Below are positions 1-64,000 of a stretch of DNA of 64,000 nucleotides, one piece after another (position 1 is the first letter of the stretch; the number at the start of each line of letters is the position of its first letter). The stretch covers positions 37,461 through 101,460 of the forward strand of contig CAYMYN010000005.1 in NCBI GenBank assembly GCA_964394665.1, given 5' to 3'. The notes below the pieces were generated by a model. That model did no database searches. It saw only the letters and a program-made list of their open reading frames with translations, and was not told where the DNA came from. The position numbers and the translations under genes were made by a program. The DNA comes from an uncultured Planctomycetaceae bacterium (GTDB taxonomy: Bacteria > Planctomycetota > UBA1135 > GCA-002686595).

Positions 1-1301
1 GGACTGGCGGAGGATGGGAACACCCAGTGGATCGTCGGGCCGGCGGCCATCAGCTCCGGGTCCGTCTGGAGATACGCTTCTCGCCCGCTGATGAATTGCT
101 CGAGCCCGGTGATCAACCCACCGGCCAAGCCGGGATAGGGCATGTCCACCCGGACCGTGAAGTTGTTCAGGAAGAGCTCGTGGGAGTAGAGCTTCTTCGG
201 ATCCGCTTGGACCGCCGCGTCGATCAGGTTGCGGTGGGCATCGAGGATCGGTCCGAAGTAGCTCCAGGTCGTGTCCCGCTGGAGCGTTCGGAAGTGGGCC
301 ATGTACCGCTGGCGCAGCTCGGGGTGCGAGAGGATGTGGTAGAGCAGCGGTTTGGTCGGATTCTCGAAGTTCCTGGTGATCGAGAACCAGGGTGTGATGA
401 GTCCCTCGTTGTTGTCCCTCTGCAGCAGGTGCAGGCGACCGTCGAGCGGGTCCGTGTAGGTGACGAAGTCGCAGCCTTTCTTGATGTAGCTGTCGTCGTC
501 GGTCAGCAAGTTCTCGAGCGCCACGGACCAGATCGAGGGATCGATCGCGAAGAGCGCGTCGATGGTGTCGAGCTGGGAGAGATCACCGTGCGTGACGGCG
601 TAGGAAGCAGCCAGCAGCGCCCCCAGCGGATCCGCCAGGCCACCGTCGCTCTCGATCTCGTAGTCCGTGTACAAGCTGGGATCGGTTCCCAGGTACCTCA
701 GGGCCGGTCCGTTGGCGTTCCCGGAGCACTTGACCCGCAGGCCGTCTGCATTGACGAAGTAGTCCCGCAGCATGCGCTTGTTGTGCTGCTGGACGTTGAC
801 GTAGACGCCCCAGTTCTCTCCGTTCAACGTGACCGTGACGTGGTTGGAACGAGCGTTCGGGATGAACCGGGCGACGAAGTTGTTGTGTATGACCTCGCGG
901 CAGAACGTGGGATCGCGGTAGCCGTTGTTCAGGTTGAGCGTCGAGTACCCGAGCAGGTCCTGGCTCGAATGGACGTGGTCGATGTAGATCTTGAGCGAGA
1001 ACTTGAGCGATCCCGGCGGCAGCGCCCAATAAGAGCTGTTGCCGCGGATGCGGACGCCGACGTCCGGGTAACTGACTCCATCGACCATCAGGTCGGCCAG
1101 GATCGGGGTCTCGACGTCGTAGTTGTCCTGCAGGCGCTGCAGCCAGTCGGCGTCGTGGAACGAGAGGTGGAGCGTGCGCAGCACCGAGGTGTCGTACAGG
1201 TCCTGAGCGCACAGCGGCGCGAGACCGGACCCCAACGCGAGGAGCAGCAAGGAGCGGAGTCCTGAGCGGACTCCACGGAAGGGATTCTCGTTCATGTCCA
1301 T
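1..1301 (-). CDS. Secreted CotH kinase-family protein (partial; the C-terminus runs off the window start)
   Basis: Manual minus-strand translation from ATG 1301-1299 gives MDMNENPFRGVRSGLRSLLLLALGSGLAPLCAQD (signal peptide), then ...GVSYPDVGVRIRGNSSYWAL...LNLNNGYRDPTFCREVIY...VTLNGENWGVYVNV, matching the CotH-family DP[ST]xxRE...NGExWGxY signature. The frame is open to position 1. The annotated plus ORF 27..1265 is the antisense frame. Confidence 0.65.
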   Translation of the reverse strand, partial: MDMNENPFRGVRSGLRSLLLLALGSGLAPLCAQDLYDTSVLRTLHLSFHDADWLQRLQDNYDVETPILADLMVDGVSYPDVGVRIRGNSSYWALPPGSLKFSLKIYIDHVHSSQDLLGYSTLNLNNGYRDPTFCREVIHNNFVARFIPNARSNHVTVTLNGENWGVYVNVQQHNKRMLRDYFVNADGLRVKCSGNANGPALRYLGTDPSLYTDYEIESDGGLADPLGALLAASYAVTHGDLSQLDTIDALFAIDPSIWSVALENLLTDDDSYIKKGCDFVTYTDPLDGRLHLLQRDNNEGLITPWFSITRNFENPTKPLLYHILSHPELRQRYMAHFRTLQRDTTWSYFGPILDAHRNLIDAAVQADPKKLYSHELFLNNFTVRVDMPYPGLAGGLITGLEQFISGREAYLQTDPELMAAGPTIHWVFPSSAS

Positions 1302-1582
1302 GCTCCGGGAGACACGGGTGGTGATCGTTGCGGGAACCGCGGGCCCGCGATGGCCCAGGCAGCAGCGGACCTCGCGCCTCCTGGCGATGCTACGCCAGCT
1401 CGCCCGAACTCGGTAGGTGGGCTCCCGGCGGAGAGGACCAGGGCTGCAAACCTGCCGAGGCGCTCCGTGTGTGGAGCGGGTGAACGTCGGCCACCGATGC
1501 CCCGCAGGCCGTGGCGCCCGAGCCCGGTGAAGGCGGGATGGCGAGGTGGCGCCGGCGGGGTGCATCCTGCGAAGATCCACGT

Positions 1583-2167
1583 ATGTCGAACGAGCTCCTT
1601 CCGCGCCTCGAGCGACTCGAGCGCACCGTCGCGCGCCAACGCGTGCTCATGCTCCTGCTCGGTGGTGTCGCACTCGTGGGCACGTTGGGAGCCGCCCTGG
1701 CCCCACAGCTCGGCGAGCGCCTCGTGCAAGCGCGCGAGTTCGCGCTCCTCGACCGCGCCGGTGCCCTGCGCGCACGCCTGGCCCTCACGCCGGGCGAGGA
1801 CCCCAACCCCTTCCTCGAACTGCTCGACGCCCAGGGCCGTTCCTTCGCGCGTCTGGGCGCCCATCCCTTGCTCGGTAGCGAGCCGGCGCTGATCCTGCAC
1901 CACGCCGGCGGTCCCGCCGCGCTCGAGTTGTTGGGCGGCGACAGCGGCCCCGAGCTCGCCCTGCGTGGCGTCGAGGGCCAAGCCAGCGTCTGGCTCTCCG
2001 CTGCCGACCCCGCGAGCCCCCGCATCAGCCTGCACGAAGAATCCGGCGAAGGCCGCGTCGTCCTGGGCGTGACCGAGGGCAGCGGATTCGTCAGCGTGTT
2101 TCGCGAGGTCGAGGACGGTCAGGACCTGCGCGTCGAGTCGAGCTTCCACGTCCCGCCTCGACGTTGA
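1583..2167 (+). CDS. Hypothetical membrane-anchored protein
   Basis: Internal ATG at 1583 gives MSNELLPRLERLERTVARQRVLMLLLGGVALVGTLGAALAP (short coiled N-terminus plus one TM), then a soluble domain. GC3-rich coding frame. The minus ORF 1292..2149 looks like an antisense artefact. Confidence 0.5.
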   Translation: MSNELLPRLERLERTVARQRVLMLLLGGVALVGTLGAALAPQLGERLVQAREFALLDRAGALRARLALTPGEDPNPFLELLDAQGRSFARLGAHPLLGSEPALILHHAGGPAALELLGGDSGPELALRGVEGQASVWLSAADPASPRISLHEESGEGRVVLGVTEGSGFVSVFREVEDGQDLRVESSFHVPPRR

Positions 2168-2565
2168 CCTTCGCGTGCAGGACGGTGGGGAGATCAGCCA
2201 CCGCAGCGGCGCCGGGAGTGGGCTCGGTTGCTGCGCCCATTGGGCGGCGTTCGCGGCGCCGAACTCGACTTCCTCGGCGCACCGCTGCTCCAGCTTCGCG
2301 ACGCAGCCACCTAGCCCGGGTCATTCATGAGCTTCTCGAGCAGACGAGCCCAAGTCGTTGTCTGGTGATGCTTTGCGGGCGCGGGAGCCAGAGGCGACTT
2401 GAACGGGTCGTCGAGGACTCCCGTGGCCGCACAGTGCCGCCAGGCGGCGAAAGGCGGCCGTAGGCCGCCGGTTGGGCCGTCTGGGCGGAAATCTCATGAA
2501 CCATCCTGGCGAGCCTTCGTGCAGGTGGCGGCAGTGGACACGACCCGCGCGAGCGGCCGGAGCCG

Positions 2566-3750
2566 TCAGGCGTGTTGGCCCAGGGGAAAACACTCGAGGT
2601 ACTTGGTGCCGGCTCCCGTGAGCAGGAGAACGATGCGCTGTGAAGGATCGAGGAAGCCCTCGGTGAGGAGGTGACGCGCCGCGGCCACCAAGGCACCGCC
2701 CTCGGGCGCAGTGAAGAGGCCTTCGGCGCGGGCCAGCTCGGCCGTTGCGTGGAGCAGCGTCGGGTCGTCGACCGCCACGGCCGTGCCGCCGCTGGCCCGG
2801 ATGGTGCGCAGCATCCAGCGGTCGCCGATGGGGGCGGGTACGCGCAGGCCCGAGGCACAGGTCGCGGGCTGGGTCGGTGGAGTCGCGCGTTCGGCTCCGG
2901 AGCGGAACGCGTCGACGATCGGCGCGCAACCCGCGGCCTGCACGGCCACCAGGCGCGGCGGTTGGACTCCCGGCGCGAGCCAGCCGAGGTCGCGCAGCTC
3001 GCCGAAGGCCTTCCACAGCCCGACGAGTCCGGTACCGCCGCCCGCGGGGTAGAGGATCACGTCGGGCAGCTCCCAGCCCAGCTCCTGGGCGAGCTCGAAG
3101 CCCATCGTCTTCTTGCCCTCGACCCGGTACGGCTCCTTGAGCGTCGAGAGGTCGAACCAACCCTCGCGGGCGGCGCGCTCGGCGATCCACCGCCCGCAGT
3201 CGGCGATGGTGCCCTCGACGAGCTCGACGCGCGCGCCGCAGACCTCCGCCTCGATGCGGTTGGCGAGCGGCACGTCGCGCGGCATGGCGAGCACGACCGG
3301 CAGGCCGGCCCGGGCTCCATAGGCAGCCAGGGCGCCGCCCGCGTTGCCGGCCGAGGGCGCGGCCAGGGCGCGGGACCCCAGGTGGCGGGCCATCGAGACG
3401 GCGACGGACATGCCCCGCGCCTTGAACGACCCGGTCGGGTTCTGCGCCTCGTCCTTGGCGTAGAGACGGGGCAGCCCGAGGCGCTCGCCGAGGCGCGGCA
3501 GATGCAGGAGGGGCGTGCCGCCCTCGCCCAGGGTGACCGCGTCCCGAGGATCGGGCAGGGGCAGGAGCTCGTGGTAGCGCCAGAGGGTGGCGGGTCGGCG
3601 CGCGAGCTCGTCGCGCGTGACGCGCTCGGCGACCAGGTGGAGGTCGTAGTGCGCCTCGAGCGGCGAGCCGCAGGCGCCGCAGAGCCGGGTCGGGACGCCG
3701 GCGTCGTGGCGCGCGCGGCACTCCGTGCACTGCAGGTGGGTCGGTCGCAC
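2566..3750 (-). CDS. thrC: Threonine synthase (PLP-dependent, with an N-terminal Cys4 zinc ribbon)
   Basis: CTEC...CGAC zinc-ribbon at the N-terminus. NPTGSFKARG contains the PLP-lysine motif. Fold-type II PLP enzyme architecture. 394 aa. Confidence 0.85.
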   Translation of the reverse strand: MRPTHLQCTECRARHDAGVPTRLCGACGSPLEAHYDLHLVAERVTRDELARRPATLWRYHELLPLPDPRDAVTLGEGGTPLLHLPRLGERLGLPRLYAKDEAQNPTGSFKARGMSVAVSMARHLGSRALAAPSAGNAGGALAAYGARAGLPVVLAMPRDVPLANRIEAEVCGARVELVEGTIADCGRWIAERAAREGWFDLSTLKEPYRVEGKKTMGFELAQELGWELPDVILYPAGGGTGLVGLWKAFGELRDLGWLAPGVQPPRLVAVQAAGCAPIVDAFRSGAERATPPTQPATCASGLRVPAPIGDRWMLRTIRASGGTAVAVDDPTLLHATAELARAEGLFTAPEGGALVAAARHLLTEGFLDPSQRIVLLLTGAGTKYLECFPLGQHA

Positions 3751-4049
3751 GCGGCAGAGGGTAGGGCGAGCGGGGCTCGTGTGCGTCGGGTGCGGGGGGC
3801 GCGGCGAGTCTTACCGTCCCCGAACGCAACCGCCCGGCGGGCCATAGGATCGAGCGGTCGGTCGGCGATCGGGTGGGGGAGGGTCCCGAGAGTTGCCGCC
3901 GGCCCGATCGGGGGCCGACCCGATCCGCGGCGAGCTCCGCCGCTCCCCGTCCGCGGCGACGTCACCCACCCGGCCGCAGCGCCGGTCCGTCCGCTCACCC
4001 CCACTCGGAATCCAGTTGGCGCCCAATCGGGGCCCCCAACCCAAGCCTT

Positions 4050-4065
4050 TCAATCAAACGATTGA
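4050..4065. promoter_or_regulatory. Candidate TetR operator: palindrome TCAATCaaacGATTGA (6-bp arms, 4-bp spacer) in an unusually AT-rich patch 34 bp upstream of the TetR start
   Basis: Inverted repeat read directly. It lies in the 348-bp divergent intergenic region between thrC and the TetR gene. Local low GC stands out against a ~72% GC background. Confidence 0.35.
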
Positions 4066-4098
4066 TTCTGGGTCGGTCGCCCCTACGCTTTCCGCCCC

Positions 4099-4836
4099 AT
4101 GTCGGCGGACCGCAACCAGCCCACCCGCGAGGCGCTCCTCGACGCGGCCGAAGAGCTCTTCGCCGCGCGGGGCTACGCGGACGTCGGGAACCGCGAGCTC
4201 GTCGCCCGCGCGGGCGCCAACGTCGCGGCCATCGCCTACCACTTCGGCTCGAAACGCGGCCTCTACCTCGAGACCGTGCGGCGCTCCTGCCTGCGCCCCG
4301 AAGCCCAGGTGGGCTGGGACCTGCTGCGGGCTCCCGCGCCCGATCCCCCCGCGGCGGCGGCGCGCCTGGTGGCGTTCCTGCGCCACTGGATGACCACCAT
4401 CCTGGCGGACAGCGAGCTGGCCTGCGGCGGGGTGCTCCTGCTGCGCGAGGCGATCCGCCCCAGCGAGGCCCTGCCCGAGTTGGTCGAGGGCTTCACCCGA
4501 CCGAACGAGGACCTGCTCGCCCAAGCCCTGGAGCCCCTGATGCCCGATGCCCCGCTCGAGGAGCTGCGTCTGTGCGCGCGCTGCCTCTTCGGGCAGGTCC
4601 TGATCCATCGCATCTACCGCCCATTCTTCGAGCGCCACTCCGCGCCCAACCGCTACGCCGCGGACGAGCTGGTCCACATCGCGGACCACCTCGCGCGCTT
4701 CAGCCTTCGCGGCCTGGCTTGCTCCGAGGAACTCGTCGAGCACGCGCTCACCCACGCGCACCTGCGCCTTCCCACCGAGACCATCGCCCCGACCGCGGGC
4801 GAGGGGCCCGCGTCCACCACCAGCCTCGAGGCGTAG
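4099..4836 (+). CDS. TetR/AcrR-family transcriptional regulator
   Basis: N-terminal TetR HTH (TREALLDAAEELFAARGYADVGNRELVARAGANVAAIAYHFGSKRGLY). Sits immediately upstream of an RND efflux operon. Confidence 0.85.
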   Translation: MSADRNQPTREALLDAAEELFAARGYADVGNRELVARAGANVAAIAYHFGSKRGLYLETVRRSCLRPEAQVGWDLLRAPAPDPPAAAARLVAFLRHWMTTILADSELACGGVLLLREAIRPSEALPELVEGFTRPNEDLLAQALEPLMPDAPLEELRLCARCLFGQVLIHRIYRPFFERHSAPNRYAADELVHIADHLARFSLRGLACSEELVEHALTHAHLRLPTETIAPTAGEGPASTTSLEA

Positions 4837-4884
4837 CCCCCCGAGGTTCCCGTCCTGCTCGCCGACCCGAACCCGAGAGCTCCC

Positions 4885-6021
4885 ATGCCGTCCATCCTCC
4901 GTCCGCTGCAGGCCGCCCTGCTGTCCTTCGCCGCCATCGCGGGCGCGCCGGCGCTCGCCGCCCAGGCCCCGCCGAGCCCCGTGCGGGTGCTCCCGGTCGA
5001 GCAAGGGGAAGTGGCCGACCTGCGGCCGGTGAGCGGCAGCGTGCGCGCCGCGCAGCGCGCGTTGGTCGCGGCCGAGGAGTCGGGCCTGGTGCTCGAGCTC
5101 CGTGCGCGCGAAGGCCAGCGCATCACCAAGGGCGAAGTGCTCGCGCGTCTGGATTCGACGCGCCTCGAGCTCGAGCTGTCCCGCGCGCGGGCCGAGGAGC
5201 GGCTGGCGGCGGCGACGTCCGTCGAGCGCGAGGTGGCCCTCGAACGCGCGCGGCGCGACCTCGCGATCCTCGAGGATCTCGCGCGCCGGGATGCCGGCAA
5301 TGCGCGCGAGTTGGCGGACGCGGCCTCCGACGTGCGCGCGGCCGAGGCACGTCTGGCCCAGGCCGCGGCCGAGCGTGAAGTGGTCGCCGCGCGGCGCGAG
5401 CTGCTCGAGCAGCGCATCGCCGACATGACGCCGCGCGCGCCCTTCGACGGCGTCGTGACGGCGCGCCACACCGAGGCGGGGCAGTGGATCGACGCGGGGG
5501 GCGCGCTCCTCGACCTCGTCTCGAGCGAGCCCGGCGAGATCTGGCTCGACGTTCCCCAGCGCCACTTCGTCGCCCTGCGCGAGTTCAGCGGCTCGCTGCG
5601 CGTGACCGACGACGCGACCGGCACGGCCGTCGAGGTCGGGGCCTGGCGCCTCGTGCCTGACGTCGATCCCCGGGTGCGCACCTTCCGCTTGATCGGGTCG
5701 TTGCCCGCGGCGAGCGCGATCGTCCCGGGCATGTCGGTGCGCGCCGACGTCCCGAGCGGCGAACGCGCGAACCACCTGCTCCTCTCGCCCGACGCGATCC
5801 TGCGCTCGGAAACCGGCCCCTACGTCTACGTCGCCGCCCCCTCGCCCCAGGGTCAGGGCCAGGTGGCGATGATGACGCCGATCGAGGTGCTCTTTTACAG
5901 CGAGGGCCGGGCCGTGGTGCGCTCGCCGCGCCTGGCACCCGGGACCATGGTGGTCGTCGAGGGCAACGAACGCCTCTACCCGATGGCACCCATCGCGCCG
6001 CAGGAGGCGCGAGCGCAATGA
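4885..6021 (+). CDS. RND efflux periplasmic adaptor (membrane fusion protein, HlyD/AcrA family)
   Basis: Signal/TM N-terminus, coiled-coil hairpin region, beta-barrel/lipoyl-like C-terminus (APFDGVVTARHTEAGQWIDAGGALLDL). The stop overlaps the RND start as ATGA at 6018-6021. Confidence 0.85.
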   Translation: MPSILRPLQAALLSFAAIAGAPALAAQAPPSPVRVLPVEQGEVADLRPVSGSVRAAQRALVAAEESGLVLELRAREGQRITKGEVLARLDSTRLELELSRARAEERLAAATSVEREVALERARRDLAILEDLARRDAGNARELADAASDVRAAEARLAQAAAEREVVAARRELLEQRIADMTPRAPFDGVVTARHTEAGQWIDAGGALLDLVSSEPGEIWLDVPQRHFVALREFSGSLRVTDDATGTAVEVGAWRLVPDVDPRVRTFRLIGSLPAASAIVPGMSVRADVPSGERANHLLLSPDAILRSETGPYVYVAAPSPQGQGQVAMMTPIEVLFYSEGRAVVRSPRLAPGTMVVVEGNERLYPMAPIAPQEARAQ

Positions 6022-9000
6022 ACCTCGTCCAACTCGCCGTCCGTCAGCCGGTCACCATCGCGGTCGGGGTCATCCTGATCCTGCTCGCGGGCGTGGTCTC
6101 GCTGCGGCGCATACCGATCCAGCTCACGCCCAACGTCGAGGACACGATCATCGCCGTCACGACGCGTTGGGAAGGCGCCAGCCCCCTGGAGATCGAGCGC
6201 GAAGTCGTCGACCGCCAGGAAGAACGCCTGCAGAGCATCACCAACCTCAAGAGCATCACGTCGGAGAGCCAGCAGGACCTGGGCACGATCCGCCTCGAGT
6301 TCAACGTCGGGACGACCAAGGAGCAGGCGCTGCGCGAGGTCAGCGACAAGCTGCGCGAGGTGCCGCGTTACCCGGAGAACGTGGACGAGCCCGTCATCCA
6401 GGCTTCGGACCCCGAGAACCGGGACTACATCGCTTGGATCGTGCTGCGCAGCGACGACCCGGACTTCGACGTGCGCAGCCTGCAGGACTTCGTCGAGGAT
6501 CGCGTCAAGCCGATCTTCGAGCGAGTGTCCGGCGTCTCGGAGATCAACGTCCTGGGCGGCAACCCGCGCGAAGTCCAGGTGCGCTTCGACCCTGCGCTGC
6601 TCGCCAGCAAGGGCATCACGCCCTCACGCTTCGCGCAGGCGATCCAGGCCCAGAACCGCGACGTATCCGGCGGGCGCCTCGCGGAGTCGAAGGCCGACGT
6701 TCGCGTGCGCCTGGTCGGGCAGTTCTCGAGTGTGGCGGACGTCGAGAACGCGGTGGTCGCCCACTCCGAGGGCGGCCCGATCTACGTCCGCGACCTGGCC
6801 GAGGTCGTGGAGACCTACAAGGAGCCGACGGGGTTCGTGCGTTCGCGCGGCCAGGCGGTGCTGGCCATCAACGCCCAACGGGAAGTAGGGGCCAACGTGA
6901 TGGCGGTCATGGCCGGCATCCGCTCCGCGATCGCGGACCTCAACTCCCCCGGTGGCGTGCTCGACACGCAGGCACGCCGCCTGGGCCTCGAGGGCGCCTT
7001 GCGCCTGGAGCAGGTCTACGACCAGACGATCTACATCGACGACGCCCTGGCCCTGGTGCAGAACAACATCTGGATCGGCGGGGGCCTGGCGATCCTGATC
7101 CTGCTGCTGTTCCTGCGCTCCCTGCGCACGGCCGGCATCATCGCCCTGGCGATTCCGATCTCGGTCGTCGGCGCGGTCGTCGCCATGGTCGGGCTCGGGC
7201 GCTCGATCAACGTCATCAGCCTGGCGGGCATGGCCTTCGCCGTCGGCATGGTGGTCGACAACGCGATCGTGGTGCTCGAGAACGTGTACCGGCACCTCGA
7301 GCTGGGCAAGAACTCCGTGCGCGCCGCCATCGACGGCGGACGTGAGGTGTTCGGCGCCGTGCTCGCCTCCACTCTGACCACGGTGGTCGTGTTCGTCCCG
7401 ATCCTGCTCGTCGAGGAAGAGGCGGGCCAGCTCTTCCGCGACATCTCGCTGGCGATCGTGGCCGCCGTGGCGCTCTCCCTGCTGGTTTCGGTCACGGTCA
7501 TCCCGACGTTGGCCGCGCGCCTGCTCAAGAACAAGGACAAGGCCCTGGCCAAGCCCCGTCGCCGCGGCCCGTTCGCGCGCCTGCCCGAGGCGGTCGCGAA
7601 CCTCATCTACTGGCTCAACGGGAGCTGGGTCCTGCGTACCGTTGTCGTGGTGATCCTGGCCGGCGCTTCGATCTTCGGCACGCTCAAGCTCCTGCCACCC
7701 GCGGACTACCTGCCCCAGGGAAACCGCAACCTGATCTTCGGCCTCCTCATCCCGCCGCCGAGCTACAGCCTCGATCAGCGCAACGTGCTCGCCGAACGCA
7801 TCGAGTCCACGGTGCGTCCCTACTGGGAGGCCGCGCTCACTGAGCCGGGAAGCCCGGAACGGGCCTCCCTGCCCGAGATCGACGTCCACACGCCCGACGG
7901 CCAGCTCCAGCGCACCACGGTGCCGCCGGCGATCATCAACTACTTCCTGGTCAGCTTGACAGGTTTCATGTTCCACGGCGGCATCGCCGAGGAACCCGAG
8001 CGCGTCGCCGACCTGATGCCGCTCTTCGCGCAGGCGACGCGCTCGGACGTCGCCCCGGGAGTCTTCTCCTTCGCCTTCCAGGTGCCGCTCTTCCGCCTCG
8101 GCGGCCGCACCGGTTCGGCGATCAAGATCAACTTCGTCGGCGAGAACCTCGACGAGGTAAGCAGCTCGGCCCTGGCCGTCTTCATGCGCATGATGGGCCT
8201 GTACGGCCCGGGCACGGTGCAGCCCGATCCCAGCAACTTCAACGTGCCCACGCCCGAGGTGCAGCTCGTGCCCGATCGGTTGCGGATGGCCGAGGCGGGG
8301 CTCGACTACGAGGACGTCGCCATCGCCAGCCGGGCCATGGGCGACGGTGCGATCATCGGGGAGTACCGCCTCGAGGGCGAGGCCATCGACCTCAAGATCA
8401 TCTCCAAGGACGCCCTGCTACCCGGCGCCCTGGCGAGCATCGGAGAGAACCCGATCGCCACGCCATCGGGCCAGGTGATCCCGCTGGGCTCCGTGGCGCC
8501 GCCCACGCGGGTCAACGCCGCGCAGCAGATCAACCGCGTCGGCCGCCAGCGCGCGGTGTCGCTGCAGTTCACGCCGCCCGAGGGCATGCCGCTCGAGCGC
8601 GCGGTGTCCGAAGTCTCGAACCTGCTGGAGGAGATGCGCGCCGCCGGCGCGATACCTCAGGACGTCGACACGACGTTCACAGGCTCCGCCAGCAAGCTCG
8701 CCGCGGTGCAGAACGCCCTGCTCGGCGACAAGACCTTGATCGGAACGCTCGGCAGCTCGCTCTTCCTCGCGCTCACGGTCGTGTACCTGATGATGTGCGT
8801 GCTCTTCCAGAGCTTCCTGCGCCCCTTGGTGATCATGGTCAGCGTGCCGCTCGCGACGTTGGGCGGTTTCGCGGCGCTCTCCGCCGTGCACGCTTGGAGC
8901 GTCGCCGATCCCTACATGCCGATCCAGAAGCTCGACGTCCTGACGATGCTCGGGTTCGTGATCCTGATCGGCGTGGTCGTGAACAACGCGATCCTGATCG

Positions 9001-11084
9001 TGCACCAGGCGCTGAACTTCATGCGCGGCAGCGAGGAAGCGGGCGAGTGGGGCGAGGCCGCCATGACGCCCCGCCGAGCCATCTCGGAGGCCGTGCGCAC
9101 CCGCGTGCGGCCGATCTTCATGAGCACGCTGACCTCGGTCGGCGGCATGGCGCCGCTCGTGCTCATGCCGGGCTCGGGCTCGGAGCTCTACCGCGGCCTG
9201 GGCAGCGTGGTCGTCGGCGGCCTGTTGGTCTCGACGGTCTTCACGCTGCTGCTCGTGCCGTTGCTCTTCTCCCTGGTCACCGACATCCAGCAGCGTCTGG
9301 GCATGCTGCGCGAGACGGACGAGGCCCACCAACGCGAGCTGGCCCGCGCCAAGAGCCCGTCGACGGCACAGGTCGCGACGGTGGTCCTCCTTTTGGCGCT
9401 GCTTCCCGGCTGGCTCGGTTCCTGCTCCAGCCCGCGCGCGTCCGATTCGACCTATGCCCAGCTCGCCCGGAGCGCACAGGAACGCCGTGCGGCCGAGGTC
9501 GCGCGCGCGGCCGAGCCGCACAGGACGGCGCAGAGCGAGTCCGCGCTGGGCGAGGAGCTGCGCGGCCGCATGACCGCGCTCGAGCTGATCGGGGGGCGCG
9601 CCTCGTGGCAGGACCTCGAGCCCGATCTGGGCGAAGACCTGCTCGGCGTGGAGCAGGAGCTCGCCCCGATCACGCTCGAACGCGCGGTCCTGCTCGCCGC
9701 CGAGCACAACCTGGGCCTGCGTTTCGCGCGGCTGCGGCCCCAGATCGCCGCCGAGGGCCTCTCGCGCGAGGACTCCGCCTTCGACCCGGTCTTCTTCGCG
9801 GACCTGGAGTACGAGGACTTCGAGCAACCGCGCACCGTCCCGGTGCTCGGTGGCGTGCAGCTCGGCACACCGCTGAGCGCCGCCGAGCGCGCGCGGGCGC
9901 AGCTCGGCGTGCGCCAACTCCTGCACACGGGCGCGACGGTGCAGGCCTCGACCTTCCTCGAGCGCTACGAGAACCAGACCCCGGGCATCGATTACCTGCC
10001 GGATCCCGCTTGGCGCTCGGGCGTGGCGCTCGACGTGGTGCAACCGTTGCTCTCGGGCGCGGGTCGTTCGTTCACCGACGCGGCGCGCGAGTTGGCGCGC
10101 AGCGAGCAGCGCCGCAGCGAGGAGGAACTGCGCGCCGAGCTCCTGATCGTGGCCGCCTTCGTCGAACAGGCCTTCTGGGACCTGCGCGAGGCCCGCGGTC
10201 GCTTGCAGATCCAGCAGCGCCTGACCCAGCAGGGTGCGGAAGTCGAGCGTGTGCTGCGCGAGCGACGCGGCTTCGACGTGCAGCCCGCCGAGTACGCCGA
10301 CGCACTGGCGACCCTCGAGCAGCGCCGCGCGGATCTCGTGCGTGCCCGGGCCCTGCTGCGCGCGGCCTCGGACCGCCTCAAGTCCTTGCTCGACGCGCCG
10401 GGCGTGGGCCTGGACGCCGAGGACCTGCTGCTCGCCGTGGACGACTTCCACACGGAACCGACCCCGATCGACCTGGGTGAGGCGGTCGCGACCGCCCTGG
10501 AGCGCCGCCCCGAGCTGCGCGCCGCGCTCTCTGCGATCGACGACGCCGACCTGCGCGTCGCGGTCGCGCGCAGCCTGCGTCGGCCGCGCCTGGACCTCGT
10601 CGGACGGGTCGAGGTGCTCGGCGAGGACGACTCCTTCGGCGATGGCTACGGCTCCTTGGCCGAGGACGACCTGCTCAGCTACCTGGTCGCGCTGCGCCTC
10701 GAGGTCCCCTTCGGCAACCGCGGGCCGCGCGCCGATCTGCGCCGGGCCGAGCTCGAGGCGCGGGCCGCTTCGCTGCGCCACGAGCAGGAGATGCGCAACG
10801 TGGTGCTCGAGGTCAAGACGGCCCTGCGCGACCTGGTGACGAGCTACGAGCTGATCGGCGCCGCCCGCTCGTTCCGCATCGCCCAGAGCGAGAACCTGCG
10901 CGAGCTGTTGCTCGAGAAGGAGCGACGCCGCAGCCTGACCCCCGAGTTCCTGCGCCTCGAGTTCGACCGCCAGGATCGCCTGGCCCGCGCTCAGCTCGAT
11001 GAGCTGCAGGCCATCGCCAACTACAACCGCGCCCTGGCCGCCTTCCACCGCGCCACCGGCACGGGCCCCCTGCTCGCCCCGTGA
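6018..11084 (+). CDS. RND efflux permease (AcrB/CzcA-like, ~1095 aa) fused in-frame to a TolC-like outer-membrane factor (~590 aa); one 1688-aa ORF
   Basis: Residues 1-~1090 carry the RND hallmarks (12 TM, two large periplasmic loops, FAVGMVVDNAIVVLENV). After the last TM and a ~30-aa tail, the same frame continues with no stop into MLRETDEAHQRELARAKSPSTAQVATVVLLLALLPGWLGSC (signal peptide with lipobox LGSC) and a coiled/beta TolC-like OMF domain. Confidence 0.8.
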   Translation: MNLVQLAVRQPVTIAVGVILILLAGVVSLRRIPIQLTPNVEDTIIAVTTRWEGASPLEIEREVVDRQEERLQSITNLKSITSESQQDLGTIRLEFNVGTTKEQALREVSDKLREVPRYPENVDEPVIQASDPENRDYIAWIVLRSDDPDFDVRSLQDFVEDRVKPIFERVSGVSEINVLGGNPREVQVRFDPALLASKGITPSRFAQAIQAQNRDVSGGRLAESKADVRVRLVGQFSSVADVENAVVAHSEGGPIYVRDLAEVVETYKEPTGFVRSRGQAVLAINAQREVGANVMAVMAGIRSAIADLNSPGGVLDTQARRLGLEGALRLEQVYDQTIYIDDALALVQNNIWIGGGLAILILLLFLRSLRTAGIIALAIPISVVGAVVAMVGLGRSINVISLAGMAFAVGMVVDNAIVVLENVYRHLELGKNSVRAAIDGGREVFGAVLASTLTTVVVFVPILLVEEEAGQLFRDISLAIVAAVALSLLVSVTVIPTLAARLLKNKDKALAKPRRRGPFARLPEAVANLIYWLNGSWVLRTVVVVILAGASIFGTLKLLPPADYLPQGNRNLIFGLLIPPPSYSLDQRNVLAERIESTVRPYWEAALTEPGSPERASLPEIDVHTPDGQLQRTTVPPAIINYFLVSLTGFMFHGGIAEEPERVADLMPLFAQATRSDVAPGVFSFAFQVPLFRLGGRTGSAIKINFVGENLDEVSSSALAVFMRMMGLYGPGTVQPDPSNFNVPTPEVQLVPDRLRMAEAGLDYEDVAIASRAMGDGAIIGEYRLEGEAIDLKIISKDALLPGALASIGENPIATPSGQVIPLGSVAPPTRVNAAQQINRVGRQRAVSLQFTPPEGMPLERAVSEVSNLLEEMRAAGAIPQDVDTTFTGSASKLAAVQNALLGDKTLIGTLGSSLFLALTVVYLMMCVLFQSFLRPLVIMVSVPLATLGGFAALSAVHAWSVADPYMPIQKLDVLTMLGFVILIGVVVNNAILIVHQALNFMRGSEEAGEWGEAAMTPRRAISEAVRTRVRPIFMSTLTSVGGMAPLVLMPGSGSELYRGLGSVVVGGLLVSTVFTLLLVPLLFSLVTDIQQRLGMLRETDEAHQRELARAKSPSTAQVATVVLLLALLPGWLGSCSSPRASDSTYAQLARSAQERRAAEVARAAEPHRTAQSESALGEELRGRMTALELIGGRASWQDLEPDLGEDLLGVEQELAPITLERAVLLAAEHNLGLRFARLRPQIAAEGLSREDSAFDPVFFADLEYEDFEQPRTVPVLGGVQLGTPLSAAERARAQLGVRQLLHTGATVQASTFLERYENQTPGIDYLPDPAWRSGVALDVVQPLLSGAGRSFTDAARELARSEQRRSEEELRAELLIVAAFVEQAFWDLREARGRLQIQQRLTQQGAEVERVLRERRGFDVQPAEYADALATLEQRRADLVRARALLRAASDRLKSLLDAPGVGLDAEDLLLAVDDFHTEPTPIDLGEAVATALERRPELRAALSAIDDADLRVAVARSLRRPRLDLVGRVEVLGEDDSFGDGYGSLAEDDLLSYLVALRLEVPFGNRGPRADLRRAELEARAASLRHEQEMRNVVLEVKTALRDLVTSYELIGAARSFRIAQSENLRELLLEKERRRSLTPEFLRLEFDRQDRLARAQLDELQAIANYNRALAAFHRATGTGPLLAP
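9303..11084 (+). other. Possible internal start (ATG 9303) for an independently translated OMF lipoprotein within the RND-OMF ORF
   Basis: In-frame ATG followed by an n-region, h-region and lipobox (Cys codon at ~9421-9423). Standard OMF length (~593 aa) if initiated here. Confidence 0.4.
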
Positions 11085-11251
11085 ACGCCCGCGCGGGGCC
11101 GCCGACGGATGGAGCAAGGGAGTCGGGAAAAAGCCAACCGCAACGGCTTCCGCGGCGTTGGCTAGGGTGAACCATCCCCGGGGGCGCTTTGCCCATGGGG
11201 TCCGTGCCCGTCCTCGGGCACCCACGCGGTCCCGATCCCGCCCGTCCTGCG

Positions 11252-14200
11252 ATGATCCGTTCCCCGAAGACTCCGCCCGTCCGGCCCTCGCTCCTCGCCG
11301 CCCTCCTGCTCTGCCTCGCCGGCCCGCTCGGCGCCCAGGGGACTCCGATCGGGTTTGCGGAGACCTTCGCCCTGGCCGCCGACCGCGAGCGGGCCCTCGC
11401 GGAGCTCGTGCCGGGCTCGCCCGAGCACTTCTACTACTCCTGTTTGCACGCCCAGCACCTGGGCGAGCTCGGGCGCGTCGACGGGCTCTTGCGCGCTTGG
11501 CGCGAGCGCCACGGCGACTCGGACCCGCGCCAGGATCGGGTCGCGCTGCGCCAGACGTTGCTGCGCGCCTCCCAGGATCCCCAGGGCTCCTACCGCGACC
11601 TCGTGCGGCGCCTGGGGCTGCGCTTCGATCAACGGCCCGCGCTCGGCGAGACGAACCGCGACCTGCCGACGCGCCTCGACTCGAACGAGTTGACCGACGA
11701 GGTCTGGCTGCGGGACGCCCTGAGCCGGCACCCCCGATCCCTGCGCGGCCTCGAGGACGGAGCCCTGACGCGCATGGCCGCGCGCGACCTCACGGCTGGC
11801 GAGCTGCGCGAGCTCCTCGGGCGCTTGCACCGTCCGGACGTGCCCGGGCTGGCGCGCCTGGTCGTGCGCGAGCTGGGCCTGAACGGCAGCCGCGGCTTCG
11901 GTGCCTTCCCGATCCACGGCCGCTTGCTGTTGGCGCAGCTCGAGGAGTGCCTCTCCCTGCGCCCCGAGCTGCTGGCCGACTCGAACTTCGTGCGCACCTA
12001 CCTCGTGCGCCTCACCCCCGGCGCCGACGACGACCCCCGCGACCCCGCGGTGCGCCTGGCCCACATCGAGCGGCTCGAACGCTTCGCCGCGCGCCTGCCC
12101 GCGGCCTTCGACAGCCTGCGGGCCCACGTCCTGTATCACCGCCTGGATCTCGACCTCGACCTCGACCAGCTCGACGCGGAGCGCCTGCTCGCCTACCTGC
12201 GCGTCGCGCGCCAGGCAGCCTACATCGACCCGGTCCAGCGCGAGCAGCCGGCGGTGAGCCTCTCGGAGAACTGGATGACGGGCCTGGCGCCGATCGCCGC
12301 CGACGAGCCGCTGGTGCGCGAGTACCTGGGCCGGCTGTGCGAGCGCCTCGACTCCTTCCAACGCTTCGTCGGAGTCCTGCGCCGCGACTACGTCCAGCGC
12401 ATCTTCGCCGAGGCCAAGATCCTCTCCGGCGCGCCCGATCCCGAACGTTGGTTCGCGCTGCTCGAGGACCCGCGGGTCGTCGAGGAGCTCAAGCGGCGGG
12501 TGGAGCTGCGCCTGCCGCGCGGCCTGGCGCGCAGCTTCGGCCCCGACGAGCCGGTACGCCTCGCCATCGACGTCAAGAACGTCGACACGCTGCTGGTGAA
12601 GGTCTTCGAGATCGACGCGGCGGCCTTCTACATCGCCCAGGGCGCCGCGCCACGCCTGCGCGAGCTCGACGCGACCCTCGACCTCGACGGCCTGGTGGCG
12701 CACGAGGAGCGCGCCCATCGCTACGAGGAGTCGCCGATGCGCCGCGTGCGGCGCACCTTCGACTTCCCCGAGCTCGACGAGCCGGGCGTCTACGTCGTCG
12801 AGTGGATCGGCAACGGGATCGCCAGCCGAGCCGTGATCCGCAAGGGCACCCTGCGCGTCACCGAGCGCGTCGGCGCGGCCGGCCACGTGCTGCGCGTGGT
12901 GGACGAGCAGGGCCAGCCGGCCGTGGGCGCCAGCCTGCTCTACGCCGGGCGCGAGTACGTCCCCGACGAACGCGGCGAGATCGCGATCCCCTTCAGCACC
13001 GATCCGGGCTTGCGGCACCTGGTGTTGCGGCGCGGCAACCTGGCGGTGCTCGAGGAGTTCGAGCACCTGGCGGAGACCTACGCGCTGGAGGCCCCCGTGC
13101 ACGTCGAGCGCGAAGCGCTGCTCGCCGGCGAGCGCGCCACCCTCGTCGTGCGCCCGCGCCTCCAGGTGGCGGGCCGGCCAATCAGCCTGGCGTTGCTGGA
13201 AGGCGCGCGCTTGGAGCTACGCGCCACGGACCTCGACGGTGTCGTCGCCGCATCGACCGTGCGCAACCTCGAGCTGCGCAACGGCGTCGAGTTCGTGCAC
13301 GAGTTCAACGTACCGCCGCGCACCCAGTCCTTCAGCGTGCAGCTCGCCGGCCGCGTGCGAAGCCTCAGCGAGTCCAAGGACGTCGAGCTCGCCGCGAACG
13401 TGGTCCTGTTCCCGCTCAACGGCATCGACGCCACCGACGAGCTGTGGACGCCGCTCCTGGCGCGCGCCGAGGAAGGCTACTGGCTCGAGGTGCGCGGCAA
13501 GAACGGGGAACTCGGGGCCGGCCGCGTCGTGCAGGTGACGCTCCAGCACCGCGACTACACGACCGCGCGTACGTTCCAGCTCCAGAGCGACGCGCAAGGG
13601 CGGATCGGGCTCGGCCCGCTCGAGCACATCTCGCGCCTCGAGGTGGGCGGGATCGGCGAGCGGCCCGCGGCCTGGTGGCTGGCTGCGCCGACGCCCGGCG
13701 GCCGGCCGCGCAAGCTGCACGCCCTCGAAGGTGAAGCGATCCGGGTTCCCTGGGACGGCGCGGACTCCTTCTCGCTCTTCGAGCTGCGCGGCGGCCAGTT
13801 CGCCTTCGAGCGCAGCGAGCGCGGCGCGAGCTGGGGCGGTAGCTACCTCTCGCTCGGCGACCTCGCGGCCGGCGATTACCGCCTGGAGCTGCACGGGATC
13901 GGCCGCGTGTACGACCTGCGCGTGACGCGCGGGCAGCGGGCAGCGGGCCACGCCTGGGGTGCGGTACGACGGCTCGAGCTCTCCCGGCCGCTCGAGCTCA
14001 CGATCCGAGAGGCTTCGGTGCGCGGGGAGGAGCTCGTCGTGCAACTCGCCGGTGCCGGCCCGGATGCGCGGGTCCACGTCAGCGCCCTGCGCTACGTCCC
14101 CGACGTCGACGGCCATCGCCGTCTGGGCCTGGGCCGTCTGCGGAACCTCGACTGGGACGCGCTCCACGCACCGGAGAACCAGTACGAGTCCGGCCGGCGC

Positions 14201-17200
14201 ATCAGCGACGAGTACCGCTACATCCTCGAGCGCCGCTTCGCCCAGCGCTTCCCGGGCAACATGCTGGCGCGTGCGGGGCTGCTCTTGAACCCCTGGGCGA
14301 TCGACGAGGCGACGTCGGACACGAGCGCTGGCGAGGGGGCGTTCGGTGGACGCTTTGGCGGGCGCCGCAGCTCGCGCCACGGCGGCGGGGTGGGGCCTTC
14401 GACGCGCGAGAGCGACGGGATGCCGGGCGCGCGTCCGGGCTTCGCCAACCTCGACTTCCTGGCCGAGCCCGCGCTCTTCCTCGCGAACCTGCGTCCCGAC
14501 GAGCAGGGTTTCGTGCGCCTGCCCCTCGAGCGTCTGGGGGATCGACACCTGGTGCAGGTCGTGGCCGTGGACGGGCACACCACCGTCTCGCGCAACGTCC
14601 TGCGCCCGGCCGCGGCGCCCAAGCTCCGGGATCGGCGCCTGGCCATGTCCCTCGATCCCCAGACGCACCTGGTGGAGGACCGCCGCATCGAGTTCCTCGA
14701 CGCCGGCGCAGCGTCGACCTTCACCGACGCGACGAACGCAGGGGTCGAGGTCTACGACGACCTGGGCGACGTCTACCGCTACTTCCTCACCCACGGCGGC
14801 GCGCCCGAGCTGGAGCGCTTCGAGTTCCTCGTGCGCTGGCCGTCCCTGAGCGCGGAAGAACGCCTCGCGCGCTACTCCGAGTTCGCCGGCCACGAGCTGC
14901 ACGTCTTCCTGCGCCGCAAGGACCCCGAGTTCTTCGAGCGCATCGTGCGCCCCTACCTCGCCCACAAGGCCCACAAGACCTTCCTGGACCATTGGCTCCT
15001 GGGCGCGGACCTCAACGGCTATCTCGAGCCCTGGGCCTTCGCCGAGCTGAACACCTTCGAGCGCATCCTGCTCCTGCGCGAGCTCGAGGGCGGACCGGCG
15101 CGGCACGTGCGCGAGCTGGTCGAGCTCCTGCCGCCGGAGACGTTCGCGTTGCGCACGTACTTCGATCGCCTGCTGGCGGGGAGAGCATTGGACTCGGATC
15201 GGACCCAGCTCGGGTTGTTGCTCGAGGAACGCGCCCGGGCGGAGGAAGAGGCGAAGGTCGCCCTGGTGCAGAAGGCTCCGGCCCCGGGGACGCCTTCGAC
15301 CAGCGCCGCGAGCCGCGCGCGGCGGGAACTCGGGGACGCGCCGATGGAAGGGGCGGTCGAGGAGCAGGCGGAGCTCGACCAGGCCCTCCGGGACCTGGGT
15401 TACGTCTCGGACGAGGTCTCCGACAAGGACCTGGAGCGCCGCCAGGCCCAGCGACCCTTCTTTCAAGACCTGGCCGACACCCGCGAGTTGGCCGAGCGCC
15501 ATTACTGGCGCGTGCTCCGCTCGGCCATGGACGCGGGGCTCGTCACGCCGACACCCTTCTGGCTCGATTTCGCGGAATCGGCCCCGGGCCAGGCCTTCGT
15601 CTCGAGCCGCTTCCCCCTCGCCGCTGGCAATCTGCCCGAGATGTTGCTGGCCTTGGCGCTGCTCGACCTGCCCTTCGTGGCCGAGGCGCACACATCCCAG
15701 GCCAGCCCCGAAGGGGTGGTCTTCACCGCCGGCTCGCGGCTCTTCCTGGCGCGGCGCGGCATGAAGCCGGTCGAGGCGGCGCCCGACGCGCGGCCGATCC
15801 TGGTCGGCCAGGATTTCTTCCGCCTCGACGATCCCTTCGTGTTCGAGCGGGGTCGCCAACGCGACAAGTTCGTCAGCGGCGAGTTCCTCGTCGGCGTGCC
15901 CTACGGCTGCCGCGTGGTGGTCACGAACCCCACCTCCACCCCGGTCGACGTCGAGGTCCTGCTCCAGATCCCCGAGGGCGCCCTGCCCGTACGGCGCGGC
16001 TTCGTGACCCGCGGGCGGAGCGTGACCCTGCCCGGCTACGGCAGCGCATCCATCGAGTACGGCTTCTACTTCCCCGCCGCCGGCACGTTCCGCCACTACC
16101 CGGCGCACGTTGGCGAGGACGGCGCGTTGCTCGCGTTCGCGACCCCCGCAGCGATCCAAGTCCTCGCCGCCCCCAAGGAGCTCGACCGCACCTCTTGGGA
16201 GCATCTCTCCCAGGCCGCTGAGCTCGAAGAACTGCTGGAGCATCTCGAGCGCGAGAACTTGGCCCGCGTCGACCTCTCGCGCCTCGCCTGGCGCATGCGT
16301 GAACGGGGCGCCTACGAGCGCATCCTGACCCTCTTGCGGCGCCACACGACCTTCGACCCGACCCTGTGGTCCTTCGGCCTGCACCACGGCGACGCGCGCA
16401 CGGCCCGCGAGTTCCTCGAGCGCCGCGCCGACCTCGTCGGCGCCGCCGGTCCTTGGTTGCGCTCCGAGCTGCTCACCATCGAGCCCGTCGAGCGAGGCAT
16501 CTACGAGCACCTCGAGTACGACCCGCTGGTCAACGCTCGCGCGCACCGCTTTGGCCAGGAGCGGCGCATCTACAACGAAAGCTTCGCGCGGCAGTACGGC
16601 CGTTTCCTCGAGGTCCTGGCCCACAAGCCTGCCCTCGACGACCTGGACCGCATGGCCCTGGTGCACTACCTGCTCCTGCAGGAGCGCATCGGCGAGGCCC
16701 TCGAGCACTTCGCGCTCATCGATCCCGCGGGCATCGAGGCGCGATTGCAGTACGACTACCTGGCGGCGTACCTCGCCTTCTACTCGCCCGAGCCCGGCGC
16801 CGCGCGCGCCATCGCCGCGCAGTACGCCGAGCATACCGTCCCGCGTTGGCGGGCGCGCTTCGGTGCCGTGCTGGCCCAGCTCGACGAGGCGGAGGGTCGC
16901 GGTCCGGCCGGGGCCAGCGATCCCGAGAGCCGCGACGAGCGCCAGGGCGCCCTGGCCGCCGCCACGGCGGTGCTCGAACTCGCCGTCGAGGCGCGCCGGG
17001 TCACCTTGAGCTACTCGAACCTCGGGCAGGCCGAGATCCGTTACCGGCCGATGAACATCGAGCTGCTCTTCTCGACCAGCCCCTTCCTGCAAGCCGGATC
17101 GGGCGCCTTCGCGGCGGTTCAGCCCCACCGCGTCGATCGGGTCGAGCTGCCCGCCGATCGCGACACGCTGGTCCTCGACCTACCGAAGGAGTTCGCCTCC

Positions 17201-17539
17201 GCGAACGTGCTGGTCGAGGTGCGCGGCGGCGGCCTGGTGCGCACCCAGGCCTACTACGCCCACGACCTGCGCGTGGAAGCCCGCGAGGCCTACGGGCAAC
17301 TCTCCGTGCGCCGCGCTTCCGACGGCGCCCCATTGCCCGCCACCTACGTCAAGGTCTACGCGCGCCTCTCCGACGGCCGCATCCGCTTCCACAAGGACGG
17401 CTACACCGACCTGCGCGGCCGCTTCGACTACGTCTCGGTCTCCGGCCTCGACGCCGCCCCGATCCAGCGCTTCGCCGTGCTGGTCCTGAGCGAGGAGAGC
17501 GGCGCCCTGGTCCGCGAACTCGACCCGCCCCGGCGCTGA
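11252..17539 (+). CDS. Very large secreted protein (2095 aa), function unknown
   Basis: ATG 11252 gives MIRSPKTPPVRPSLLAALLLCLAGPLGAQG (signal peptide). The 6.3-kb frame is uninterrupted, with balanced composition (aromatics, hydrophobic cores) and a helical-repeat-like N-terminal third. No thioester or other recognisable catalytic motif seen. The longer annotated start 11189 is less likely. Confidence 0.7.
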   Translation: MIRSPKTPPVRPSLLAALLLCLAGPLGAQGTPIGFAETFALAADRERALAELVPGSPEHFYYSCLHAQHLGELGRVDGLLRAWRERHGDSDPRQDRVALRQTLLRASQDPQGSYRDLVRRLGLRFDQRPALGETNRDLPTRLDSNELTDEVWLRDALSRHPRSLRGLEDGALTRMAARDLTAGELRELLGRLHRPDVPGLARLVVRELGLNGSRGFGAFPIHGRLLLAQLEECLSLRPELLADSNFVRTYLVRLTPGADDDPRDPAVRLAHIERLERFAARLPAAFDSLRAHVLYHRLDLDLDLDQLDAERLLAYLRVARQAAYIDPVQREQPAVSLSENWMTGLAPIAADEPLVREYLGRLCERLDSFQRFVGVLRRDYVQRIFAEAKILSGAPDPERWFALLEDPRVVEELKRRVELRLPRGLARSFGPDEPVRLAIDVKNVDTLLVKVFEIDAAAFYIAQGAAPRLRELDATLDLDGLVAHEERAHRYEESPMRRVRRTFDFPELDEPGVYVVEWIGNGIASRAVIRKGTLRVTERVGAAGHVLRVVDEQGQPAVGASLLYAGREYVPDERGEIAIPFSTDPGLRHLVLRRGNLAVLEEFEHLAETYALEAPVHVEREALLAGERATLVVRPRLQVAGRPISLALLEGARLELRATDLDGVVAASTVRNLELRNGVEFVHEFNVPPRTQSFSVQLAGRVRSLSESKDVELAANVVLFPLNGIDATDELWTPLLARAEEGYWLEVRGKNGELGAGRVVQVTLQHRDYTTARTFQLQSDAQGRIGLGPLEHISRLEVGGIGERPAAWWLAAPTPGGRPRKLHALEGEAIRVPWDGADSFSLFELRGGQFAFERSERGASWGGSYLSLGDLAAGDYRLELHGIGRVYDLRVTRGQRAAGHAWGAVRRLELSRPLELTIREASVRGEELVVQLAGAGPDARVHVSALRYVPDVDGHRRLGLGRLRNLDWDALHAPENQYESGRRISDEYRYILERRFAQRFPGNMLARAGLLLNPWAIDEATSDTSAGEGAFGGRFGGRRSSRHGGGVGPSTRESDGMPGARPGFANLDFLAEPALFLANLRPDEQGFVRLPLERLGDRHLVQVVAVDGHTTVSRNVLRPAAAPKLRDRRLAMSLDPQTHLVEDRRIEFLDAGAASTFTDATNAGVEVYDDLGDVYRYFLTHGGAPELERFEFLVRWPSLSAEERLARYSEFAGHELHVFLRRKDPEFFERIVRPYLAHKAHKTFLDHWLLGADLNGYLEPWAFAELNTFERILLLRELEGGPARHVRELVELLPPETFALRTYFDRLLAGRALDSDRTQLGLLLEERARAEEEAKVALVQKAPAPGTPSTSAASRARRELGDAPMEGAVEEQAELDQALRDLGYVSDEVSDKDLERRQAQRPFFQDLADTRELAERHYWRVLRSAMDAGLVTPTPFWLDFAESAPGQAFVSSRFPLAAGNLPEMLLALALLDLPFVAEAHTSQASPEGVVFTAGSRLFLARRGMKPVEAAPDARPILVGQDFFRLDDPFVFERGRQRDKFVSGEFLVGVPYGCRVVVTNPTSTPVDVEVLLQIPEGALPVRRGFVTRGRSVTLPGYGSASIEYGFYFPAAGTFRHYPAHVGEDGALLAFATPAAIQVLAAPKELDRTSWEHLSQAAELEELLEHLERENLARVDLSRLAWRMRERGAYERILTLLRRHTTFDPTLWSFGLHHGDARTAREFLERRADLVGAAGPWLRSELLTIEPVERGIYEHLEYDPLVNARAHRFGQERRIYNESFARQYGRFLEVLAHKPALDDLDRMALVHYLLLQERIGEALEHFALIDPAGIEARLQYDYLAAYLAFYSPEPGAARAIAAQYAEHTVPRWRARFGAVLAQLDEAEGRGPAGASDPESRDERQGALAAATAVLELAVEARRVTLSYSNLGQAEIRYRPMNIELLFSTSPFLQAGSGAFAAVQPHRVDRVELPADRDTLVLDLPKEFASANVLVEVRGGGLVRTQAYYAHDLRVEAREAYGQLSVRRASDGAPLPATYVKVYARLSDGRIRFHKDGYTDLRGRFDYVSVSGLDAAPIQRFAVLVLSEESGALVRELDPPRR

Positions 17540-17815
17540 GCTCGTCGGACCGGGCAGCGTGGGGGGCCGGGAGTTGCACGGTCCTTGGTGCGGTGCACCG
17601 ATTCCGTGGCCTATTCCCACCCCTGGGGCGCGGTGCGGTGCACGCACTCGACACCTTGCGCCGGATTTCCGCGGATTCCGCAGCCGGGTCGCCCGCCAGC
17701 CGATACCCTCGGGCCGGGGTCGGCCCCGGCTGCCGACCGGTTCCCTCTGGCCTTGGGGGATCGGACGGTTTGGGTGGCCGAAGTTCGGTGGTCACAGGGC
17801 CGTGGAGAGGTCCCG

Positions 17816-18385
17816 ATGTTTGCAATCCACTCGTCGTCCGTTGCCCGTCCGGTGGAGGCTGGGGTTTCGACGCGCCGCGCGGTCCATGGAGCGGCGTCGG
17901 GGCAGGAGTGCGCGGCGCCGGTCGTGTGGACGCCAGTGGCTTCAGGGCCCGGGACTCTCGGGGGATCCCGGGTCGAGCGGCTTCGCCAGCGGCGGCGTCC
18001 GACGCGCTCCGCGCGGTGGATGGGAGTGCTCCTGGGCCTCGTGCTCGCCGTGGGGTTGGCGCAGAGCGTCTTCGGGCTGCTCGTTTCGGCGAGTTCCTCG
18101 ACCTGGGAGGTCTACGACTCGGACGGCAACTACTCGGGCCTGCTGGTGGCCAAGCGCGAGGAGGGGCAGGACTGGCAGTGGACCTACTACGAGACGAACT
18201 CCGATCCGCCGCCGCAGCACGTCGAGGCCGGGTCGGGGACGGCCAGCGGGGGGCCTGTCCAATACACCTGGACCTCCAGCCACGGGGACTCGGGTACGGT
18301 CACCGCCTCGGATACGGACCCTGACAAAGCCACATGGACGAACGAAACGGCGGGCACGGGGGGGACCCTGCGCAGGCTCCAGTGA
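17816..18385 (+). CDS. Small single-pass membrane protein (alternative start ATG 18020 would give a ~121-aa secreted or anchored protein)
   Basis: GGAGAGG ribosome-binding site 5 nt upstream of ATG 17816. Hydrophobic segment MGVLLGLVLAVGLAQSVFGLLV, then a Ser/Thr/Gly/Trp/Tyr-rich ~95-aa domain. The stop TGA overlaps the next gene's GTG (GTGA at 18382-18385). Confidence 0.45.
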   Translation: MFAIHSSSVARPVEAGVSTRRAVHGAASGQECAAPVVWTPVASGPGTLGGSRVERLRQRRRPTRSARWMGVLLGLVLAVGLAQSVFGLLVSASSSTWEVYDSDGNYSGLLVAKREEGQDWQWTYYETNSDPPPQHVEAGSGTASGGPVQYTWTSSHGDSGTVTASDTDPDKATWTNETAGTGGTLRRLQ

Positions 18386-20502
18386 GGCGCGGGCACGGTT
18401 GGGTCCTGTTCCTGGGCCTGCTCCTCGCGGCGACGATCGGGTGGGGCGTGTCGCGCTCGGAGCGCGGAGACGGTCCGCCTCCGCTCGCCGGCCGACCGGG
18501 TCCGCCCGGCGAGGAACCGTCCGCGCTGGAAGCCGCGGTCGCGGGTCAGCGCATCACGCGCCCCAGCGCACCCGCCTTGCTCGGTCCGTTGCCGATTCGG
18601 AGTGAGGGATTCGTCGACCTCCTCGTGCTGGGATTGCCCGAGGCGCTGCGCGAGCTGGAAGCCCAGGTCCAGCGCCCGCACCCCGAACGGCCCCAGCGGC
18701 ATCTACCTGGGCCGCGCGTGACCTTGGACGTTCGCGAAGGGCGGGCTGCGGGGCGCGTCGTCGTACCCGCCGGCGAACGGATCCACTTCGTGCTCTCCGG
18801 GCGCGGCGTGCGCGCCGTGACGGAGCGCGAGCCGCTCGAGGTGCCGGAGGGCGCCGTGCGCGCGTTCACGGTCGATCTGTCGGCCCTCTGCACGGTGCGG
18901 GGTCGGGTGGTCGACGTGCCCGGAGCGGGGGGGCGCACGGTCACCTTGCGTTACGCGCGGCGCGTGGGCGACGTGGGAGTCCTGCCGCCCCATCCCATCC
19001 CGATGCATCTCGAGACGCGCCTCGACGCGGGGGGCGAGTTCGTCTTCGGCGGCGTTCCGCGCGGCACCTTCGTGCTGGAGCTGCGCACGGCGCGCGGCGA
19101 GGTGCCCCTGGTCGAATGGCCGGCAGGAGACCCATCCCAGCGGGCCGCCTGGATCGCCTGCGAAGCGGCCTGGATCGAAGTCCGGCCGAACGATCCCTTG
19201 GTGGGTCTCGCGCCGGTCGACGGGCGCGGAGATCCGCTCGTGGGCGAGCCCTTCGCCGTGATCGCGAACGCGGGCACGGCTTCCGACGCGTTCGTCCATC
19301 CGAACGGCATCGCGTTGGTGCGCCTGGCGGAAGTGGCCGATCCCATTCGCCTTGGCCTCTTCCTACCGCGGCGCGGCGTCTACCTGCGGGATCCGTCCGC
19401 GCCCGCGCCCGTCGCGGGGGAGCGCCTCGAGATCGTGGTGGGCGAGGGGAACGCGCCCGCGGGCAGCATCCGCGTGGTCAGTGCTGGGCCACTCGACGGA
19501 GGCTTGATCGTGGACTTCGAGCGCCACGGGCCCGGCGGACCGGAACGCCTGCTCGGCCTGCAGGTGCTGCACCTGCGCCGCGGCGAAGGAGCGCTGCGGA
19601 TGGAGCGCCTACCCGACGGAGCGCGGCTGCACGGGCTGCCGGCGGGCACCTATGACCTCGCCTGGTCGTGGGGCGGAAGACGTCCCTTCGCCCAGGGCGT
19701 GGTGGTGGAGGTCGGCGGCGAAACGCTCGTCGAGGTCGACGCGCCGCGCCTGCGGGAGATCGAGATCCAAGTGGCGGAGTGGGACGGGATCCCCGAGCCC
19801 CTGCGGCCGATCGAAGTCTGGAACGAGGGCGTTTCGGCGCCGATCCGCGCGGGGCGCGCGCTCCTGCGGGTGGCCGAGCCCGTCGCCCGCGAAGTGTGGA
19901 TCCGGGGCCGACACGACTTCTGGTGGCCCCAACCGCAACGCTTGCTCCCCGAGGGCGAGGTGTATCGCCTGGAGTTGTCCTACGGACACTTCGTGCAGGT
20001 GCCGCTCGACGTCGAGCCGCTGCTCGGCGGCCGCATCGTGGCCGAGATCGACCAGGACCCGCGCCGCGCAGAGCTCGTCGAGGGCCGCGGCGCCCCGCGC
20101 TGGGTGCAGCCGCAGGCCGACGGGCGCCCGTTGCTCGTCTTCGAGCCCGACGATCCGCCCGCGGGCCGCGTGTTGGAGTTCGGCCAGGGCTTCAAGCTCC
20201 TGCGCGGTTGGTTCGACCTCGCCGCCGCAGCGCCGGTCTCCGTGGGGACCTTCTCCGGCCATTGGTGCGACGTCTCGTTCGAGGCCGGGGGGAGCTTCGT
20301 CGAGGTGTACCTCGAGGGACCCACCCGCAGCGACCAGGCCGCGGCGCGCACGAAGGTCGCGACCCTCGACTCCAGCCTCCCGGCGCGCATCTGGGTGCCC
20401 GACGGAGCGCGAACGCTCCTGGCGCGCGACCCGCTTGGGAACGAGGCCCGCGTCGAGCTCACCGGTGCTCCGGCGTTGCTCGAGATCGACCTCTGGCGCT
20501 GA
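18382..20502 (+). CDS. Membrane-anchored protein with carboxypeptidase-regulatory-like beta-sandwich repeats (anti-sigma-like paralog)
   Basis: GTG 18382 (4-nt overlap with the upstream stop) gives VRRGHGWVLFLGLLLAATIGWGV (TM). Repeats of type TVTLRYAR...GGEFVFGGVPRGTFVLEL. Similar style to the C-terminal parts of the ECF fusion proteins. Confidence 0.6.
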   Translation: MRRGHGWVLFLGLLLAATIGWGVSRSERGDGPPPLAGRPGPPGEEPSALEAAVAGQRITRPSAPALLGPLPIRSEGFVDLLVLGLPEALRELEAQVQRPHPERPQRHLPGPRVTLDVREGRAAGRVVVPAGERIHFVLSGRGVRAVTEREPLEVPEGAVRAFTVDLSALCTVRGRVVDVPGAGGRTVTLRYARRVGDVGVLPPHPIPMHLETRLDAGGEFVFGGVPRGTFVLELRTARGEVPLVEWPAGDPSQRAAWIACEAAWIEVRPNDPLVGLAPVDGRGDPLVGEPFAVIANAGTASDAFVHPNGIALVRLAEVADPIRLGLFLPRRGVYLRDPSAPAPVAGERLEIVVGEGNAPAGSIRVVSAGPLDGGLIVDFERHGPGGPERLLGLQVLHLRRGEGALRMERLPDGARLHGLPAGTYDLAWSWGGRRPFAQGVVVEVGGETLVEVDAPRLREIEIQVAEWDGIPEPLRPIEVWNEGVSAPIRAGRALLRVAEPVAREVWIRGRHDFWWPQPQRLLPEGEVYRLELSYGHFVQVPLDVEPLLGGRIVAEIDQDPRRAELVEGRGAPRWVQPQADGRPLLVFEPDDPPAGRVLEFGQGFKLLRGWFDLAAAAPVSVGTFSGHWCDVSFEAGGSFVEVYLEGPTRSDQAAARTKVATLDSSLPARIWVPDGARTLLARDPLGNEARVELTGAPALLEIDLWR

Positions 20503-20630
20503 CCACCCTGGGTGCCTGCGACGGCCCCCAGGGCCACGGGTTCGACGTGCCCCGGCGCCCAGAGCCCGGCGGACGCCCACGCGCGCCGGATCGGGAACGA
20601 TCGGGCGTGCGCGGTGTTGAATGGGGTGCC

Positions 20631-23600
20631 GTGCAGACACCCGGGGCATCGATCGAGGAGTTGCTGGGCCACGCCGACTTCGTGCGGCGGTTGGCGCGCG
20701 AGCTCGTCGGGGAGGAGACGGGGGCCGAGGATCTCGCGCAGGAGGTCTGGTTGGCGGCCCTGCGGCGGCCGCCGGGGGGAGGGGAACGGTTGCGTGGGTG
20801 GCTGGCGGTCACGGCGCGCAACCTGCTCGCCAACCGCCGGCGCGAGCAGGGTCGACGGGGCGCGCGGGAACGGGACGCGGCGCGCGAGGAGTCGGTGCCT
20901 TCGGCCGAGTCCGTGCTCGAGCGCGAGGAACTCCGCGCCCAGGTCGTGCGAGCCGTGCTCGCCCTCGATGCGCCCCTGCGCGAGGTCTTGCTGCTGCGCT
21001 ACTACGAAGGGCTCGCGCCGCGCGAGGTGGCGCGGCGGCTCGGGGTGCCGGCGGCGACGGTGCGCACGCGCCTGCACCGTGGGTTGCAGCGCTTGCGCGC
21101 CGGGTTGGACGAGCGGAACGGTGGGCGGAGCTGGGCGGTGTTGCTCGCGCCGTGGACGCGGGTGCCGTCTGGGGCGGCTTGGATCCTGGGAGGGATCGCC
21201 ATGAAGAAGATGCTCGCGGCCATCGCGCTGCTCGGGATCGGACTCGTCGCCTGGCGCCTGTCGGGCGGGGAGGCGGAGGTCGAGCCGCGGCCTCCCTCGT
21301 CCGTCGTGGGGCCGAGCGCGGAACGCGCACCGCGGACGGACGGGGAGCCGGCCCCCCAGGAGATCACGGGAGAGCGCGCCGGGGAGATCACTGAGGCCCG
21401 CACGTCGCTCGCCCAAGAGGGCCCGGGAGCGACGGTCGGTCGACGCGTGTTCCCCGCCGACCGTGGGCGCGGCGCGGTGTGGGGCGAGGTCGTGGACGCG
21501 CAGGACCGGCCGCTCGCCGGGGTGCGCGTACGCGGCGCTCCGCACCTTGGGAACCTGCCGCCGGGGCTCGTGATCGACGACGATCGGCGCGCGGTGGTCG
21601 AAGCGCGCAGCGGGATCGACGGCCGGTTCCGCCTGGAGGACCTCGAGGAGGGGCCGGTCCTCGTCGAGGCGCGCTTCGAGGACGGTGGGCGCGCCGCGCG
21701 CGTGGTCGTGCTGGCGCGCGACGGCGAGCAGGGTCCGGTTCGGCTCTCGCCGCCCCACCCCGAGGCCGCGCGCGGGCGCATGACCGTGCGCGTCGTGGAC
21801 GGCGCGGGCGAGGCCGTGGCAGGAGCCCGGGTCGAGGTGTTCGGCTGGTCGCGCCAAAACGTCGAGCCGGACGTGATCGGGACCGCGGACAGGGTGCCGC
21901 TGGCGCGCGGCGACACGGACGGGGAGGGCCGCTTCGGGGCCGAGCTCCCGGGGCTCGAGTCGGGCGTCGCCTTCGCCTCCGGGCCGGACGGGTCTTGCGG
22001 CAGGAGCCGCTTCACCGGCCTCCACGGCGAAGCCTCGGCCCTGGTCGTCGTGCTGGAACCGCCGGCGAGTTTGGTGGGCGAGCTCGTCGGAGCGCGCGCC
22101 GAGGACCTCGTCGGCGCGACGCTCGCGCTGCACGCGCTGGTGGACCTCAACGCCTACTTCTCCTATGCGGGACGGCGCTTCGAGATCGAGCTCAGCGGGC
22201 CGCGGTTCGAGTTCCACGGGCTCCCCGCGGGCACGTTCGGCATCACCCTACGCGCACCGGAGAGTCTGCGCCTGGTCGTCGGTCGCACGCGGGCCGGCGA
22301 GTTCGAGTTCGAGAACTCGGTGGCGATGCCCGAGGTCGTGCTCGTGCCCGGCGAGACGGCCGCGATCGAGCTGCCGGTGGCGCTCGGCGCGCGCCTGGTC
22401 GGCCGCGTGCGGGCCGCGGGCCGGCCGGTGCCCGGCGCGCGGGTCCGCGCTGTGATCGCGCCCCGCACGAGCTTCCACCCGGCCGGGTTCGTGCTCCACG
22501 GCGTCCACGTCTGGCGCCTGGACAGCGCCTACGAGAACGGCCCGCACAACCCGCTCTCGCACGTCACGGGCACGAGCGATGCGCAGGGACGCTACGAACT
22601 CGCCGGACTGCAACCGGGGAGGTATCGCCTCGAAGTCGTGGCGGACGGCCTCTCGCTGGATCGGCGCATGGACCTCGAGCTGAGCGCCGGTGCTTCGCTC
22701 CAGCTCGAACACGACCTGGTCGAGGCCGGCGTGTTGCAGGTCGCGGCCCTCGGTCTCGGGTACCTGGGTCTGATCCCGCAGGGGAGCTCGGCGCCGGAGA
22801 TCCTCGCCATCGTCCGCGACGACTTCGCGACGATCCCGGGATTGCGGCCCGGCCTGTGGAGCGTGGCGCGCTTCCACTCGAACGAGAGTGTCGCTCCGGT
22901 GATCCTGGGCGAGGCGTGGATCGAGGCCGGGCGCACGACCTGGCTCGACCTGCGCGAGAGCAGCGTGCGCGCCCACATCCGCGGCATCGTGCTGGACGGG
23001 GACATGCCCGTCCCGAACGCGGGCGTCCGGATCGGGGCCACCACGGCGCGCACGGACGACGCGGGGTCGTTCCATCTCCAGCTCGGGCACCCACCGCGTT
23101 TCGGGACGGGTTTTGGCGCCAGCATCGAGATTCGCCAGGGCGGCACCGAGTACACCTTCGTGCCCGACGCGCAGGGGCCGGTCGAGCGATTGGACCTGAT
23201 GCTGGATCTGGGGCCCTACCGGGTGCCGATCGAACTCGTCGACGCGACCGGGAGTCGATTGGAAGGTCGAATCGAGTTCCAGCTCGAGGCGGCCGAGCCG
23301 CGCGGGAGCGAGCCCCGTTCGCTGCGCGGCAGCCTGCTCGCGGGTGCCTCGGAGCCCACGTTCGTCGGTCCGCTCCCGGCGGGGACGCTCGTCGGGCGCG
23401 CGGTGCTGGCGGACGGCCTCGTCCTGCCCTTCGAGGCGAGCGTGCCCCGCGATCGACTGGTGCACCTGCAACGCCCGGCGACGGGCACCCTGGAGGTCCA
23501 GGTCCAGCGCGCGGGTGTCCCCGTGGGCGGTGCGCGGGTCTCGGCCTGGGTCTGGCGCGGAGAGGGTGAACCGCCCGACGATGCGTCGGAGTTCGTTGCG

Positions 23601-23771
23601 ACCAGCGATTCCGCCCACGGTCGCACGGACTCCGACGGTCGCCTGCACCTCGTGCTGCGCTCCGGCGCGATCCTGGTCTCGGCCCACCACGGTTTCCTCG
23701 CACCGGCCACGAGCTCCCGCGTGTCGCTCGGCGTCGATGGGCTGGAGCAGATCGTGCTCGAGCTCGAGTGA
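20631..23771 (+). CDS. ECF sigma factor fused to a TM segment and ~800-aa extracytoplasmic carboxypeptidase-regulatory-like repeat region (single-chain sigma/anti-sigma-like protein)
   Basis: Sigma-70 region 2 (DLAQEVWLAALRRP) and region 4 (LLLRYYEGLAPREVARRLGVPAATVRTRLHRGLQRL). Then, with no stop, MKKMLAAIALLGIGLVAWRL (TM) and repeats such as GVRVRGAPH / GRYELAGLQPGRYRLEV. Probable GTG start at 20631 (alt. 20607). The N-terminus aligns with the paralog at 33491-36544. Confidence 0.7.
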   Translation: MQTPGASIEELLGHADFVRRLARELVGEETGAEDLAQEVWLAALRRPPGGGERLRGWLAVTARNLLANRRREQGRRGARERDAAREESVPSAESVLEREELRAQVVRAVLALDAPLREVLLLRYYEGLAPREVARRLGVPAATVRTRLHRGLQRLRAGLDERNGGRSWAVLLAPWTRVPSGAAWILGGIAMKKMLAAIALLGIGLVAWRLSGGEAEVEPRPPSSVVGPSAERAPRTDGEPAPQEITGERAGEITEARTSLAQEGPGATVGRRVFPADRGRGAVWGEVVDAQDRPLAGVRVRGAPHLGNLPPGLVIDDDRRAVVEARSGIDGRFRLEDLEEGPVLVEARFEDGGRAARVVVLARDGEQGPVRLSPPHPEAARGRMTVRVVDGAGEAVAGARVEVFGWSRQNVEPDVIGTADRVPLARGDTDGEGRFGAELPGLESGVAFASGPDGSCGRSRFTGLHGEASALVVVLEPPASLVGELVGARAEDLVGATLALHALVDLNAYFSYAGRRFEIELSGPRFEFHGLPAGTFGITLRAPESLRLVVGRTRAGEFEFENSVAMPEVVLVPGETAAIELPVALGARLVGRVRAAGRPVPGARVRAVIAPRTSFHPAGFVLHGVHVWRLDSAYENGPHNPLSHVTGTSDAQGRYELAGLQPGRYRLEVVADGLSLDRRMDLELSAGASLQLEHDLVEAGVLQVAALGLGYLGLIPQGSSAPEILAIVRDDFATIPGLRPGLWSVARFHSNESVAPVILGEAWIEAGRTTWLDLRESSVRAHIRGIVLDGDMPVPNAGVRIGATTARTDDAGSFHLQLGHPPRFGTGFGASIEIRQGGTEYTFVPDAQGPVERLDLMLDLGPYRVPIELVDATGSRLEGRIEFQLEAAEPRGSEPRSLRGSLLAGASEPTFVGPLPAGTLVGRAVLADGLVLPFEASVPRDRLVHLQRPATGTLEVQVQRAGVPVGGARVSAWVWRGEGEPPDDASEFVATSDSAHGRTDSDGRLHLVLRSGAILVSAHHGFLAPATSSRVSLGVDGLEQIVLELE

Positions 23772-23786
23772 GGGTTGTTGCCCGTG

Positions 23787-25106
23787 TCAGGGCGTGCCCT
23801 TGGGCTTGCGCAGGGTCAATCGGGCGGGGCCGGTGCCGCGCCAGTCGGCCTTGGCGAGGGCTTGCTCGAGCGCGCGGGCGAAGCTCGATTCGACCGGGCC
23901 CGAGTGGACGCTGCGTTCGTTCCAGACGACTTCGATCGGCGCGTCGAGGTCGAGCAATTCGGCGGCGAGGGAGAGCTCCAGCGCCAGGATCCCGCGCGAC
24001 TCGATGGTGATCGTCTGGCCCTCCACGCGCCCGTCGAGGTGGGCGACGGGCGGTGTCTGGGCGCGACCGTCGCCCTCGCGCTCGAGCTGGGTGACGCGCA
24101 GCCAGTAGGCATGGGGGTTCTGCGTCGTGAGCAGGGCGCGCCGGACGCGTTTGGGCCAAGGGTCGCGCGCGGTCTGGGCCAGGGCGCCGAGGGCCTCGCC
24201 CAGGCGGCCGAAGACCGGGCCGCCGTGCTCGGCGCCGGGCAGCTCGACGTAGGTCACGGCGAAGCCCGCCTTGCGCAGCAGCTCGCTCGTGCGGCGCGGC
24301 ATCTCGACCTTGCAGATGGGATCTTTCTCGCCGTGCACGACGTACACCGGCAGGTTCGCGTAACACTCGAGGTACGGATCGACGTGCCAGGTCACGGCGG
24401 CGATCGGTGCGATCCCGGCGAAGCGGTCCGCGCGCGCGCGACCGAGGTACCAGGACCAGAAGCCGGTCTGCGAGATGCCCGCGGCGTAGATCCGGTCCAG
24501 GTCGATCGCGAAGCGCGAGGCGAGATCCCGGACGAGGTCGTCGAAGACCGCGGCCACGGCTTCCTCGGGTTGGGCTCCGCGCCGGCCGTCGGCGCCGATC
24601 TCCTCGATGATCTCGCTGCGCACGACGAGCGCGGACTCGAGGCCCGCCCGATCCGCCGCGCCGCGGAAGTAGGGCACGAAGTCGGCCTTCTCGCGCAGCG
24701 ACTTGCCCGCGCCCGAGCCGTGGCCGGGATCGAGCACGAGCGGTGCCGGACTCCCGGCGTCGTAGCCCTTGGGCAACGAGACGAGGTAGCCATACGTCTC
24801 GCCGCCGCTCTCGAAGGTGAAGCCGGCGATCACGTCGCCGATGCGCTCGAGCTTCTCCTTTTTGCGCCCGGTGCCGCGCGGCTTGGGCTCGCCCGCGGGC
24901 AGGCGCGGGCCCGCGCGCAGGGCCTCGAGCAGGCTCTCCTCCGAGTAGCGCGCTTCGAGGCGCTGAGCTTCGGCGACGAGCTTCTTGGCCTTCGCCCCGT
25001 CGACCAGCGCCTCGGCGAAGGAGGCGCGCAGGCGGTTCGCCTCCGCGCTGGGCAAGGCCGGTTTGGGAGCGGCCTGCAGGGCCAACAACAGGATCGTGAT
25101 CCACAT
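23787..25106 (-). CDS. Secreted alpha/beta-hydrolase (esterase / depolymerase-like serine hydrolase)
   Basis: N-terminal signal peptide ([14 protein letters not shown]). GISQTG (GxSxG nucleophile elbow), downstream Asp/His region ([11 protein letters not shown]...AEHGG). Confidence 0.7.
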
Positions 25107-25344
25107 CGGGCGGTTCCCCCGCGCGCTGGGCGCGCGCCGATCGGTGTCCGGCCATTCCTACCACGCGCCCCCGACGGCGCGAGGCTCGGGCCCGCAGGGA
25201 GCCCCGCGGCCCGCGGATCCAGCCGCCGGGGACGCACGCTTCCGGGCCGCGGGCCCGGGGGCCTACGATGGGGGGTCCGACGGCCGGCGGCGAGCCCGGC
25301 CCTGGCCCGAGCCCGACCGCGCCCCAGAGCTCCCGAACCCAGCG

Positions 25345-26610
25345 ATGCCGATCAGCCCCATCCCCGAGATCCTCGAAGACCTGAAACGAGGGAAGATGGT
25401 CATCCTGGTCGACGACCCCTCGCGCGAGAACGAGGGCGACCTCGCCATGCTGGCCGAGAGGGTCACCCCGGCGGCCATCAACTTCATGGCGCGCGAGGCC
25501 CGCGGGCTGATCTGCATGCCCATGTCCGAGGAGCTCTGCGAGCGACTCGAGCTCGAGCCCCAGGTGCCGAAGAACACCAGCAAGCTCGGCACGGGCTTCA
25601 CCGTCTCGATCGAGGCCGCCGAGGGCGTCACGACCGGCATCAGCGCCGCCGATCGGGCGCACACGATCCTGACCGCGGTGCGACCCGGCGCCCAGGGCTC
25701 CGATCTGGCTCGACCGGGGCACGTCTTCCCCCTGCGGGCGCGGGAGGGCGGCGTGCTCGTGCGCGGCGGTCAGACCGAGGGCATGGTCGACCTGGCGCGC
25801 CTGTGCGGGGCGCGACCGGCGGGCGTGATCTGCGAGATCATGAACGAGGACGGGACCATGGCGCGCATGGGCGACCTCGAGCGCTTCGCCGAGCGCCATG
25901 GGCTCAGGATCTGCACGATCGAGGACCTGATCGCCTACCGCCGCCAGCACGAGCGCCTGGTCGAGCCGGTCGAGATGGACATCCCGATTCCGACCCCCTT
26001 CGGTGTGTTCCAGGCGCACCTGTTCCGCTCCAAGGTCGACGGCAAGGAACACCTCGCGCTCACCCGCGGCATGCCCGGTCCGGGTCTGGACGGGCCGCGC
26101 GAGGGGGTCGAGGAGCCGGTCGTGGTGCGGGTGCACTCCGAGTGCTTGACCGGGGACGTATTCCGCTCCCTGCGCTGCGACTGCGGTCCGCAGCTCGATC
26201 GGGCCCTGGAGGCCCTGGGGCAGGAGCCGCGGGCGGTCCTGGTGTACATGCGCCAGGAGGGGCGTGGGATCGGCCTGGCCAACAAGCTCAAGGCCTACCG
26301 CCTGCAGGACGAAGGGCTGGACACCGTGGAAGCCAACACCGCCCTGGGGTTCGCGGCCGACCTGCGCGAGTACGGGCTGGGGGCCCAGATCCTCCACTAC
26401 CTGGGGGTGCGCCGGATGCGGCTCCTGACCAACAACCCCAAGAAGATCGCCGGGCTGAACGGCTACGGGCTGGAAGTGCTCGACCAGGTGCCCCTGCACA
26501 CCACGCCTAACCCCAGGAACCTGGGGTACTTACGGACGAAGCGCGAGAAGCTCGGGCACCTCCTGGGCGGGCTCGAGGGGGCGCCCCCGGCGGCCGAGGG
26601 GCGGGAATAG
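25345..26610 (+). CDS. ribBA: Bifunctional 3,4-dihydroxy-2-butanone-4-phosphate synthase / GTP cyclohydrolase II
   Basis: RibB N-half ([12 protein letters not shown]...[10 protein letters not shown]) and RibA C-half ([18 protein letters not shown], zinc-binding cysteines). 421 aa. Confidence 0.9.
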
Positions 26611-26639
26611 GGCCCCGGGAGCGGCGTCGGACCGCCGCC

Positions 26640-27233
26640 ATGGGACTTCGGGCGATGGAACCGGCACGCGACGACACCGACCTGGTCGAGGCCACCCTGG
26701 CCGGCGACCAGGACGCCTTTCGGCGCCTGGTCGAGCGCTATCAGGACCGCCTCTTCGCCCTGGCCCGGAACTACACCCGCAGCGCGGTCGAGATCGAGGA
26801 CATCGTCCAGGACGCCTTCCTGAAGGCCTTCCGGCGCCTGGACACCTTCAACCACGAGTCCTCCTTCTACACCTGGCTGTATCGGATCACGCTGAACACG
26901 GCCCTCGACTTCCTCAAGCGCCGCAGCCGGTCGCCGGTCCACGCGGTCGAAGACCCCGAGCTGGGCGCTCCGCCCTCCCCCCAGGAGGGCTTCGCGCCCC
27001 AGGCGCGCCTCGAACGCGAGGAGATCGCCACGATCACGCGCGCGGCCCTCGACGAGCTGCCGGAGATCTTCCGCACGGTGCTCGTGATGCGCGAGTTCGA
27101 AGGCCGCGCCTACCAGGAGATCGCCGACGTGCTCGGCATCTCGATCGGCACGGTCGAGTCGCGCCTCTTCCGCGCCCGCGCCCGCTTCAAGGACCGCATC
27201 CTGGCCCGCTTCCCCGAGTACGGACAGGCGTAG
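26640..27233 (+). CDS. ECF sigma factor (RpoE / sigma-24-like)
   Basis: Region 2 (LVERYQDRLFALARNYTRSAVEIEDIVQDAFLKAFRRL) and region 4 (LVMREFEGRAYQEIADVLGISIGTVESRLFRAR). Confidence 0.85.
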   Translation: MGLRAMEPARDDTDLVEATLAGDQDAFRRLVERYQDRLFALARNYTRSAVEIEDIVQDAFLKAFRRLDTFNHESSFYTWLYRITLNTALDFLKRRSRSPVHAVEDPELGAPPSPQEGFAPQARLEREEIATITRAALDELPEIFRTVLVMREFEGRAYQEIADVLGISIGTVESRLFRARARFKDRILARFPEYGQA

Positions 27234-27248
27234 TCCGCCGAGTCGATC

Positions 27249-27773
27249 ATGAACACCACCTGCAAACCCTTCGCGCCCCTGATCCCGGCCTACCTCGATG
27301 GCGAGCTGAGCGACGCCCAGGCCGGGCCCCTGCGGCGCCACCTGCTCGAGTGCCCGGCCTGTCGGCGCGAGGTCGCGGGTGAGAAGGCGCTCAAGCGCTG
27401 GTTCGTGGCCGAGCCGGTCCCGGCGGTGCCGGTCGGATTCGCCGACCGCGTCGCGCGCCGGGCCTTCGCGGGCGACCCGGGCCTCGAAGCCAGCGCGCCG
27501 AGGAGCGCCGACGAGGGACGGATCCTGCCCTTCGTGCTCACGCTGACCGCCGCGGCGGCGGCCTTGCTGCTCATCGTCGCCGGCTCGATCCACGGCCTGA
27601 TCGTGCCCGCGGGCGGGACCCTGGGCGCCGAGGACGACGTGCCGATGAAGCTGGAGCAGGTCCTGGGCGAGCTCGAGCGCCTGGAGCGCGCCGAAGCCTC
27701 CGGCGCGGGCGTGAAGGACGCGGCCGAGGAACGCTCCGAGCCGACCCGACCCCGCGGGACCCCCGGCCGGTGA
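27249..27773 (+). CDS. Zinc-finger (ZAS-type) transmembrane anti-sigma factor
   Basis: HLLECPAC (H-x3-C-x2-C) motif, central TM (ILPFVLTLTAAAAALLLIVAG). Immediately downstream of the ECF sigma gene. Confidence 0.7.
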   Translation: MNTTCKPFAPLIPAYLDGELSDAQAGPLRRHLLECPACRREVAGEKALKRWFVAEPVPAVPVGFADRVARRAFAGDPGLEASAPRSADEGRILPFVLTLTAAAAALLLIVAGSIHGLIVPAGGTLGAEDDVPMKLEQVLGELERLERAEASGAGVKDAAEERSEPTRPRGTPGR

Positions 27774-28156
27774 CGAACCTACGGTTCTGGATCGTGCTGC
27801 TCGGCCTGGTCGCCTTCCTGGGTGGCCTGGCCGGCGGCCTGTTGGTGGGGGAGTTGCGCCACCGCCAGACCGCGACCCGGGGCGCCTTCGACGACTATCG
27901 CGAGCTGTTCGTCGACCGACTGGAGCTCGACCCGGCTCGCGAGCGACTGCTGCGCGAGCTGCTCCGCAACTACGAGAACGACGTCAAGCGGGTTCGCGAC
28001 CGGCACTCGGCCGAGTTGCTCGCCGCCATGGAGCCGGAGCTGCGCGAGCTGGGCGAGCGCTACCGGGGCTTGATCCGCAACCGTCTGCTCGACCCCCAAC
28101 GGCGCGATGCCTACGATCGCCTCGTCGCCCTGAACCAACGCACCCTAGCGGAGTGA
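27770..28156 (+). CDS. Membrane-anchored periplasmic Spy/CpxP/heavy-metal-sensor-like helical protein
   Basis: GTG start overlapping the anti-sigma stop (GTGA). N-terminal TM, then repeated LDPxRxxLLxEL / LLDPQRRDAYDRL helical motifs. Confidence 0.45.
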   Translation: MTNLRFWIVLLGLVAFLGGLAGGLLVGELRHRQTATRGAFDDYRELFVDRLELDPARERLLRELLRNYENDVKRVRDRHSAELLAAMEPELRELGERYRGLIRNRLLDPQRRDAYDRLVALNQRTLAE

Positions 28157-28178
28157 TCGGAACCTCTCCGGAAATCTG

Positions 28179-29900
28179 ATGGCCAAGTCCTGCGGCATTC
28201 GCATCGGCGCCGGCGCCTTCGAGCTGGTCGTGCTCGAGGGGAGCGCGAAGAAACACCGCGTGGTGCACGCGGTCTCGGGGACCTTCGCCGGCGAGGGCCT
28301 GGCGGACCCCAAGGCCGCGGGCAGCGCGTTGAAGACGGCCATGAAGGGGCTCGGTGTCCCGACCGAGAACCTTGGCCTGGCGATGGACTCGCGCCACGCC
28401 GCCTTCCGCAAGCTCAAGCTGCCCTTCACCGACCGCGCCAAGATCGAATCGGTGCTCAAGTACGAGGTCGAGGGCGAGCTGCCGCAGTTCTCGATCGACG
28501 ACGTGGTGGTGGACTTCCTGGTCCTCTCCCAGGGCGCCGACGGCGTGCAGCTCCTGACGAGCGCGGTACCGAAGGCCGAGATCCAGCGTGCCCTGGGGGC
28601 GCTCAGATCCGCGGGCTTGGAACCCCTGGAGGTCGAGCTCGAGGTGACCGCGATGGTGAACGCCGCCCACGCGGCCGGGCTCACCCAGGCCGACAGCGCG
28701 GTCGTGCTCGTGCACGTGGGCGAGGAATCGACCTCGGTCGTGACCGTCGACGGCGGGTCGGCCAACGAGATGCGCGTGATCCACCTGGGCGCGGGGAGCC
28801 CGGTGCCGCCCGAGACCGGGGAGAGCGCGGCGGAGGACGGCGACGAGCCGGGCACGGTGCCCGCCGCGGGCACCTCGCCGGTCGAACGCGAGCGGAACCT
28901 CGAGCAAGCCGCCCAACGCATTCGACGCGAGCTCTCGCGCACGATCTCCGGGGCCCGCACCGCGCACGAGCTCGCCTCGGTCTACGTGTGTGGCCGCGAG
29001 CTGCCGGGCCTCGTGGGTAGCGAGCTGATGGGCCTTTCGGTCGAGCGCCTCGCGGTCGGCCTGGACGGCGGCGAGGGATTGGCGCAGGGGACCGAGATCG
29101 CCTACGGCGTGGCGCTGCGCCAGCTCGGGGGCGGCGTGCTCTCGCCGTCCTTGCGCCGCGAGGAGCTGCGCTTCACCGGGGCCTTCGAGCGCCTGGAGCT
29201 GCCCCTGGCCGTCGCCGCGCTGATGCTCGTGACCCTCGTGGGGGTCTGGAACATCTTCCTCTCGAAGGAGGTCCAGCTCCAGCGCGAATCGTTGGCCAAT
29301 TGGTGGCGGAGCTCCAACAACTTCATGCTCACCAACCTGCAAGCCGGTTCGCGGGGCAACCTCGAGTTCCCTTCCGAGAACCTGGAGAAATACGTCCGCG
29401 CCGTCGAAGCGGCGACCGGCGAGACCGGGTCCGCCGCCTTCGCCAACGAGCTCAGCCGCTACGACTCCCTCAATCGGGTACGGGCCCTGATCGAGGCGGA
29501 CATCCGCGAGATGCGCAAGCAGCTCGGCCGCGACACGGAAATCAAGCACCCGCAGTCGGCGCTCAAGGGCATGGCTCTGGTGCTCGAGGTCTTCAGCGAG
29601 TTGGGCGACGAGATCGGACGGTTCTCGATCCGCCAGGTCGACGCCCGCCAGCAGCGCCCCAGCCAGCGCACTCCCGAACACGTGCGCGTCACCATGGACG
29701 TCGCGTTCTTCGCCAACTCGCCCGCCCAGGCCACCGAGAACTACGAGCGCCTGGTGGCCGCCTTCAACGCCAAGCCCTGGCGCATGAACTTCACGTCCAA
29801 GGAGAACACGCCGCTGGACGACAGCCGGGGCATCTATCTGCAAGGCATCGTGTTCGAGGTCGACCTCGCCAAGGCCGTCGGTGACCAGGTGTGGAACTGA
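28179..29900 (+). CDS. GspL-like (PilM+PilN-like) bitopic protein: cytoplasmic actin-like domain, one TM, periplasmic domain
   Basis: N-terminus CGIRIGAGAFELVVLEG resembles the PilM/GspL actin-like fold start. TM (LAVAALMLVTLVGVWNIFL) at ~aa 330, periplasmic C-domain. 573 aa. Confidence 0.45.
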   Translation: MAKSCGIRIGAGAFELVVLEGSAKKHRVVHAVSGTFAGEGLADPKAAGSALKTAMKGLGVPTENLGLAMDSRHAAFRKLKLPFTDRAKIESVLKYEVEGELPQFSIDDVVVDFLVLSQGADGVQLLTSAVPKAEIQRALGALRSAGLEPLEVELEVTAMVNAAHAAGLTQADSAVVLVHVGEESTSVVTVDGGSANEMRVIHLGAGSPVPPETGESAAEDGDEPGTVPAAGTSPVERERNLEQAAQRIRRELSRTISGARTAHELASVYVCGRELPGLVGSELMGLSVERLAVGLDGGEGLAQGTEIAYGVALRQLGGGVLSPSLRREELRFTGAFERLELPLAVAALMLVTLVGVWNIFLSKEVQLQRESLANWWRSSNNFMLTNLQAGSRGNLEFPSENLEKYVRAVEAATGETGSAAFANELSRYDSLNRVRALIEADIREMRKQLGRDTEIKHPQSALKGMALVLEVFSELGDEIGRFSIRQVDARQQRPSQRTPEHVRVTMDVAFFANSPAQATENYERLVAAFNAKPWRMNFTSKENTPLDDSRGIYLQGIVFEVDLAKAVGDQVWN

Positions 29901-30454
29901 TGAACTTCTTCAAGCAGATGAACCTGGCCCGCGCCATCCTCCTCTTGGCGTTGCTCGGCTCGGCGGTGCTCGGCTACACGGGCTGGAAACAATCGAGCCT
30001 GCGGGCCGAGCTGCAGCGCGCCAACGACGTGCAGGCTCCGCTGCTGGTCCAGCAGGTCCAGCAGCTCTCGATCGAGCACACGCGCCTCTCGCGCGAGCTG
30101 ACCGGGGACCAGTGGATCAAGGAGACCAGCCCCAACAGCTACATCTATCGCAGCGGGGACGCCGTGGGCATGGGCGACATGGTCTTCAACGACAGTCGCA
30201 CGGACTCCGGGGTCGGCCGGAACATCATGGACCTCAAGACCCGCATCCGCCCGAACGACGCCCGGCGCCCGTTCGACCGCCACCGCATCGCCCAGTTCAT
30301 GCACCGGCTCGAGGCCAACAGCCAGCGCGTGCGCGTGACCCACGCCAAGTTGGCGCTGATCGAGCGCGTGCGCAACACCAGCGAGCCTCCCGAGGACAAG
30401 TGGACCTACGAGATCGAGATCACCACCCGCGTCCGTGAAGAGGATGCGCGCTGA
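29900..30454 (+). CDS. GspM/PilO-like small bitopic protein
   Basis: ATG overlapping the upstream stop (TGATG). N-terminal TM (ARAILLLALLGSAVLGYTGW), then a ~150-aa periplasmic domain. An alternative GTG start at 29891 is possible. Confidence 0.35.
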   Translation: MNFFKQMNLARAILLLALLGSAVLGYTGWKQSSLRAELQRANDVQAPLLVQQVQQLSIEHTRLSRELTGDQWIKETSPNSYIYRSGDAVGMGDMVFNDSRTDSGVGRNIMDLKTRIRPNDARRPFDRHRIAQFMHRLEANSQRVRVTHAKLALIERVRNTSEPPEDKWTYEIEITTRVREEDAR

Positions 30455-30598
30455 GGGGATCCCACCGCACGGAATCCTGGAGCCGATCCCGGCCCCGCGG
30501 AGCGCCCCGGCGATCCGCGGGGCCGGATCGTTGGGTGGCGATCGGGCGCTCCCCAATCCAGTCCCTCGACGCTACCCTCTGACGCCCAGGGAGGAACC

Positions 30599-31165
30599 AT
30601 GCCGGACTGGATCCCGCGCGAGTGGAACATGCAGATGGCCTACGCGGCCTGCGCGGCCCTGGGCGGCGCGGTCGTGGTGCTCCAGCTCGTGCTGGGGTTG
30701 TTCGGCGGGGACGACGCCGAGGGCGACGTCGACCTCGACCTCGAGACCGACGCGGGCCTGCACCTGTTCTCGGTGCGCACCGTCGCCGCCTTCCTCACGG
30801 TCTTCGGCCTGGTGGGCTGGATCGGGACCCTGGAGGGCTGGTCGCGGGCCGTGACCTTCGTCGCCGCGTTTCTTTCGGGGAGCTCGGTGTTGCTCCTGGT
30901 CGCCTTCCTGCTGCGCATGCAGCGCCGGCTGCACAGCAGCGGCAACATGAATGCGCAGAACGCCGTCGGCCAGGTGGCGAGGGTGTACCTCTCGATCCCC
31001 GCCGCGGGCGCCGGGAACGGCAAGATCACCGTCGTGGCCCAGGGCCGCACGAACGAGTACGCGGCCTTCACGCGTGGCGCAGCGCTGCCCACCGGCAGCG
31101 AGGTGCGCGTGCTGCGGATGACAACCCCGGGCACCTTCGAGGTCGCCAAGCTGGAGCAGACCTGA
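30599..31165 (+). CDS. NfeD-family membrane protein (flotillin-associated, C-terminal OB-fold)
   Basis: AGGGAGG ribosome-binding site 4 nt upstream. TM helices, then a C-terminal NfeD beta-barrel (GQVARVYLSIPAAGAGNGKITVVAQGRTNEYAAFTRG...EVRVLRMTTPGTFEV). Confidence 0.7.
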   Translation: MPDWIPREWNMQMAYAACAALGGAVVVLQLVLGLFGGDDAEGDVDLDLETDAGLHLFSVRTVAAFLTVFGLVGWIGTLEGWSRAVTFVAAFLSGSSVLLLVAFLLRMQRRLHSSGNMNAQNAVGQVARVYLSIPAAGAGNGKITVVAQGRTNEYAAFTRGAALPTGSEVRVLRMTTPGTFEVAKLEQT

Positions 31166-31168
31166 ATC

Positions 31169-32833
31169 ATGATCGCCCCGACCCTCGCGCAGTTCTCGCT
31201 CAACGACTCCGGACCGCTCTGGATCGCCCTCGCGGCGGCGGTGGTCCTGATCTTCTTCGGGCTCTCCGTCGTGCTCGTGCGGCGCTACAAGCGCTGCCCC
31301 AGCAACCGCATCCTGGTGGTCTACGGCCGATCCTCGACCGGGCAGGTGGCCAAGACCATGCACGGCGGCGGCACGCTCGTGCTGCCCCTGATCCAGGACT
31401 ACGCCTACCTGGCGCTGGACCCGATCCAGATCGAGGTCGACCTGGCGGGCGCCCTGTCGATGGAGAACATCCGCATCTCGGTGCCGAGCGTGTTCACCGT
31501 CGCGATCGGGACCGAGCCCGAGATCATGAACAACGCGGCCATCCGCCTGCTCGGGCTCTCGACGCGCGACATCGCCAAGCAGGCCGAGGACATCATCTTC
31601 GGCCAGCTCCGCCAGGTGATCGCCTCGATGTTGATCGAGGACATCAACCGGGATCGTGAGCAGTTCCTGCACAACATCCAGCAGTCCCTGGAGCCCGAGC
31701 TGGCGAAGATCGGCCTCGTCTTGATCAACGTCAACATCAAGGACATCACCGACGAGTCGGGCTACATCGAGGCCATCGGGCGCAAGGCGGCCGCGCAGGC
31801 CATCCAGCAGGCCCTCATCGACGTGGCCGAGCAGGAGAAGAGCGGCGCGATCGGGGTCGCCGCGGCCGACCGCGAGCGGGCCGTGCAGGTGGCGAACGCC
31901 GACAAGCTGCGCTCGATCGGGACCTCGGAGGCCGAGCGCGAACGCGCCGTGCGGATCGCGGAACTCGAGCGCGAACGCACCGTCGGCGAGCAGCAGGCGG
32001 CCCTCCAGCGCGATGCCGAGGTCAAGGACGCCGAACGCGAGATGCGCATCCGGGTGGCCGAGGCCAACGCCAAGGCGGTCGAGGGCGAGAACCTGAGCAA
32101 GGCGCGCGTCGTGCAGGCCGAGGCGGAGCTCCGCATCCGCGAGGCCGAGGCCTACCAGGCCGCCGAGACCCGCAAGCGTCAAGCGGACGCCGCCGTGCGC
32201 GAGGCGCAGTTCCTGGCCGAGGCCCGGGCCTCCGAGGCCGAGGCGATCAAGCGCGAGGCCGAGAAACGCGCCGAGGTCGAGGCCGTGGCCAAGGCCATGA
32301 AGGCCCAGACCATCGTCGACGCCGAGGCCGAGGCCGAGCAGCGCCGCATCGCAGCCGAAGCCGAAGCCGCGGCGAACTTCGCGTTGCTCGAGGCCGAGGC
32401 CCGTGGTCAGTACGAGATCCTGGCCAAGAAGGGCGAGGGCCTCAAGCGCATCGTCGAGAGCTGCGGCGGCGCGCAGCAGGCCTTCCAGATGCTGATGCTC
32501 GAGCACATCGAGCAGCTCTCGGAGAACGCCGCCAAGGCGATCTCCAACATCAAGTTCGACAAGGTCGTCGTCTGGGACGGCGCGGGCGGCGGAGCGAACG
32601 GCGACGGCAAGAGCTCCACGGCCCGTTTCGTCCAGTCCTTGGGCGGCGTGATCCCGCCCGTGCTGCAGATCATGCGCGACATCGGCGGGGTCGAGATGCC
32701 CGAGACGTTCGGCCGCCTGCTGGGCGAGGACGCCCAGGAGGCCCAGGCCGAGGGTCCGCCCCCCAAGGCGCCCGGCAAGGGTTCGCCGAAGGCGGGGGTG
32801 GCTCCCGAGGGCGACGGTCACGCGCAGGCCTGA
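31169..32833 (+). CDS. Flotillin-family (SPFH/band-7) protein
   Basis: N-terminal membrane hairpin, SPFH domain, long Glu/Ala-rich coiled-coil (EA repeats), flotillin C-tail. 554 aa. Follows the NfeD gene by 3 nt. Confidence 0.85.
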   Translation: MIAPTLAQFSLNDSGPLWIALAAAVVLIFFGLSVVLVRRYKRCPSNRILVVYGRSSTGQVAKTMHGGGTLVLPLIQDYAYLALDPIQIEVDLAGALSMENIRISVPSVFTVAIGTEPEIMNNAAIRLLGLSTRDIAKQAEDIIFGQLRQVIASMLIEDINRDREQFLHNIQQSLEPELAKIGLVLINVNIKDITDESGYIEAIGRKAAAQAIQQALIDVAEQEKSGAIGVAAADRERAVQVANADKLRSIGTSEAERERAVRIAELERERTVGEQQAALQRDAEVKDAEREMRIRVAEANAKAVEGENLSKARVVQAEAELRIREAEAYQAAETRKRQADAAVREAQFLAEARASEAEAIKREAEKRAEVEAVAKAMKAQTIVDAEAEAEQRRIAAEAEAAANFALLEAEARGQYEILAKKGEGLKRIVESCGGAQQAFQMLMLEHIEQLSENAAKAISNIKFDKVVVWDGAGGGANGDGKSSTARFVQSLGGVIPPVLQIMRDIGGVEMPETFGRLLGEDAQEAQAEGPPPKAPGKGSPKAGVAPEGDGHAQA

Positions 32834-33106
32834 GCAGCCCGGAGCCACGGAGATGCTCCGGCTCCCTGGCCGGCGCCGTGACGCGGCTGAGACGGTTTCT
32901 CAGGCCGACCCCGCGCGCCCCGGTGGGATCCGCGCCGCCGCGGCTTCCCGGAGGCGGGCACGGGCTTGCGCCCCGCCCGCCGCGCCGTAAAGGGGATCGC
33001 ACTCCCCAGGTCGGGGATGCGTCCGCCCTTCCCGTTCACTACCCTGTCGCGCCTGGGTAGCGAGTTCCCGCGCCCTCCCATCACGAAACCTTCTGGAGTC
33101 CCACGG

Positions 33107-33385
33107 ATGAAGAAACTCCTCCTGGCCGCCGTCCTGGCCCTGGGCGTCTCGAGCACGAGCTGCCTCGGCCCCGACCACATGTACAACAAGGTCAAGAACT
33201 GGAACGCCGAGCTCTCCGACGTCGATGCCGTCAACGAGATCGTGTTCCTGGGCCTGCACATCATCCCGGTCTACGGGATCTCGCTCTGGATCGACATCCT
33301 GATCCTCAACACGATCAACTACTGGAGCGGCGAGAACCCCGTCAGCGCCCCGGGTCCCTTCCCCGGCTTCACCCGCGCCGACTGA
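33107..33385 (+). CDS. Small lipoprotein
   Basis: GGAG ribosome-binding site. MKKLLLAAVLALGVSSTSC lipobox. Tyr/Asn/Trp-rich ~70-aa mature region. Confidence 0.5.
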   Translation: MKKLLLAAVLALGVSSTSCLGPDHMYNKVKNWNAELSDVDAVNEIVFLGLHIIPVYGISLWIDILILNTINYWSGENPVSAPGPFPGFTRAD

Positions 33386-33405
33386 GCTCGACTGCGATTC
33401 GGTCC

Positions 33406-33445
33406 ACACGGCCCCGCGGGCGCACCAGCGTCCGCGGGGCCGTGT
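33406..33445. terminator. Bidirectional intrinsic-terminator-like hairpin between convergent genes (14-bp perfect stem ACACGGCCCCGCGG / CCGCGGGGCCGTGT, 12-nt loop)
   Basis: Inverted repeat read directly from sequence. Lies in the 105-bp gap between the lipoprotein gene (+) and the ECF fusion gene (-). A weak T-run follows. Confidence 0.5.
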
Positions 33446-33490
33446 CGTTCGTGCGCGCCTGCGCATCGCAGCGCGCCGCCGAGCGGCGGA

Positions 33491-36400
33491 TCAGGGCAGC
33501 CTCGCGCGCAGGAGCCCGCCCTCGGGGAGCTCGAGCCGCTCGAGGCTGGGCCAGGCGCGCGGATCCTCGCCCGCGAGCGCCGCCCGCTCCCCCGGCGCCG
33601 GCGGCCGCACGACGCGCAACGAGCCGGCGGGAACCGGGTCGGGCGCCGCGCGGCCCTCGCCGTCGGGAAGCAGCGGGACCAGCGCGAAGCAGGTCCCGGA
33701 TCCCTCCCAGACCACGAACGGCACGCGACCGGGCTCCACGGCTGGGACGTTGGTGAGCTCGAGCCTGCCGACGGGGAGGCGCTGGCGCCACTCGAGCGCG
33801 CCGCCATCGGCCTCGATCTCGTCGAGCAGGCGCAGGCCGCGCGGGCAGGTGATGTCCAGGAGGTAGGTGCCCGGGACCTCGAGCTCGAAGGCGAAGCGGC
33901 CATCGGCGTCCAGGCGCGTCTCCTGGAAGGTGGCGGGCCCGGCGACTGCCAGCGGCACCAGCTCGACGTGCCAACCCTCGCGCTCGACGCCCTCGGCCTC
34001 GAGGTGGCCCGAGAGCCGGCCCGCGCGCCGCTCGCCGGCCAGGTCGAAGCGCGTCACGGCGCCCTCGAAGACCTCGCAGTTCCAGGGGAGCTCGGCGTGC
34101 GGCGGGCGCGAGCCGTCCACGCTGAGGTCGTTCCCGCCCCCGGGCGACCGGTCGTCGATGGGACACACCAGCCAGCGCCCCGGGGTCAGGTTCGCCAGCC
34201 CATAGCGGCCGTCCGGGCCCGCGCGGGCGGTGCGCAACTGTCCGTCGCCGCGCGAGGCCGCCACCACCCGCCCGACCGCGGGCCGACCGTCCGCGTGCTC
34301 CACGCGGCCCTCGATCGAGCCCCCCGCGCCGAGCTCGAGCTCGAGCCCCGAGAGACCGACGCCGGGCTCGAGCTCGAAGGGGCCGAGCTCCGCCGGCGCG
34401 CGGCCCGCGACCTGCGCCCGCACGACGTAGCGTCCGCCGGCGCGCAGCGTGAGCTCGAAGCGCCCGTCCGCGTCCGTGCGGGCGCGGACCTCGGGGTCGG
34501 GCTCGATCCAGATCGGGAAGCCGCCCCGCGTCGCCCGCGTCGTGAGGAGCGCATGGAGGCCGACCTCGACGTCCGCCGCGGGCGCACCGGCCTCGCTCAC
34601 ACGGCCGCGCACGCCGGGCAGCGGGTTCAAGGTGCAGTCCAGCACCTGCGCGTCGACGAGCTGTCCCGGGTCGAACGGGCCGAGCTCGCGCTGGTCGAAG
34701 CCCGGGGCGACCACGAGCAGCGTGAAGGGCCGCGTGGGCAGGCGCAGCGGACCTGGGACGAGCCGCTCGACCGAAGCCCCGGCGTCCTCGACGCGCAGCT
34801 CCCCCGTCCAGTCCTCGATCGGAGAGCCGTCCGCCGCGAGCACCCGCAGGCGCGCGTGCCGGGGCGGCTCGAAGCGCAGCACGAGTCCGCGCGTCCCTCC
34901 GCGGACCCCGCGCCGCTCGACCTGGGCGAAGCGGTCGTGCGGATCGCGGGCCGTGAGGTCCCAGGTGCCGGTCCATTGCAGGCGCACGCGGAAGTTCCCC
35001 TGCGCGTCGGCCACGGCCAGGGAGCTCGAGCTGCGCCAGAGGGTCTTGCCGCGCACGAAGATCGGCGCATGGGGCACGGGTACGCCCTCGGGATCGACCA
35101 CGGAACCCACGATGCGGCGCTCGGCCTCGAGCTCGGTGACGACGATCCGCACGCCGCGGGTCCCATGGTTCGGGCGGATCTCGACTCCGTCGCGTCCCCC
35201 GCTCCACATCCTGTCGTCGGACTCGGCGCTCAGGGACACGTTGCCCGCCAGCAGGCCCTCCAGCCGGAAGCGACCGAGCTCGTCCGTGCGCGCCTCGCTC
35301 GCGCCGAGGGCGGTCGTCTCGCTCAGGCGCATCGACCCGCCGGGCAGCACGCGCTGCGCCCCCGCGACCCGCACGCGCACCCCGGCGACGGGCTCCCCCC
35401 GCCCGTCGACCACGACCCCCTCGGCCGCGCCCCCCGCCCGCAGCACCACGTCGCCCAGGTCGATGGGCTCGCCCGCCCGCGCGCTGACGCGCAGGGAATC
35501 GTTGGCGAAGCCCGCGCGGCGGAAGGACAGGGTGTGGTGCCCCGGACCGGGGAGCGGCCGCACGGCGAGCTCGGCGCGCCCGTCGGCGCCCGTGTGCGTG
35601 CCCTGCGCGATGCTCCCCGGCGAGACGTCGACGCGCGCACCCCCGATGGGGGCCCCTTGCCCGTCGACCAGGCGCAGCCGCAGGCGGGCCAGGGGCTCGG
35701 CCGCGGATCCGCCGGCCTCCCCAGCGGGTTCCGGCTCGCGCGCGACGAGCGCCGTGCGGAGCGAGCCCTGCGCCGGATCGTCGGCCGCGTCGACGGCAGC
35801 GGAACCCGACGCGGCGGGCAGGGGCAGGAAGGCCAGGTCCTGCGCCGGGGCGTCGGCGCGCTCGCCCCCGCCCAGGAGGCGCACGCCCAGCAGCACGAGG
35901 CACAACGAACCGGCCAGGGCCGACGTCAGCACGAGGGTCTTCATCGCGAGGGCTCCGAGGATGGGGATGGGAAGACCTCCCGCGCCGGCGAGTTGGGCCC
36001 GCGGGCCGAGGAGCGGCGCCAGGGCCGCGCACCAGCCCCCACGGCCCCCGCCCTTGCGGCGCTCCAGGTGTGCGCGCAGCTCGGCCAGGGCGCTGTGCAG
36101 CCGCCAGCGCACGGTGCCCGCCGGGACGCCGCTGCGGCGCGCGATCTCGGCGCCGGTGAGGCCCTCGAAGTAGCGCAACAGCAGCGTCTCGCGCAGGGGC
36201 TCGTCGAGCGCCAGGACGGCCTCGATCAGCAGCCCCTGCGATTCGGCCCGCGCCGCCAGCTCGGCGGCCGAGGGCAGGGCCTCGTCGCGCGCCGCCGCGG
36301 CTTCGCGGGCCTCGACGCGCCGCCGGCGCCGGGCCCGCTGGCGCGCCGCGCTGCCGAGCACGCGCCCGAGCCAGGGCCGCGGGTCGCCCCCCGCGCGCGG

Positions 36401-36544
36401 AGGGCGGCGCAGGGCCGCCAGCCAGGTCTCCTGCAGCACCTCGTCCGCCTCGCCCTCGCCGACCAGGCGCCGGGCCAGGTCCCGGGCCCACGCGGAGTGG
36501 GCCAGCAGGGCTTCGATGGGGACGGGCGGGAGGGCGTCGCTCAT
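33491..36544 (-). CDS. ECF sigma factor fused to a TM segment and ~800-aa extracytoplasmic carboxypeptidase-regulatory-like repeat region (paralog of 20631-23771)
   Basis: N-terminal sigma regions 2 and 4 (VLQETWLAALRRPP...LLLRYFEGLTGAEIARRSGVPAGTVRWRLHSALAELR). Then, in-frame, MKTLVLTSALAGSLCLVLLGVRLL (TM) and repeats (GVRVRVAGAQ..., GRFELTLRAGGRYVVRAQV). 1017 aa uninterrupted. Confidence 0.7.
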   Translation of the reverse strand: MSDALPPVPIEALLAHSAWARDLARRLVGEGEADEVLQETWLAALRRPPRAGGDPRPWLGRVLGSAARQRARRRRRVEAREAAAARDEALPSAAELAARAESQGLLIEAVLALDEPLRETLLLRYFEGLTGAEIARRSGVPAGTVRWRLHSALAELRAHLERRKGGGRGGWCAALAPLLGPRAQLAGAGGLPIPILGALAMKTLVLTSALAGSLCLVLLGVRLLGGGERADAPAQDLAFLPLPAASGSAAVDAADDPAQGSLRTALVAREPEPAGEAGGSAAEPLARLRLRLVDGQGAPIGGARVDVSPGSIAQGTHTGADGRAELAVRPLPGPGHHTLSFRRAGFANDSLRVSARAGEPIDLGDVVLRAGGAAEGVVVDGRGEPVAGVRVRVAGAQRVLPGGSMRLSETTALGASEARTDELGRFRLEGLLAGNVSLSAESDDRMWSGGRDGVEIRPNHGTRGVRIVVTELEAERRIVGSVVDPEGVPVPHAPIFVRGKTLWRSSSSLAVADAQGNFRVRLQWTGTWDLTARDPHDRFAQVERRGVRGGTRGLVLRFEPPRHARLRVLAADGSPIEDWTGELRVEDAGASVERLVPGPLRLPTRPFTLLVVAPGFDQRELGPFDPGQLVDAQVLDCTLNPLPGVRGRVSEAGAPAADVEVGLHALLTTRATRGGFPIWIEPDPEVRARTDADGRFELTLRAGGRYVVRAQVAGRAPAELGPFELEPGVGLSGLELELGAGGSIEGRVEHADGRPAVGRVVAASRGDGQLRTARAGPDGRYGLANLTPGRWLVCPIDDRSPGGGNDLSVDGSRPPHAELPWNCEVFEGAVTRFDLAGERRAGRLSGHLEAEGVEREGWHVELVPLAVAGPATFQETRLDADGRFAFELEVPGTYLLDITCPRGLRLLDEIEADGGALEWRQRLPVGRLELTNVPAVEPGRVPFVVWEGSGTCFALVPLLPDGEGRAAPDPVPAGSLRVVRPPAPGERAALAGEDPRAWPSLERLELPEGGLLRARLP

Positions 36545-36704
36545 GGGTCTTCGACCCGTTCCATGCCGCGGGAGCCCGAAGCGTTGGCGTTTCCTCTCAC
36601 TTTCCGCCCCCCGCGGTCGGGCCCTGTTCCGGCCGCCCGGGGAACGGGCGCTCCGCCGACGGCCGCCGGACCCGATCCTACCCCGGGTGCCCCGGGCGCG
36701 GGGC

Positions 36705-37442
36705 CTACTCGAGGCGTGCGCCCTTGGCGGTGTAGAAGGCGAGCAGGTCCTCCCGGGCGGCGCGCGTGAACTTGCGCCAGACGCCGCCGGACCAGTCGCG
36801 GCCCGCGAGGCCTCGCTCGTCGTAGTGCTGGGCGGCTACGCGGTCGAAGGCGTCGATCTCGGCCAGCAGGGCGTCGTCGTCGAGGTAGCGCTCGCGCATC
36901 CACAGCGCGGCGAGCGGCAAGCGCGGGCGCCGAGCGGTCGGGATGGCGGGGTCGGGTGCGCCGGCGCACAGGCCGAAGAGCGGCCACACGCCCGCGGGCA
37001 ACTCGAGCAGGGCGTCGACCTCGATCAGGCGGTTGCGCAGGGCGCCGATGTAGCAGGTGCCGTAGCCCAGTGCCTCGAGGGCCAGGGTCAGATTCTGCGC
37101 GAAGAGACACGCGTCGACGACGGCCAGGAGGAAGGTCTCGAAGTTCGAGACGTAGCTCGCGCCGGCGCGCTCGGCCAGCAGGCGGTGACGGCGCGTGTCG
37201 CCGCAGACCACGAAGAACGCGCCGGCGGTCTCGACCTGGGTCTGGTCGGCGCACAGGTGCGCCAATCGCGAGCGCACGGCGGGCTCGCTGATCTGGATCA
37301 GGGAGTAGGCGTGGATCCAGCTCGACGTGGCTGCCTGGCGGGCGGCCGTGATCGCGTCGCGGAGCTGCTCTTCGGGGACCGGCTCGGGAAGGAAGGAGCG
37401 CACCGAGCGGTGGGCGGCCATGAGCTCCAACAGGGGGTGCAT
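36705..37442 (-). CDS. Oxygen-insensitive NAD(P)H nitroreductase (NfsA-like)
   Basis: N-terminus HRSVRSF, nitroreductase fold motifs. 245 aa. Confidence 0.75.
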   Translation of the reverse strand: MHPLLELMAAHRSVRSFLPEPVPEEQLRDAITAARQAATSSWIHAYSLIQISEPAVRSRLAHLCADQTQVETAGAFFVVCGDTRRHRLLAERAGASYVSNFETFLLAVVDACLFAQNLTLALEALGYGTCYIGALRNRLIEVDALLELPAGVWPLFGLCAGAPDPAIPTARRPRLPLAALWMRERYLDDDALLAEIDAFDRVAAQHYDERGLAGRDWSGGVWRKFTRAAREDLLAFYTAKGARLE

Positions 37443-37534
37443 GGGTACAGGATAGGCGCCGCGAGCGGCTGGAGCTCCCCGCTGGCGCGACCTGCGAGGC
37501 CCTCGGGACCCGGAGGCGAGGTAGCATCGGGGAG

Positions 37535-40504
37535 ATGGTGGTGCCGCCCGATCCCGCCGGACCCGAAGCGCAGACGCGCTGGGCCCGCGTGCGAGCGCTG
37601 GTCGAGGCTGCGCTCGACGTGCCGGCCACCGAGCAGCGGGCCATGCTCGCCGGACTCGAGCGAGATCCGGAGCTGGTCGAGGAGGCGCTCGGGTTGCTCG
37701 GGGCGGGCGAGGGCCCCGATCCGCCGCCGATGCCGGCGGTCGCGGGGATGTGGGACGGGCCGCGATCGGAGGAGGACGAGGAAGCGCCGGCGCGCCTGGG
37801 TCCCTATCGCGTGCTCCAGCGCATCGGCGCGGGCGGGATGGGCACCGTGCACCTGGCGCTGCGCGACGATGGGGAGTTCGCCAAGCGCGTGGCGGTCAAG
37901 ATCGTCAAGCGCGGCATGGACACCGAGGAGGTGCTGCGGCGTTTCGAGCAAGAGCGTCAAGTGCTCGCCTCCCTCGACCACCCGGGCATCGCGCGCGTGC
38001 TCGACGGCGGTCGGTGCCCCGACGGGCGTCCGTACCTGGTGATGGAGCTGGTCGAGGGACTGCCCATCGATCAGTGGTGCGACCACGAACGCCTGGGCGT
38101 GCGCGAGCGCATCGAGCTGTTCATCCAGGTCTGCGACGCCGTGGCCGACGCCCATCGCAGCCTGGTGGTCCACCGCGACATCAAGCCCTCCAACGTGCTC
38201 GTGACGCGCGATGGTCGGCCCAAGCTGCTCGACTTCGGCATCGCCAAGGTGCTCGACGCTCGCCAGGGCTTCGCGACGATCGACTGGACGATTTCGCCAC
38301 TCAAGCTCCTGACTCCCGCTTACGCCAGCCCCGAGCAGGTGCGCGGGGACCCGGTGACCACCGCCAGCGACGTGTACTCGCTGGGTGTCGTGCTCTACCT
38401 GCTCCTGACGGGCCGCACGCCGTTGCGCTTCGAGACCGGTTCGCCGGCCGAGATCGAGCGCGTCGTGTGCCGGGTCGAGCCCGAACGGCCGAGCACGAGC
38501 CTGATCACGACCGCGCGCCGCGTCGGCGTGGCTCCGGAGGCGCGCGATGCGGCGACGGGCGACCAGACGCGCGAGCTGGCGACGCTCCGCTCCACGACCC
38601 CCAAGTCGCTGCGCCGCGCGCTGAGCGGGGACCTCGACACGATCGTCCTGGAAGCGCTGCGCAAGGAGCCCCGACGGCGCTATGCCTCGGCCGCGGAGCT
38701 CGCCGCCGACCTGCGTCGTCACCTGCGCGGGCTGCCGGTGCTGGCGCGGCCCGACAGCCTCGCGTACCGCAGCTCGCGTTTCGTGCGGCGCAATCGCCTG
38801 GCGGTCGCCGCCGCCGCGCTGGTGCTCGGCTCGCTCGTGGGCGGCCTGGCGTTGGCGCGGACGCAGTACGCGCGCGCCGAGCGGGCGCGCTTGGCCCTCG
38901 CCGAGCAGCTCGAGATCGACCGGGCGCGGGCGCTCGAGCTGGAGCGCCTGGCGGAGGACCTCGGGGAACAACGCGCCCTGGCCGTGGACGCGCGCTCGGA
39001 GGCCGAGCGCCGACTGGCGGAGGTCGAGCGGCTCAACGAGGAACTCGAGCATCAAAGGGGCCTCGCGCTCCAGCGCCTGGCGGACGTGCGCAGCTTCGCC
39101 ACGGACCTGGCTTTCCGCGTCCACGGAGAGCTGGTCCCCATCGAGAACACCGAGAAGGCGCGCGCGCTGGTCGTCGGCCTGGGACTGGGCTTCCTCGACC
39201 GTCTGTCGCGCGACGTGGGCGACGACCCCTCGTTCCAACGCCTGTTGGTCGGTTCGCACCTGCGCATGGTGGAGGTGCAGCTCCAGGAGCCCGGGCCCCA
39301 GGACGAGCGCCAGCGCGCGGCGCTCGTCAGCGCGGAGCGCGCGGTGGCGCTCGGGGAGGCGCTCCACGCGACCGACTCGGCATCGATCCCCAACCGGTTC
39401 GCGCTCGCCTCGGCGTGCTTCCATCAGGGGCGTCTGTTGTCCTGGCTCGGCCGACGTGCCGAAGCCCGCGAAGCCCTCGAGCGGGCGCGGGAGCTGGGCG
39501 AAGCCGACGGGGGAGCGCTCCAGACGCACAACGGGCTCGCGATCTACCTCGGATCGGCCCTCGGCGAGCTGGCCGCGCTCCTGGCGGACTCGGGCGACGT
39601 GAGCGGAGCGCTCGAGCGTGTCGACGAGGCCATCCGTCAGATGGAGGCCCTGGCCGAGCGCATGCCCAGCACCGCCGAGACCCTCGCGGGGCTCGTGCGC
39701 CAGCGCGCCCAACTGCTCGCTGCCCGTGGCGAGCTCGAACACAGCGTTGCGGAGCTCGAGCGCGCGGCCGAGCTGCTCGCCGAGCTCCTGCGCTCCGATC
39801 CGACGCACCACATTCGCCGCCAGAACCTGCGCGCGATGAACGAGGAGCTGGCCGCGCTGTTGCCGCGGGTCGGGCGCGATGGGGACGCGTTGGAGCTCGT
39901 CGAGAGTCTGCTCGACTCGGCCGAGCAACGGCTCGCCACCGAGGGCCGAGGCCGCGGCACGCTGGTGGACCAGTTCACGGCCCTGCGGCTGCGGGCGGAC
40001 CTGCTCGGGCGTGCGCGTCGCTGGGACGAGGCCCACGGCGCCGCACGGGTCCTCCTGGCGGTGGCGCGCGAGCTACGCGACCTCGATCCGAGCGGGTTCG
40101 GGGCCCGCGGCGACCTCGGGCTGACCCTCGCGCGCACGGCGGAGGCCGCGCTGGCCGTGGGCGCGCTCGAGGATGCCTCCCACGCGATCCACGAGGCGCA
40201 GCGTCTGTTCGAGGGCCTTCGGCGCGAGGAGTCCGAGTCACCGCGCGTCCGCCAGGGGCTGCTGGTGATCCACGCGCTGCGGGCCGAGGTGGCCGAGACG
40301 TTGGCCGGTGCCGCCGACGGTCCAGCGCGCCGCGACCAGTGGCGGAACGCGCTGGCGGCCTGGAACGAAGCCGAGGACTTGATGCGCTTCCACGCGCCGG
40401 TCGATCGTTGGGGCGCGCCCGATCCCTCCTTCGCGCGCCGCGTCGCCGAGGGCCGGCAGCGCTGCGCCGCGGCCCTCTCGGACTCCGAGGCCAAGGAGCG
40501 TTGA
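37535..40504 (+). CDS. Ser/Thr protein kinase with an N-terminal ECF-sigma-associated domain and a C-terminal TM plus TPR-like helical region
   Basis: Hanks kinase motifs (GAGGMGTVHLA, VAVK, HRDIKPSNVL, DFG, SPE). N-terminal RWARVRALVEAALDVP...ERDPELVEEALGLL. TM (LAVAAAALVLGSLVGGLALA) then a long helical C-terminus. 989 aa. Confidence 0.85.
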   Translation: MVVPPDPAGPEAQTRWARVRALVEAALDVPATEQRAMLAGLERDPELVEEALGLLGAGEGPDPPPMPAVAGMWDGPRSEEDEEAPARLGPYRVLQRIGAGGMGTVHLALRDDGEFAKRVAVKIVKRGMDTEEVLRRFEQERQVLASLDHPGIARVLDGGRCPDGRPYLVMELVEGLPIDQWCDHERLGVRERIELFIQVCDAVADAHRSLVVHRDIKPSNVLVTRDGRPKLLDFGIAKVLDARQGFATIDWTISPLKLLTPAYASPEQVRGDPVTTASDVYSLGVVLYLLLTGRTPLRFETGSPAEIERVVCRVEPERPSTSLITTARRVGVAPEARDAATGDQTRELATLRSTTPKSLRRALSGDLDTIVLEALRKEPRRRYASAAELAADLRRHLRGLPVLARPDSLAYRSSRFVRRNRLAVAAAALVLGSLVGGLALARTQYARAERARLALAEQLEIDRARALELERLAEDLGEQRALAVDARSEAERRLAEVERLNEELEHQRGLALQRLADVRSFATDLAFRVHGELVPIENTEKARALVVGLGLGFLDRLSRDVGDDPSFQRLLVGSHLRMVEVQLQEPGPQDERQRAALVSAERAVALGEALHATDSASIPNRFALASACFHQGRLLSWLGRRAEAREALERARELGEADGGALQTHNGLAIYLGSALGELAALLADSGDVSGALERVDEAIRQMEALAERMPSTAETLAGLVRQRAQLLAARGELEHSVAELERAAELLAELLRSDPTHHIRRQNLRAMNEELAALLPRVGRDGDALELVESLLDSAEQRLATEGRGRGTLVDQFTALRLRADLLGRARRWDEAHGAARVLLAVARELRDLDPSGFGARGDLGLTLARTAEAALAVGALEDASHAIHEAQRLFEGLRREESESPRVRQGLLVIHALRAEVAETLAGAADGPARRDQWRNALAAWNEAEDLMRFHAPVDRWGAPDPSFARRVAEGRQRCAAALSDSEAKER

Positions 40505-40513
40505 GCGCGGCGC

Positions 40514-40771
40514 TCAGCGCCGATCCCGCGGCTCCCGGTCCTCCGCGCCCTCCCCGGGGCCGGATGGGCGCAACCAGGGCAGCCCCAATCCGGTGGGAGG
40601 CTCGAGGGTGTCCTCGGCCCCCTCCTCCAGCCGCAGCAGGGCGCTCAGCTCGCGCGCGAGCTCGGGATCCTGTCGCTCGAGATCTCGCCAGTGAGCGTGC
40701 CGTTCCTCCGGCTCCAGCCACAGCAACGCCTCGAGCGCGGGACGAACGCGCATCCAGTGCCCATCCTCCAT
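40514..40771 (-). CDS. Orphan 85-aa ORF resembling only the N-terminal (sigma-associated) domain of the ECF-linked Ser/Thr kinases; possible standalone anti-sigma-like peptide or kinase gene remnant
   Basis: GGAGG ribosome-binding site 6 nt upstream of ATG 40771, 43 nt downstream of the ECF sigma gene. Protein MEDGHWMRVRPALEALLWLEPEERHAHWRDLERQDPELARELSALLRLEEG parallels the kinase N-termini (RWARVRALVEAALDVPATEQRAMLAGLERDPELVEEALGLL at 37535; RHRRVKELFLAACDLGVDERSAFLAREC at 51504). Confidence 0.45.
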   Translation of the reverse strand: MEDGHWMRVRPALEALLWLEPEERHAHWRDLERQDPELARELSALLRLEEGAEDTLEPPTGLGLPWLRPSGPGEGAEDREPRDRR

Positions 40772-40814
40772 CGAAGCCTCCAGGTAGGAAGGCGAGGAAT
40801 CGGCGCGTCGTCCC

Positions 40815-41393
40815 TCACGATTCCGCGCCGTCGTCGGAGCCCGGACCGAGCTCGCGTCGCAGCCACAAGCGCGCCACGCGCCAGTGTCGCTCGACCGTCG
40901 CGGTCGAGATCTCGAGCACCCTCGCGGTCTCCTCGATCGACAAGCCGGCGAAGAAACGCAGCTCGACCAGCCGCGCGAGGGGCTCGTCCACGGCGTGCAG
41001 GCGCTCGAGGGCGTCGTGCACGGCGAGCACGTCGAGGTGGCGCTCCTCGTAGGCGGCGAGAACCCCGTCGAGGGCCGCCCGATCCCGTCCCTGGCCGCGC
41101 TTGTCGGTGCGCCGCGCGCGGGCGTGGTCGACGAGCACGTTGCGCATGGCGCGCGCCGCCACGCGCACGAAGTGGGCGCGGCTCTCCCAGCGCACCTGGG
41201 AGCCCACCAGACGCAGGTAGGCCTCGTGCACGAGCGCCGTGGGTTGCAGGGTGTGGTCGCCGCGCTCGCCGTCCATCGCGCGCCCGGCCTGGCGGCGCAG
41301 CTCGGCGTAGACCAGCGGCAGGAGCTCCTGGGCCGCGGCGCCATCCCCGGCCGACATGCGGTCCAGCAGGCGCGTGGCCTCGCTCGGTTCCAT
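40815..41393 (-). CDS. ECF-like sigma factor of the Ser/Thr-kinase-associated type
   Basis: MEPSEATRLLDRMSAGDGAAAQELLPLVYAELRRQAGRAMDGERGDHTLQPTALVHEAYLRL ... VELRFFAGLSIEETARVLEISTATVERHWRVARLWL. The annotated 970-aa extension of this frame is rejected because it runs antisense through the signal-peptide gene at 41622. Confidence 0.8.
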   Translation of the reverse strand: MEPSEATRLLDRMSAGDGAAAQELLPLVYAELRRQAGRAMDGERGDHTLQPTALVHEAYLRLVGSQVRWESRAHFVRVAARAMRNVLVDHARARRTDKRGQGRDRAALDGVLAAYEERHLDVLAVHDALERLHAVDEPLARLVELRFFAGLSIEETARVLEISTATVERHWRVARLWLRRELGPGSDDGAES

Positions 41394-41621
41394 GGGCCGA
41401 TTGTCGCATCCGCTGGCGGGGATGCGAAGCCCAGCGGCGTCGCCGAGCTCCAACGGCCTCCCGCGCCCCCGCGGGCCGGGCCACGTCGGTGTTCCGGAGA
41501 ACTTTCGCCCGCTGCGTGATGGGCAGCGCGGCCCGATCTCGCCGACCCCTGGCGGAGCGTGGGTTCCAAGGCACGGCCCGCTCCCGACCGAGACGATCCC
41601 GTGCGACGAGGAGATGACGAC

Positions 41622-43847
41622 ATGATGTGGAAGAAGACGGCTACGACCCTGTTCCTGGGCGGCCTGGCGTTCGCCGGCACCGCCCGCGATCCCCAGAACC
41701 CGTTCCCCGCGCCGAGCAACGATCCGGCCGCCGACGCGCGTTGGTCCACCTTCTGGTGGGCGGAGTTCGACGGCGACGGCGCCCCCGACGTGCTGGTCCT
41801 GCACCCCAACGCTCCCCTGCGCCTCTACCGCGGAACCGGCCGCGGCGAGCTCGCCGAGGTGACCCAGACCGCGGGCCTGGCGGGCGTGCTCGGCGCGCGG
41901 CAGGCGCTGTGGTTCGACTACGACGGCGATGGGCGCACCGATCTGTTCCTGACCGTCCCGGGCGGGCGCAGTCGCCTGCTGCGCAACGTCGAGGGCCAGA
42001 GCTTCGAGGACGTCGGCGCGACCAGCGGACTGGCGCTCGAGTCGAGGGTGCTGCGCGCCGAGGTCCTCGACTACGACGGCGATGGTGCGCCCGACCTGCT
42101 GTTCGTCGGGCCCGACCGCGAACGCCTGTTCCGCAACCTGGGCGCCGGTTCCTTCGAGGAACTCGTCCTGGAGCTCCCCGAGCGCGCGCCGATCGTGCAC
42201 ATGGACGTGCTGGCTCCCGCTCGCCGCGCGCCGCTGCCGCAAGACGAGCAACCCGAGCTCGACGCGCGCGTGGCGCCGCGCCCCGGCAACGCGGCCTCCG
42301 CGCCGGCGGGTTCCTCGCAGCTCTTCGGTCCCACGACGGGGCCGACCGTGACCGCAACGCCCCTCGGTCCCCAGGTGCCGGCCTCCGCGCAGCTCGTGTG
42401 CGCGGGCTCGGTCGAGGACTTCGTCAACCCCGGCACCTGCATGAACGCCTCCAGCGTGCCGACGCTGGGCATGCTGTTCCCGATCAGTCCGGAGTGGTTC
42501 GTGGACCCCTCCGGGCGCGTGGGCCTGGGCACGACCTCGCCCAGCGAGCGCTTGCACGTGGCCGGACGGATCCTGGCGTCGGACCAGATCCGAACCACGC
42601 TCCCGACCGGCACCGCGCCCTTCCAGGTCGCGTCCACCACGTTGGTGACCAACCTGAACGCCGATCTGCTCGACGGCCTCCATGCGAACGCCTTCCGCCT
42701 CACGGCGAACCCGATCGGGACCGCCGACCTGGCCAACGCCGCGGTGACCGCGGCCAAGCTGGCGAGCGGCGCGGTGAACAGCGCCGCGATCCTCGACGGA
42801 TCGATCGTGAACGCGGACGTCTCGGCCTCGGCGGCCGTCGCGGGGACCAAGATCGTGCCGAGCTTCGGCGCGCAGAACGTCGTCACGACCGGCCGCGGAG
42901 GCTTCGGGACGACCGGTCCGAACTCGACCCTGCACGTCAACGCCCCCGCGGGCGACGACGCCTTCCGGGTGCAGAGCGCGGGAGCGACGAAGTTGCTCGT
43001 GGCCCAAGGCGGAGGCGTCTCGATCGGCACGAACCTCCTGACGCCGCCGCCGAACGGGCTCTACGTCCACGGCAACCTCGGCGTCGGCAACACCGCGCCG
43101 ACCTTCAAGCTCGACGTCACCGGAGACGTGAACGCGAGCGGCACCATTCGCCAGGGCGGCTCGGTCGTGGTCGGGGCGACGGGCCTGTTCTTCGGCAAGG
43201 ACACCGGTTGGCCGAACCTCGCCTACAACCTCGGCACGTCGGGGCTGGGCATGGGCAGCCCGTCGGCCAACAACCTGGCCTTCCAGACCCTCGGGCTCGA
43301 GCGCCTGCGGATCACGAACTCGGGACGCGTCGGCATCGGCGTGTCGACTCCCGGGTTCCGTCTGGACCTGCCCAACATCGCCAGCGTCGACGGTCAGGGG
43401 CGCGCGAACGCCTGGACCACCTACTCCTCGCGGCGTTGGAAGGAGAACGTGCAGACGATCCCGGGCGCCCTCGAGCTCGTGCTGCGCCTGCGCGGCGTGA
43501 CCTTCGACTGGACCGCGGAGAGCGGTGGCGGCAAGGACGACGTCGGGTTCATCGCCGAGGAGGTCGGCGCCGTGGTGCCCCAGCTCGTCGCGTGGGAAGA
43601 GGACGGCGTGAATGCCAAGAGCCTCAAGTACGACCGCATCTCGGCCCTGACCGTCGAGGCCATCAAGAGCCAGCAGGTGCTGATCGAGGAGCTGCGGGGC
43701 GAGCTCGAGCTCGAGCGGGAGCGGCACCTGGCCGAGATGGCGCTCGCCGAAGGCCGCGTGGCCGAGCTCGAGCGCCAGGTGGCCGAGCAGGGCCAGCGCC
43801 TCGAGCGCGTGATCGCGGCCCTCGCGGCGGTGATCGAGGCGCGCTGA
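41622..43847 (+). CDS. Secreted FG-GAP/VCBS-repeat protein with a tail-fibre-like domain and a C-terminal peptidase-S74 intramolecular chaperone domain
   Basis: GAGGAG ribosome-binding site 8 nt upstream. MMWKKTATTLFLGGLAFAGTA signal peptide. DYDGDGRTDL / DYDGDGAPDL calcium-binding-like repeats. GLGTTSPSERLHVAGRI...ANAAVTAAKLASGAVNSAAILDGSIVNADV is a tail-fibre motif. C-terminal RRWKENVQTIPGALELVLRLRGVTFDW...DVGFIAEEVGAVVPQLV...KSLKYDRISALTVEAIKSQQ is S74/endosialidase-chaperone-like. Coiled-coil tail. Confidence 0.7.
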   Translation: MMWKKTATTLFLGGLAFAGTARDPQNPFPAPSNDPAADARWSTFWWAEFDGDGAPDVLVLHPNAPLRLYRGTGRGELAEVTQTAGLAGVLGARQALWFDYDGDGRTDLFLTVPGGRSRLLRNVEGQSFEDVGATSGLALESRVLRAEVLDYDGDGAPDLLFVGPDRERLFRNLGAGSFEELVLELPERAPIVHMDVLAPARRAPLPQDEQPELDARVAPRPGNAASAPAGSSQLFGPTTGPTVTATPLGPQVPASAQLVCAGSVEDFVNPGTCMNASSVPTLGMLFPISPEWFVDPSGRVGLGTTSPSERLHVAGRILASDQIRTTLPTGTAPFQVASTTLVTNLNADLLDGLHANAFRLTANPIGTADLANAAVTAAKLASGAVNSAAILDGSIVNADVSASAAVAGTKIVPSFGAQNVVTTGRGGFGTTGPNSTLHVNAPAGDDAFRVQSAGATKLLVAQGGGVSIGTNLLTPPPNGLYVHGNLGVGNTAPTFKLDVTGDVNASGTIRQGGSVVVGATGLFFGKDTGWPNLAYNLGTSGLGMGSPSANNLAFQTLGLERLRITNSGRVGIGVSTPGFRLDLPNIASVDGQGRANAWTTYSSRRWKENVQTIPGALELVLRLRGVTFDWTAESGGGKDDVGFIAEEVGAVVPQLVAWEEDGVNAKSLKYDRISALTVEAIKSQQVLIEELRGELELERERHLAEMALAEGRVAELERQVAEQGQRLERVIAALAAVIEAR

Positions 43848-43877
43848 ACCGAGGATCTCGGTTCGGAGCCCGAGGAC

Positions 43878-43908
43878 GGAGCGCGGAGGGCTCGGCTCTC
43901 CGCGCTCC
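43878..43908. terminator. Bidirectional terminator-like hairpin (11-bp stem GGAGCGCGGAG / CTCCGCGCTCC, 9-nt loop) between convergent genes
   Basis: Perfect inverted repeat read from sequence, in the 70-bp gap between the tail-fibre-like gene (+) and gnd (-). Confidence 0.5.
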
Positions 43909-43917
43909 GCTCGCCCC

Positions 43918-45336
43918 TCAGCCCTGCGAACGCGGCCACTCGGTGTGCTGCGCGACGCCCGGTTCGTCCGCGCGTTCGTAGGTGTGGCTGCCGAAGTAGT
44001 CGCGTTGGGCTTGGATCAGGGCCGCGCTGCCGCGGGCGGTGGTCAGCGTGTCGAACCAGGCGAGGGACGTGGCCAGGCCCGGGACGGGCAGGCCCGCGCG
44101 CGCGGCCGCGGCCACGACGCGGCGCCAAGCGGGAAGGCGCTGGCCGAGGCGCGCGACGAAGGCCGGGGCGAGGACCAGGGACTCGAGCTCCGGATCGGCG
44201 CGGAAGGCGGAGGCGACGTCGCCCAGGAAACGCGCGCGGATGATGCAGCCGGCGGTCCAGATGCGCGCCATCTCCGCCAGGTCGGTGCCGTAGCCGTAGG
44301 CCCGGTCGGCCGCGCGCAGGAGCGCGAAGCCCTGCGTGTAGCTCGCGATCTTGGCCGCGTAGAGCGCGGCTTCCAGGTCGGCCGGCGTGAGGTCGCCCAG
44401 CTCCGCCGAGGGCCGCTCGAAGCGCGGCTCGGCGCGTTCGCGCAGCGCTTTCTGCGCGCTCAGGGCGCGCGCGTCGACCGCCGCCGCGAGCGTCGGGACG
44501 ACCACCCCCAGCTCGAGGGCGCTGGCCACCGTCCAGCGCCCCGTGCCCTTCTGCTGCGCGCTGTCCAGGATCGCGTCCACGAGCAGGCCCTCGCCCCGCG
44601 GGTCGCGCGCGCGGAAGATGTCGGCCGTGATCGCCACGAGGAAGCTGTCGAGCTCGCCTCGGTTCCACTCCGCGAAGACGTCGGCCACGGCGGCGCCACC
44701 GAGGCCCAGGCCGCGACGCAGGAGCAACGCCACCTCGGCGATGAGCTGCATGTCCCCGTACTCGATGCCGTTGTGCACCATCTTCACGAAGTGCCCGGCC
44801 GAGCCGCGGCCGCAGTACGCGACGCAGGGGCCGTGCTCGCCCGTGGCGGCGATCGCCACGAGCAGCGGGTGCAGCAGCTCCCAGGCTTGCCAGTCCCCAC
44901 CGGGCATGATCGAAGGCCCGAGCAGCGCGCCCTCGGCTCCGCCCGAGACCCCCATGCCGACGAAGCGCCAGGGCCGGGAGCGCGCGCGTTCCTCGCGCCG
45001 ATCGGTGTCGCGGAAGTGGCTGTTGCCCGCGTCCACCACGACGTCGTCGCGCTCGAGGAAGGGATCGAGCCCGTCCAGCACCGCGTCGACCGGCGCTCCC
45101 GCGGGCACCATCAGCACGATGCGGCGCGGCCGGGCCAGCTTGGCCACGAGTTCCTTCAGGCTCGGCGCCGCGTCGAATCCCGCCTCGGGGTGCGCGGCGC
45201 ACAGCTCGGCGGTGACCTCCGGACTGCGATTGTGGACGGCGACCGCGAATCCGCGCCGCGCGAGGTTGCGCGCGAGGTTCGCGCCCATCACGCCCAGGCC
45301 GACGACGGCCACGTCGTTGTCGCGTCGTGCGTTCAT
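43918..45336 (-). CDS. gnd: 6-phosphogluconate dehydrogenase (decarboxylating)
   Basis: MNARRDNDVAVVGLGVMGANLARN Rossmann N-terminus, GHFVKMVHNGIEYGDMQLIAE signature. 472 aa. The start overlaps the pgl stop by 4 nt. Confidence 0.9.
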   Translation of the reverse strand: MNARRDNDVAVVGLGVMGANLARNLARRGFAVAVHNRSPEVTAELCAAHPEAGFDAAPSLKELVAKLARPRRIVLMVPAGAPVDAVLDGLDPFLERDDVVVDAGNSHFRDTDRREERARSRPWRFVGMGVSGGAEGALLGPSIMPGGDWQAWELLHPLLVAIAATGEHGPCVAYCGRGSAGHFVKMVHNGIEYGDMQLIAEVALLLRRGLGLGGAAVADVFAEWNRGELDSFLVAITADIFRARDPRGEGLLVDAILDSAQQKGTGRWTVASALELGVVVPTLAAAVDARALSAQKALRERAEPRFERPSAELGDLTPADLEAALYAAKIASYTQGFALLRAADRAYGYGTDLAEMARIWTAGCIIRARFLGDVASAFRADPELESLVLAPAFVARLGQRLPAWRRVVAAAARAGLPVPGLATSLAWFDTLTTARGSAALIQAQRDYFGSHTYERADEPGVAQHTEWPRSQG

Positions 45337-46019
45337 GCGATCGATCCGGGGTGCCTGTCGGTGACGACGACCAGGCCGGGGAGGCCCGCGGCGGGGTGCT
45401 CGGGATCGCCCGCCAAGAGGCGCGCGAGGGCCGCGCGTTTGTCGACACCGACGGCGACGAGCAGGCAGCGCCGCGCCGTGTCCAGGATGGCGCGCGTGAG
45501 GGTGATGCGCTCGGCGGGCGGCTTGGGCGCGTCGGGGACGTGGGCCACCGGGCCCGCGTAGCGCGGGTGTCCGGGGAACAGGGACGCGATGTGCCCATCG
45601 CCCCCCATGCCGAGCAACACCACGTCGAGCGCGCCCGCGAAATCGGCGGCGAGCGCCTCGCGCACGCGGACCAGGGCGCTCTCCATGGAGTCCTCCTCGA
45701 CCCACAGCCGCAGGACGCTGCCCGGTTCCCCGCGGTCGAACAGCCCCGCGCGGCCGGCGTCGCCCGCGTTGGAGTCGGCGTGGGCGAGCGGGACCCGACG
45801 TTCGTCCACGAAGGTCAGCCGCAGGCGGCGCCAGAGCCCGTCGTCGAGCCGCTCGCGGGCCCGTACGGCGACCGCCAGCGCGAACCCGCCGGGGATCGCG
45901 AGCCGCGCCCCCGCGGCGCCCCGCGCGCGATCGGCCTCCTCGAGGGCCGCGCACAGCAGCTCCGCCGCCCGCGCGACCGGATGGTCGTCGACGATCAGCT
46001 CGGGAAGGCGATCAGCCAC
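45333..46019 (-). CDS. pgl: 6-phosphogluconolactonase
   Basis: LAIPGG...VDERRVP and LLGMGGDGHIASLFPG motifs. 228 aa. Overlaps the zwf stop by 8 nt. Confidence 0.85.
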   Translation of the reverse strand: MADRLPELIVDDHPVARAAELLCAALEEADRARGAAGARLAIPGGFALAVAVRARERLDDGLWRRLRLTFVDERRVPLAHADSNAGDAGRAGLFDRGEPGSVLRLWVEEDSMESALVRVREALAADFAGALDVVLLGMGGDGHIASLFPGHPRYAGPVAHVPDAPKPPAERITLTRAILDTARRCLLVAVGVDKRAALARLLAGDPEHPAAGLPGLVVVTDRHPGSIA

Positions 46020-47523
46020 GCGACCAACCTCCCTCGCAACCGAAGAAGAGCTCCTGCGCCTGGGGCGGGCCCCAGCTCCCGGCGGGATAGGCGCGCAGCG
46101 GCGCTTCGCTCCACACGCTGCGCACCTCGTCGGCGTAGCGCCAGGCGGCCTCGATCTCGTCGCTGCGCAGGAAGAGCGTGGGATCGCCCTGCAGCGCGTC
46201 GAGCAACAGGCGTTCGTAGCCCGAGGCGCCGTTGGGACCGAACCGGTCGCGGTAGTCGAAGGAGAGCTCCGCGGGCGCCATGAGCATGTCGTTCCCGGGT
46301 CGCTTGACGCCGAAGGAGAGATGGATCGCCTCGCGCGGCTGGATGCTGAGCGTCAGCACGTTGGGCCGGATCTGGCACAGGTTTCCGGAGCGCAGGGCGC
46401 GCCGGAACTCGCGCTCGGTCATGTCCCCCGGGCGGTTGAAGAGTTGCACGGGCGGTGTGCGGAACTGGATCTGGACCTCGGTGAAGCGCTCGGGCAGACG
46501 TTTGCCGTGGCGCAGCAGGAAGGGCACGCCGTGCCAGCGCCAGTTGTCGATCTCGGCCCGCAGCGCGACGAAGGTCTCGGCCTGCGAGCCGGGCGGCACG
46601 CCCTCCTCCTGGAGGTAGCCGCGCACCGCGCTCCCGTCCACGACGCCTTCCGAGTACCGCGCCCGGACGCAGGATCGTTCGGGCTCGAGCGGATCGGGCA
46701 GGGCCAGGGAGCGCAGCACCTGGACCTTCTGATCGCGCACGGCCTCGGGCTCGAGGCTCACCGGCGGCTCCATCGCGATCAGGGCCAGGATCTGCAGCAT
46801 GTGGTTCTGCAGCACGTCGCGCAGCGCGCCGGTCGAGTCGTAGGAGCGGGCGCGGCCGCGCTCCACACCGATCGACTCGGCCACGGTGATCTGCACCAGC
46901 TCGACGTGGCGCCGATTCCAGAGCGGCTCGAAGATCGCGTTGTGGAAGCGCAGGCCGAGCAGGTTCTGGACGGTCTCCTTCCCGAGGTAATGGTCGATGC
47001 GATAGATCTGGTCCTCGCGCAGGAGCCCGTGCAGCTCGGAGTTGAGCGCGCGGGCGCTCGCCAGGTCCTGCCCGAAGGGTTTTTCGATCACCACGCGCCG
47101 GAAGGCTGGCTGGGGACCGACGCGGCGCTCGACGATGCCGGCTTCGGCGAGGGCGCGCAGGGCCGGCGCGAACAGCTCGGGGGCCAGGGCCAGGTAGACG
47201 AGTCGTCCAGCCTGCGCCCCGCCCGGCAAGGCGTCGAGCCGCGCGGCGAGCCGGCGCACGCTGGCGGGGTCCGAGACGTCCGCGGCCTGATAGTGGATGT
47301 CGGGGGCGAGCTCGTCGAAGCTCGGCCTCCTCGTCTCGTCGAGCAACTCGCGCAGGTTCGCGCGGAACCCATCCTCCGCCAGCTCCCGACGGGCCACGCC
47401 CAGCACCGAGGTCGCTTCGGGCAGTTGCCCTCCAGCCCGCAGATTGGCGAGCGCGGGCACGAGCTTGCGCCCGGTCAGATCGCCGCTGGCCCCCAGGATC
47501 ACGATCTGCGTCGCGCGCGACAT
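46012..47523 (-). CDS. zwf: Glucose-6-phosphate 1-dehydrogenase
   Basis: N-terminus IVILGASGDLTGRKL, EKPFGQDL, RIDHYLGKE signature. 503 aa. Confidence 0.9.
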   Translation of the reverse strand: MSRATQIVILGASGDLTGRKLVPALANLRAGGQLPEATSVLGVARRELAEDGFRANLRELLDETRRPSFDELAPDIHYQAADVSDPASVRRLAARLDALPGGAQAGRLVYLALAPELFAPALRALAEAGIVERRVGPQPAFRRVVIEKPFGQDLASARALNSELHGLLREDQIYRIDHYLGKETVQNLLGLRFHNAIFEPLWNRRHVELVQITVAESIGVERGRARSYDSTGALRDVLQNHMLQILALIAMEPPVSLEPEAVRDQKVQVLRSLALPDPLEPERSCVRARYSEGVVDGSAVRGYLQEEGVPPGSQAETFVALRAEIDNWRWHGVPFLLRHGKRLPERFTEVQIQFRTPPVQLFNRPGDMTEREFRRALRSGNLCQIRPNVLTLSIQPREAIHLSFGVKRPGNDMLMAPAELSFDYRDRFGPNGASGYERLLLDALQGDPTLFLRSDEIEAAWRYADEVRSVWSEAPLRAYPAGSWGPPQAQELFFGCEGGWSRG

Positions 47524-47594
47524 AGGCCGCGAAGCTACCCCGCCCGACCCCCGGCGAAAAGGTGCTCTGGGGCCAGGTCGCTAGGATGGCCCCG

Positions 47595-48218
47595 ATGAAG
47601 CTGCACGCGGGTTCGGGTCGGTGGTGGAGGGCGACGGCGGTCGGCCTCGTGGCGTTGGGCGTTCTCTCATGCGGGGCACGGGAGGAGACTCCCGCTGTCG
47701 ACGCCGCGCGTCTCGCCGAGGCGCGCGCGCGGGCGGAGCGCGCCTGCGACGAGCTGGGCCAACGCCTTCTCGCCGAGCTGACCGCGGCCCTGGCAGCGGG
47801 CTCCACCCTCGAGGGCCTCGAGGTGTGCGCGCGGGTCGCGCAGGGCGTCGGAGACGAGCTGCGCTCCGCCTCCGGAGTCGAGGTCGGTCGCACCTCGCTG
47901 CGCGTGCGCAACCCCGCGAACGCCCCGGACGCCTTCGAGCGCGCGCAGCTCGAACGCTGGGAGACCGCGGCGCGCGCGGGCGAGCCCATCGACCCTTGGG
48001 TCGGGCCCGTCCCCGCCGCGGACGGCGCGCACGAGCTGCGCTACCTGCGCCCGATCCGTCTGGTCGAGCTGTGCACGCGCTGCCACGGCCGTCCCGAGGA
48101 CCTGGAGCCCGAGGTCCGCTCGGCCCTCGCGCGCCTCTACCCCGCGGACCAGGCCACGGGCTACGCCCCCGGCGAGCTGCGCGGCGCGTTCAGCGCGCGC
48201 GTGCCGCTCGGTCCGTGA
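47595..48218 (+). CDS. DUF3365-type lipoprotein with a CxxCH c-type haem motif (candidate redox/ligand sensor accessory)
   Basis: MKLHAGSGRWWRATAVGLVALGVLSCG lipoprotein signal. CTRCHG haem-binding motif near the C-terminus. Immediately upstream of a RegB-like histidine kinase (9-nt gap). Confidence 0.55.
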   Translation: MKLHAGSGRWWRATAVGLVALGVLSCGAREETPAVDAARLAEARARAERACDELGQRLLAELTAALAAGSTLEGLEVCARVAQGVGDELRSASGVEVGRTSLRVRNPANAPDAFERAQLERWETAARAGEPIDPWVGPVPAADGAHELRYLRPIRLVELCTRCHGRPEDLEPEVRSALARLYPADQATGYAPGELRGAFSARVPLGP

Positions 48219-48227
48219 GACCAGGCC

Positions 48228-49646
48228 ATGGCCCGACGCAATCCAGGCCTGACTCCCGCGCTCGGCCGTCCGGCGCCGCCCGACGACCTGACCCTGGGCG
48301 AGGCCGCGTCGATCAACCTGTTCTGGTTGATCCGCCTGCGTTGGGCGGCGGTCGTCGGGCAGCTCTCGACGATCCTGTTCGTGCGCCATGCGCTGGGCGT
48401 CGAGCTGCCGTTCGTGCCGCTGATGGCGGTGCTCGTGCTCGAGGTCGCGACGAACGCCGTGCTCGCGGACTGGCAGCGCCGGATCGGGCCGCGCGGCTGG
48501 ACGGGCGAGCTCGCCTCACGCGTCGAGCGCGTGCAGGGCCTGGTGATGGGCGCGGACACCCTGTTGCTCGGCGTGATGCTCTACCTGACGGGCGGCATCA
48601 CCAACCCCTTCGCGGCCTTCTTCTTCGTGCACGTCGTGCTCGCGGCGGTGCTGCTCGAGGCGCGCTACGCCTACGTCGGCACGGGCGTCGCGTTCGGGTG
48701 CTTGGTGCTGCTCTACTTCCACTACCGGCCGCTGCGCGAGCTCGAGGGCACATTGCACCTGGTCGGCCTCGTGGTGGCCCTGGGCATGACGGCGGCCATC
48801 ACGGTGTTCTTCGTGACGCGCGTCACCGGCGCCCTGCACCGGCGCTCCGAGGAGCTGTCCGCGCAGCGCGAGCACCAGGCGCGCGCCGAACGGCTCGAGG
48901 CCCTGGGCACCTTGGCGGCCGGCGCGGCGCACGAGCTCGCGAGCCCGCTCTCGACCATCGCGGTCGTGGCGAAGGAGCTCGAGCGCCGCCTGGCGCGCGA
49001 GGGGGCCTCCGAGGAGGTCGTGGGCGACGCGCGGCTGGTGCGCGAGGAGGTCGCGCGTTGCCGGCGCATCCTCGATCGCATGACCCTGCACTCGGGGGAA
49101 TCGGTGGGCGAGGGGCTCACGGCGCTGACGGTGGAGCAGCTCCTGCGCGAGACGCTCGCCGAGCTCCCCGAGCGGGCCCGGGTGCGGGTCGAGATCGACG
49201 CGAGCGCGGCCGAGCTCGAGCTCGAGGCCCCGCGCACCGCGCTGGCCATGACCCTGCGCGCCGTGCTCTCGAACGCCCTGGATGCCTCGGCGCCCGAGCA
49301 GTCGGTGGACCTCGCGGCCCGGGTCCGCGGGGCGCGCCTCGAGCTCATCGTCCTCGACCGGGGCGAGGGCATGGACCCCGAGCGCCTGCGCCGCGCCCAG
49401 GATCCCTTCTTCACGACCAAGGAACCCGGGCGGGGAATGGGCCTGGGCCTGTACCTCTCGACCAGCGTGGTCGAGCGCCTGGGCGGGCGGCTGGAGCTCG
49501 ACTCGAGCCCCGGTCGGGGCACCCGCGCCCGGATCGTCCTGCCCCTCGAGCGACTGCGGCACCGCCCCGGCCCGGGCGGCGAATCCCCGGCACAGGAACG
49601 CGGAAACCGCCCGGAGGATGCTCCTCCGGCTCACACCGCCGACTAG
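48228..49646 (+). CDS. Membrane-embedded sensor histidine kinase (RegB/PrrB/ActS-like, no periplasmic domain)
   Basis: Six-TM N-terminal region with short loops. HisKA (AAGAAHELASPLSTI) and HATPase_c (DRGEGMDPERL...GRGMGLGL) boxes. Confidence 0.8.
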   Translation: MARRNPGLTPALGRPAPPDDLTLGEAASINLFWLIRLRWAAVVGQLSTILFVRHALGVELPFVPLMAVLVLEVATNAVLADWQRRIGPRGWTGELASRVERVQGLVMGADTLLLGVMLYLTGGITNPFAAFFFVHVVLAAVLLEARYAYVGTGVAFGCLVLLYFHYRPLRELEGTLHLVGLVVALGMTAAITVFFVTRVTGALHRRSEELSAQREHQARAERLEALGTLAAGAAHELASPLSTIAVVAKELERRLAREGASEEVVGDARLVREEVARCRRILDRMTLHSGESVGEGLTALTVEQLLRETLAELPERARVRVEIDASAAELELEAPRTALAMTLRAVLSNALDASAPEQSVDLAARVRGARLELIVLDRGEGMDPERLRRAQDPFFTTKEPGRGMGLGLYLSTSVVERLGGRLELDSSPGRGTRARIVLPLERLRHRPGPGGESPAQERGNRPEDAPPAHTAD

Positions 49647-49650
49647 AGTC

Positions 49651-50238
49651 ATGCCCCTGACCATGACCGAACCCACCCGCAACGACGACGCGGCCGACGG
49701 CACGCGCCCGGCCCTGCTCCTGGTCGACGACGACGAGGTGCTGCGCGAGCGGCTCGCGCGCGCCTTCCGCGAACGCGACTACGAAGTGCGGACCGCGGCC
49801 GGCTTCGACGAGGCCCTGGCCCTGGCGCGCCAGGACACGCCCGAGTTCGCGGTCGTGGACCTGCGCATGCCTGGCCGTTCCGGGCTCGAGCTGGTCGGCG
49901 CGCTGAAGGAGCTCGACCCCTCGACGCGCATCCTCGTGCTCACCGGCTACGGCAGCATCGCCACCGCCGTCGACGCGATCCGCCTGGGCGCGGCGAACTA
50001 CGTCCCCAAGCCCGCCGACGTCGACGACCTGATCGCGGCCTTCGAGCGCGTCGAGGCGAGCGATCCGAGCCAGCCCACGCGCGGCTATCGCGCGCCGAGT
50101 CTGGCCCGCGCCGAGTGGGAGCACATCCAGCGCGTGCTCGCCGACTGCGGCGGCAACATCAGCGAAGCCTCCCGGCGCCTGGGCATCCACCGCCGCTCCT
50201 TGCAGCGCAAGCTCCAGCGCCGCCCCCCGGGCGAATGA
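49651..50238 (+). CDS. Response regulator (RegA/PrrA/ActR-like; REC + Fis-type HTH)
   Basis: ALLLVDDDEVLRERLARAF...VVDLRMPGRSG (REC domain with phospho-acceptor Asp). C-terminal HIQRVLADCGGNISEASRRLGIHRRSLQRKL (Fis HTH). Confidence 0.85.
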   Translation: MPLTMTEPTRNDDAADGTRPALLLVDDDEVLRERLARAFRERDYEVRTAAGFDEALALARQDTPEFAVVDLRMPGRSGLELVGALKELDPSTRILVLTGYGSIATAVDAIRLGAANYVPKPADVDDLIAAFERVEASDPSQPTRGYRAPSLARAEWEHIQRVLADCGGNISEASRRLGIHRRSLQRKLQRRPPGE

Positions 50239-50834
50239 GGCCCTTGGAACAGGATGCGGGTCCGCGGCGCGGGCGCTTCGATGCAGCCAACACGCCCGAC
50301 CCGCATCCGGACCCCGGGAGCGGCGCCGCGCTGGGCATGACGCTCTTCCTGGCCTCCCTGGCGATGCTGTTCGTCGCGGCGGCGGCGGCTTTCCTGTGGA
50401 CGCGCCTGCACGGCGAAGCCTGGCGGGCGGGCCTGGCCCGCGAGCAGCTCGTCGGTCTGGGCGCGGCCAGCGTGTGTCTGTTGGCCGCCGATGCCTGGGT
50501 GGCCCGCGCCCGCCGCGCGACGCGAGCCCCGAAAACGCTCCGCGGTGCGCTCTTCTGGGCGCTCGTCGCCGGCCTGCTGTACGCCGCCGTGCAGGGCTGG
50601 AACTGGCTCGTGCTGGCTCCCCTGCTGCGCGGCGAGCGCGCCCTGGAGGCCTTCACCTTCGTCGTGCTGACGGGCCTGCACGCCGCGCACGTCCTGGGCG
50701 GCCTCGCGTACCTCGCCTTCCTCATCCGCCGCCGCGCCGCACCGACCCCGACCGAGCTGCGCCTCACCGCCCGCTACTGGCGCTTCCTCACCTGCGTCTG
50801 GGCGGCCCTGCTCGTGGTGTTGCTGGTCTCCTGA
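50235..50834 (+). CDS. Haem-copper oxidase subunit III-family membrane protein (CoxIII/NorE-like), standalone
   Basis: ATGA overlap with the response-regulator stop. Five predicted TMs. LTGLHAAHVLGGLAYLAFL and C-terminal RYWRFLTCVWAALLVVLLV resemble CoxIII FTGxHGxHV and WYWHFVDVVWLFLF signatures. Confidence 0.45.
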   Translation: MRPLEQDAGPRRGRFDAANTPDPHPDPGSGAALGMTLFLASLAMLFVAAAAAFLWTRLHGEAWRAGLAREQLVGLGAASVCLLAADAWVARARRATRAPKTLRGALFWALVAGLLYAAVQGWNWLVLAPLLRGERALEAFTFVVLTGLHAAHVLGGLAYLAFLIRRRAAPTPTELRLTARYWRFLTCVWAALLVVLLVS

Positions 50835-50913
50835 CGAGTGCGGGGCGCGGGAGCCTGGGGGCGACCCTCGGCCAGGCTGATAGACTCTCCCCGCACTCGC
50901 GGGTGTCTTCGGA

Positions 50914-51507
50914 ATGGCCGATCCCTCCGCTCCCGACCCCTTCGCCGACGTGACCCAGGCGCTCCACGGCCTGCGAGCCGGAGGCCCGCAGGTGTCGAGC
51001 GAACTCCTGGCGGCCCTCGTCGCCGAGCTGCGCTCGATCGCGCGCGGGTACCTGGGCGCGCAGGGAGCGAATCACACCCTGCAGCCGACGGCCCTCGTCA
51101 ACGAGGCCTTCCTCAAGCTCTTCGGCAGCGCGTCCCTGCAGAACGTGCACGATCGCGGGCACTTCTTCGCCCTGGCGGCGCGCGTCATGCGCCAGATTCT
51201 CGTCGACCACGCGCGCCAGCGCCGGGCGGCCAAGCGCGATGGAGGCGGCGTTCAGGTGACCCTGGGCGAGGACCTCGGCGTGGATGTCGTGGGGGACGGG
51301 GAGTTGCTCGACGTCGACGCGGCCCTGTCGGAGCTGGCGGAGCTCGACCCGCGCCAGGCGCGCGTCGTGGAGCTGCGCTTCTTCGCCGGGCTCGAGGTGG
51401 GCGAGGTCGCGGCGGCGCTGGGGCTCTCCGTCTCGACCGTCGAGCGCGAATGGCGCGCGGCCCGCGCGTGGCTCGGTCGGCGCATGACGGACCGGCGTTC
51501 GCCATGA
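50914..51507 (+). CDS. ECF-like sigma factor of the Ser/Thr-kinase-associated type
   Basis: SSELLAALVAELRSIARGYLGAQGANHTLQPTALVNEAFLKL ... VELRFFAGLEVGEVAAALGLSVSTVEREWRAARAWL. The stop overlaps the kinase start (ATGA). Confidence 0.8.
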   Translation: MADPSAPDPFADVTQALHGLRAGGPQVSSELLAALVAELRSIARGYLGAQGANHTLQPTALVNEAFLKLFGSASLQNVHDRGHFFALAARVMRQILVDHARQRRAAKRDGGGVQVTLGEDLGVDVVGDGELLDVDAALSELAELDPRQARVVELRFFAGLEVGEVAAALGLSVSTVEREWRAARAWLGRRMTDRRSP

Positions 51508-54131
51508 GCGCCGAGCGCCATCGACGGGTCAAGGAGCTGTTCCTGGCCGCCTGCGACCTCGGGGTCGACGAACGCAGCGCGTTCCTCGCGCGCGAGTGCG
51601 GCGCGGACGGCGAGCTGCGCCGCGAAGTCGAGGAGCTCCTCGGCGTGGACGCGGGCGGGGTGTCGGTGCTCGAGCGACAGGCCCTGGGAACGGGCCCCGG
51701 GGGCGAGCCTCGAGCCGAGGCCATCGCCGAGCACGAGATCCAACGCCTCGCCGAGCGCGCGCGAGCGCGCTGCTACGAACTCGGAGACGAGCTCGGCCGC
51801 GGCGGAATGGGGCGCATCCTGCGCATCCGCGACCTGGATCTGCGCCGCGAGCTGGCCATGAAGGTCAGCCTGGGTTGGCTGCGCGGTCAGGCCGGCCCGA
51901 GCCCGGACACGGCGCGTTTCCTGGATGAGGCGCGCATCACCGCGCGCCTCGATCACCCGGGCATCGTGCCCGTGCACGACCTCGGCGTCGACGGCGAGGG
52001 GCGCCTGTTCTTCACCATGAAGCTGGTCCAGGGGCGCGAGCTGGGTCGCGTGCTGGAGCTGGCGCGGCAGGGCGCCGAGGGTTGGAACACGACGCGCGTG
52101 GTGGGCGTCCTGCTGCAGGTGTGCGAGGCCGTCGCCTACGCGCACTCCAAGGGCGTCGTGCACCGCGACCTCAAGCCGGCCAACGTGATGGTCGGTGAGT
52201 TCGGCGAGGTCTACGTAATGGACTGGGGCATCTCGCGAGTGCTGGGCGCTGCCGCGGACAGCGTCGAGCCGCGCGGCGAGCCGTCGCCCGACTCACGCTC
52301 GGCCGCGGACTCCGCGGGCCGTACCCGCGTCGGCTCGATCCTCGGCACGCCGTACTCGATGCCCCCCGAGCAAGCGCGCGGCGAGCCGGTCGGGCCGGCT
52401 GCCGACATCTATGCCGTCGGGGCGATGCTCTACCAGGCGCTCGCCGGACGACGGCCGTACGAAGGCGATTCCGGTCGCGAGCCCGCGCAGGCGGTGCTGC
52501 AGCGCATTCTCGCGGGGCCCCCGAGGTCCTTGCGTGGACTCGCGCCGAAGGCTCCGCCCGAGCTGATCGCCATCAGCGAACGCGCCATGGCACGCGAGGC
52601 GCGCGATCGCTACGCCGACCTGCGCACGCTGGCGCAGGACCTGCGCGCCTACCTCGAGGGCCGCGTCGTGCGCGCCTATCGCACGGGCGCCCTGGCCGAG
52701 CTCAAGAAGTGGATCGCGCGCAATCGACTGGCGGCGAGCGGGATCGCGATCGCGTTGCTCGCGATCCTGGGCGGACTCGCTTGGAGCCGCCAGATCGAGG
52801 TGGAGAGCCGCCGCGAGATCGACCTCGCCTCCGACTACTTCCGGGCGCGCGTCGTTCGGGACTCCGCGGACGAGCTGTGGCCGGCGGCGCCCGCGAGCAT
52901 CCCGCGCCTCGAGGACTGGACTGCACGCGCCGAGCGTTTGCTCGCGCGTCGGAAGGTGCACGTCGAGCGCCTGCGGAGCCTCGCGGACCAGCCCGCCGCC
53001 GACCCCACCGAGCTGGGGCGCCAGCGGGCGCTCGTCGCGTACCTCGACGAGCTCGACGGCGGCGGCCGGGAAGCGGCGGGCCTGCTCGAGACCGTGCGGG
53101 CGCGTCTCGCCTTCGCGCGCAGCATCGAGGAGCGCAGCCTCACCGGTCCCGAGGTCGCACGACGCTGGCGCGACGCGATCGCGGCGAGCCGAGCGCTCCC
53201 GATCTACGCCGGGCTCGACCTCGAGCCGCAGCTCGGCTTGGTCCCGCTGGGGCCCGACCCCGTGAGCGGGCTGCTCGAGTTCGCCCACCTCGAGACCGGC
53301 GAGCCCGCGCAGCGCGACGGCGAAGGCCGGCTCGAGATGAAGCCCGAGACGGGACTGGTGTTCGTGCTCGTGCCCGGCGGGAGCTTCCACCTGGGTGCCG
53401 ACCGCGATCCGGACGGGCCCAATCACGACCCGGCCGCGGACCAGAACGAGCAGCCCGTGCGCGAAGTGACGCTGCGAGCCTTCCTGCTCTCGAAGTTCGA
53501 GCTGACCCAGGCCCAGTGGTCGCGCGTCTCCGGCCGCAACCCGAGCCGCTGGACCCCGGACAGCCGGCCCGGGGTCACCTGGACCAACCCCGTCGAGCAG
53601 GTCGACTGGAACGAGGCGACGCGCGTGCTCGAGCGCATGGGCCTGGTCCTGCCCACCGAGGCGCGCTGGGAGTACGCCTGCCGCGCGGGGACCGACACGC
53701 CTTTCTGCGTCCCGCCCGAGGAGCTCGGCCGCGTCGCCAACGTGGCCGACCGCAGCTACCAGGCCGAGTTCGCTCCCACCTACGAGGTCGAGGCCTTCGA
53801 CGACGGCTTCGCCTGCCACGGGCCCGTCGGCAGCCTGGACCCCAACGCCTTGGGCCTGCACGACATGCACGGCAACGTCTTCGAGTGGACTCGCGACGTC
53901 TACGGCAGCCACGCCCATCCCCGCGCCGCGACCGACGGCGCCAGCCTGGGGCCCGAGGAGGGGTCGCGCGGCTACTGGAGCCTCGACTACCGCGTGATCC
54001 GCGGGGGCTGCTTCGAGATCCCTGCCCATTTCGCGCGCTCCAGCCACCGCGTGAACTTCGGGCTGACGACGATCAGCCATGCGGTGGGCCTGCGCCCCGC
54101 TCGCGAGCTGGAGCGCTCCGAGCGGCGCTGA
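51504..54131 (+). CDS. Ser/Thr protein kinase with an N-terminal sigma-associated domain, one TM and a C-terminal formylglycine-generating-enzyme (SUMF1/FGE-sulfatase)-like domain
   Basis: Kinase motifs (GRGGMGRILRI, AMK, HRDLKPANVMV, DWG, PPE). TM (LAASGIAIALLAILGGLAW). C-terminal LRAFLLSKFELTQAQW...WEYACRAGTDTPF...GLHDMHGNVFEWTRD...RVIRGGCF is FGE-like. 875 aa. Confidence 0.85.
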   Translation: MSAERHRRVKELFLAACDLGVDERSAFLARECGADGELRREVEELLGVDAGGVSVLERQALGTGPGGEPRAEAIAEHEIQRLAERARARCYELGDELGRGGMGRILRIRDLDLRRELAMKVSLGWLRGQAGPSPDTARFLDEARITARLDHPGIVPVHDLGVDGEGRLFFTMKLVQGRELGRVLELARQGAEGWNTTRVVGVLLQVCEAVAYAHSKGVVHRDLKPANVMVGEFGEVYVMDWGISRVLGAAADSVEPRGEPSPDSRSAADSAGRTRVGSILGTPYSMPPEQARGEPVGPAADIYAVGAMLYQALAGRRPYEGDSGREPAQAVLQRILAGPPRSLRGLAPKAPPELIAISERAMAREARDRYADLRTLAQDLRAYLEGRVVRAYRTGALAELKKWIARNRLAASGIAIALLAILGGLAWSRQIEVESRREIDLASDYFRARVVRDSADELWPAAPASIPRLEDWTARAERLLARRKVHVERLRSLADQPAADPTELGRQRALVAYLDELDGGGREAAGLLETVRARLAFARSIEERSLTGPEVARRWRDAIAASRALPIYAGLDLEPQLGLVPLGPDPVSGLLEFAHLETGEPAQRDGEGRLEMKPETGLVFVLVPGGSFHLGADRDPDGPNHDPAADQNEQPVREVTLRAFLLSKFELTQAQWSRVSGRNPSRWTPDSRPGVTWTNPVEQVDWNEATRVLERMGLVLPTEARWEYACRAGTDTPFCVPPEELGRVANVADRSYQAEFAPTYEVEAFDDGFACHGPVGSLDPNALGLHDMHGNVFEWTRDVYGSHAHPRAATDGASLGPEEGSRGYWSLDYRVIRGGCFEIPAHFARSSHRVNFGLTTISHAVGLRPARELERSERR

Positions 54132-54207
54132 CGAGGCGCCGCTCGAACGCGGCGGACCCGCGACGCCGGGCGCCGCGGGTCCGCCGACCGTGGGTCGAGC
54201 CTCGCGA

Positions 54208-56280
54208 TCAGTTCAACTGCGTCACGTTGCCGGTGTGGACGTCGATCACCTGCGTCGCGGCTTCCAGGACGAAGGTGGCGGCCTCGGCGACCGTCGTCGA
54301 GCGCGAGAGGCGGCGGCCCTGGTCGGCCCACTCGGCGGCGATGTCGATCCCGCCGCCGTTGCCGGAGATGTCGATGCTGAAGGCGAAGTCGCGGTTCTTC
54401 TGACGGCGATCCTGCAGCTCCATGCCGACCTCGAAGGTGCCCACGCTCTCCATCAGGGTCTCGAGCGATGAGATCGACTCGAGGCCGCCGCCGGCGAGGA
54501 GCATCTCGTCCGACAGGCTCACGGACCAGGCGCGGCCGACGCCCTGCTCGACCTGGTAGCCCAGCCCGACGCTCGTCAGCGCGTGGGCGTCGACGGCCCA
54601 GCTCAGGCTGCTGTTGGCGGCCTGCCAACCCGAGACGCCGCGCTCGAAGGTCTGGGCGATCTCGATCGTGCGCGTCCGGGCGAGCTCGACGCCGGCGATG
54701 CTGGCGCCGACCAGCTCGAGGCTCTTCTGCGTGCTGCCGATCAAGGTCACGCGCAGGGGACGGTCGCCCTTCTCGCGTTCGATGCGGGCGTGCACGCCCT
54801 TCTCGACCGTCCCGGTCACGCTGGACTCGAGCCCCTTCACGTCGACGAAGGGCAGGCCGAGCTTGGCCTCGAGCTCGAGGGCCTGCGTGCCCCGCAGCTC
54901 CTCGCCGTCGAAGTGCTCGACGGTGTAGGGGCGGAGCTGGGCGACCGCCGTGGCGATTCGGCCGAAGCGCGCCAGCCCCTGGACCACGGCGTCGACCTCG
55001 GCGCGTTTGGCCTCGAGGTTGGCGCGGACCTGATCCAGCGCCTGTTGGGCCTTGGCCCGCGCGTTGGTCGCCACCTTCACCGCCGCCGACGAGGCCGCGA
55101 CGATGGCCTTCTGGATCGCGACCTGGGCCACGCGAACGGGGACCTGGTGCCAGGCCGCGTTCTTCAGCGCCGTCTGGGCCGTGGCCAGGTTCTTCAGCGC
55201 TTGGGAGTGCAGCGTCTGGAGCTTGGCGACCTGCGCGTCGGCGACCCCGAACAGGAAGGCCTCCAGCTCGATCGAGTGCGCCTCGAGCTCGTTCAGCAGG
55301 CCGTAGATCCCGGCCAGGTGCTCGAGGGCCTGTTGGGCCACGTCCGAGTCCAGCCAGTCGCCGCCGGGCGAGAAGGCCGGGAAAGCGAGGGCCAGGCCCA
55401 TGCCGAGCACGCCGCGCGCGGCACCGGGAGCCGAGTGGAAGTGGTAGATGGCCGTGGCGCCCAGACCCTGGGAACCCTCGGCTCCGGCCTCGACGCCCGT
55501 GCCGACGCTCGCGCCGGCCAACAGGGCGAGGTCGGCGCCCACGGCGACCTCGTACAGGTCCTGCTCGGTGCGCGTGACGGTGAACTCGACGGCGATCTTG
55601 GCGCCGACCTTCACGTCCGCCACCTCGATGCCGAGGCCGACGCTGCCGTCGATCTCGATCGCCAGGCGCAGGGAGTCGCGCTCCGAGTCGAGGGCTCCCT
55701 GGATGAGCTCGGCCAGGCCTTCGAAGCCGGCGAGCTCGCGGTCGTCGGGCAGGTGCGGCAGGAGGTCGTCGAAGCCCAGCGGATCCGTCTGCTCGACGCG
55801 GCGCGCGAGCTCGATGCCGTGGGAGGCCTGGACCAGCGGGCCGTCGAGGAACTGCAGCAGGCCGGTGTGCACGCCCTGGGCGTAGACGCGGCCTTCGTCG
55901 GACAGGTCGGCGAGCCCCGCGAGCGGCACCTCGAAGATGCCGCGGCCGTCGAAGCTGCCCTCGATCGTGTGCACGACGGGACCGACCAGGAACCGGGTGT
56001 TGCGCGGTCCCGCGACCGGCGCGTCCGAGCGCTGGGTCGAGACGAGCAGGGTCGCGGGGTGGCCGGGAGCTCCGCCGAACAGGCGCAGGCGCGGCTCCGC
56101 GGCCTGACCGTCGACGAGCTCGAGCACCAGGCCGAGCCCCGGCAGGGGGACGTCCCCGCTGGCGCTGCCGAAGGTCTCGGCCCGCAGGGCCGCGCCCTGC
56201 TGGGCGGTGGCGGCCGGGGCCAACAGGGCCAGGCCGGCCAGGAGGGACAGGAAACGTCGAGTGGATGAGTTGGATTGCAT
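54208..56280 (-). CDS. Secreted 690-aa protein of unknown function
   Basis: Signal peptide (MQSNSSTRRFLSLLAGLALLAPAATAQQ), Ala/Gln-rich central coiled region, beta-rich ends. No recognisable motif. Confidence 0.6.
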   Translation of the reverse strand: MQSNSSTRRFLSLLAGLALLAPAATAQQGAALRAETFGSASGDVPLPGLGLVLELVDGQAAEPRLRLFGGAPGHPATLLVSTQRSDAPVAGPRNTRFLVGPVVHTIEGSFDGRGIFEVPLAGLADLSDEGRVYAQGVHTGLLQFLDGPLVQASHGIELARRVEQTDPLGFDDLLPHLPDDRELAGFEGLAELIQGALDSERDSLRLAIEIDGSVGLGIEVADVKVGAKIAVEFTVTRTEQDLYEVAVGADLALLAGASVGTGVEAGAEGSQGLGATAIYHFHSAPGAARGVLGMGLALAFPAFSPGGDWLDSDVAQQALEHLAGIYGLLNELEAHSIELEAFLFGVADAQVAKLQTLHSQALKNLATAQTALKNAAWHQVPVRVAQVAIQKAIVAASSAAVKVATNARAKAQQALDQVRANLEAKRAEVDAVVQGLARFGRIATAVAQLRPYTVEHFDGEELRGTQALELEAKLGLPFVDVKGLESSVTGTVEKGVHARIEREKGDRPLRVTLIGSTQKSLELVGASIAGVELARTRTIEIAQTFERGVSGWQAANSSLSWAVDAHALTSVGLGYQVEQGVGRAWSVSLSDEMLLAGGGLESISSLETLMESVGTFEVGMELQDRRQKNRDFAFSIDISGNGGGIDIAAEWADQGRRLSRSTTVAEAATFVLEAATQVIDVHTGNVTQLN

Positions 56281-56468
56281 GGTCTGCCTCGTGGGTCGGG
56301 GGGCCGTCGGCCCCGGTCAATCCACCCACGCAGACCCCGCCCGTCGGCCTTCACGGTTTCGGTGGAATCCCGCCGACCCCCTCCCGCGGGGTCCCCAGGG
56401 CCGTTCCGGGGACCTCCGCGGCGCGCGGGACCCCCCGCCGGCCCGCCCCCCGCGCGGAGGGGCCCCCC

Positions 56469-58106
56469 TCAGGGGGCGCCGGTCCGTAGCTCGACCGAGG
56501 TCAGCGCGCCGGAGCGCACCTCGAAGGTGCTCGTGCGGTCGTCCGGGCCGGGGGGACCCGGGCCGCCGGGGGAGGCGAAGGCGTGCCAGGTCCCGGCGGG
56601 GAGCGCGGGGATCCAGGCGGGGGAGCGCTCGAAGGACCAGGTCGTGTGCACGGGGAGCGCGCCGTGCTCGCGCAGGTAGAGCACGAAGGGGCCGTCGAGT
56701 TCTTGGCCGAGGGCGTCGAGCACGGCGAGCCGGAGCGCGCCCGCTCCCGCGGGCCAGGGAAGCTCGACGGTGTCGCGCGGGCCGCGCAGCTCCACGCGCA
56801 TGGGCTGCGTGCGGGGGAGGTTCGCCAGGCCCGGCCCGCCCAGGGCGATCTCGTAGCTCCCGGTCGGCACGCGGTGGGCCACGTCGCCCTCCGGTCCCAG
56901 GGCCCACAGGCGCAGGCCGTAGCGCCGGCCGTCGGCGCGCTCGAGGCCCAGCTCGACGGCGCGCGAGGGTTCGTCCAGGGGGCCTTCGATCGCGGGCGCG
57001 CCCACGGGGCGCACGACGAGCTCGGTCCACCCGCCGCCCTCGGGCGTCAGCGGGAGCTCGTTCACCACCAACGCGCCGCGCACCCGCGGCAGCGCCAGCC
57101 CGGTGGTGAGCGGGTGGTAGCCCGGGACGACGTAGCGCTGCATCATCGGCTTCAAGGCCTCGACGTCGGCGGCGGCGCAGAAGAGCAGCGCGTGCTCGTA
57201 GGGACCTTCGAGGGCTTGCGCGAGCGGGATGCCCGCCGCGAGGAAGTCCACCCGCCGTTGGGGCGCGAACTTGGCCGCGGGATCGAGGGCGAGGGGGGCG
57301 GTGGCGTCGCGCGGGGCGAGGTGCGCCGCGGTCCTGGGCGCGCCGCCCTCCTTGTCCAAGAGGCGTACGAAGCAGCCGAAGAGCGGCAGGACCTCGAGCT
57401 CGAGGTCGTCGCTCGGCGCTTCGATCGGGACGTACCGCAGGGTGAGCAGGCCGCTCGCCCCCGCGCTGACGTGATACGTCCGGCCGGCGACGAGGGAGCC
57501 GAGCTCGAAGTACCCATCGTCCTCGGTCCGCGCCAGGTGCAGGGCGGGATCCGCGTCGGCCGCGAAGGCTGCTTCGCTCGGTCGGGGCGTGTGGTGCGCG
57601 GCGTGCGCGACCACCCGGGCGCCGCGTCCCACGGGGCTGCCGTCGGCTCGGCGCACGATGCCGCGCAGGTACGCGCCCGGACCGAGATCGAACTCCAGGG
57701 TCGGGGGTGGGTCGTTCGGAATCAGGAACTCGGTCTGGGCGTGCGCGGGATGGCGCAGGGCGAGCCGGCGCCCCGCGAGCCCGCCCGCCGTGCCGCTCCA
57801 CTCGCCCGCGGCGTCCGTGCGACCGAGCTCCCGCGCCGACTCCGGCCCGCCCACGAGGATCCGACAGCCCTCCAGCGCGCCGCCCCCCGCGCCGCGCACG
57901 CGCAGCGTCACGCGCAGGGCGGGATCCGCGGGCCCGGGCTCCCGCGGCGCTCCGGCCGGAGCGCTCGGCCGCGCGCGCTCCCCGGCGAACCACCGACCGC
58001 CCACCGCGAGCAGGGCGAGCGCGAGCACCACGAGCGCGACCGGGGCCACCCAGCGCGCCGCGCCGCGGCGCGCCGAGCACTCTCTCACGAGCCTGAGTCC
58101 GATCAT
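56469..58106 (-). CDS. Membrane-anchored protein with carboxypeptidase-regulatory-like beta-sandwich repeats (paralog family of 18382-20502)
   Basis: N-terminal TM (WVAPVALVVLALALLAVGG), repeated TLRVRGAGGGALEGCRILVG / GYFELGSLVAGRTYHVSA-type modules. 12-nt gap after the radical-SAM gene. Confidence 0.6.
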   Translation of the reverse strand: MIGLRLVRECSARRGAARWVAPVALVVLALALLAVGGRWFAGERARPSAPAGAPREPGPADPALRVTLRVRGAGGGALEGCRILVGGPESARELGRTDAAGEWSGTAGGLAGRRLALRHPAHAQTEFLIPNDPPPTLEFDLGPGAYLRGIVRRADGSPVGRGARVVAHAAHHTPRPSEAAFAADADPALHLARTEDDGYFELGSLVAGRTYHVSAGASGLLTLRYVPIEAPSDDLELEVLPLFGCFVRLLDKEGGAPRTAAHLAPRDATAPLALDPAAKFAPQRRVDFLAAGIPLAQALEGPYEHALLFCAAADVEALKPMMQRYVVPGYHPLTTGLALPRVRGALVVNELPLTPEGGGWTELVVRPVGAPAIEGPLDEPSRAVELGLERADGRRYGLRLWALGPEGDVAHRVPTGSYEIALGGPGLANLPRTQPMRVELRGPRDTVELPWPAGAGALRLAVLDALGQELDGPFVLYLREHGALPVHTTWSFERSPAWIPALPAGTWHAFASPGGPGPPGPDDRTSTFEVRSGALTSVELRTGAP

Positions 58107-58118
58107 GCTCGCCCCAGC

Positions 58119-59501
58119 TCACACGTTGCGCGCCAGGAGCGCCAGTCCCTCGCGGAGCTGGGCGCGCAGCTCGTGCAGGCTGGTGAGCGAGCGCAGGCGG
58201 CGCAGGAGGTAGCTCGGGCGCAGGTAGAAGCGGCGCACGGCGCGTTTCTTCAAGGCCAACATCTGGCCGCGGTCGAGCGTCGCCGTGGGCAAGAAGGCGC
58301 TCGCGCCGCCCTGATCCATGACGAGGTCCTCGGGAGCCGCCAGGCCCAGCGCGAGGGCGCGCACTCGGAAGGGCGTGCCGAAGCGCGGCACGGCCATGTT
58401 GAGGCTCAGGAAGTCGAGCTCGAGCTCGAGCGCCAGGTCGAGGGTCGCGCGCAAGGACGCCTCGGATTCCTCGGGCAGGCCGATGATGAAGGTGCCGACG
58501 GTCCGCAGGCCGGCGGCGCGCGCGCGGGCGAAGGCCGAGCGCACGACCTCGACGCGATAACCCTTCTGGTAGGCGGCGAGCAATTCGTCCGCGGCGCTCT
58601 CCACCCCCAGGATCAGGGTGTGGCAGCCGGCGCGGCGCATGGCCGCGAGCAGCTCCGCGTCGGCTCGGTCGGGTCGCGTGAACGCGGTCCAGGAGAGATC
58701 CCCGCGGGCCTCGAGGGCGGCGCACAGCTCGAACGCGCGCTCGCGCTGCACGCCGAAGGTTTGGTCCATGACGAAGAGCTCGCGCACGCCGTCCGCGCGC
58801 AGGGCGTCGACCTCCTCCAACACGTCCGCCACGGGGCGCACCCGGAAACCGAGCGTGCCGATCACGCAGAACGTGCACGGATAGGGGCAGCCGTAATCGG
58901 TCAGGACGGTGGCGAAGCGCGCCGCGCGGGCGAAGGAGAAGCGGTAGCCGCGGCGGGGGAAGAGCTCGTGTCGCGGGCGCGGCACGCGGAAGGGGCGCCC
59001 GGCGCGCGAACGGTCGGCGGGGCGCGCTTCGATCGCGCCGTCCGCCCGGCGCAGCGTCATCGCGCGCACGCCTTCGAGCCGACCTTCGAGGTAGAGCGCC
59101 AGGTCCTCACCGGAGAAGTCGTGCAGGGCGGCCTCGAGCCAGGGCTCGGCCACGAGGCGTTCGGGCGCGCCCTCGTGCAGCACGTCGCCGATCGCGATCA
59201 CGCGCCGGCCGCGGGCGTGCTGCTCGGCGAGGAAGGCGCGATCCTCGGGCCAGGAGACCGAGCCCACGAGCGAGACCAGCACGTCGGGCGCGAAGGCGTC
59301 GATGCGCGCGCGGGCGGCGGCGGGGGAGAGGCGTTCGGCGATGCAGTCGAGCACCGCGATCTCGAAGCGCTCGGCCAGCGTGCCCGAGAGCACCACCAGG
59401 TCGATCGGATGGAAGAGGTAGTTCGACTTGGTGGTCTTCGAGCAGAGGTAGTCGCGGATGTAGATCCGCTCCCCCGGCGGGTTCAGCAGGAGGACGCGCA
59501 T
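58119..59501 (-). CDS. B12-binding (class B) radical SAM enzyme
   Basis: Start ATG 59501 gives MRVLLLNPPGERIYIRDY... (B12-binding-like N-domain: IAVLDC...VLVSLVGSVS...VIAIGDV). Radical SAM cluster motif DYGCPYPCTFC (CxxxCxxC). ~460 aa. The annotated longer start 59681 is less likely. Confidence 0.8.
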   Translation of the reverse strand: MRVLLLNPPGERIYIRDYLCSKTTKSNYLFHPIDLVVLSGTLAERFEIAVLDCIAERLSPAAARARIDAFAPDVLVSLVGSVSWPEDRAFLAEQHARGRRVIAIGDVLHEGAPERLVAEPWLEAALHDFSGEDLALYLEGRLEGVRAMTLRRADGAIEARPADRSRAGRPFRVPRPRHELFPRRGYRFSFARAARFATVLTDYGCPYPCTFCVIGTLGFRVRPVADVLEEVDALRADGVRELFVMDQTFGVQRERAFELCAALEARGDLSWTAFTRPDRADAELLAAMRRAGCHTLILGVESAADELLAAYQKGYRVEVVRSAFARARAAGLRTVGTFIIGLPEESEASLRATLDLALELELDFLSLNMAVPRFGTPFRVRALALGLAAPEDLVMDQGGASAFLPTATLDRGQMLALKKRAVRRFYLRPSYLLRRLRSLTSLHELRAQLREGLALLARNV

Positions 59502-60745
59502 CCCGGATCGAAGGCCCGCGCGCTCGCGGGGTGGCGGTGGATCGGGGCGACGCCGGAGCGCGAGAGGTAGGGCCGCAAGGCTGCGAGCACCTCGTCGACT
59601 CCGATCGCAACCAGGCATTCGGGCCGGCCGTGGATGCAGGTGCTGAGCTTGTTGTCGTGCACGTTGATGCACGGGCTGCAAACCGGCGGCCGGTAGAGCG
59701 CGCGCGCCTCGGAGCCCAACGGTCGGTACATCAGCGGCGTCTCGGGCCCGAACAGGCCGACCGTCGGCGCGCCCAGGGCCGCGGCGAGGTGCATCGGTCC
59801 GCTGTCGTTCGAGACCACCGCGTCGGCGTCCGCGAGCAACGCCCCGAGCTCACCGATCGTGAGCGCGCCCGAGAGGTCGAGCAGACGGCCCGCGGGCAGC
59901 GCTCCGGCGCGGGCGGCGAGCTCGCCGACGTACGCGCGCTCGGCCGGCGCGCCGATCAGCGCCACGTCGCTGTCCTGCTCGAGCACCAGCCGCCGCGCGA
60001 GCTGGGCGAAGTTGGGCGCCGGCCAGCGCCGCTCGAGGGAGAGCCCGCCGGCGTTGGGGTTCAGCACGACGAGCGGGCGCGCGACGGTCCTGCCCGCGGC
60101 GGCCAGCAGATCCCCGACCCGCGCGCGCTGTGCCGCGCTCGGCCGGAGCGGCGTCACCTCGGCAACGCCGACCTCGTGGCCGTCCTCGCCGCCGGCCAAC
60201 GCGCGGAAGTTGCGCGCCACGTGCCAGTAGCGGTTGAAGGGCACTTCCTCGGTGTGCAAGCCGCCGCGCGGGACGCTGGGGGCGGCGAAGCCCACGACCT
60301 CGGGCGCGCCGGTCGAGAAGGCCACCACGGCCGAGAAACGGGTGAAGAACTCGAAGTCGTAGACGCGGTCGAAGCGCGCCCGCCGCAGGCGTGCCAGCAG
60401 GGCCAGGATGCGCGCGAAGACCTCGGTCCAGGCGCGGCACTCGACGTCGAGGGTCCAGACCGCGTCGAAGACGCCCAGTTCGCGGGCGAGCTCGGCGTTG
60501 CCGCGCAGGGTCAGGAGCGAGAGGCGCGCCCCGGGGTGCCGGCGCCGCAGGGCCGCGACCGCGGGGGTCAGGAGCTGCAGGCTGCCCAGGCCCCAGAACT
60601 TGATCAGCAGGATCTCGCGCGGCGCACCCCGCGCCCGGCGCCGACCCAGGGCGCGCAGCGGCGCAAGTCCCGCGCACACGATCCGGCCCAGGCGCTGGTC
60701 GACGGCCTGCAGGCGCTGGATCGGGATCGCGGGGCCGGGGACCAT
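59483..60745 (-). CDS. Glycosyltransferase family 9 (ADP-heptose:LPS heptosyltransferase-like)
   Basis: ILLIKFWGLGSLQLLTPAVAAL (GT9 N-terminal motif), C-terminal sugar-donor domain (VVSNDSGPMHLAAALGAPTVGLFGP). The stop overlaps the radical-SAM start by 19 nt. Confidence 0.8.
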   Translation of the reverse strand: MVPGPAIPIQRLQAVDQRLGRIVCAGLAPLRALGRRRARGAPREILLIKFWGLGSLQLLTPAVAALRRRHPGARLSLLTLRGNAELARELGVFDAVWTLDVECRAWTEVFARILALLARLRRARFDRVYDFEFFTRFSAVVAFSTGAPEVVGFAAPSVPRGGLHTEEVPFNRYWHVARNFRALAGGEDGHEVGVAEVTPLRPSAAQRARVGDLLAAAGRTVARPLVVLNPNAGGLSLERRWPAPNFAQLARRLVLEQDSDVALIGAPAERAYVGELAARAGALPAGRLLDLSGALTIGELGALLADADAVVSNDSGPMHLAAALGAPTVGLFGPETPLMYRPLGSEARALYRPPVCSPCINVHDNKLSTCIHGRPECLVAIGVDEVLAALRPYLSRSGVAPIHRHPASARAFDPGCASSC

Positions 60746-60940
60746 GCCAGGGACGAGTATAGGGACGGTATCCGGCGCCCGCCCGTGGTCGAGGCGCGGG
60801 GATCGACCACCCACGCTCCCCCGCGGGACCGAAGGGTCCGCTCGGCCCCCTTGGCAGCGCCTAGGCCGACCCTACAGTGTGGCCCGACGAGGCACCTTCC
60901 TCCGCTGCGCGCCCGACCGACACGTCCGCGGATCAGAAGA

Positions 60941-61867
60941 ATGCTCGCCGAGCTGCTCACGCCCAAGTTCCTCGTGCTCTACGGCTACCTCGGCGCCGTG
61001 CTGTACGTGCACCGGCGCGGCAAGGTCCGCCTGCGCTTCGAGCGCCAGCTCACCGAGCACTCCGGGCTCTTCGCGCCCTTCAACGCCCTGCTCTACCTCT
61101 TCTCGGCGGTCCCCAAGGATCCGTTCCTGGACCCCGCCCGCTTCCCGGCCCTCGAGTCCCTCAAGCGCAATTGGCGCACGATCCGCGAGGAGGCGCTGGC
61201 CCTCTACGCCGACGGCAAGATCGACTACAACGCCGGGCAACAGGACCTGGCCTTCGTCTCGTTCAAGAAGCTCGGCTGGAAGCGCTTCCACATGAAGTGG
61301 TATGGCGACTTCCTGCCTTCCGCCCTGGAACGCTGCCCGCGCACGGTCGAGCTCCTGCGCGCCATCCCCGAGGTCAACTCGGCCGCCTTCACCCTGCTCC
61401 CACCGGGCGGCAAGCTCGGCCGGCACCGCGACCCCTTCGCCAGCTCCCTGCGCTACCACCTGGGCCTGGTCTGCCCGAGCCAACCCGGTTGCCGCATCTG
61501 GGTCGACGGCGAGGAGTACTCCTGGCGCGAGGGCGAGGACGTGGTCTTCGACGAGACCTACGTGCACTGGGCCGAGAACACGACCGACGAGACGCGCCTG
61601 ATCCTGTTCGCGGACATCACGCGGCCGCTGCGCACCCCGCTGATGCGCGGCATCAACCAGTTCCTGATCGACCGCGTCTACCGCATCACCGCCAGCCACA
61701 ACGAGCCCGACGAGAAGCCCGGCGCCCTGAACCGCTTCACGCCGATCTTCTTCCATCTCAAGGCCTTCTTCCGCGGCCTCAAGCAGCGCACGAATCGCAA
61801 GCTCTACTACGCCGGCAAGTACACCCTCGCCGCGGCGCTGCTGTGGATGATCTGGGTCGTGTTCTGA
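60941..61867 (+). CDS. Aspartyl/asparaginyl beta-hydroxylase-family (LpxO-like) Fe/2-oxoglutarate dioxygenase
   Basis: FTLLPPGGKLGRHRDPF...HLGL...DETYVHWAEN (HxD...H facial triad pattern of the AspH/LpxO family). Hydrophobic N- and C-termini. 308 aa. Confidence 0.7.
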   Translation: MLAELLTPKFLVLYGYLGAVLYVHRRGKVRLRFERQLTEHSGLFAPFNALLYLFSAVPKDPFLDPARFPALESLKRNWRTIREEALALYADGKIDYNAGQQDLAFVSFKKLGWKRFHMKWYGDFLPSALERCPRTVELLRAIPEVNSAAFTLLPPGGKLGRHRDPFASSLRYHLGLVCPSQPGCRIWVDGEEYSWREGEDVVFDETYVHWAENTTDETRLILFADITRPLRTPLMRGINQFLIDRVYRITASHNEPDEKPGALNRFTPIFFHLKAFFRGLKQRTNRKLYYAGKYTLAAALLWMIWVVF

Positions 61868-61884
61868 ACCACGCCCGACGTCGT

Positions 61885-62328
61885 TCAAGGCTGCGCGCTG
61901 GGCGCATCTCCCCGGGGTAGGGTCAGCGGGGGGCGGCCGGCGAGGCGCCGGATCCAGTTGAGGTGGCGGTGGATCGCCGGGCGGGCGATCAGTTTCTGCT
62001 CGAGGCGGCGCTTGCCGGGGAACTCGAGCAGCATCAGGCCCACGAGAAGGGTCAGCAGGCCTTGGCCCGGCGTCACCAGCATCACCAGGCCGAGCAAGAC
62101 CATCAGAGCCCCTAGCCCGTTGCGCAGCACGCGCCAGGTCCAGCGCAGGGCGGGGTGCTGGCGCGCGAAGAGGGCCGGGGGCGCCTTCTCCCCCGCGAAG
62201 TAGTCGCGCGGGATCGCCATGACCAGCAGCGGCAGGACGATCAGGCTGGCGGCGAAGAAGACCACCGCGCTGGTCACGGCCCAGCGCAGGAGCTCGGGGG
62301 AGAGGTCGAGTCGCTCGAGGAGCTGCAT
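61885..62328 (-). CDS. Small PGPGW-type transmembrane protein
   Basis: GGGAGGG ribosome-binding site upstream of ATG 62328. Two TM helices and a VTPGQGLLTLLVGLMLLEFPGKRR motif typical of the PGPGW family. 147 aa. Confidence 0.55.
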   Translation of the reverse strand: MQLLERLDLSPELLRWAVTSAVVFFAASLIVLPLLVMAIPRDYFAGEKAPPALFARQHPALRWTWRVLRNGLGALMVLLGLVMLVTPGQGLLTLLVGLMLLEFPGKRRLEQKLIARPAIHRHLNWIRRLAGRPPLTLPRGDAPSAQP

Positions 62329-62538
62329 GGCCGCTTCGCCCTCCCGTGGTGGCCCGGGCGACGCATGGGAGGGGAGCACTAGAGCGCCGGGGAGCGCCGC
62401 CGTCGAGCCTGGAACCGCGACCCGGGGCTCCTTCTCTCCTGCCCCGGACCCTGCCCCCGACCCCCCTCCGTGCCTAGAATGGCCCCCTTCGTCCGGGCGC
62501 GCCCCCGGCCGTCCCCAGGCACCTCCCGGCCCTCCCCC

Positions 62539-64000
62539 ATGTGCGGATTCATCGGCATCTACGGCCCCGACGGCACCGACGTCGCCCCCGAGATCTACGA
62601 GGGCCTGCTGGCCGTCCAGCACCGCGGCCAGGACGCGGCCGGGATCATCACCTTCACCGACTCCTTCCACGTGAAGAAGGGCCTCGGCCTGGTGCTCGAG
62701 ATCTTCGACGAGAAGAACATGTCGCGCCTGCGCGGCAACCTCGGCGTGGGGCACGTGCGCTACCCCACGGTGGGCGGCAACCAGGGCGAGGACGCCCAGC
62801 CCTTCCACCTGACCTTCCCGATCGGCGTGGCGATGGCGCACAACGGGAACGTGTCCAACTACGCGGAGCTCGTCGAGCGCTACTTCCGCAACGGCGGCAC
62901 GCGCCTCAACAGCTCCTGCGACCTCGAGGTCGTGCTCTTCGTCTTCGCGCGCGCCCTCTCCCAGCGCCTGCGCCCCGGCCACCCGATCGCGGCCGAGGAC
63001 GTCTTCCACGCGGTGCAGGCGGTCTACGAGCAGGTCCAGGGGGCCTACTCGGTGGTCGCGACCCTGGCGGACGGGGGCCTGGTGGCCTTCCGCGATCCCT
63101 TCGGCATCAAGCCGATCGTGTTCGGCGAGAAGACCACCGAGGAGGGCAAGTGGTACGCCTGCGCCAGCGAGAGCGTGGTGCTCGACGTCAACGGCTACGA
63201 GCGCAGCTTCGACCTGGCCGCCGGCGAGGCGCTCTTCGTCGGCTCCGACCGCAAGGTGGTCAAGAAGCAGATCGGCGACAAGCCGCACCGCCCGTGCATC
63301 TTCGAGCTGGTCTACTTCGCGCGCCCCGACTCGTTCCTGGACGACGTCTCGGTCTACAAGACCCGTCAGCGCTTCGGCGCGGCGCTCGCCGAGCAGTGGA
63401 AACGCGAGGGCGCGCCCATGCCGGACGTCGTGATCCCGATCCCCGACAGCTCGCGCGACGCGGCCCTGCAAATGGCCCAGGGCCTGGGCGTGCCCTTCGC
63501 CGAGGGCCTGGTGAAGAACCGCTACATCGGCCGCACCTTCATCATGCCCAACCAATCGAGCCGCTCGCGCTCGGTGCGCCGCAAGCTGAACCCGATCCCG
63601 ATCGAGTTCGAGGGCAAGAAGGTACTCTTGGTCGACGACTCGATCGTGCGCGGGACGACCTCGCGCCGCATCGTGCGCATGGCCCGCGAGGCGGGCGCGA
63701 CCGAGGTCTACCTCGCTTCGTGCAGCCCGCCCCTCAAGGCGCCCTGCCCCTACGGCATCGACATGGCGACCAAGACCGAGTTCGTCGCCACCGACCGCAC
63801 GACGTCCGAGATCGCCGCCGAGATCGGCGCCGATCACCTCGTCTACCTCGACCTCGAAGCCATGAACGCCGCCGCCCGCCGCGGCAACCCCAAGATCGAG
63901 CGCTTCTGCAACGCCTGCTTCACCGGCGAGTACCCCACCGGCGACATCACCCTCGAACGCCTCCAAGCCATCGCCGGCGACGCCCTGCTCCACCGCCGCG
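62539..64000 (+). CDS. purF: Amidophosphoribosyltransferase (partial; the C-terminus runs beyond the window end)
   Basis: MCGFIGIYG (Ntn Cys1). Glutamine amidotransferase class II domain and PRTase motif VLLVDDSIVRGTTS. The frame is open to the window end. Confidence 0.9.
   Translation, partial: MCGFIGIYGPDGTDVAPEIYEGLLAVQHRGQDAAGIITFTDSFHVKKGLGLVLEIFDEKNMSRLRGNLGVGHVRYPTVGGNQGEDAQPFHLTFPIGVAMAHNGNVSNYAELVERYFRNGGTRLNSSCDLEVVLFVFARALSQRLRPGHPIAAEDVFHAVQAVYEQVQGAYSVVATLADGGLVAFRDPFGIKPIVFGEKTTEEGKWYACASESVVLDVNGYERSFDLAAGEALFVGSDRKVVKKQIGDKPHRPCIFELVYFARPDSFLDDVSVYKTRQRFGAALAEQWKREGAPMPDVVIPIPDSSRDAALQMAQGLGVPFAEGLVKNRYIGRTFIMPNQSSRSRSVRRKLNPIPIEFEGKKVLLVDDSIVRGTTSRRIVRMAREAGATEVYLASCSPPLKAPCPYGIDMATKTEFVATDRTTSEIAAEIGADHLVYLDLEAMNAAARRGNPKIERFCNACFTGEYPTGDITLERLQAIAGDALLHRR

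Follow-up and report, generated by a model that had tools for sequence, protein, structure and literature searches.

Why should the gene of a sigma factor be followed by a gene for nothing but the first module of a kinase, when a complete kinase with the same module is encoded next to it on the other strand? The question is raised by an 85-codon open reading frame (ORF) on the minus strand (40514..40771) of the window, a stretch of 64,000 nucleotides that was analysed as a whole. The frame starts with an ATG at 40771-40769, reads down to 40514 and closes with TGA, and a GGAGG ribosome-binding site (40777..40781, minus strand) lies 5 nt ahead of the start codon. Exactly 43 nt separate this start from the stop codon of an ECF sigma factor gene (40815-40817), and 9 nt lie between the stop codon of the ORF and that of a convergent Ser/Thr kinase gene. 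The coordinates, the gap and the kinase-associated type of the sigma factor agree with the earlier note on this DNA. The small ORF is annotated as a gene in the NCBI and Logan assemblies and encodes a protein of ~9.9 kDa with a pI of 4.7. The GC content is 72.6 % (relatives point to Planctomycetota) and GC by codon position of the ORF (0.84/0.51/0.84) is compatible with coding but symmetric with the antisense frame, so that the reading frame is set by homology and conservation.

The sigma factor (192 aa; 40815..41393, minus strand) matches the profiles PF07638 (E 5.6e-54) and TIGR02999 (203 bits, cut-off 126) and belongs to the latter subfamily. Its region 2.2 contains QPTA (Q50-A53) in place of the acidic DAED-type motif and the protein reads HTLQPTALVHEAY. 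The stretch HTLQPTALVHE is conserved in all orthologues of the sigma factor, and QPTA with Thr52 is identical throughout. The acidic motif of region 2.2 is thus exchanged for uncharged residues with a conserved threonine. ECF43-type sigma factors lack the acidic motif and are active once a neighbouring kinase has phosphorylated the substitute threonine (PMC8999054, PMC13147305, PMC8103513). By analogy, Thr52 (41238-41240) is the presumed phospho-acceptor. As applied here, the ECF43-type label denotes the hallmark motif and the synteny only, the Casas-Pastor alternatives being ECF59-62 and 217.

The convergent gene (37535..40504, plus strand) encodes a Hanks-type Ser/Thr kinase of 989 aa (kinase 1; Pfam Pkinase, E 8.7e-39), which is probably the cognate kinase of the sigma factor. 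Its own three-helix module at about residues 10-57 (37562-37705, plus strand; AF2) is followed by the kinase domain (91-382), by a segment beyond residue 400 that looks hydrophobic by eye, and by a TPR-like C-terminal region. The Hanks-type kinase adjoins the sigma gene, no anti-sigma family was matched, and the synteny is kept in L011-L013 and L025 and, with a partial convergent ORF, in L015. The more usual order, with the kinase directly 3' of the sigma gene, had been described in the earlier note and is seen in L007-L010, L016 and L022 as well as in a second sigma/kinase pair of the window (about 50914-54131), whose full-length kinase 2 (875 aa; ORF and Pfam) starts at 51504 on the plus strand.

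The resemblance of the small protein to the N-termini of the kinases at 37535 and 51504, noticed before by inspection, held in proper alignments. In BLASTP, 21 of 46 positions (46 %) were identical to residues 16-60 of kinase 1 (E 7e-5 for this single comparison), and hhalign, with the small-protein family set against the N-termini of 11 kinases, gave a probability of 98 % and E 2.2e-13 over 64 columns. When the window was scanned with an HMM in all six frames, exactly three copies of the module were detected, namely the small ORF, kinase 1 and kinase 2. The module is present in every sigma-adjacent kinase examined (both window kinases, L006-L011, L016, L022 and L025), and the similarity of the small protein to the module of such bona fide sigma-adjacent kinases is significant. 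Neither Pfam nor NCBIfam has a model for this N-terminal region of sigma-associated Hanks kinases (PknS residues 1-81 type). The top PDB sequence match of the small-protein profile was Xanthomonas PknS (residues 6-81); the match to 9eed_A covers residues 6-77 with E 3e-7 (alignment A4), and residues 8-81 with E 0.02 when the small family alone is used.

The structure predictions point in the same direction. AF2 places helices at residues 3-18, 21-34 and 36-46 of the small protein (block-mean pLDDT 75-92 over residues 1-50), followed by a tail with pLDDT about 50 that is predicted to be disordered. For residues 1-100 of kinase 1 it gives helices at 10-27, 31-39 and 45-57 and then low confidence. 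Both are accordingly predicted to be three helices plus a floppy linker, as reported for PknS residues 1-81, a helical module on a flexible linker (PMC13147305). In crystallised PknS the N-terminal region is invisible in the electron density, and no function is given to it in that paper (PMC13147305).

Within the small protein, the predicted three-helix module comprises residues 1-48 (40628..40771, minus strand; AF2 and invariant columns), and W6, R8, R10, L13, E14, L16, L17, R24, L38, A39, E41, L45 and L48 are invariant in the family. Residues 56-67, LEPPTGLGLPWL (40571..40606, minus strand; alignment A2), form a linker or tail motif that is predicted to be disordered and in which P58, P59, G61, W66 and L67 are invariant; it is similar to LEPP...G(L/M)W in the linkers of partner kinases. 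Residues 68-85 with the stop codon (40514..40570, minus strand) are an unconserved tail of variable length which diverges fast, with no alignable counterpart among the family members of 72-85 aa. The ORF ends at 85 residues with no catalytic domain behind the module and no Pkinase match, i.e. it is a stand-alone variant. At the level of sequence it is shown that the small ORF encodes, by itself, the three-helix N-module and short linker motif which precede the Hanks catalytic domains near TIGR02999 (ECF43-like) sigma factors. That the ORF carries only the N-terminal module had been read from the DNA in the earlier note, as had the full kinase with a homologous N-terminus that lies convergently at 37535. 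Recent copying from the module of the partner kinase was considered as well and rejected; the family HMM gave 48-54 bits for P0005 and P0011, both kinase fragments from another subfamily, versus 20-25 bits for the partner kinases.

The term 'orphan', previously used for this ORF, does not apply, because homologues with fixed synteny make up a small conserved family. It consists of seven clusters of 72-85 aa among 5.8 billion sequences, all with the module and the invariant PPxGxxxWL tail motif, and an exhaustive search returned 17 matches, mostly kinase fragments. The idea of one widespread family of stand-alone modules was rejected, the other short matches being contig-end fragments, frameshifted genes and independent truncations. 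A family-profile scan of metagenome contigs yielded one locus, an ordinary sigma-then-kinase pair, and a scan of genome contigs with the sigma factor returned only paralogue-level loci (47-54 % identity) in Planctomycetota MAGs.

In five further lineages the small gene lies directly 3' of the orthologous sigma gene wherever upstream DNA is present; the contig of L013 starts 26 nt before the small ORF, so that the sigma side is unreadable there. All stand-alone module copies with surroundings read, except that of L013, are found beside a TIGR02999-type sigma gene. The sigma orthologues are 70-82 % identical where sequence is available, and the partner kinases 38-56 %. A convergent orthologous kinase faces the small gene in four of four further lineages whose contig extends far enough (L011, L012 and L013; in L015 the convergent ORF is partial). 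The small gene is seen only in this convergent layout, in which sigma factor and kinase do not share a transcript. The direct sigma-then-kinase operons that were read have no intact extra module gene, and the sole extra copy (P0026 of L022) is a duplicate that has decayed. In a close relative, L025 (sigma factor 93 % identical), the small ORF, the C-terminus of the kinase and the neighbouring FG-GAP gene are missing, whereas sigma factor and kinase are kept. The small gene is dispensable, as this loss shows.

The ORF and its start are kept in eight sequences from at least six lineages, intact in all of them, and a purine-rich site is found at the same place upstream in most orthologues (a weak GCTGGAA-type site in L013 and L015). 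Synonymous divergence (dS) reaches ~0.7-2 across this set, with a single indel, in frame and of three codons, among the lineages in residues 1-67. Alignment A2 of six sequences contains 19 invariant columns, including the two tryptophans W6 and W66 and PPxGxxxWL. In three deep pairs pN (0.34-0.39) was below pS (0.55-0.65; Fisher p = 5.5e-4, 4.4e-3 and 5.3e-3), and dN/dS was 0.25-0.7 across the compared pairs. The close pairs, with p 0.2-0.25 for pN vs pS, are uninformative. Frameshifts and premature stops are absent from all eight sequences, and in the window there is no space downstream for degraded kinase sequence, since the next gene is only 9 nt away. Between the window and L011 the small protein is 44 % and the own module of the partner kinase 46 % identical, which means the same rate of divergence. 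Taken together, the comparison of these sequences shows the 85-codon ORF to be a genuine conserved small-protein gene. Rather than a decaying leftover, its product is probably a modulator of the sigma/kinase pair with an accessory role; 'accessory' is chosen because the relative L025 has lost the ORF but retains both sigma factor and kinase.

How might such a protein act? The small gene would be co-transcribed with the sigma gene, as the 43-nt gap suggests, in which a promoter and terminator scan revealed neither a promoter-like nor a terminator-like site. The product would then mimic a single domain and occupy the binding partner of the kinase's N-module, most likely the sigma factor, alternatively the kinase module. 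In doing so it could tune the phosphorylation of the sigma factor as an accessory feedback component, most likely by dampening it, the direction being a guess. The gene itself probably started out as the 5' end of a kinase gene that adjoined the sigma gene and lost the rest of its sequence; selection may then have retained it. A simple inversion of an original downstream kinase is insufficient for the layout, because the convergent kinase holds its own complete module. We regard this whole explanation, a real gene co-transcribed with the sigma factor and a module mimic which tunes its phosphorylation, as the best one and as reasonably probable. Only tentatively can a bolder version be put forward, which we judge possible but rather doubtful: the N-module would be the sigma-docking domain of ECF43-type kinases, and a free copy made from the sigma transcript would compete with the kinase and exert negative feedback, as the first 'kinase-mimic' regulator.

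The same evidence from homology and synteny would also suit a positive role, in which the free module binds sigma factor or kinase and helps, for instance by stabilising the unphosphorylated sigma factor or by delivering it to the membrane kinase. Such an adaptor or chaperone would make sense of the restriction of the small gene to the convergent layout, where the kinase, being encoded convergently, does not come from the sigma transcript, and of the direct operons read, which carry no intact extra module gene. However, the partner kinase has an intact module of its own, so that a copy in trans looks redundant for docking, and in L025 sigma factor and kinase persist without the small gene. On balance a helper function is unlikely.

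Somewhat less credible again is a non-functional remnant, i.e. the surviving 5' end of a former kinase gene behind the sigma gene, which has stayed open by chance, stop codons being rare at 72 % GC. Decay of kinase genes does yield ORFs with the module only. P0026 (L022) is a partial duplicate (90 % identical) with frameshifted remnants of a kinase behind it, P0031 (L021) belongs to a kinase split by a frameshift, and P0034 (L017-L020) is a module-only ORF after a sigma gene with no kinase left nearby. Like the small gene, these three present the N-module of a kinase alone beside a TIGR02999 sigma factor. Unlike it, they are of independent origin, lack PPxGxxxWL and show no conservation across diverged lineages; P0034 resembles the N-terminus of kinase 2 of the window (66-76 % identity) and not the small-protein family, and both P0026 and P0031 show visible decay or frameshifts. 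A remnant would further agree with the loss in L025, which left no trace, and with a divergence hot spot in near-identical strains, where the ORF differs by 7-8 % of nucleotides versus 0.4-1.7 % in the flanks. These strains show 12 non-synonymous and 7 synonymous codon changes in the ORF (omega about 0.5-0.6), with W18R as the only change within residues 8-41. Compared with a 98.8%-identical strain, 17 of 20 substitutions in the ORF fall in 40524-40649, the tail and the linker preceding it, and 6 lie in 40514-40570. The hot spot is compatible with weak constraint. Against a remnant stand the intact frame with its unchanged start and, in most sequences, the purine-rich site over dS 0.7-2, with one in-frame three-codon indel in residues 1-67, the significant excess of pS over pN, and the invariance of W6, W66, the two prolines and the glycine. 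In addition, the small protein does not diverge faster than the corresponding module of the kinase, which presumably is functional. The 'remnant of a deleted kinase' proposed in the earlier note can therefore not be kept as a decaying pseudogene, given the intact ORF at dS about 0.7-2, pN below pS and the 19 invariant columns. As an account of origin it may hold: a truncated kinase may have given rise to the small gene, because the other module-only ORFs are visibly products of kinase decay.

A classical anti-sigma factor, a peptide that keeps the sigma factor from RNA polymerase until a signal arrives and independently of the kinase, is very improbable. Its gene would be expected in just this place, directly downstream of an ECF sigma gene in the same orientation, and the peptide is small, helical and acidic. 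However, the small protein matches no anti-sigma family in Pfam at E up to 1 or in NCBIfam at E up to 0.1. Furthermore, kinase-associated ECF groups typically lack an anti-sigma factor and are inactive until phosphorylated (PMC7826278, PMC8999054), which leaves a sequestering factor little to do. That the conserved stretch is not protein-coding at all but a 3' UTR, a regulatory RNA or an antisense feature is hardly tenable, for although the GC profile is symmetric with the antisense frame and the transcripts may overlap with that of the kinase ending 9 nt away, homology to kinase N-termini exists at the protein level in the frame of the small ORF only, pS exceeds pN in this frame, no terminator-like structure was seen and an Rfam scan of the whole window returned zero matches.

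Among the known systems, PknS/EcfK of Xanthomonas citri and PknT/EcfP of Vibrio parahaemolyticus are the closest to the preferred reading. They have in common with the present locus an uncharged motif containing threonine (here QPTA) and an adjacent membrane-type Hanks kinase (PMC13147305, PMC8999054), whose N-terminal helical module of ~60-80 residues is borne on a flexible linker as here. In contrast to both, a third gene for the module alone is found here, the kinase is convergent instead of co-oriented, and the system is known from its DNA alone. The stand-alone module gene is a variant added to the known ECF43-type sigma/kinase system. A conceptual likeness exists to the PhyR-NepR-EcfG partner switch of Alphaproteobacteria regulating an ECF sigma factor (reviewed in PMC7826278), in that a protein copying one interaction domain of a signalling partner could compete for a shared partner and so set sigma activity; in our case such competition is inferred. 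The small protein has no relation to PhyR in sequence or fold and no response-regulator receiver domain. PhyR mimics a sigma factor, whereas the small protein copies part of a kinase. Like the class I anti-sigma factors (ASD/ZAS, Pfam zf-HC2 and relatives), the small protein is short and helical, and its gene comes immediately after that of an ECF sigma factor. No family or fold match to them was found, however, and it lacks both an HxxxCxxC motif and a transmembrane segment. ECF groups linked to a kinase usually have no anti-sigma factor (PMC7826278).

Beyond sigma regulation, the eukaryotic microProteins offer a parallel to the presumed mimicry of the small protein. These domain-only paralogues, such as LITTLE ZIPPER and the Id proteins, are dominant-negative regulators. 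The likeness lies in a short protein that has only the interaction domain, is derived from a larger signalling protein and is encoded alongside the full-length form. The differences are the bacterial setting, the unrelated fold and the dominant-negative action, which is hypothetical here.

ECF sigma factors activated by Ser/Thr phosphorylation have recently been established as a regulatory class, and a natural stand-alone copy of the module, selected and encoded with the sigma factor, is a ready-made probe for what the N-terminal region of the kinase binds. If the small protein binds the sigma factor, a docking mechanism of the kinase and a new kind of feedback regulator would be defined. Should the reading as a sigma-docking mimic be true, a supposed two-component system would gain a third component and the module of all sigma-adjacent kinases examined would gain a role. 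If nothing is bound, the ORF would be a well-documented gene fragment that has outlived its parent gene.

The conserved cassette begins with a gene for an FG-GAP/S74 protein, continues with the sigma gene and the small gene, both oriented alike, and ends with the convergent transmembrane-type kinase, which keeps its own module. The first of these, encoding an FG-GAP_3 / Peptidase_S74 protein (Pfam), is divergently transcribed (41559..43847, plus strand) and probably starts near 41622. It adjoins the sigma gene in L001, L002 and L011, is missing together with the small ORF in L025, and is a candidate target of the sigma factor.

The ECF sigma gene of this locus (41393-40815, minus strand) encodes a protein with matches to PF07638 (E 5.6e-54) and TIGR02999 (203 bits; NCBIfam cut-off 126 bits). 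Its region 2.2, HTLQPTALVHEAY, possesses an uncharged QPTA with Thr52 at the place of the acidic motif of ordinary ECF sigmas. The small ORF of 85 codons follows on the same strand (40771-40514) after a gap of 43 nt, in which a GGAGG (40781-40777, minus strand) lies 5 nt ahead of the ATG. No terminator-like or sigma-70 promoter-like site was found in this interval by a site scan, which agrees with a putative co-transcription of both genes. The convergent gene of kinase 1 (37535-40504, plus strand), a Hanks kinase of 989 aa with the Pkinase domain at residues 91-382, ends on the opposite strand 9 nt from the stop codon of the small ORF; beyond this domain weak TPR-like matches (Pfam) and, past residue 400, a hydrophobic stretch read by eye are present.

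Very probably the small ORF is a real, selected gene of this sigma-kinase cassette that consists of the module only, i.e. the three-helix N-terminal region of Hanks kinases encoded beside TIGR02999 sigmas. It has no Pfam or NCBIfam match, and its GC content per codon position (0.84/0.51/0.84) fits a coding sequence, yet is symmetric with the antisense frame, so that the frame must rest on homology. The likeness to kinase N-termini claimed in the earlier note proved to be real in four comparisons. By BLASTP, residues 6-51 match residues 16-60 of kinase 1 (21/46 identical, E 7e-5), and the profile of the small-protein family aligned with that of eleven kinase N-termini over 64 columns (98% probability, E 2.2e-13). 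Among all PDB sequences the top match was 9eed_A, a 364-residue 'kinase domain protein', at its residues 6-77 (E 3e-7) for a profile including the two window kinases and at residues 8-81 (E 0.02) for the small-protein family profile alone. Its length and unmodelled N-terminus suggest that this is PknS(1-364), the construct used in the X. citri paper; PknS is the kinase partner of an ECF43-type sigma. Finally, a six-frame HMM scan of the window detected exactly three module copies, namely the small ORF, kinase 1 and kinase 2. The small protein has the sequence and predicted fold of a kinase N-module, the catalytic domain lacking by definition, and its LEPPxGxGLPW resembles the linker LEPP...G(L/M)W of partner kinases.

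When 1.84 billion representatives were searched exhaustively with HMMER, 17 matches had an E-value up to 0.001. After the query P0001 the best of them were short proteins of 72-79 aa (P0003, P0004, P0006, P0008), aligned across residues 1 to ~70 and hence beyond the module alone; most of the others were N-terminal fragments of kinases from another subfamily (MDAERWQRLSPLLDALLELEP...), and two were unrelated repetitive proteins. Searching the 5.8-billion set by profile added only P0019. Nineteen columns are invariant in the six-sequence alignment (M1, W6, R8, R10, L13, E14, L16, L17, R24, L38, A39, E41, L45, L48, P58, P59, G61, W66 and L67), the helical core being conserved together with a tail motif (L/M)(E/D)PPxGxx(L/I)xWL. 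The term 'orphan ORF' is therefore not appropriate: these searches and a conserved synteny place the ORF in a gene family. It is a rare family of uncultured bacteria, and one close relative does without it.

Three states of the locus exist among related genomes. The first is the direct sigma-kinase arrangement: among the closest homologues of the sigma that lie outside the family (L006-L010, Planctomycetota MAGs, 47-54% identical), the sigma gene is directly followed by a full-length kinase with module in L007-L010, the kinase being divergent in L006. The same direct layout occurs in L016, L022 and the second pair of the window, a canonical sigma-kinase pair in which a TIGR02999 sigma (~50914-51507, plus strand) overlaps by ATGA with kinase 2 (51504-54131, plus strand), composed of N-module, Pkinase and a C-terminal FGE-sulfatase (SUMF1-like) domain. 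The expectation that the kinase usually follows its sigma is thus borne out. The family loci represent the second state, with sigma, small gene and convergent kinase. The 44-kb contig L011 shows this order behind a divergent FG-GAP/Peptidase_S74 gene, with a small protein 43-44%, a sigma 75% and a kinase of 1019 aa 56% identical to those of the window. Identities of the small protein are 45% in L012 (sigma upstream, 82%), 54% in L013, ~51% in L015 (as P0019; sigma directly upstream, ~70% by eye) and 50-52% in L014 (as P0006; sigma directly upstream, ~77% by eye), where the small gene is the last on the contig. Convergent ORFs follow the small gene in L012 and L013, both matching the C-terminal part of kinase 1, and a partial one in L015. 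A purine-rich site precedes the same start codon in most copies, being weak (GCTGGAA) in L013 and L015.

The third state is loss of the small gene, seen in L025/L026 (L025:1-4850 versus window 36702-44791), with identities to the window of 93% (sigma), 75% (kinase), 82% (nitroreductase) and 87% (gnd). Here ~100 unalignable bases replace window 39926-40845, removing the last codons of the sigma gene, the small ORF, of which no remnant was detectable, and the last ~190 kinase residues. The FG-GAP/Peptidase_S74 gene has likewise disappeared in its entirety and gnd abuts the sigma gene, so that small ORF, kinase C-terminal end and FG-GAP gene were all lost together in this single lineage. Since every more distant lineage retains the small gene, the loss is secondary, which makes the small protein an accessory of the sigma-kinase pair and not an essential part.

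ECF43-type sigmas bind core RNA polymerase only after the adjoining kinase has phosphorylated a Thr replacing the acidic region 2.2 motif (PMC8999054, PMC8103513, PMC13147305). The window sigma has this Thr and the kinase is a conserved neighbour; by motif, family and synteny the system is of the kinase-regulated TIGR02999/ECF43-like kind. The small protein may occupy the partner of the kinase's module. This partner would most likely be the sigma, because the module is present in every sigma-adjacent kinase examined and all stand-alone copies with context read but one adjoin a TIGR02999-type sigma; on the L013 contig, which starts 26 nt before the ORF, nothing lies upstream. Such occupation would tune sigma phosphorylation and, with the small protein made together with the sigma, would equal feedback. 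Competition in particular is put forward tentatively and is somewhat doubtful; a small protein acting as helper or adaptor would be its main rival. In the literature searched, neither a stand-alone gene for the module nor a function of the module was described, and the small protein offers a direct handle on this uncharacterised region of sigma-linked kinases.

A further explanation, already raised in the earlier note, is a functionless remnant of a deleted kinase. Several module-only ORFs speak for the kinase origin. A profile search for stand-alone modules gave 68 short matches, of which those from long contigs were looked at more closely. An independent module-only case is P0034 of a related high-GC organism (L017-L020, 4426-5240; 79 aa; seen in several samples on 21 contigs). 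The sigma gene that it overlaps at the stop codon encodes a protein sharing 65% identity with the second sigma of the window, and P0034 itself corresponds to no more than the N-module of kinase 2 (66-76% identity with that N-terminus); a methyltransferase comes next, and no kinase is present nearby. P0026 (68 aa; L022:1464-5800) shares 90% identity with the N-terminus of the adjoining kinase, and remnants of a kinase domain with frameshifts lie behind it; it is a partial tandem duplicate of the kinase's 5' end and a snapshot of the birth of a module-only ORF. In L021 (4441-6075) the sigma gene precedes a module ORF of 72 aa (P0031), and a Pkinase ORF of 218 aa lies 200 nt further on; the start of the kinase domain is still encoded in the intervening DNA, in another frame. 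This is either a frameshift-split kinase or a long-read assembly error. P0081 (100 aa; L024:216-518), from a metagenome contig of 764 nt, joins a kinase N-module to a sigma region 4 fragment, either a scrambled locus remnant or an assembly chimera. Truncated sigma-adjacent kinases therefore repeatedly yield module-only ORFs, and the small-protein family likely arose in this way. Among the stand-alone modules it alone is retained across diverged lineages and has its own motif. Recent copying of the module from the partner kinase was rejected, as the family HMM gave 48-54 bits for the kinase fragments P0005/P0011 versus 20-25 for partner kinases.

Decay, the other half of the remnant explanation, disagrees with the substitution pattern. 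In three lineage pairs pS exceeds pN (0.65 vs 0.39, 0.55 vs 0.34, 0.56 vs 0.34; Fisher p 5.5e-4, 4.4e-3, 5.3e-3), dN/dS is 0.25-0.7 at dS ~0.7-2 (Nei-Gojobori), and residues 1-67 contain one indel only, in-frame and of 3 codons. Constraint on the sigma is much stronger (dN 0.11-0.21 vs 0.41-0.63). A proper comparison, however, is with the module of the kinase itself, which is 46% identical between window and L011 versus 44% for the small protein; rapid divergence is therefore characteristic of the module and no sign of decay. Among the near-identical strains L001-L005 (98.4-98.8% nt identity) the small ORF differs at 7-8% of bases versus 0.4-1.7% in the flanks, with 12 non-synonymous and 7 synonymous codon changes compared to 0 and 10 in the sigma gene. 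Towards the 98.8%-identical strains 17/20 changes fall into 40524-40649 (126 nt; linker and tail), and W18R is the sole change within residues 8-41. A second patch was observed in the kinase C-terminal region at 39471-39508 (11 changes/38 nt; EALERARELGEA vs AALERTCELSAA). In both patches the changes far exceed the synonymous divergence nearby; gene conversion, recombination import or local diversifying selection could have caused them.

A classical anti-sigma factor is another, improbable explanation; the small protein matched no anti-sigma family of Pfam or NCBIfam. The weakest explanation, a non-coding feature, could draw on the antisense symmetry of the GC profile, and is opposed by the homology and pS > pN in the frame read here.

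The divergent neighbour of the sigma gene (41559-43847, plus strand) encodes FG-GAP_3 repeats and a C-terminal Peptidase_S74 domain, the intramolecular chaperone domain of endosialidases that is typical of phage tail fibres. It is kept beside the sigma gene in L001, L002 and L011, is absent where the small ORF is absent, and is a candidate sigma target. The 165 nt upstream of the sigma gene are 100% identical in 4/5 near-identical contigs, with 3 changes in L003. In three diverged lineages (window 41400-41422, minus strand; L011 ~9280-9302; L014 ~160-182) a conserved motif TCC..GC..GCGG.TGCGACAAT ends ~6 nt ahead of the start codon of the sigma gene; it has no second copy in the window and could represent a promoter under autoregulation, in which case the leader would be very short. 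Furthermore, 1 kb from the kinase 1 gene, 33491-36544 (minus strand) encodes a sigma greatly extended at its C-terminus, a protein of 1017 aa that opens with ECF regions 2 and 4 and continues with a hydrophobic stretch (by eye), five CarboxypepD_reg repeats and a DUF4198-like region.

What the first reader, a model, noticed from the sequence alone, without database searches (positions are those of the whole stretch)
41622..43847. Chromosomal FG-GAP/VCBS-repeat protein with phage-tail-fibre domain and S74 intramolecular-chaperone C-terminus, divergent from an ECF sigma
The C-terminal ~150 aa match the self-cleaving chaperone domain of endosialidases and tail fibres, and the middle region carries tail-fibre-like glycine-rich motifs. 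No other phage gene (capsid, terminase, integrase) is within 20 kb in either direction. Proteins of this kind occur in predatory and social bacteria as surface fibres or adhesins. The Ca-binding FG-GAP repeats and signal peptide fit a secreted trimeric fibre. It shares a 228-bp divergent promoter region with the ECF sigma at 41393.
Basis: partly seen in the sequence, partly recalled or inferred. Interest (0 to 1): 0.55.

Follow-up and report, generated by a model that had tools for sequence, protein, structure and literature searches.

The report
Sigma-linked bacterial surface fibre of phage type
A chromosomal gene encodes a secreted three-stranded fibre built from phage tail-fibre parts, with a self-removing folding domain and a calcium-binding foot, and it recurs in related bacteria beside a kinase-controlled sigma factor that probably switches it on.

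Summary
ORF 41622..43847 (+, 741 aa) has these parts:
- a signal peptide;
- a three-blade FG-GAP domain (Pfam E 1e-23);
- a Pro-rich linker;
- a Cys-loop neck;
- a phage-tail-fibre-like shaft (PHROG tail-fibre hits to 7e-24);
- a C-terminal Peptidase_S74 intramolecular chaperone (E 3.7e-13) with an intact Ser602/Lys607 dyad.

No phage gene was found anywhere in the 64-kb window. The gene's codon usage matches its neighbours'.

The closest known class is the Bdellovibrio MAT surface fibres (S74 and non-S74 tips). This family replaces the MAT N-terminal domain with FG-GAP blades. In 50 relatives, the named ones all Planctomycetota MAGs, the FG-GAP and neck end is constant. The C-terminus varies: S74 in 18, Peptidase_G2 IMC in 5, collagen in 3, other in 24.

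The new finding is a recurrent module. In 10 of 18 distinct loci the fibre gene lies beside, or within two or three genes of, a PF07638/TIGR02999 ECF sigma. That sigma carries the ECF43-like QPTA phospho-threonine motif, and a transmembrane Hanks kinase lies in the same locus; the flanking genes differ.

Best reading: a self-processing trimeric surface fibre expressed under a kinase-activated ECF sigma. Regulation, trimerisation and cleavage are inferred, not shown.

Verdict: new variant of a known kind, of moderate interest.

The parts
41622..43847 (+). Fibre gene (741 aa plus stop): signal peptide, FG-GAP, linker, neck, shaft, S74 IMC
   Evidence: ORF and GC3 0.94. Pfam FG-GAP_3 and Peptidase_S74. 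PHROG tail-fibre families. An identical protein, P0001, is in the public collection.
41622..41684 (+). Signal peptide (MMWKKTATTLFLGGLAFA|GT), aa 1-21; cleavage site approximate
   Evidence: Read from the sequence. All family members examined start with a comparable basic-then-hydrophobic N-terminus 25-60 aa before the first FG-GAP loop. No predictor was run.
41742..42191 (+). Three-blade FG-GAP partial beta-propeller, aa 41-190, with loops EFDGDGAPD (48), DYDGDGRTD (99), DYDGDGAPD (150)
   Evidence: Pfam. AF2 pLDDT is about 90-96 with 3 x 4 strands. Foldseek hits CRTAC1 9etn (E 1.8e-6), PVL lectin and TcB. Loop motifs.
42192..42389 (+). Pro-rich low-complexity linker, aa 191-256
   Evidence: 18% Pro. 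pLDDT below 50 over aa 194-257. Not conserved in alignment A1.
42390..42512 (+). Family-signature neck, aa 257-297: C260-x12-C273, then ASSVPTLGMLFPIS
   Evidence: C260, C273, G283 and P287 are invariant in 50 relatives. The motif is listed for all members. A disulphide is inferred.
42513..43424 (+). Tail-fibre-like shaft, aa 298-601, with four G-x-[VLF]-G-x-G-x-x-x-P-x-x-x-L loop motifs (aa 298, ~426, 484, 568)
   Evidence: PHROG tail-fibre hits. Viral-contig fibres are 33-64% identical over segments. Motif positions. Weak PDB hits to Bdellovibrio MAT fibres 8ond, 8ojn and 8oml.
43425..43847 (+). Peptidase_S74 intramolecular chaperone, aa 602-741 plus stop. Ser602 codon is 43425-43427, Lys607 codon is 43440-43442. 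C-terminal coiled-coil helix spans aa 672-740.
   Evidence: Pfam E 3.7e-13. phmmer aligns S602/K607 to S93/K98 of S16 gp37, 6f45. The family profile hits MYRF ICA 7dc3 at 4e-19 and 6f45 at 1e-16. S, R and K are invariant. The helix is in the AF2 models.
41394..41621 (.). 228-bp divergent intergenic region. Conserved TGATGG box at 41517-41522, inside the block TGATGGGnnnCGCnnCCnGAnnnCGCCG. Shine-Dalgarno GAGGAG at 41608-41613.
   Evidence: Sequence. Alignment with the orthologous region of L002. TGATGG lies at -97 to -132 in 6 of 24 family upstream regions, against 0.8 expected. No sigma-70-type promoter was found. The promoter assignment is tentative.
40815..41393 (-). ECF sigma factor (192 aa) of the kinase-linked type, with sigma2.2 motif HTLQPTALVHEAYLRL
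   Evidence: Sigma70_ECF PF07638 E 5.6e-54. TIGR02999 E 2.8e-60. The QPTA motif is conserved in sigmas of related loci. Compared with the ECF43 QTTA/STTA phospho-Thr motif (PMC8999054, PMC13147305).
40514..40771 (-). Small ORF (85 aa) downstream of the sigma, related to the pre-kinase N-terminal segment of the kinase
   Evidence: Homologues follow the sigma in L002 and L040. 46% identity over 46 aa to kinase aa 16-60. phmmer cross-hits. No Pfam family.
37535..40504 (+). Receptor-type Hanks Ser/Thr kinase (989 aa): N-terminal helical segment, kinase domain aa 91-382, one TM helix at about aa 420-443, and a ~545-aa extracytoplasmic coiled-coil/TPR-like region
   Evidence: Pkinase E 8.7e-39 and weak TPR_2. 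Hydrophobic segment. The C-terminal sensor region is conserved in the kinases of L002, L040 and L044.

Best explanation
The gene encodes a Sec-exported protein that most likely assembles into a homotrimeric fibre of phage tail-fibre ancestry. The fibre now serves as a cellular surface fibre or adhesin, not as part of a virion.

Folding is expected to start at the C-terminal S74 intramolecular chaperone (aa 602-741). This domain trimerises, templates the upstream beta-structured shaft, and then cuts itself off at Ser602, with Lys607 as the base. That exposes the distal tip.

The mature fibre would consist of three three-blade calcium-binding FG-GAP modules, each on a flexible linker of about 65 residues. 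A Cys-loop neck and a shaft of about 300 residues per chain complete it.

The FG-GAP and neck end is constant across the family while the C-terminal end is swapped (S74, G2-type chaperone, collagen, others). The FG-GAP end is therefore probably the cell-proximal foot and the C-terminal end the specificity tip.

The gene belongs to a recurrent module with a phosphorylation-type ECF sigma and a transmembrane Hanks kinase. The most likely logic is that the kinase senses an extracytoplasmic cue and phosphorylates the sigma on the Thr of QPTA. The sigma then drives the fibre gene from the shared divergent region.

Shown: domain identities, the catalytic motif, the absence of phage context, and the recurrent gene neighbourhood. 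Inferred: trimerisation, cleavage, surface location, orientation, and regulation.
For: Domain calls: FG-GAP_3, Peptidase_S74 and tail-fibre PHROGs.

Catalytic motif: S602/K607 align to the catalytic SDxxxK motif of S16 gp37 and are invariant in 12 relatives. 17 of the 50 aligned relatives carry SxxRxK, all of them S74-positive. The family profile hits MYRF ICA (4e-19), S16 gp37 (1e-16) and Bdellovibrio MAT fibres.

Structure: AF2 gives a confident three-blade FG-GAP domain, a disordered linker and a long C-terminal helix. Foldseek matches Ca-binding and lectin propellers.

Family variation: FG-GAP is constant in 50 of 50 relatives, with variable tips (S74 18, G2 IMC 5, collagen 3).

No phage context: no phage genes in 64 kb and host-like GC3.

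Module: a sigma is adjacent or within two to three genes in the window, L002, L004, L034, L037, L038, L040, L043, L044 and L048, with different flanking genes and varied gene order. L048 was fetched as a test after the module was noticed, and it met the prediction. The kinase sensor domain is co-conserved in L002, L040 and L044 despite rearrangement.

Sigma type: the sigma lacks the acidic sigma2.2 motif and has QPTA, as in kinase-activated ECF43 sigmas (PMC8999054, PMC13147305).

Precedent: Bdellovibrio MAT fibres are surface-exposed, and Bd3182 self-cleaves at its S74 serine (PMC10769870).
Against: - No trimer model could be built. The monomer model of the shaft has low confidence. Foldseek on the chaperone-only model put 3gw6 first, but at a non-significant E of 0.17.
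- No anchor (TM helix, lipobox or sorting signal) is visible, so cell attachment is unproven.
- Position 603 is Ser rather than the usual Asp of SDxxxK.
- The sigma is absent from the available context of 8 of 18 loci, including two tandem arrays (L003, L049), so the link is frequent but not obligatory.
- The promoter candidate (TGATGG box) was found post hoc. Several other hexamers show comparable enrichment. It occurs only in the window's subclade.
- Taxonomy is unsettled. G6PD relatives split between Planctomycetota and Myxococcota.
Confidence: 0.6

Rival explanations
1. The fibre is an input to the signalling module rather than its output. It would act as an extracellular antenna whose conserved FG-GAP feet dock on the kinase's large extracytoplasmic coiled-coil/TPR domain. 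Ligand binding or mechanical load on the tip would then activate the kinase and the sigma.
For: The conserved end of the fibre (FG-GAP and neck) and the kinase sensor domain are co-retained across rearranged loci. No other anchor is visible in the fibre. In several loci the kinase directly flanks the fibre gene (L004, L034, L044, L048).
Against: No interaction was tested. Arrays of 3-6 fibre paralogues occur with only one or two kinases, or none. The precedents in ECF43 systems are sigma/kinase pairs placed next to the genes they regulate (PMC8999054).
Confidence: 0.12
2. A released, soluble or matrix-forming trimeric lectin. The FG-GAP blades would be the ligand-binding end (glycan binding, as in FG-GAP-type fungal lectins). 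The fibre would cross-link polysaccharide or cells rather than project from the producer's surface.
For: The FG-GAP domain resembles the PVL and related GlcNAc-binding propeller lectins and Ca-binding CRTAC1. Three feet on flexible linkers would give avidity. No membrane or wall anchor was seen.
Against: Only three blades are present, so the closed-propeller binding pockets of those lectins are not reproduced. The variable end of the family is the C-terminus, which is where phage and MAT fibres carry specificity (PMC10769870).
Confidence: 0.15
3. The neighbourhood is coincidental. The fibre gene is an independently regulated surface protein that happens to lie beside one of the many ECF sigma/kinase pairs of such genomes.
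For: These genomes are rich in such pairs. The window itself has a second PF07638-like sigma with a kinase at 50884-54131 and a further ECF/anti-sigma pair at 26511-27773. 8 of 18 loci show no sigma in the sequence available.
Against: The sigma directly flanks a fibre gene in 6 loci and lies within two to three genes in 4 more, while the other flanking genes differ. With about one such sigma per 30 genes (my rough estimate from this window), chance adjacency in 6 of 18 loci has a probability below 1e-3.
Confidence: 0.1
4. A leftover tail-fibre gene of a decayed prophage, tailocin or contractile injection system.
For: The shaft and chaperone are homologous to bona fide phage fibres.
Against: There are no phage, tailocin or injection-system genes in 64 kb. 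The only tRNA call lies 20 kb away, inside a coding ORF. Codon usage is host-like. A signal peptide and FG-GAP domain replace a virion-attachment domain. The same architecture and neighbourhood recur in many genomes.
Confidence: 0.03

Closest known systems
Bdellovibrio bacteriovorus MAT (mosaic adhesive trimeric) fibres, S74 subgroup, e.g. Bd3182 (Caulton et al. 2024, PMC10769870)
   Same: - A chromosomal gene that is not a prophage gene.
- A signal peptide and a phage-fibre-like shaft with recurring V-G-x-x-x-P-x-x-x-L-type loop motifs.
- A C-terminal S74 chaperone with the Ser/Lys motif.
- A family split into S74 and non-S74 tips, with a constant N-terminal end.
- Weak direct sequence hits to 8ond, 8ojn and 8oml.
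   Different: - The N-terminal domain here is a three-blade FG-GAP module on a Pro-rich linker, followed by a Cys-loop neck. MATs have a ~130-aa beta-rich domain instead.
- This protein is shorter (741 aa against about 1,000).
- The host lineage differs (relatives named Planctomycetota MAGs).
- It is linked to an ECF sigma/kinase pair; the word 'sigma' does not occur in the main text of the MAT paper.
Phage tail fibres and tailspikes with C-terminal intramolecular chaperone (K1F endosialidase 3GW6, T5 pb1 4UW8, S16 gp37 6F45)
   Same: An S74 domain with the catalytic Ser-Lys motif and a C-terminal helix. Shaft segments are shared with fibres on IMG/VR viral contigs.
   Different: No virion-attachment N-terminus and no phage neighbours. 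The protein is exported by a signal peptide, and position +1 after the Ser is Ser rather than Asp.
Myelin regulatory factor (MYRF) ICA domain, 7DC3
   Same: This is the best profile hit in the PDB (E 4e-19), and it covers the loop motif, the Ser/Lys site and the helix.
   Different: MYRF is a eukaryotic membrane-bound transcription factor in which cleavage frees a DNA-binding domain. Here there is no TM segment after the chaperone and no DNA-binding domain.
Kinase-activated ECF43-type sigma factors (EcfP/PknT of Vibrio parahaemolyticus, EcfK/PknS of Xanthomonas citri)
   Same: The sigma lacks the acidic sigma2.2 motif and has Q-x-T-A with a Thr at the phospho-site position. It is paired with a transmembrane Hanks kinase, and the pair sits next to a presumptive target gene (PMC8999054, PMC13147305).
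   Different: The group assignment was not run against the ECF classification. The sigma matches PF07638/TIGR02999, the presumptive target is a fibre rather than a T6SS or polymyxin-resistance genes, and an extra small ORF related to the kinase N-terminus follows the sigma.

Membership tests
Peptidase_S74 / C-terminal intramolecular chaperone domain | Profile match above the curated threshold | tested here: met
   PF13884 scores 50 bits against a cut-off of 22, E 3.7e-13, over aa 602-656. The family profile hits MYRF ICA at 4e-19 and S16 gp37 at 1e-16.
Peptidase_S74 / C-terminal intramolecular chaperone domain | Catalytic Ser and Lys five residues apart (S-D-x-x-x-K) | tested here: met
   S602-S-R-R-W-K607 aligns to S93-D-R-R-I-K98 of 6f45. 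S, R and K are invariant in 12 relatives. Asp at +1 is replaced by Ser in the window protein.
Peptidase_S74 / C-terminal intramolecular chaperone domain | Fold of the chaperone (intertwined trimer with C-terminal helical bundle) | tested here: inconclusive
   The monomer AF2 model has a mean pLDDT of 72. Foldseek puts 3gw6 first, but at E 0.17 and probability 0.69. A trimer could not be modelled.
Peptidase_S74 / C-terminal intramolecular chaperone domain | Trimerisation-dependent autoproteolysis that releases the domain | not testable with these tools
   Needs expression of the wild type and an S602A mutant.
Bdellovibrio MAT fibre family | Signal peptide followed by the conserved ~130-aa beta-rich N-terminal domain | tested here: not met
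   A signal peptide is present, but the N-terminal domain is FG-GAP_3. I therefore do not file the protein as a MAT family member, only as MAT-like.
Bdellovibrio MAT fibre family | Trimeric beta-helical shaft with capping-loop motif V-G-G/N-pi-x-x-P-x-x-x-L | tested here: inconclusive
   Four similar motifs (G-x-[VLF]-G-x-G-x-x-x-P-x-x-x-L) differ in spacing by one residue. Profile hits to 8ond, 8ojn and 8oml fall over this motif. The shaft structure is not resolved.
Bdellovibrio MAT fibre family | Family-level tip swapping (S74 and non-S74 termini on a constant base) | tested here: met
   Of 50 relatives, 18 have S74, 5 Peptidase_G2 IMC, 3 collagen and 24 other termini, and all have FG-GAP_3.
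FG-GAP / VCBS beta-propeller proteins | FG-GAP repeat profile matches with Ca-type D-x-D-x-D-G loops | tested here: met
   PF13517 E 1.1e-23 and PF01839 E 1.7e-6. Loops at aa 48, 99 and 150.
FG-GAP / VCBS beta-propeller proteins | Closed seven-blade propeller in one chain | tested here: not met
   Only three blades, aa 41-190 (12 strands), are present in the confident part of the AF2 model.
Phage or prophage tail fibre (virion component) | Located among phage structural or morphogenesis genes | tested here: not met
   No phage family was found in the 32 ORFs scanned with Pfam or in the 8 poorly annotated ORFs scanned with PHROGs.
Kinase-activated ECF sigma (ECF43-like) | Sigma2.2 without the acidic DAED-type motif and with a Thr in Q/S-x-T-A | tested here: met
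   HTLQPTALVHEAYLRL is found in the window sigma and is conserved in the module sigmas. The motif definition comes from PMC8999054 and PMC13147305.
Kinase-activated ECF sigma (ECF43-like) | Adjacent Hanks-type Ser/Thr kinase and no anti-sigma factor | tested here: met
   The Pkinase gene 37535..40504 lies beside the sigma operon. No zf-HC2 or other anti-sigma domain is adjacent. The small ORF 40514..40771 has no Pfam hit, so its role is open.
Kinase-activated ECF sigma (ECF43-like) | Phosphorylation of the sigma by the kinase, and assignment to ECF group 43 by the ECF classifier | not testable with these tools
   No ECF-group HMM library or experiment was available. The sigma is assigned only to PF07638/TIGR02999.

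The most novel reading that the evidence does not exclude
The sigma/kinase/fibre trio is a dedicated surface-sensing device. The trimeric fibre would be both the product and the extracellular probe of the kinase. Its FG-GAP feet would dock on the kinase ectodomain, so that contact with a particle, prey, polymer or phage at the tip is relayed to sigma phosphorylation. In Planctomycetota-like bacteria, such fibres might also account for some of the surface fibres whose protein identity is, to my knowledge, not established.
Probability: 0.1. Interest if true: 0.8.

Novelty: new variant of a known kind. Interest (0 to 1): 0.5.

Why it matters
Bacterial use of phage-type, self-processing trimeric fibres as their own surface adhesins was demonstrated in Bdellovibrio in 2024 (PMC10769870). 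This locus shows the same building principle in a different lineage, with a different, calcium-binding base. The building principle is a constant base, a swappable tip and a removable chaperone.

The fibre gene is also tied to a phosphorylation-controlled ECF sigma. The ECF papers consulted here describe experimentally studied targets only for ECF43 sigmas of Vibrio and Xanthomonas. For the kinase-linked groups represented by Planctomycetes proteins, they give only a proposed activation by phosphorylation (PMC8999054, PMC7826278). A recurrent, physically adjacent candidate target gives a concrete, testable output for one such pair.

The locus also offers a simple reporter system, consisting of the divergent 228-bp region, and a compact S74 substrate for studying chaperone-assisted fibre folding.

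Tried and rejected
- **Exact-sequence contig look-ups.** Look-ups of the window protein, its identical database entry P0001 and its same-contig paralogue P0006 found nothing. The paralogue's neighbourhood is therefore unknown.
- **Genome-contig scan.** It returned only an unrelated FG-GAP protein from a Terriglobus MAG, so the source genome could not be named.
- **Metagenome scan.** Alignments A1 and A2 were too diverse for it. The narrower A3 gave 14 mostly short contigs.
- **Family size from the neck profile.** The search against 1.84 billion representatives was swamped by the G-x-VGIGT-x-x-P-x-x-x-L repeat. It gave 177,114 hits, led by giant proteins with 30-80 copies, so it gives no family size.
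- **Foldseek.** On the full-length model it reported only the FG-GAP domain. On the chaperone-only monomer it was not significant.
- **Upstream ORF.** An ORF starting at the ATG inside the TGATGG box was considered and rejected. Its peptide is not conserved between the window and L002, and its frame differs (read by eye).
- **-35/-10 assignment around TGATGG.** This could not be made convincingly. Other hexamers are similarly enriched.
- **Standard signals.** No sigma-70 promoter or intrinsic terminator was found in 40400-44100.
- **Taxonomy from G6PD.** The result was ambiguous between Planctomycetota and Myxococcota.
- **Literature.** Searches for S74 with FG-GAP, for intramolecular chaperones in Planctomycetes, and for PF07638/TIGR02999 found no description of this family or module. 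The library is incomplete: Jogler 2012 could not be read.
Full report
**1. The observation**

The window has about 72% G+C, so long spurious ORFs abound. I therefore selected coding frames by third-position G+C.

The frame holding the finding is open from 41520 to the stop codon that ends at 43847, with GC3 0.93-0.94. The ATG at 41622 is preceded by GAGGAG at 41608-41613. It opens a typical signal peptide, MMWKKTATTLFLGGLAFA. The same block, CGTGCGACGAGGAGAnGACGAC, precedes the start of the 66%-identical orthologue in locus L002.

Pfam finds FG-GAP_3 in three stretches (E 1.1e-23), FG-GAP (1.7e-6) and Peptidase_S74 at aa 602-656 (E 3.7e-13, 50 bits against a threshold of 22). PHROGs finds 32 families, almost all annotated as tail fibre or baseplate wedge, over aa 290-700 (best 6.9e-24).

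The divergent gene 40815..41393 (-) is an ECF sigma: PF07638 E 5.6e-54, TIGR02999 E 2.8e-60. The spacer is 228 bp.

**2. Surroundings**

I scanned 32 GC3-supported ORFs of the window with Pfam. I scanned the 8 ORFs with no or only sub-threshold Pfam hits with PHROGs.

The ORFs with confident Pfam matches are cellular genes:
- CotH kinase, a PLP enzyme, TetR, and an RND efflux set;
- ribBA, an ECF/zf-HC2 pair, a PilM-like gene, and a Band_7 protein;
- a sigma fused to CarboxypepD_reg repeats, and the kinase and sigma next to the finding;
- gnd, pgl and zwf, convergent with the fibre gene;
- a histidine kinase, a second sigma with a kinase-FGE protein, a radical SAM enzyme, a heptosyltransferase, and purF.

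No capsid, terminase, portal, integrase, tail or baseplate gene appears. The single tRNA call lies at 63804-63893, inside the purF-like ORF. The fibre gene's composition is uniform along its length and matches its neighbours. It is a resident chromosomal gene.

**3. Anatomy of the protein**

- **aa 1-21: signal peptide**, read from the sequence. Every relative inspected has one.
- **aa 41-190: three FG-GAP blades.** Each has four strands, with pLDDT about 90-96 in the AlphaFold2 model built on 50 relatives. The calcium-type loops are EFDGDGAPD, DYDGDGRTD and DYDGDGAPD. Foldseek matches parts of closed propellers: CRTAC1 (E 1.8e-6), the PVL GlcNAc lectins and TcB. phmmer also hits TcB. Only three blades are present, so this is not a closed propeller in one chain.
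- **aa 191-256: linker.** It is 18% proline, unconserved, and predicted disordered.
- **aa 257-297: neck.** Two Cys (C260, C273) are invariant in all 50 aligned relatives, followed by ASSVPTLGMLFPIS. A similar SSSVPTNGVYLP segment occurs in fibres on IMG/VR viral contigs.
- **aa 298-601: shaft.** It has four copies of G-x-[VLF]-G-x-G-x-x-x-P-x-x-x-L and stretches such as AVAGTKIVPSFGAQNVVTTG that are nearly identical in viral-contig fibres ending in S74. As expected for a monomer prediction of a trimeric fibre, this part has low confidence.
- **aa 602-741: S74 domain.** HMMER aligns Y-S602-S-R-R-W-K607 with S-S93-D-R-R-I-K98 of the phage S16 gp37 chaperone, 6f45. In an alignment of twelve family C-termini, the Ser, the Arg and the Lys are invariant, as is the downstream G-x-I-A-x-E-V...P...V block. 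17 of the 50 aligned relatives carry SxxRxK, all of them among the 18 that match S74.

A profile of these C-termini finds the MYRF ICA domain (7dc3, 4e-19), S16 gp37 (1e-16) and another tail fibre (8jov, 4e-9). Through the loop motif just before the Ser, it also finds three Bdellovibrio fibre entries (8ond, 8ojn, 8oml).

A chaperone-only model has a long terminal helix. It ranks the K1F endosialidase chaperone 3gw6 first in the PDB, but without significance (E 0.17). The membership call therefore rests on sequence, not on fold.

**4. The family**

A search of 5.8 billion proteins returns an identical entry on a 251,608-bp NCBI contig, plus orthologues at 66% and 59% identity. It also returns a long series of proteins sharing the N-terminal half.

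In 50 aligned relatives, FG-GAP_3 is universal. S74 is present in 18, the Peptidase_G2-type chaperone in 5, and collagen repeats in 3. The rest end in regions without a Pfam match.

The base is therefore constant and the tip is exchanged. The named members are all Planctomycetota or Planctomycetes MAGs.

The window's own taxonomy is not settled. Its G6PD is 65-70% identical to proteins of Engelhardtia mirabilis (Planctomycetota) and to proteins of Myxococcota and "Deltaproteobacteria" MAGs.

**5. The recurrent module**

The orthologue in L002 has the same layout: kinase, a small ORF and sigma on the opposite strand, then the fibre gene divergent from the sigma. The other flanks differ.

More distant members (31-41% identity) show these arrangements:

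| Locus | Arrangement |
|---|---|
| L004 | sigma, kinase, fibre, fibre in one direction; four more paralogues, a second kinase and a second sigma nearby |
| L040 | sigma divergent from the fibre; kinase 6 kb away |
| L043 | two kinases, then sigma divergent from the fibre |
| L044 | sigma divergent from the fibre, kinase directly downstream |
| L034 | sigma, kinase, fibre |
| L037 | fibre, sigma |
| L038 | three fibre genes, two kinases, sigma |

L034, L037 and L038 came from an independent metagenome scan. I annotated them with my own phmmer searches.

Having stated the expectation, I fetched three further loci. L048 (collagen-tipped) shows sigma, kinase, fibre. L047 is cut at the contig end. 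L049 is an array of three to four family genes with no sigma in the 8 kb upstream.

In total, 10 of 18 distinct loci carry the sigma beside the fibre gene or within two to three genes. In 6 of these it directly flanks the fibre gene. In most of the other 8 loci the contig or locus ends within a few kb.

This window holds roughly one such sigma per 30 genes. That is my rough estimate, based on 2 in 64 kb. On that basis, chance adjacency in 6 of 18 loci has a probability below 1e-3.

The kinase's extracytoplasmic region is also conserved among the kinases of the window, L002, L040 and L044, although their positions in the locus differ. The association is frequent and survives rearrangement, but it is not universal.

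**6. The partners**

- **The sigma.** Its sigma2.2 region carries HTLQPTALVHEAYLRL, and this is conserved in the module sigmas. It lacks the acidic DAED-type motif and has Q-P-T-A. In EcfP the corresponding Thr of STTA is phosphorylated by PknT, and in EcfK the corresponding T51 of QATE is one of the PknS phosphosites (PMC8999054, PMC13147305).
- **The kinase (989 aa).** It has a cytoplasmic Hanks domain (aa 91-382), one hydrophobic helix (about aa 420-443), and some 545 extracytoplasmic residues with coiled-coil and TPR-like character.
- **The small ORF.** An 85-aa ORF (40514..40771, -) follows the sigma in the window, and homologues follow it in L002 and L040. It resembles the helical segment that precedes the kinase domain: 46% identity over 46 aa. 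It has no Pfam match and its role is open.

**7. How it most likely works**

The following rests on established knowledge of S74 domains: Schulz et al. 2010, as cited in PMC10769870, and the Bd3182 S782A experiment in that paper.

1. After Sec export, the three C-terminal domains associate.
2. They template folding of the shaft.
3. Each then cleaves at its Ser, leaving a stable trimer with a newly exposed tip.

The constant FG-GAP and neck end and the variable C-terminal end parallel the MAT fibres, whose invariant N-terminal domain is proposed to sit on the producer's surface (PMC10769870). I therefore place the FG-GAP feet at the cell-proximal end. This is an inference, because no anchor motif is visible.

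For expression, the simplest model is the ECF43 logic: cue, then kinase, then phospho-sigma, then the adjacent target gene.

The 228-bp spacer contains no sigma-70-like promoter. It does contain a block conserved with L002, TGATGGGnnnCGCnnCCnGAnnnCGCCG. The TGATGG hexamer recurs at -97 to -132 in 6 of 24 family upstream regions, against 0.8 expected.

I treat this only as a candidate promoter element. It was found post hoc, comparable enrichments exist for other hexamers, and it is confined to the window's subclade.

**8. Rivals**

- **Prophage or tailocin remnant:** effectively excluded (sections 2 and 4).
- **Chance adjacency:** unlikely (section 5).
- **Fibre as an input to the kinase rather than its output:** not excluded.
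- **FG-GAP as the ligand-binding end of a released lectin-like cross-linker:** not excluded.

Both open readings are listed with tests.

**9. Comparison and novelty**

The protein works like a Bdellovibrio S74-type MAT fibre and like phage fibres with intramolecular chaperones.

It passes the sequence-level tests for the S74 family. It fails the MAT family's defining N-terminal domain, so I call it MAT-like rather than a member.

I found no paper describing FG-GAP-based S74 fibres or their link to kinase-type ECF sigmas. The library is incomplete, and one key paper (Jogler et al. 2012) was not available.

I rate it a new variant of a known kind. Interest is moderate (0.5). The protein class is no longer surprising after 2024. 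The recurrent sigma/kinase/fibre module is a concrete and testable lead, both for the targets of kinase-linked ECF sigmas and for surface fibres in these bacteria.

Noticed in passing
window 40514-40771 (-): An 85-aa ORF lies 44 nt downstream of the ECF sigma. Homologues sit in the same position in L002 (8832-9071) and L040 (8836-9036). It is 46% identical over 46 aa to the N-terminal pre-kinase segment of the adjacent Ser/Thr kinase and has no Pfam family. It may be a stand-alone sigma-docking or anti-sigma-like piece.
   Followed up: partly
window 50884-54131 (+): A second PF07638-like ECF sigma (also with HTLQPTALV) is followed by a protein with Pkinase and a C-terminal FGE-sulfatase domain. 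The same pairing occurs in L043 (15882-19036), there next to an FG-GAP protein.
   Followed up: no
window 33491-36835 (-): A single stop-free 1114-aa frame holds sigma-70 regions 2 and 4 (aa 112-255) followed by five CarboxypepD_reg domains. This would be an ECF sigma with a very large C-terminal extension, if it is one gene.
   Followed up: no
window 5661-11084 (+): One stop-free frame of 1807 aa contains both an AcrB-type RND transporter (ACR_tran) and an outer-membrane factor (OEP) domain. This suggests a fused pump/channel gene or a missed stop codon.
   Followed up: no
window 11171-17539 (+): A 2122-aa ORF with coding-like GC3 (0.93) has no Pfam or PHROG match at all.
   Followed up: no
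fibre repeat, e.g. window 42513-42554, 43071-43112, 43323-43364: The G-x-VGIGT-x-x-P-x-x-x-L-x-V loop motif is extremely widespread. A 74-position profile containing it hit 177,114 of 1.84 billion representative proteins, led by giant proteins of 4,000-8,000 aa with 30-80 copies.
   Followed up: partly
L003 1-13420; L049 8001-19273; L004 1-22268: Some genomes carry tandem arrays of three to six FG-GAP-fibre paralogues, either all S74-tipped (L003) or mixed. This suggests diversification of tips by duplication.
   Followed up: partly
window 63804-63893 (-): ARAGORN calls a 90-nt tRNA-Met on the strand opposite the purF-like ORF (62383-63999). This is likely a false positive.
   Followed up: no
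window 46012-47523 (-): The best named relatives of the G6PD are split between Planctomycetota (Engelhardtia mirabilis, 65%) and Myxococcota or 'Deltaproteobacteria' MAGs (65-70%). The source organism's phylum is not settled by this marker.
   Followed up: partly
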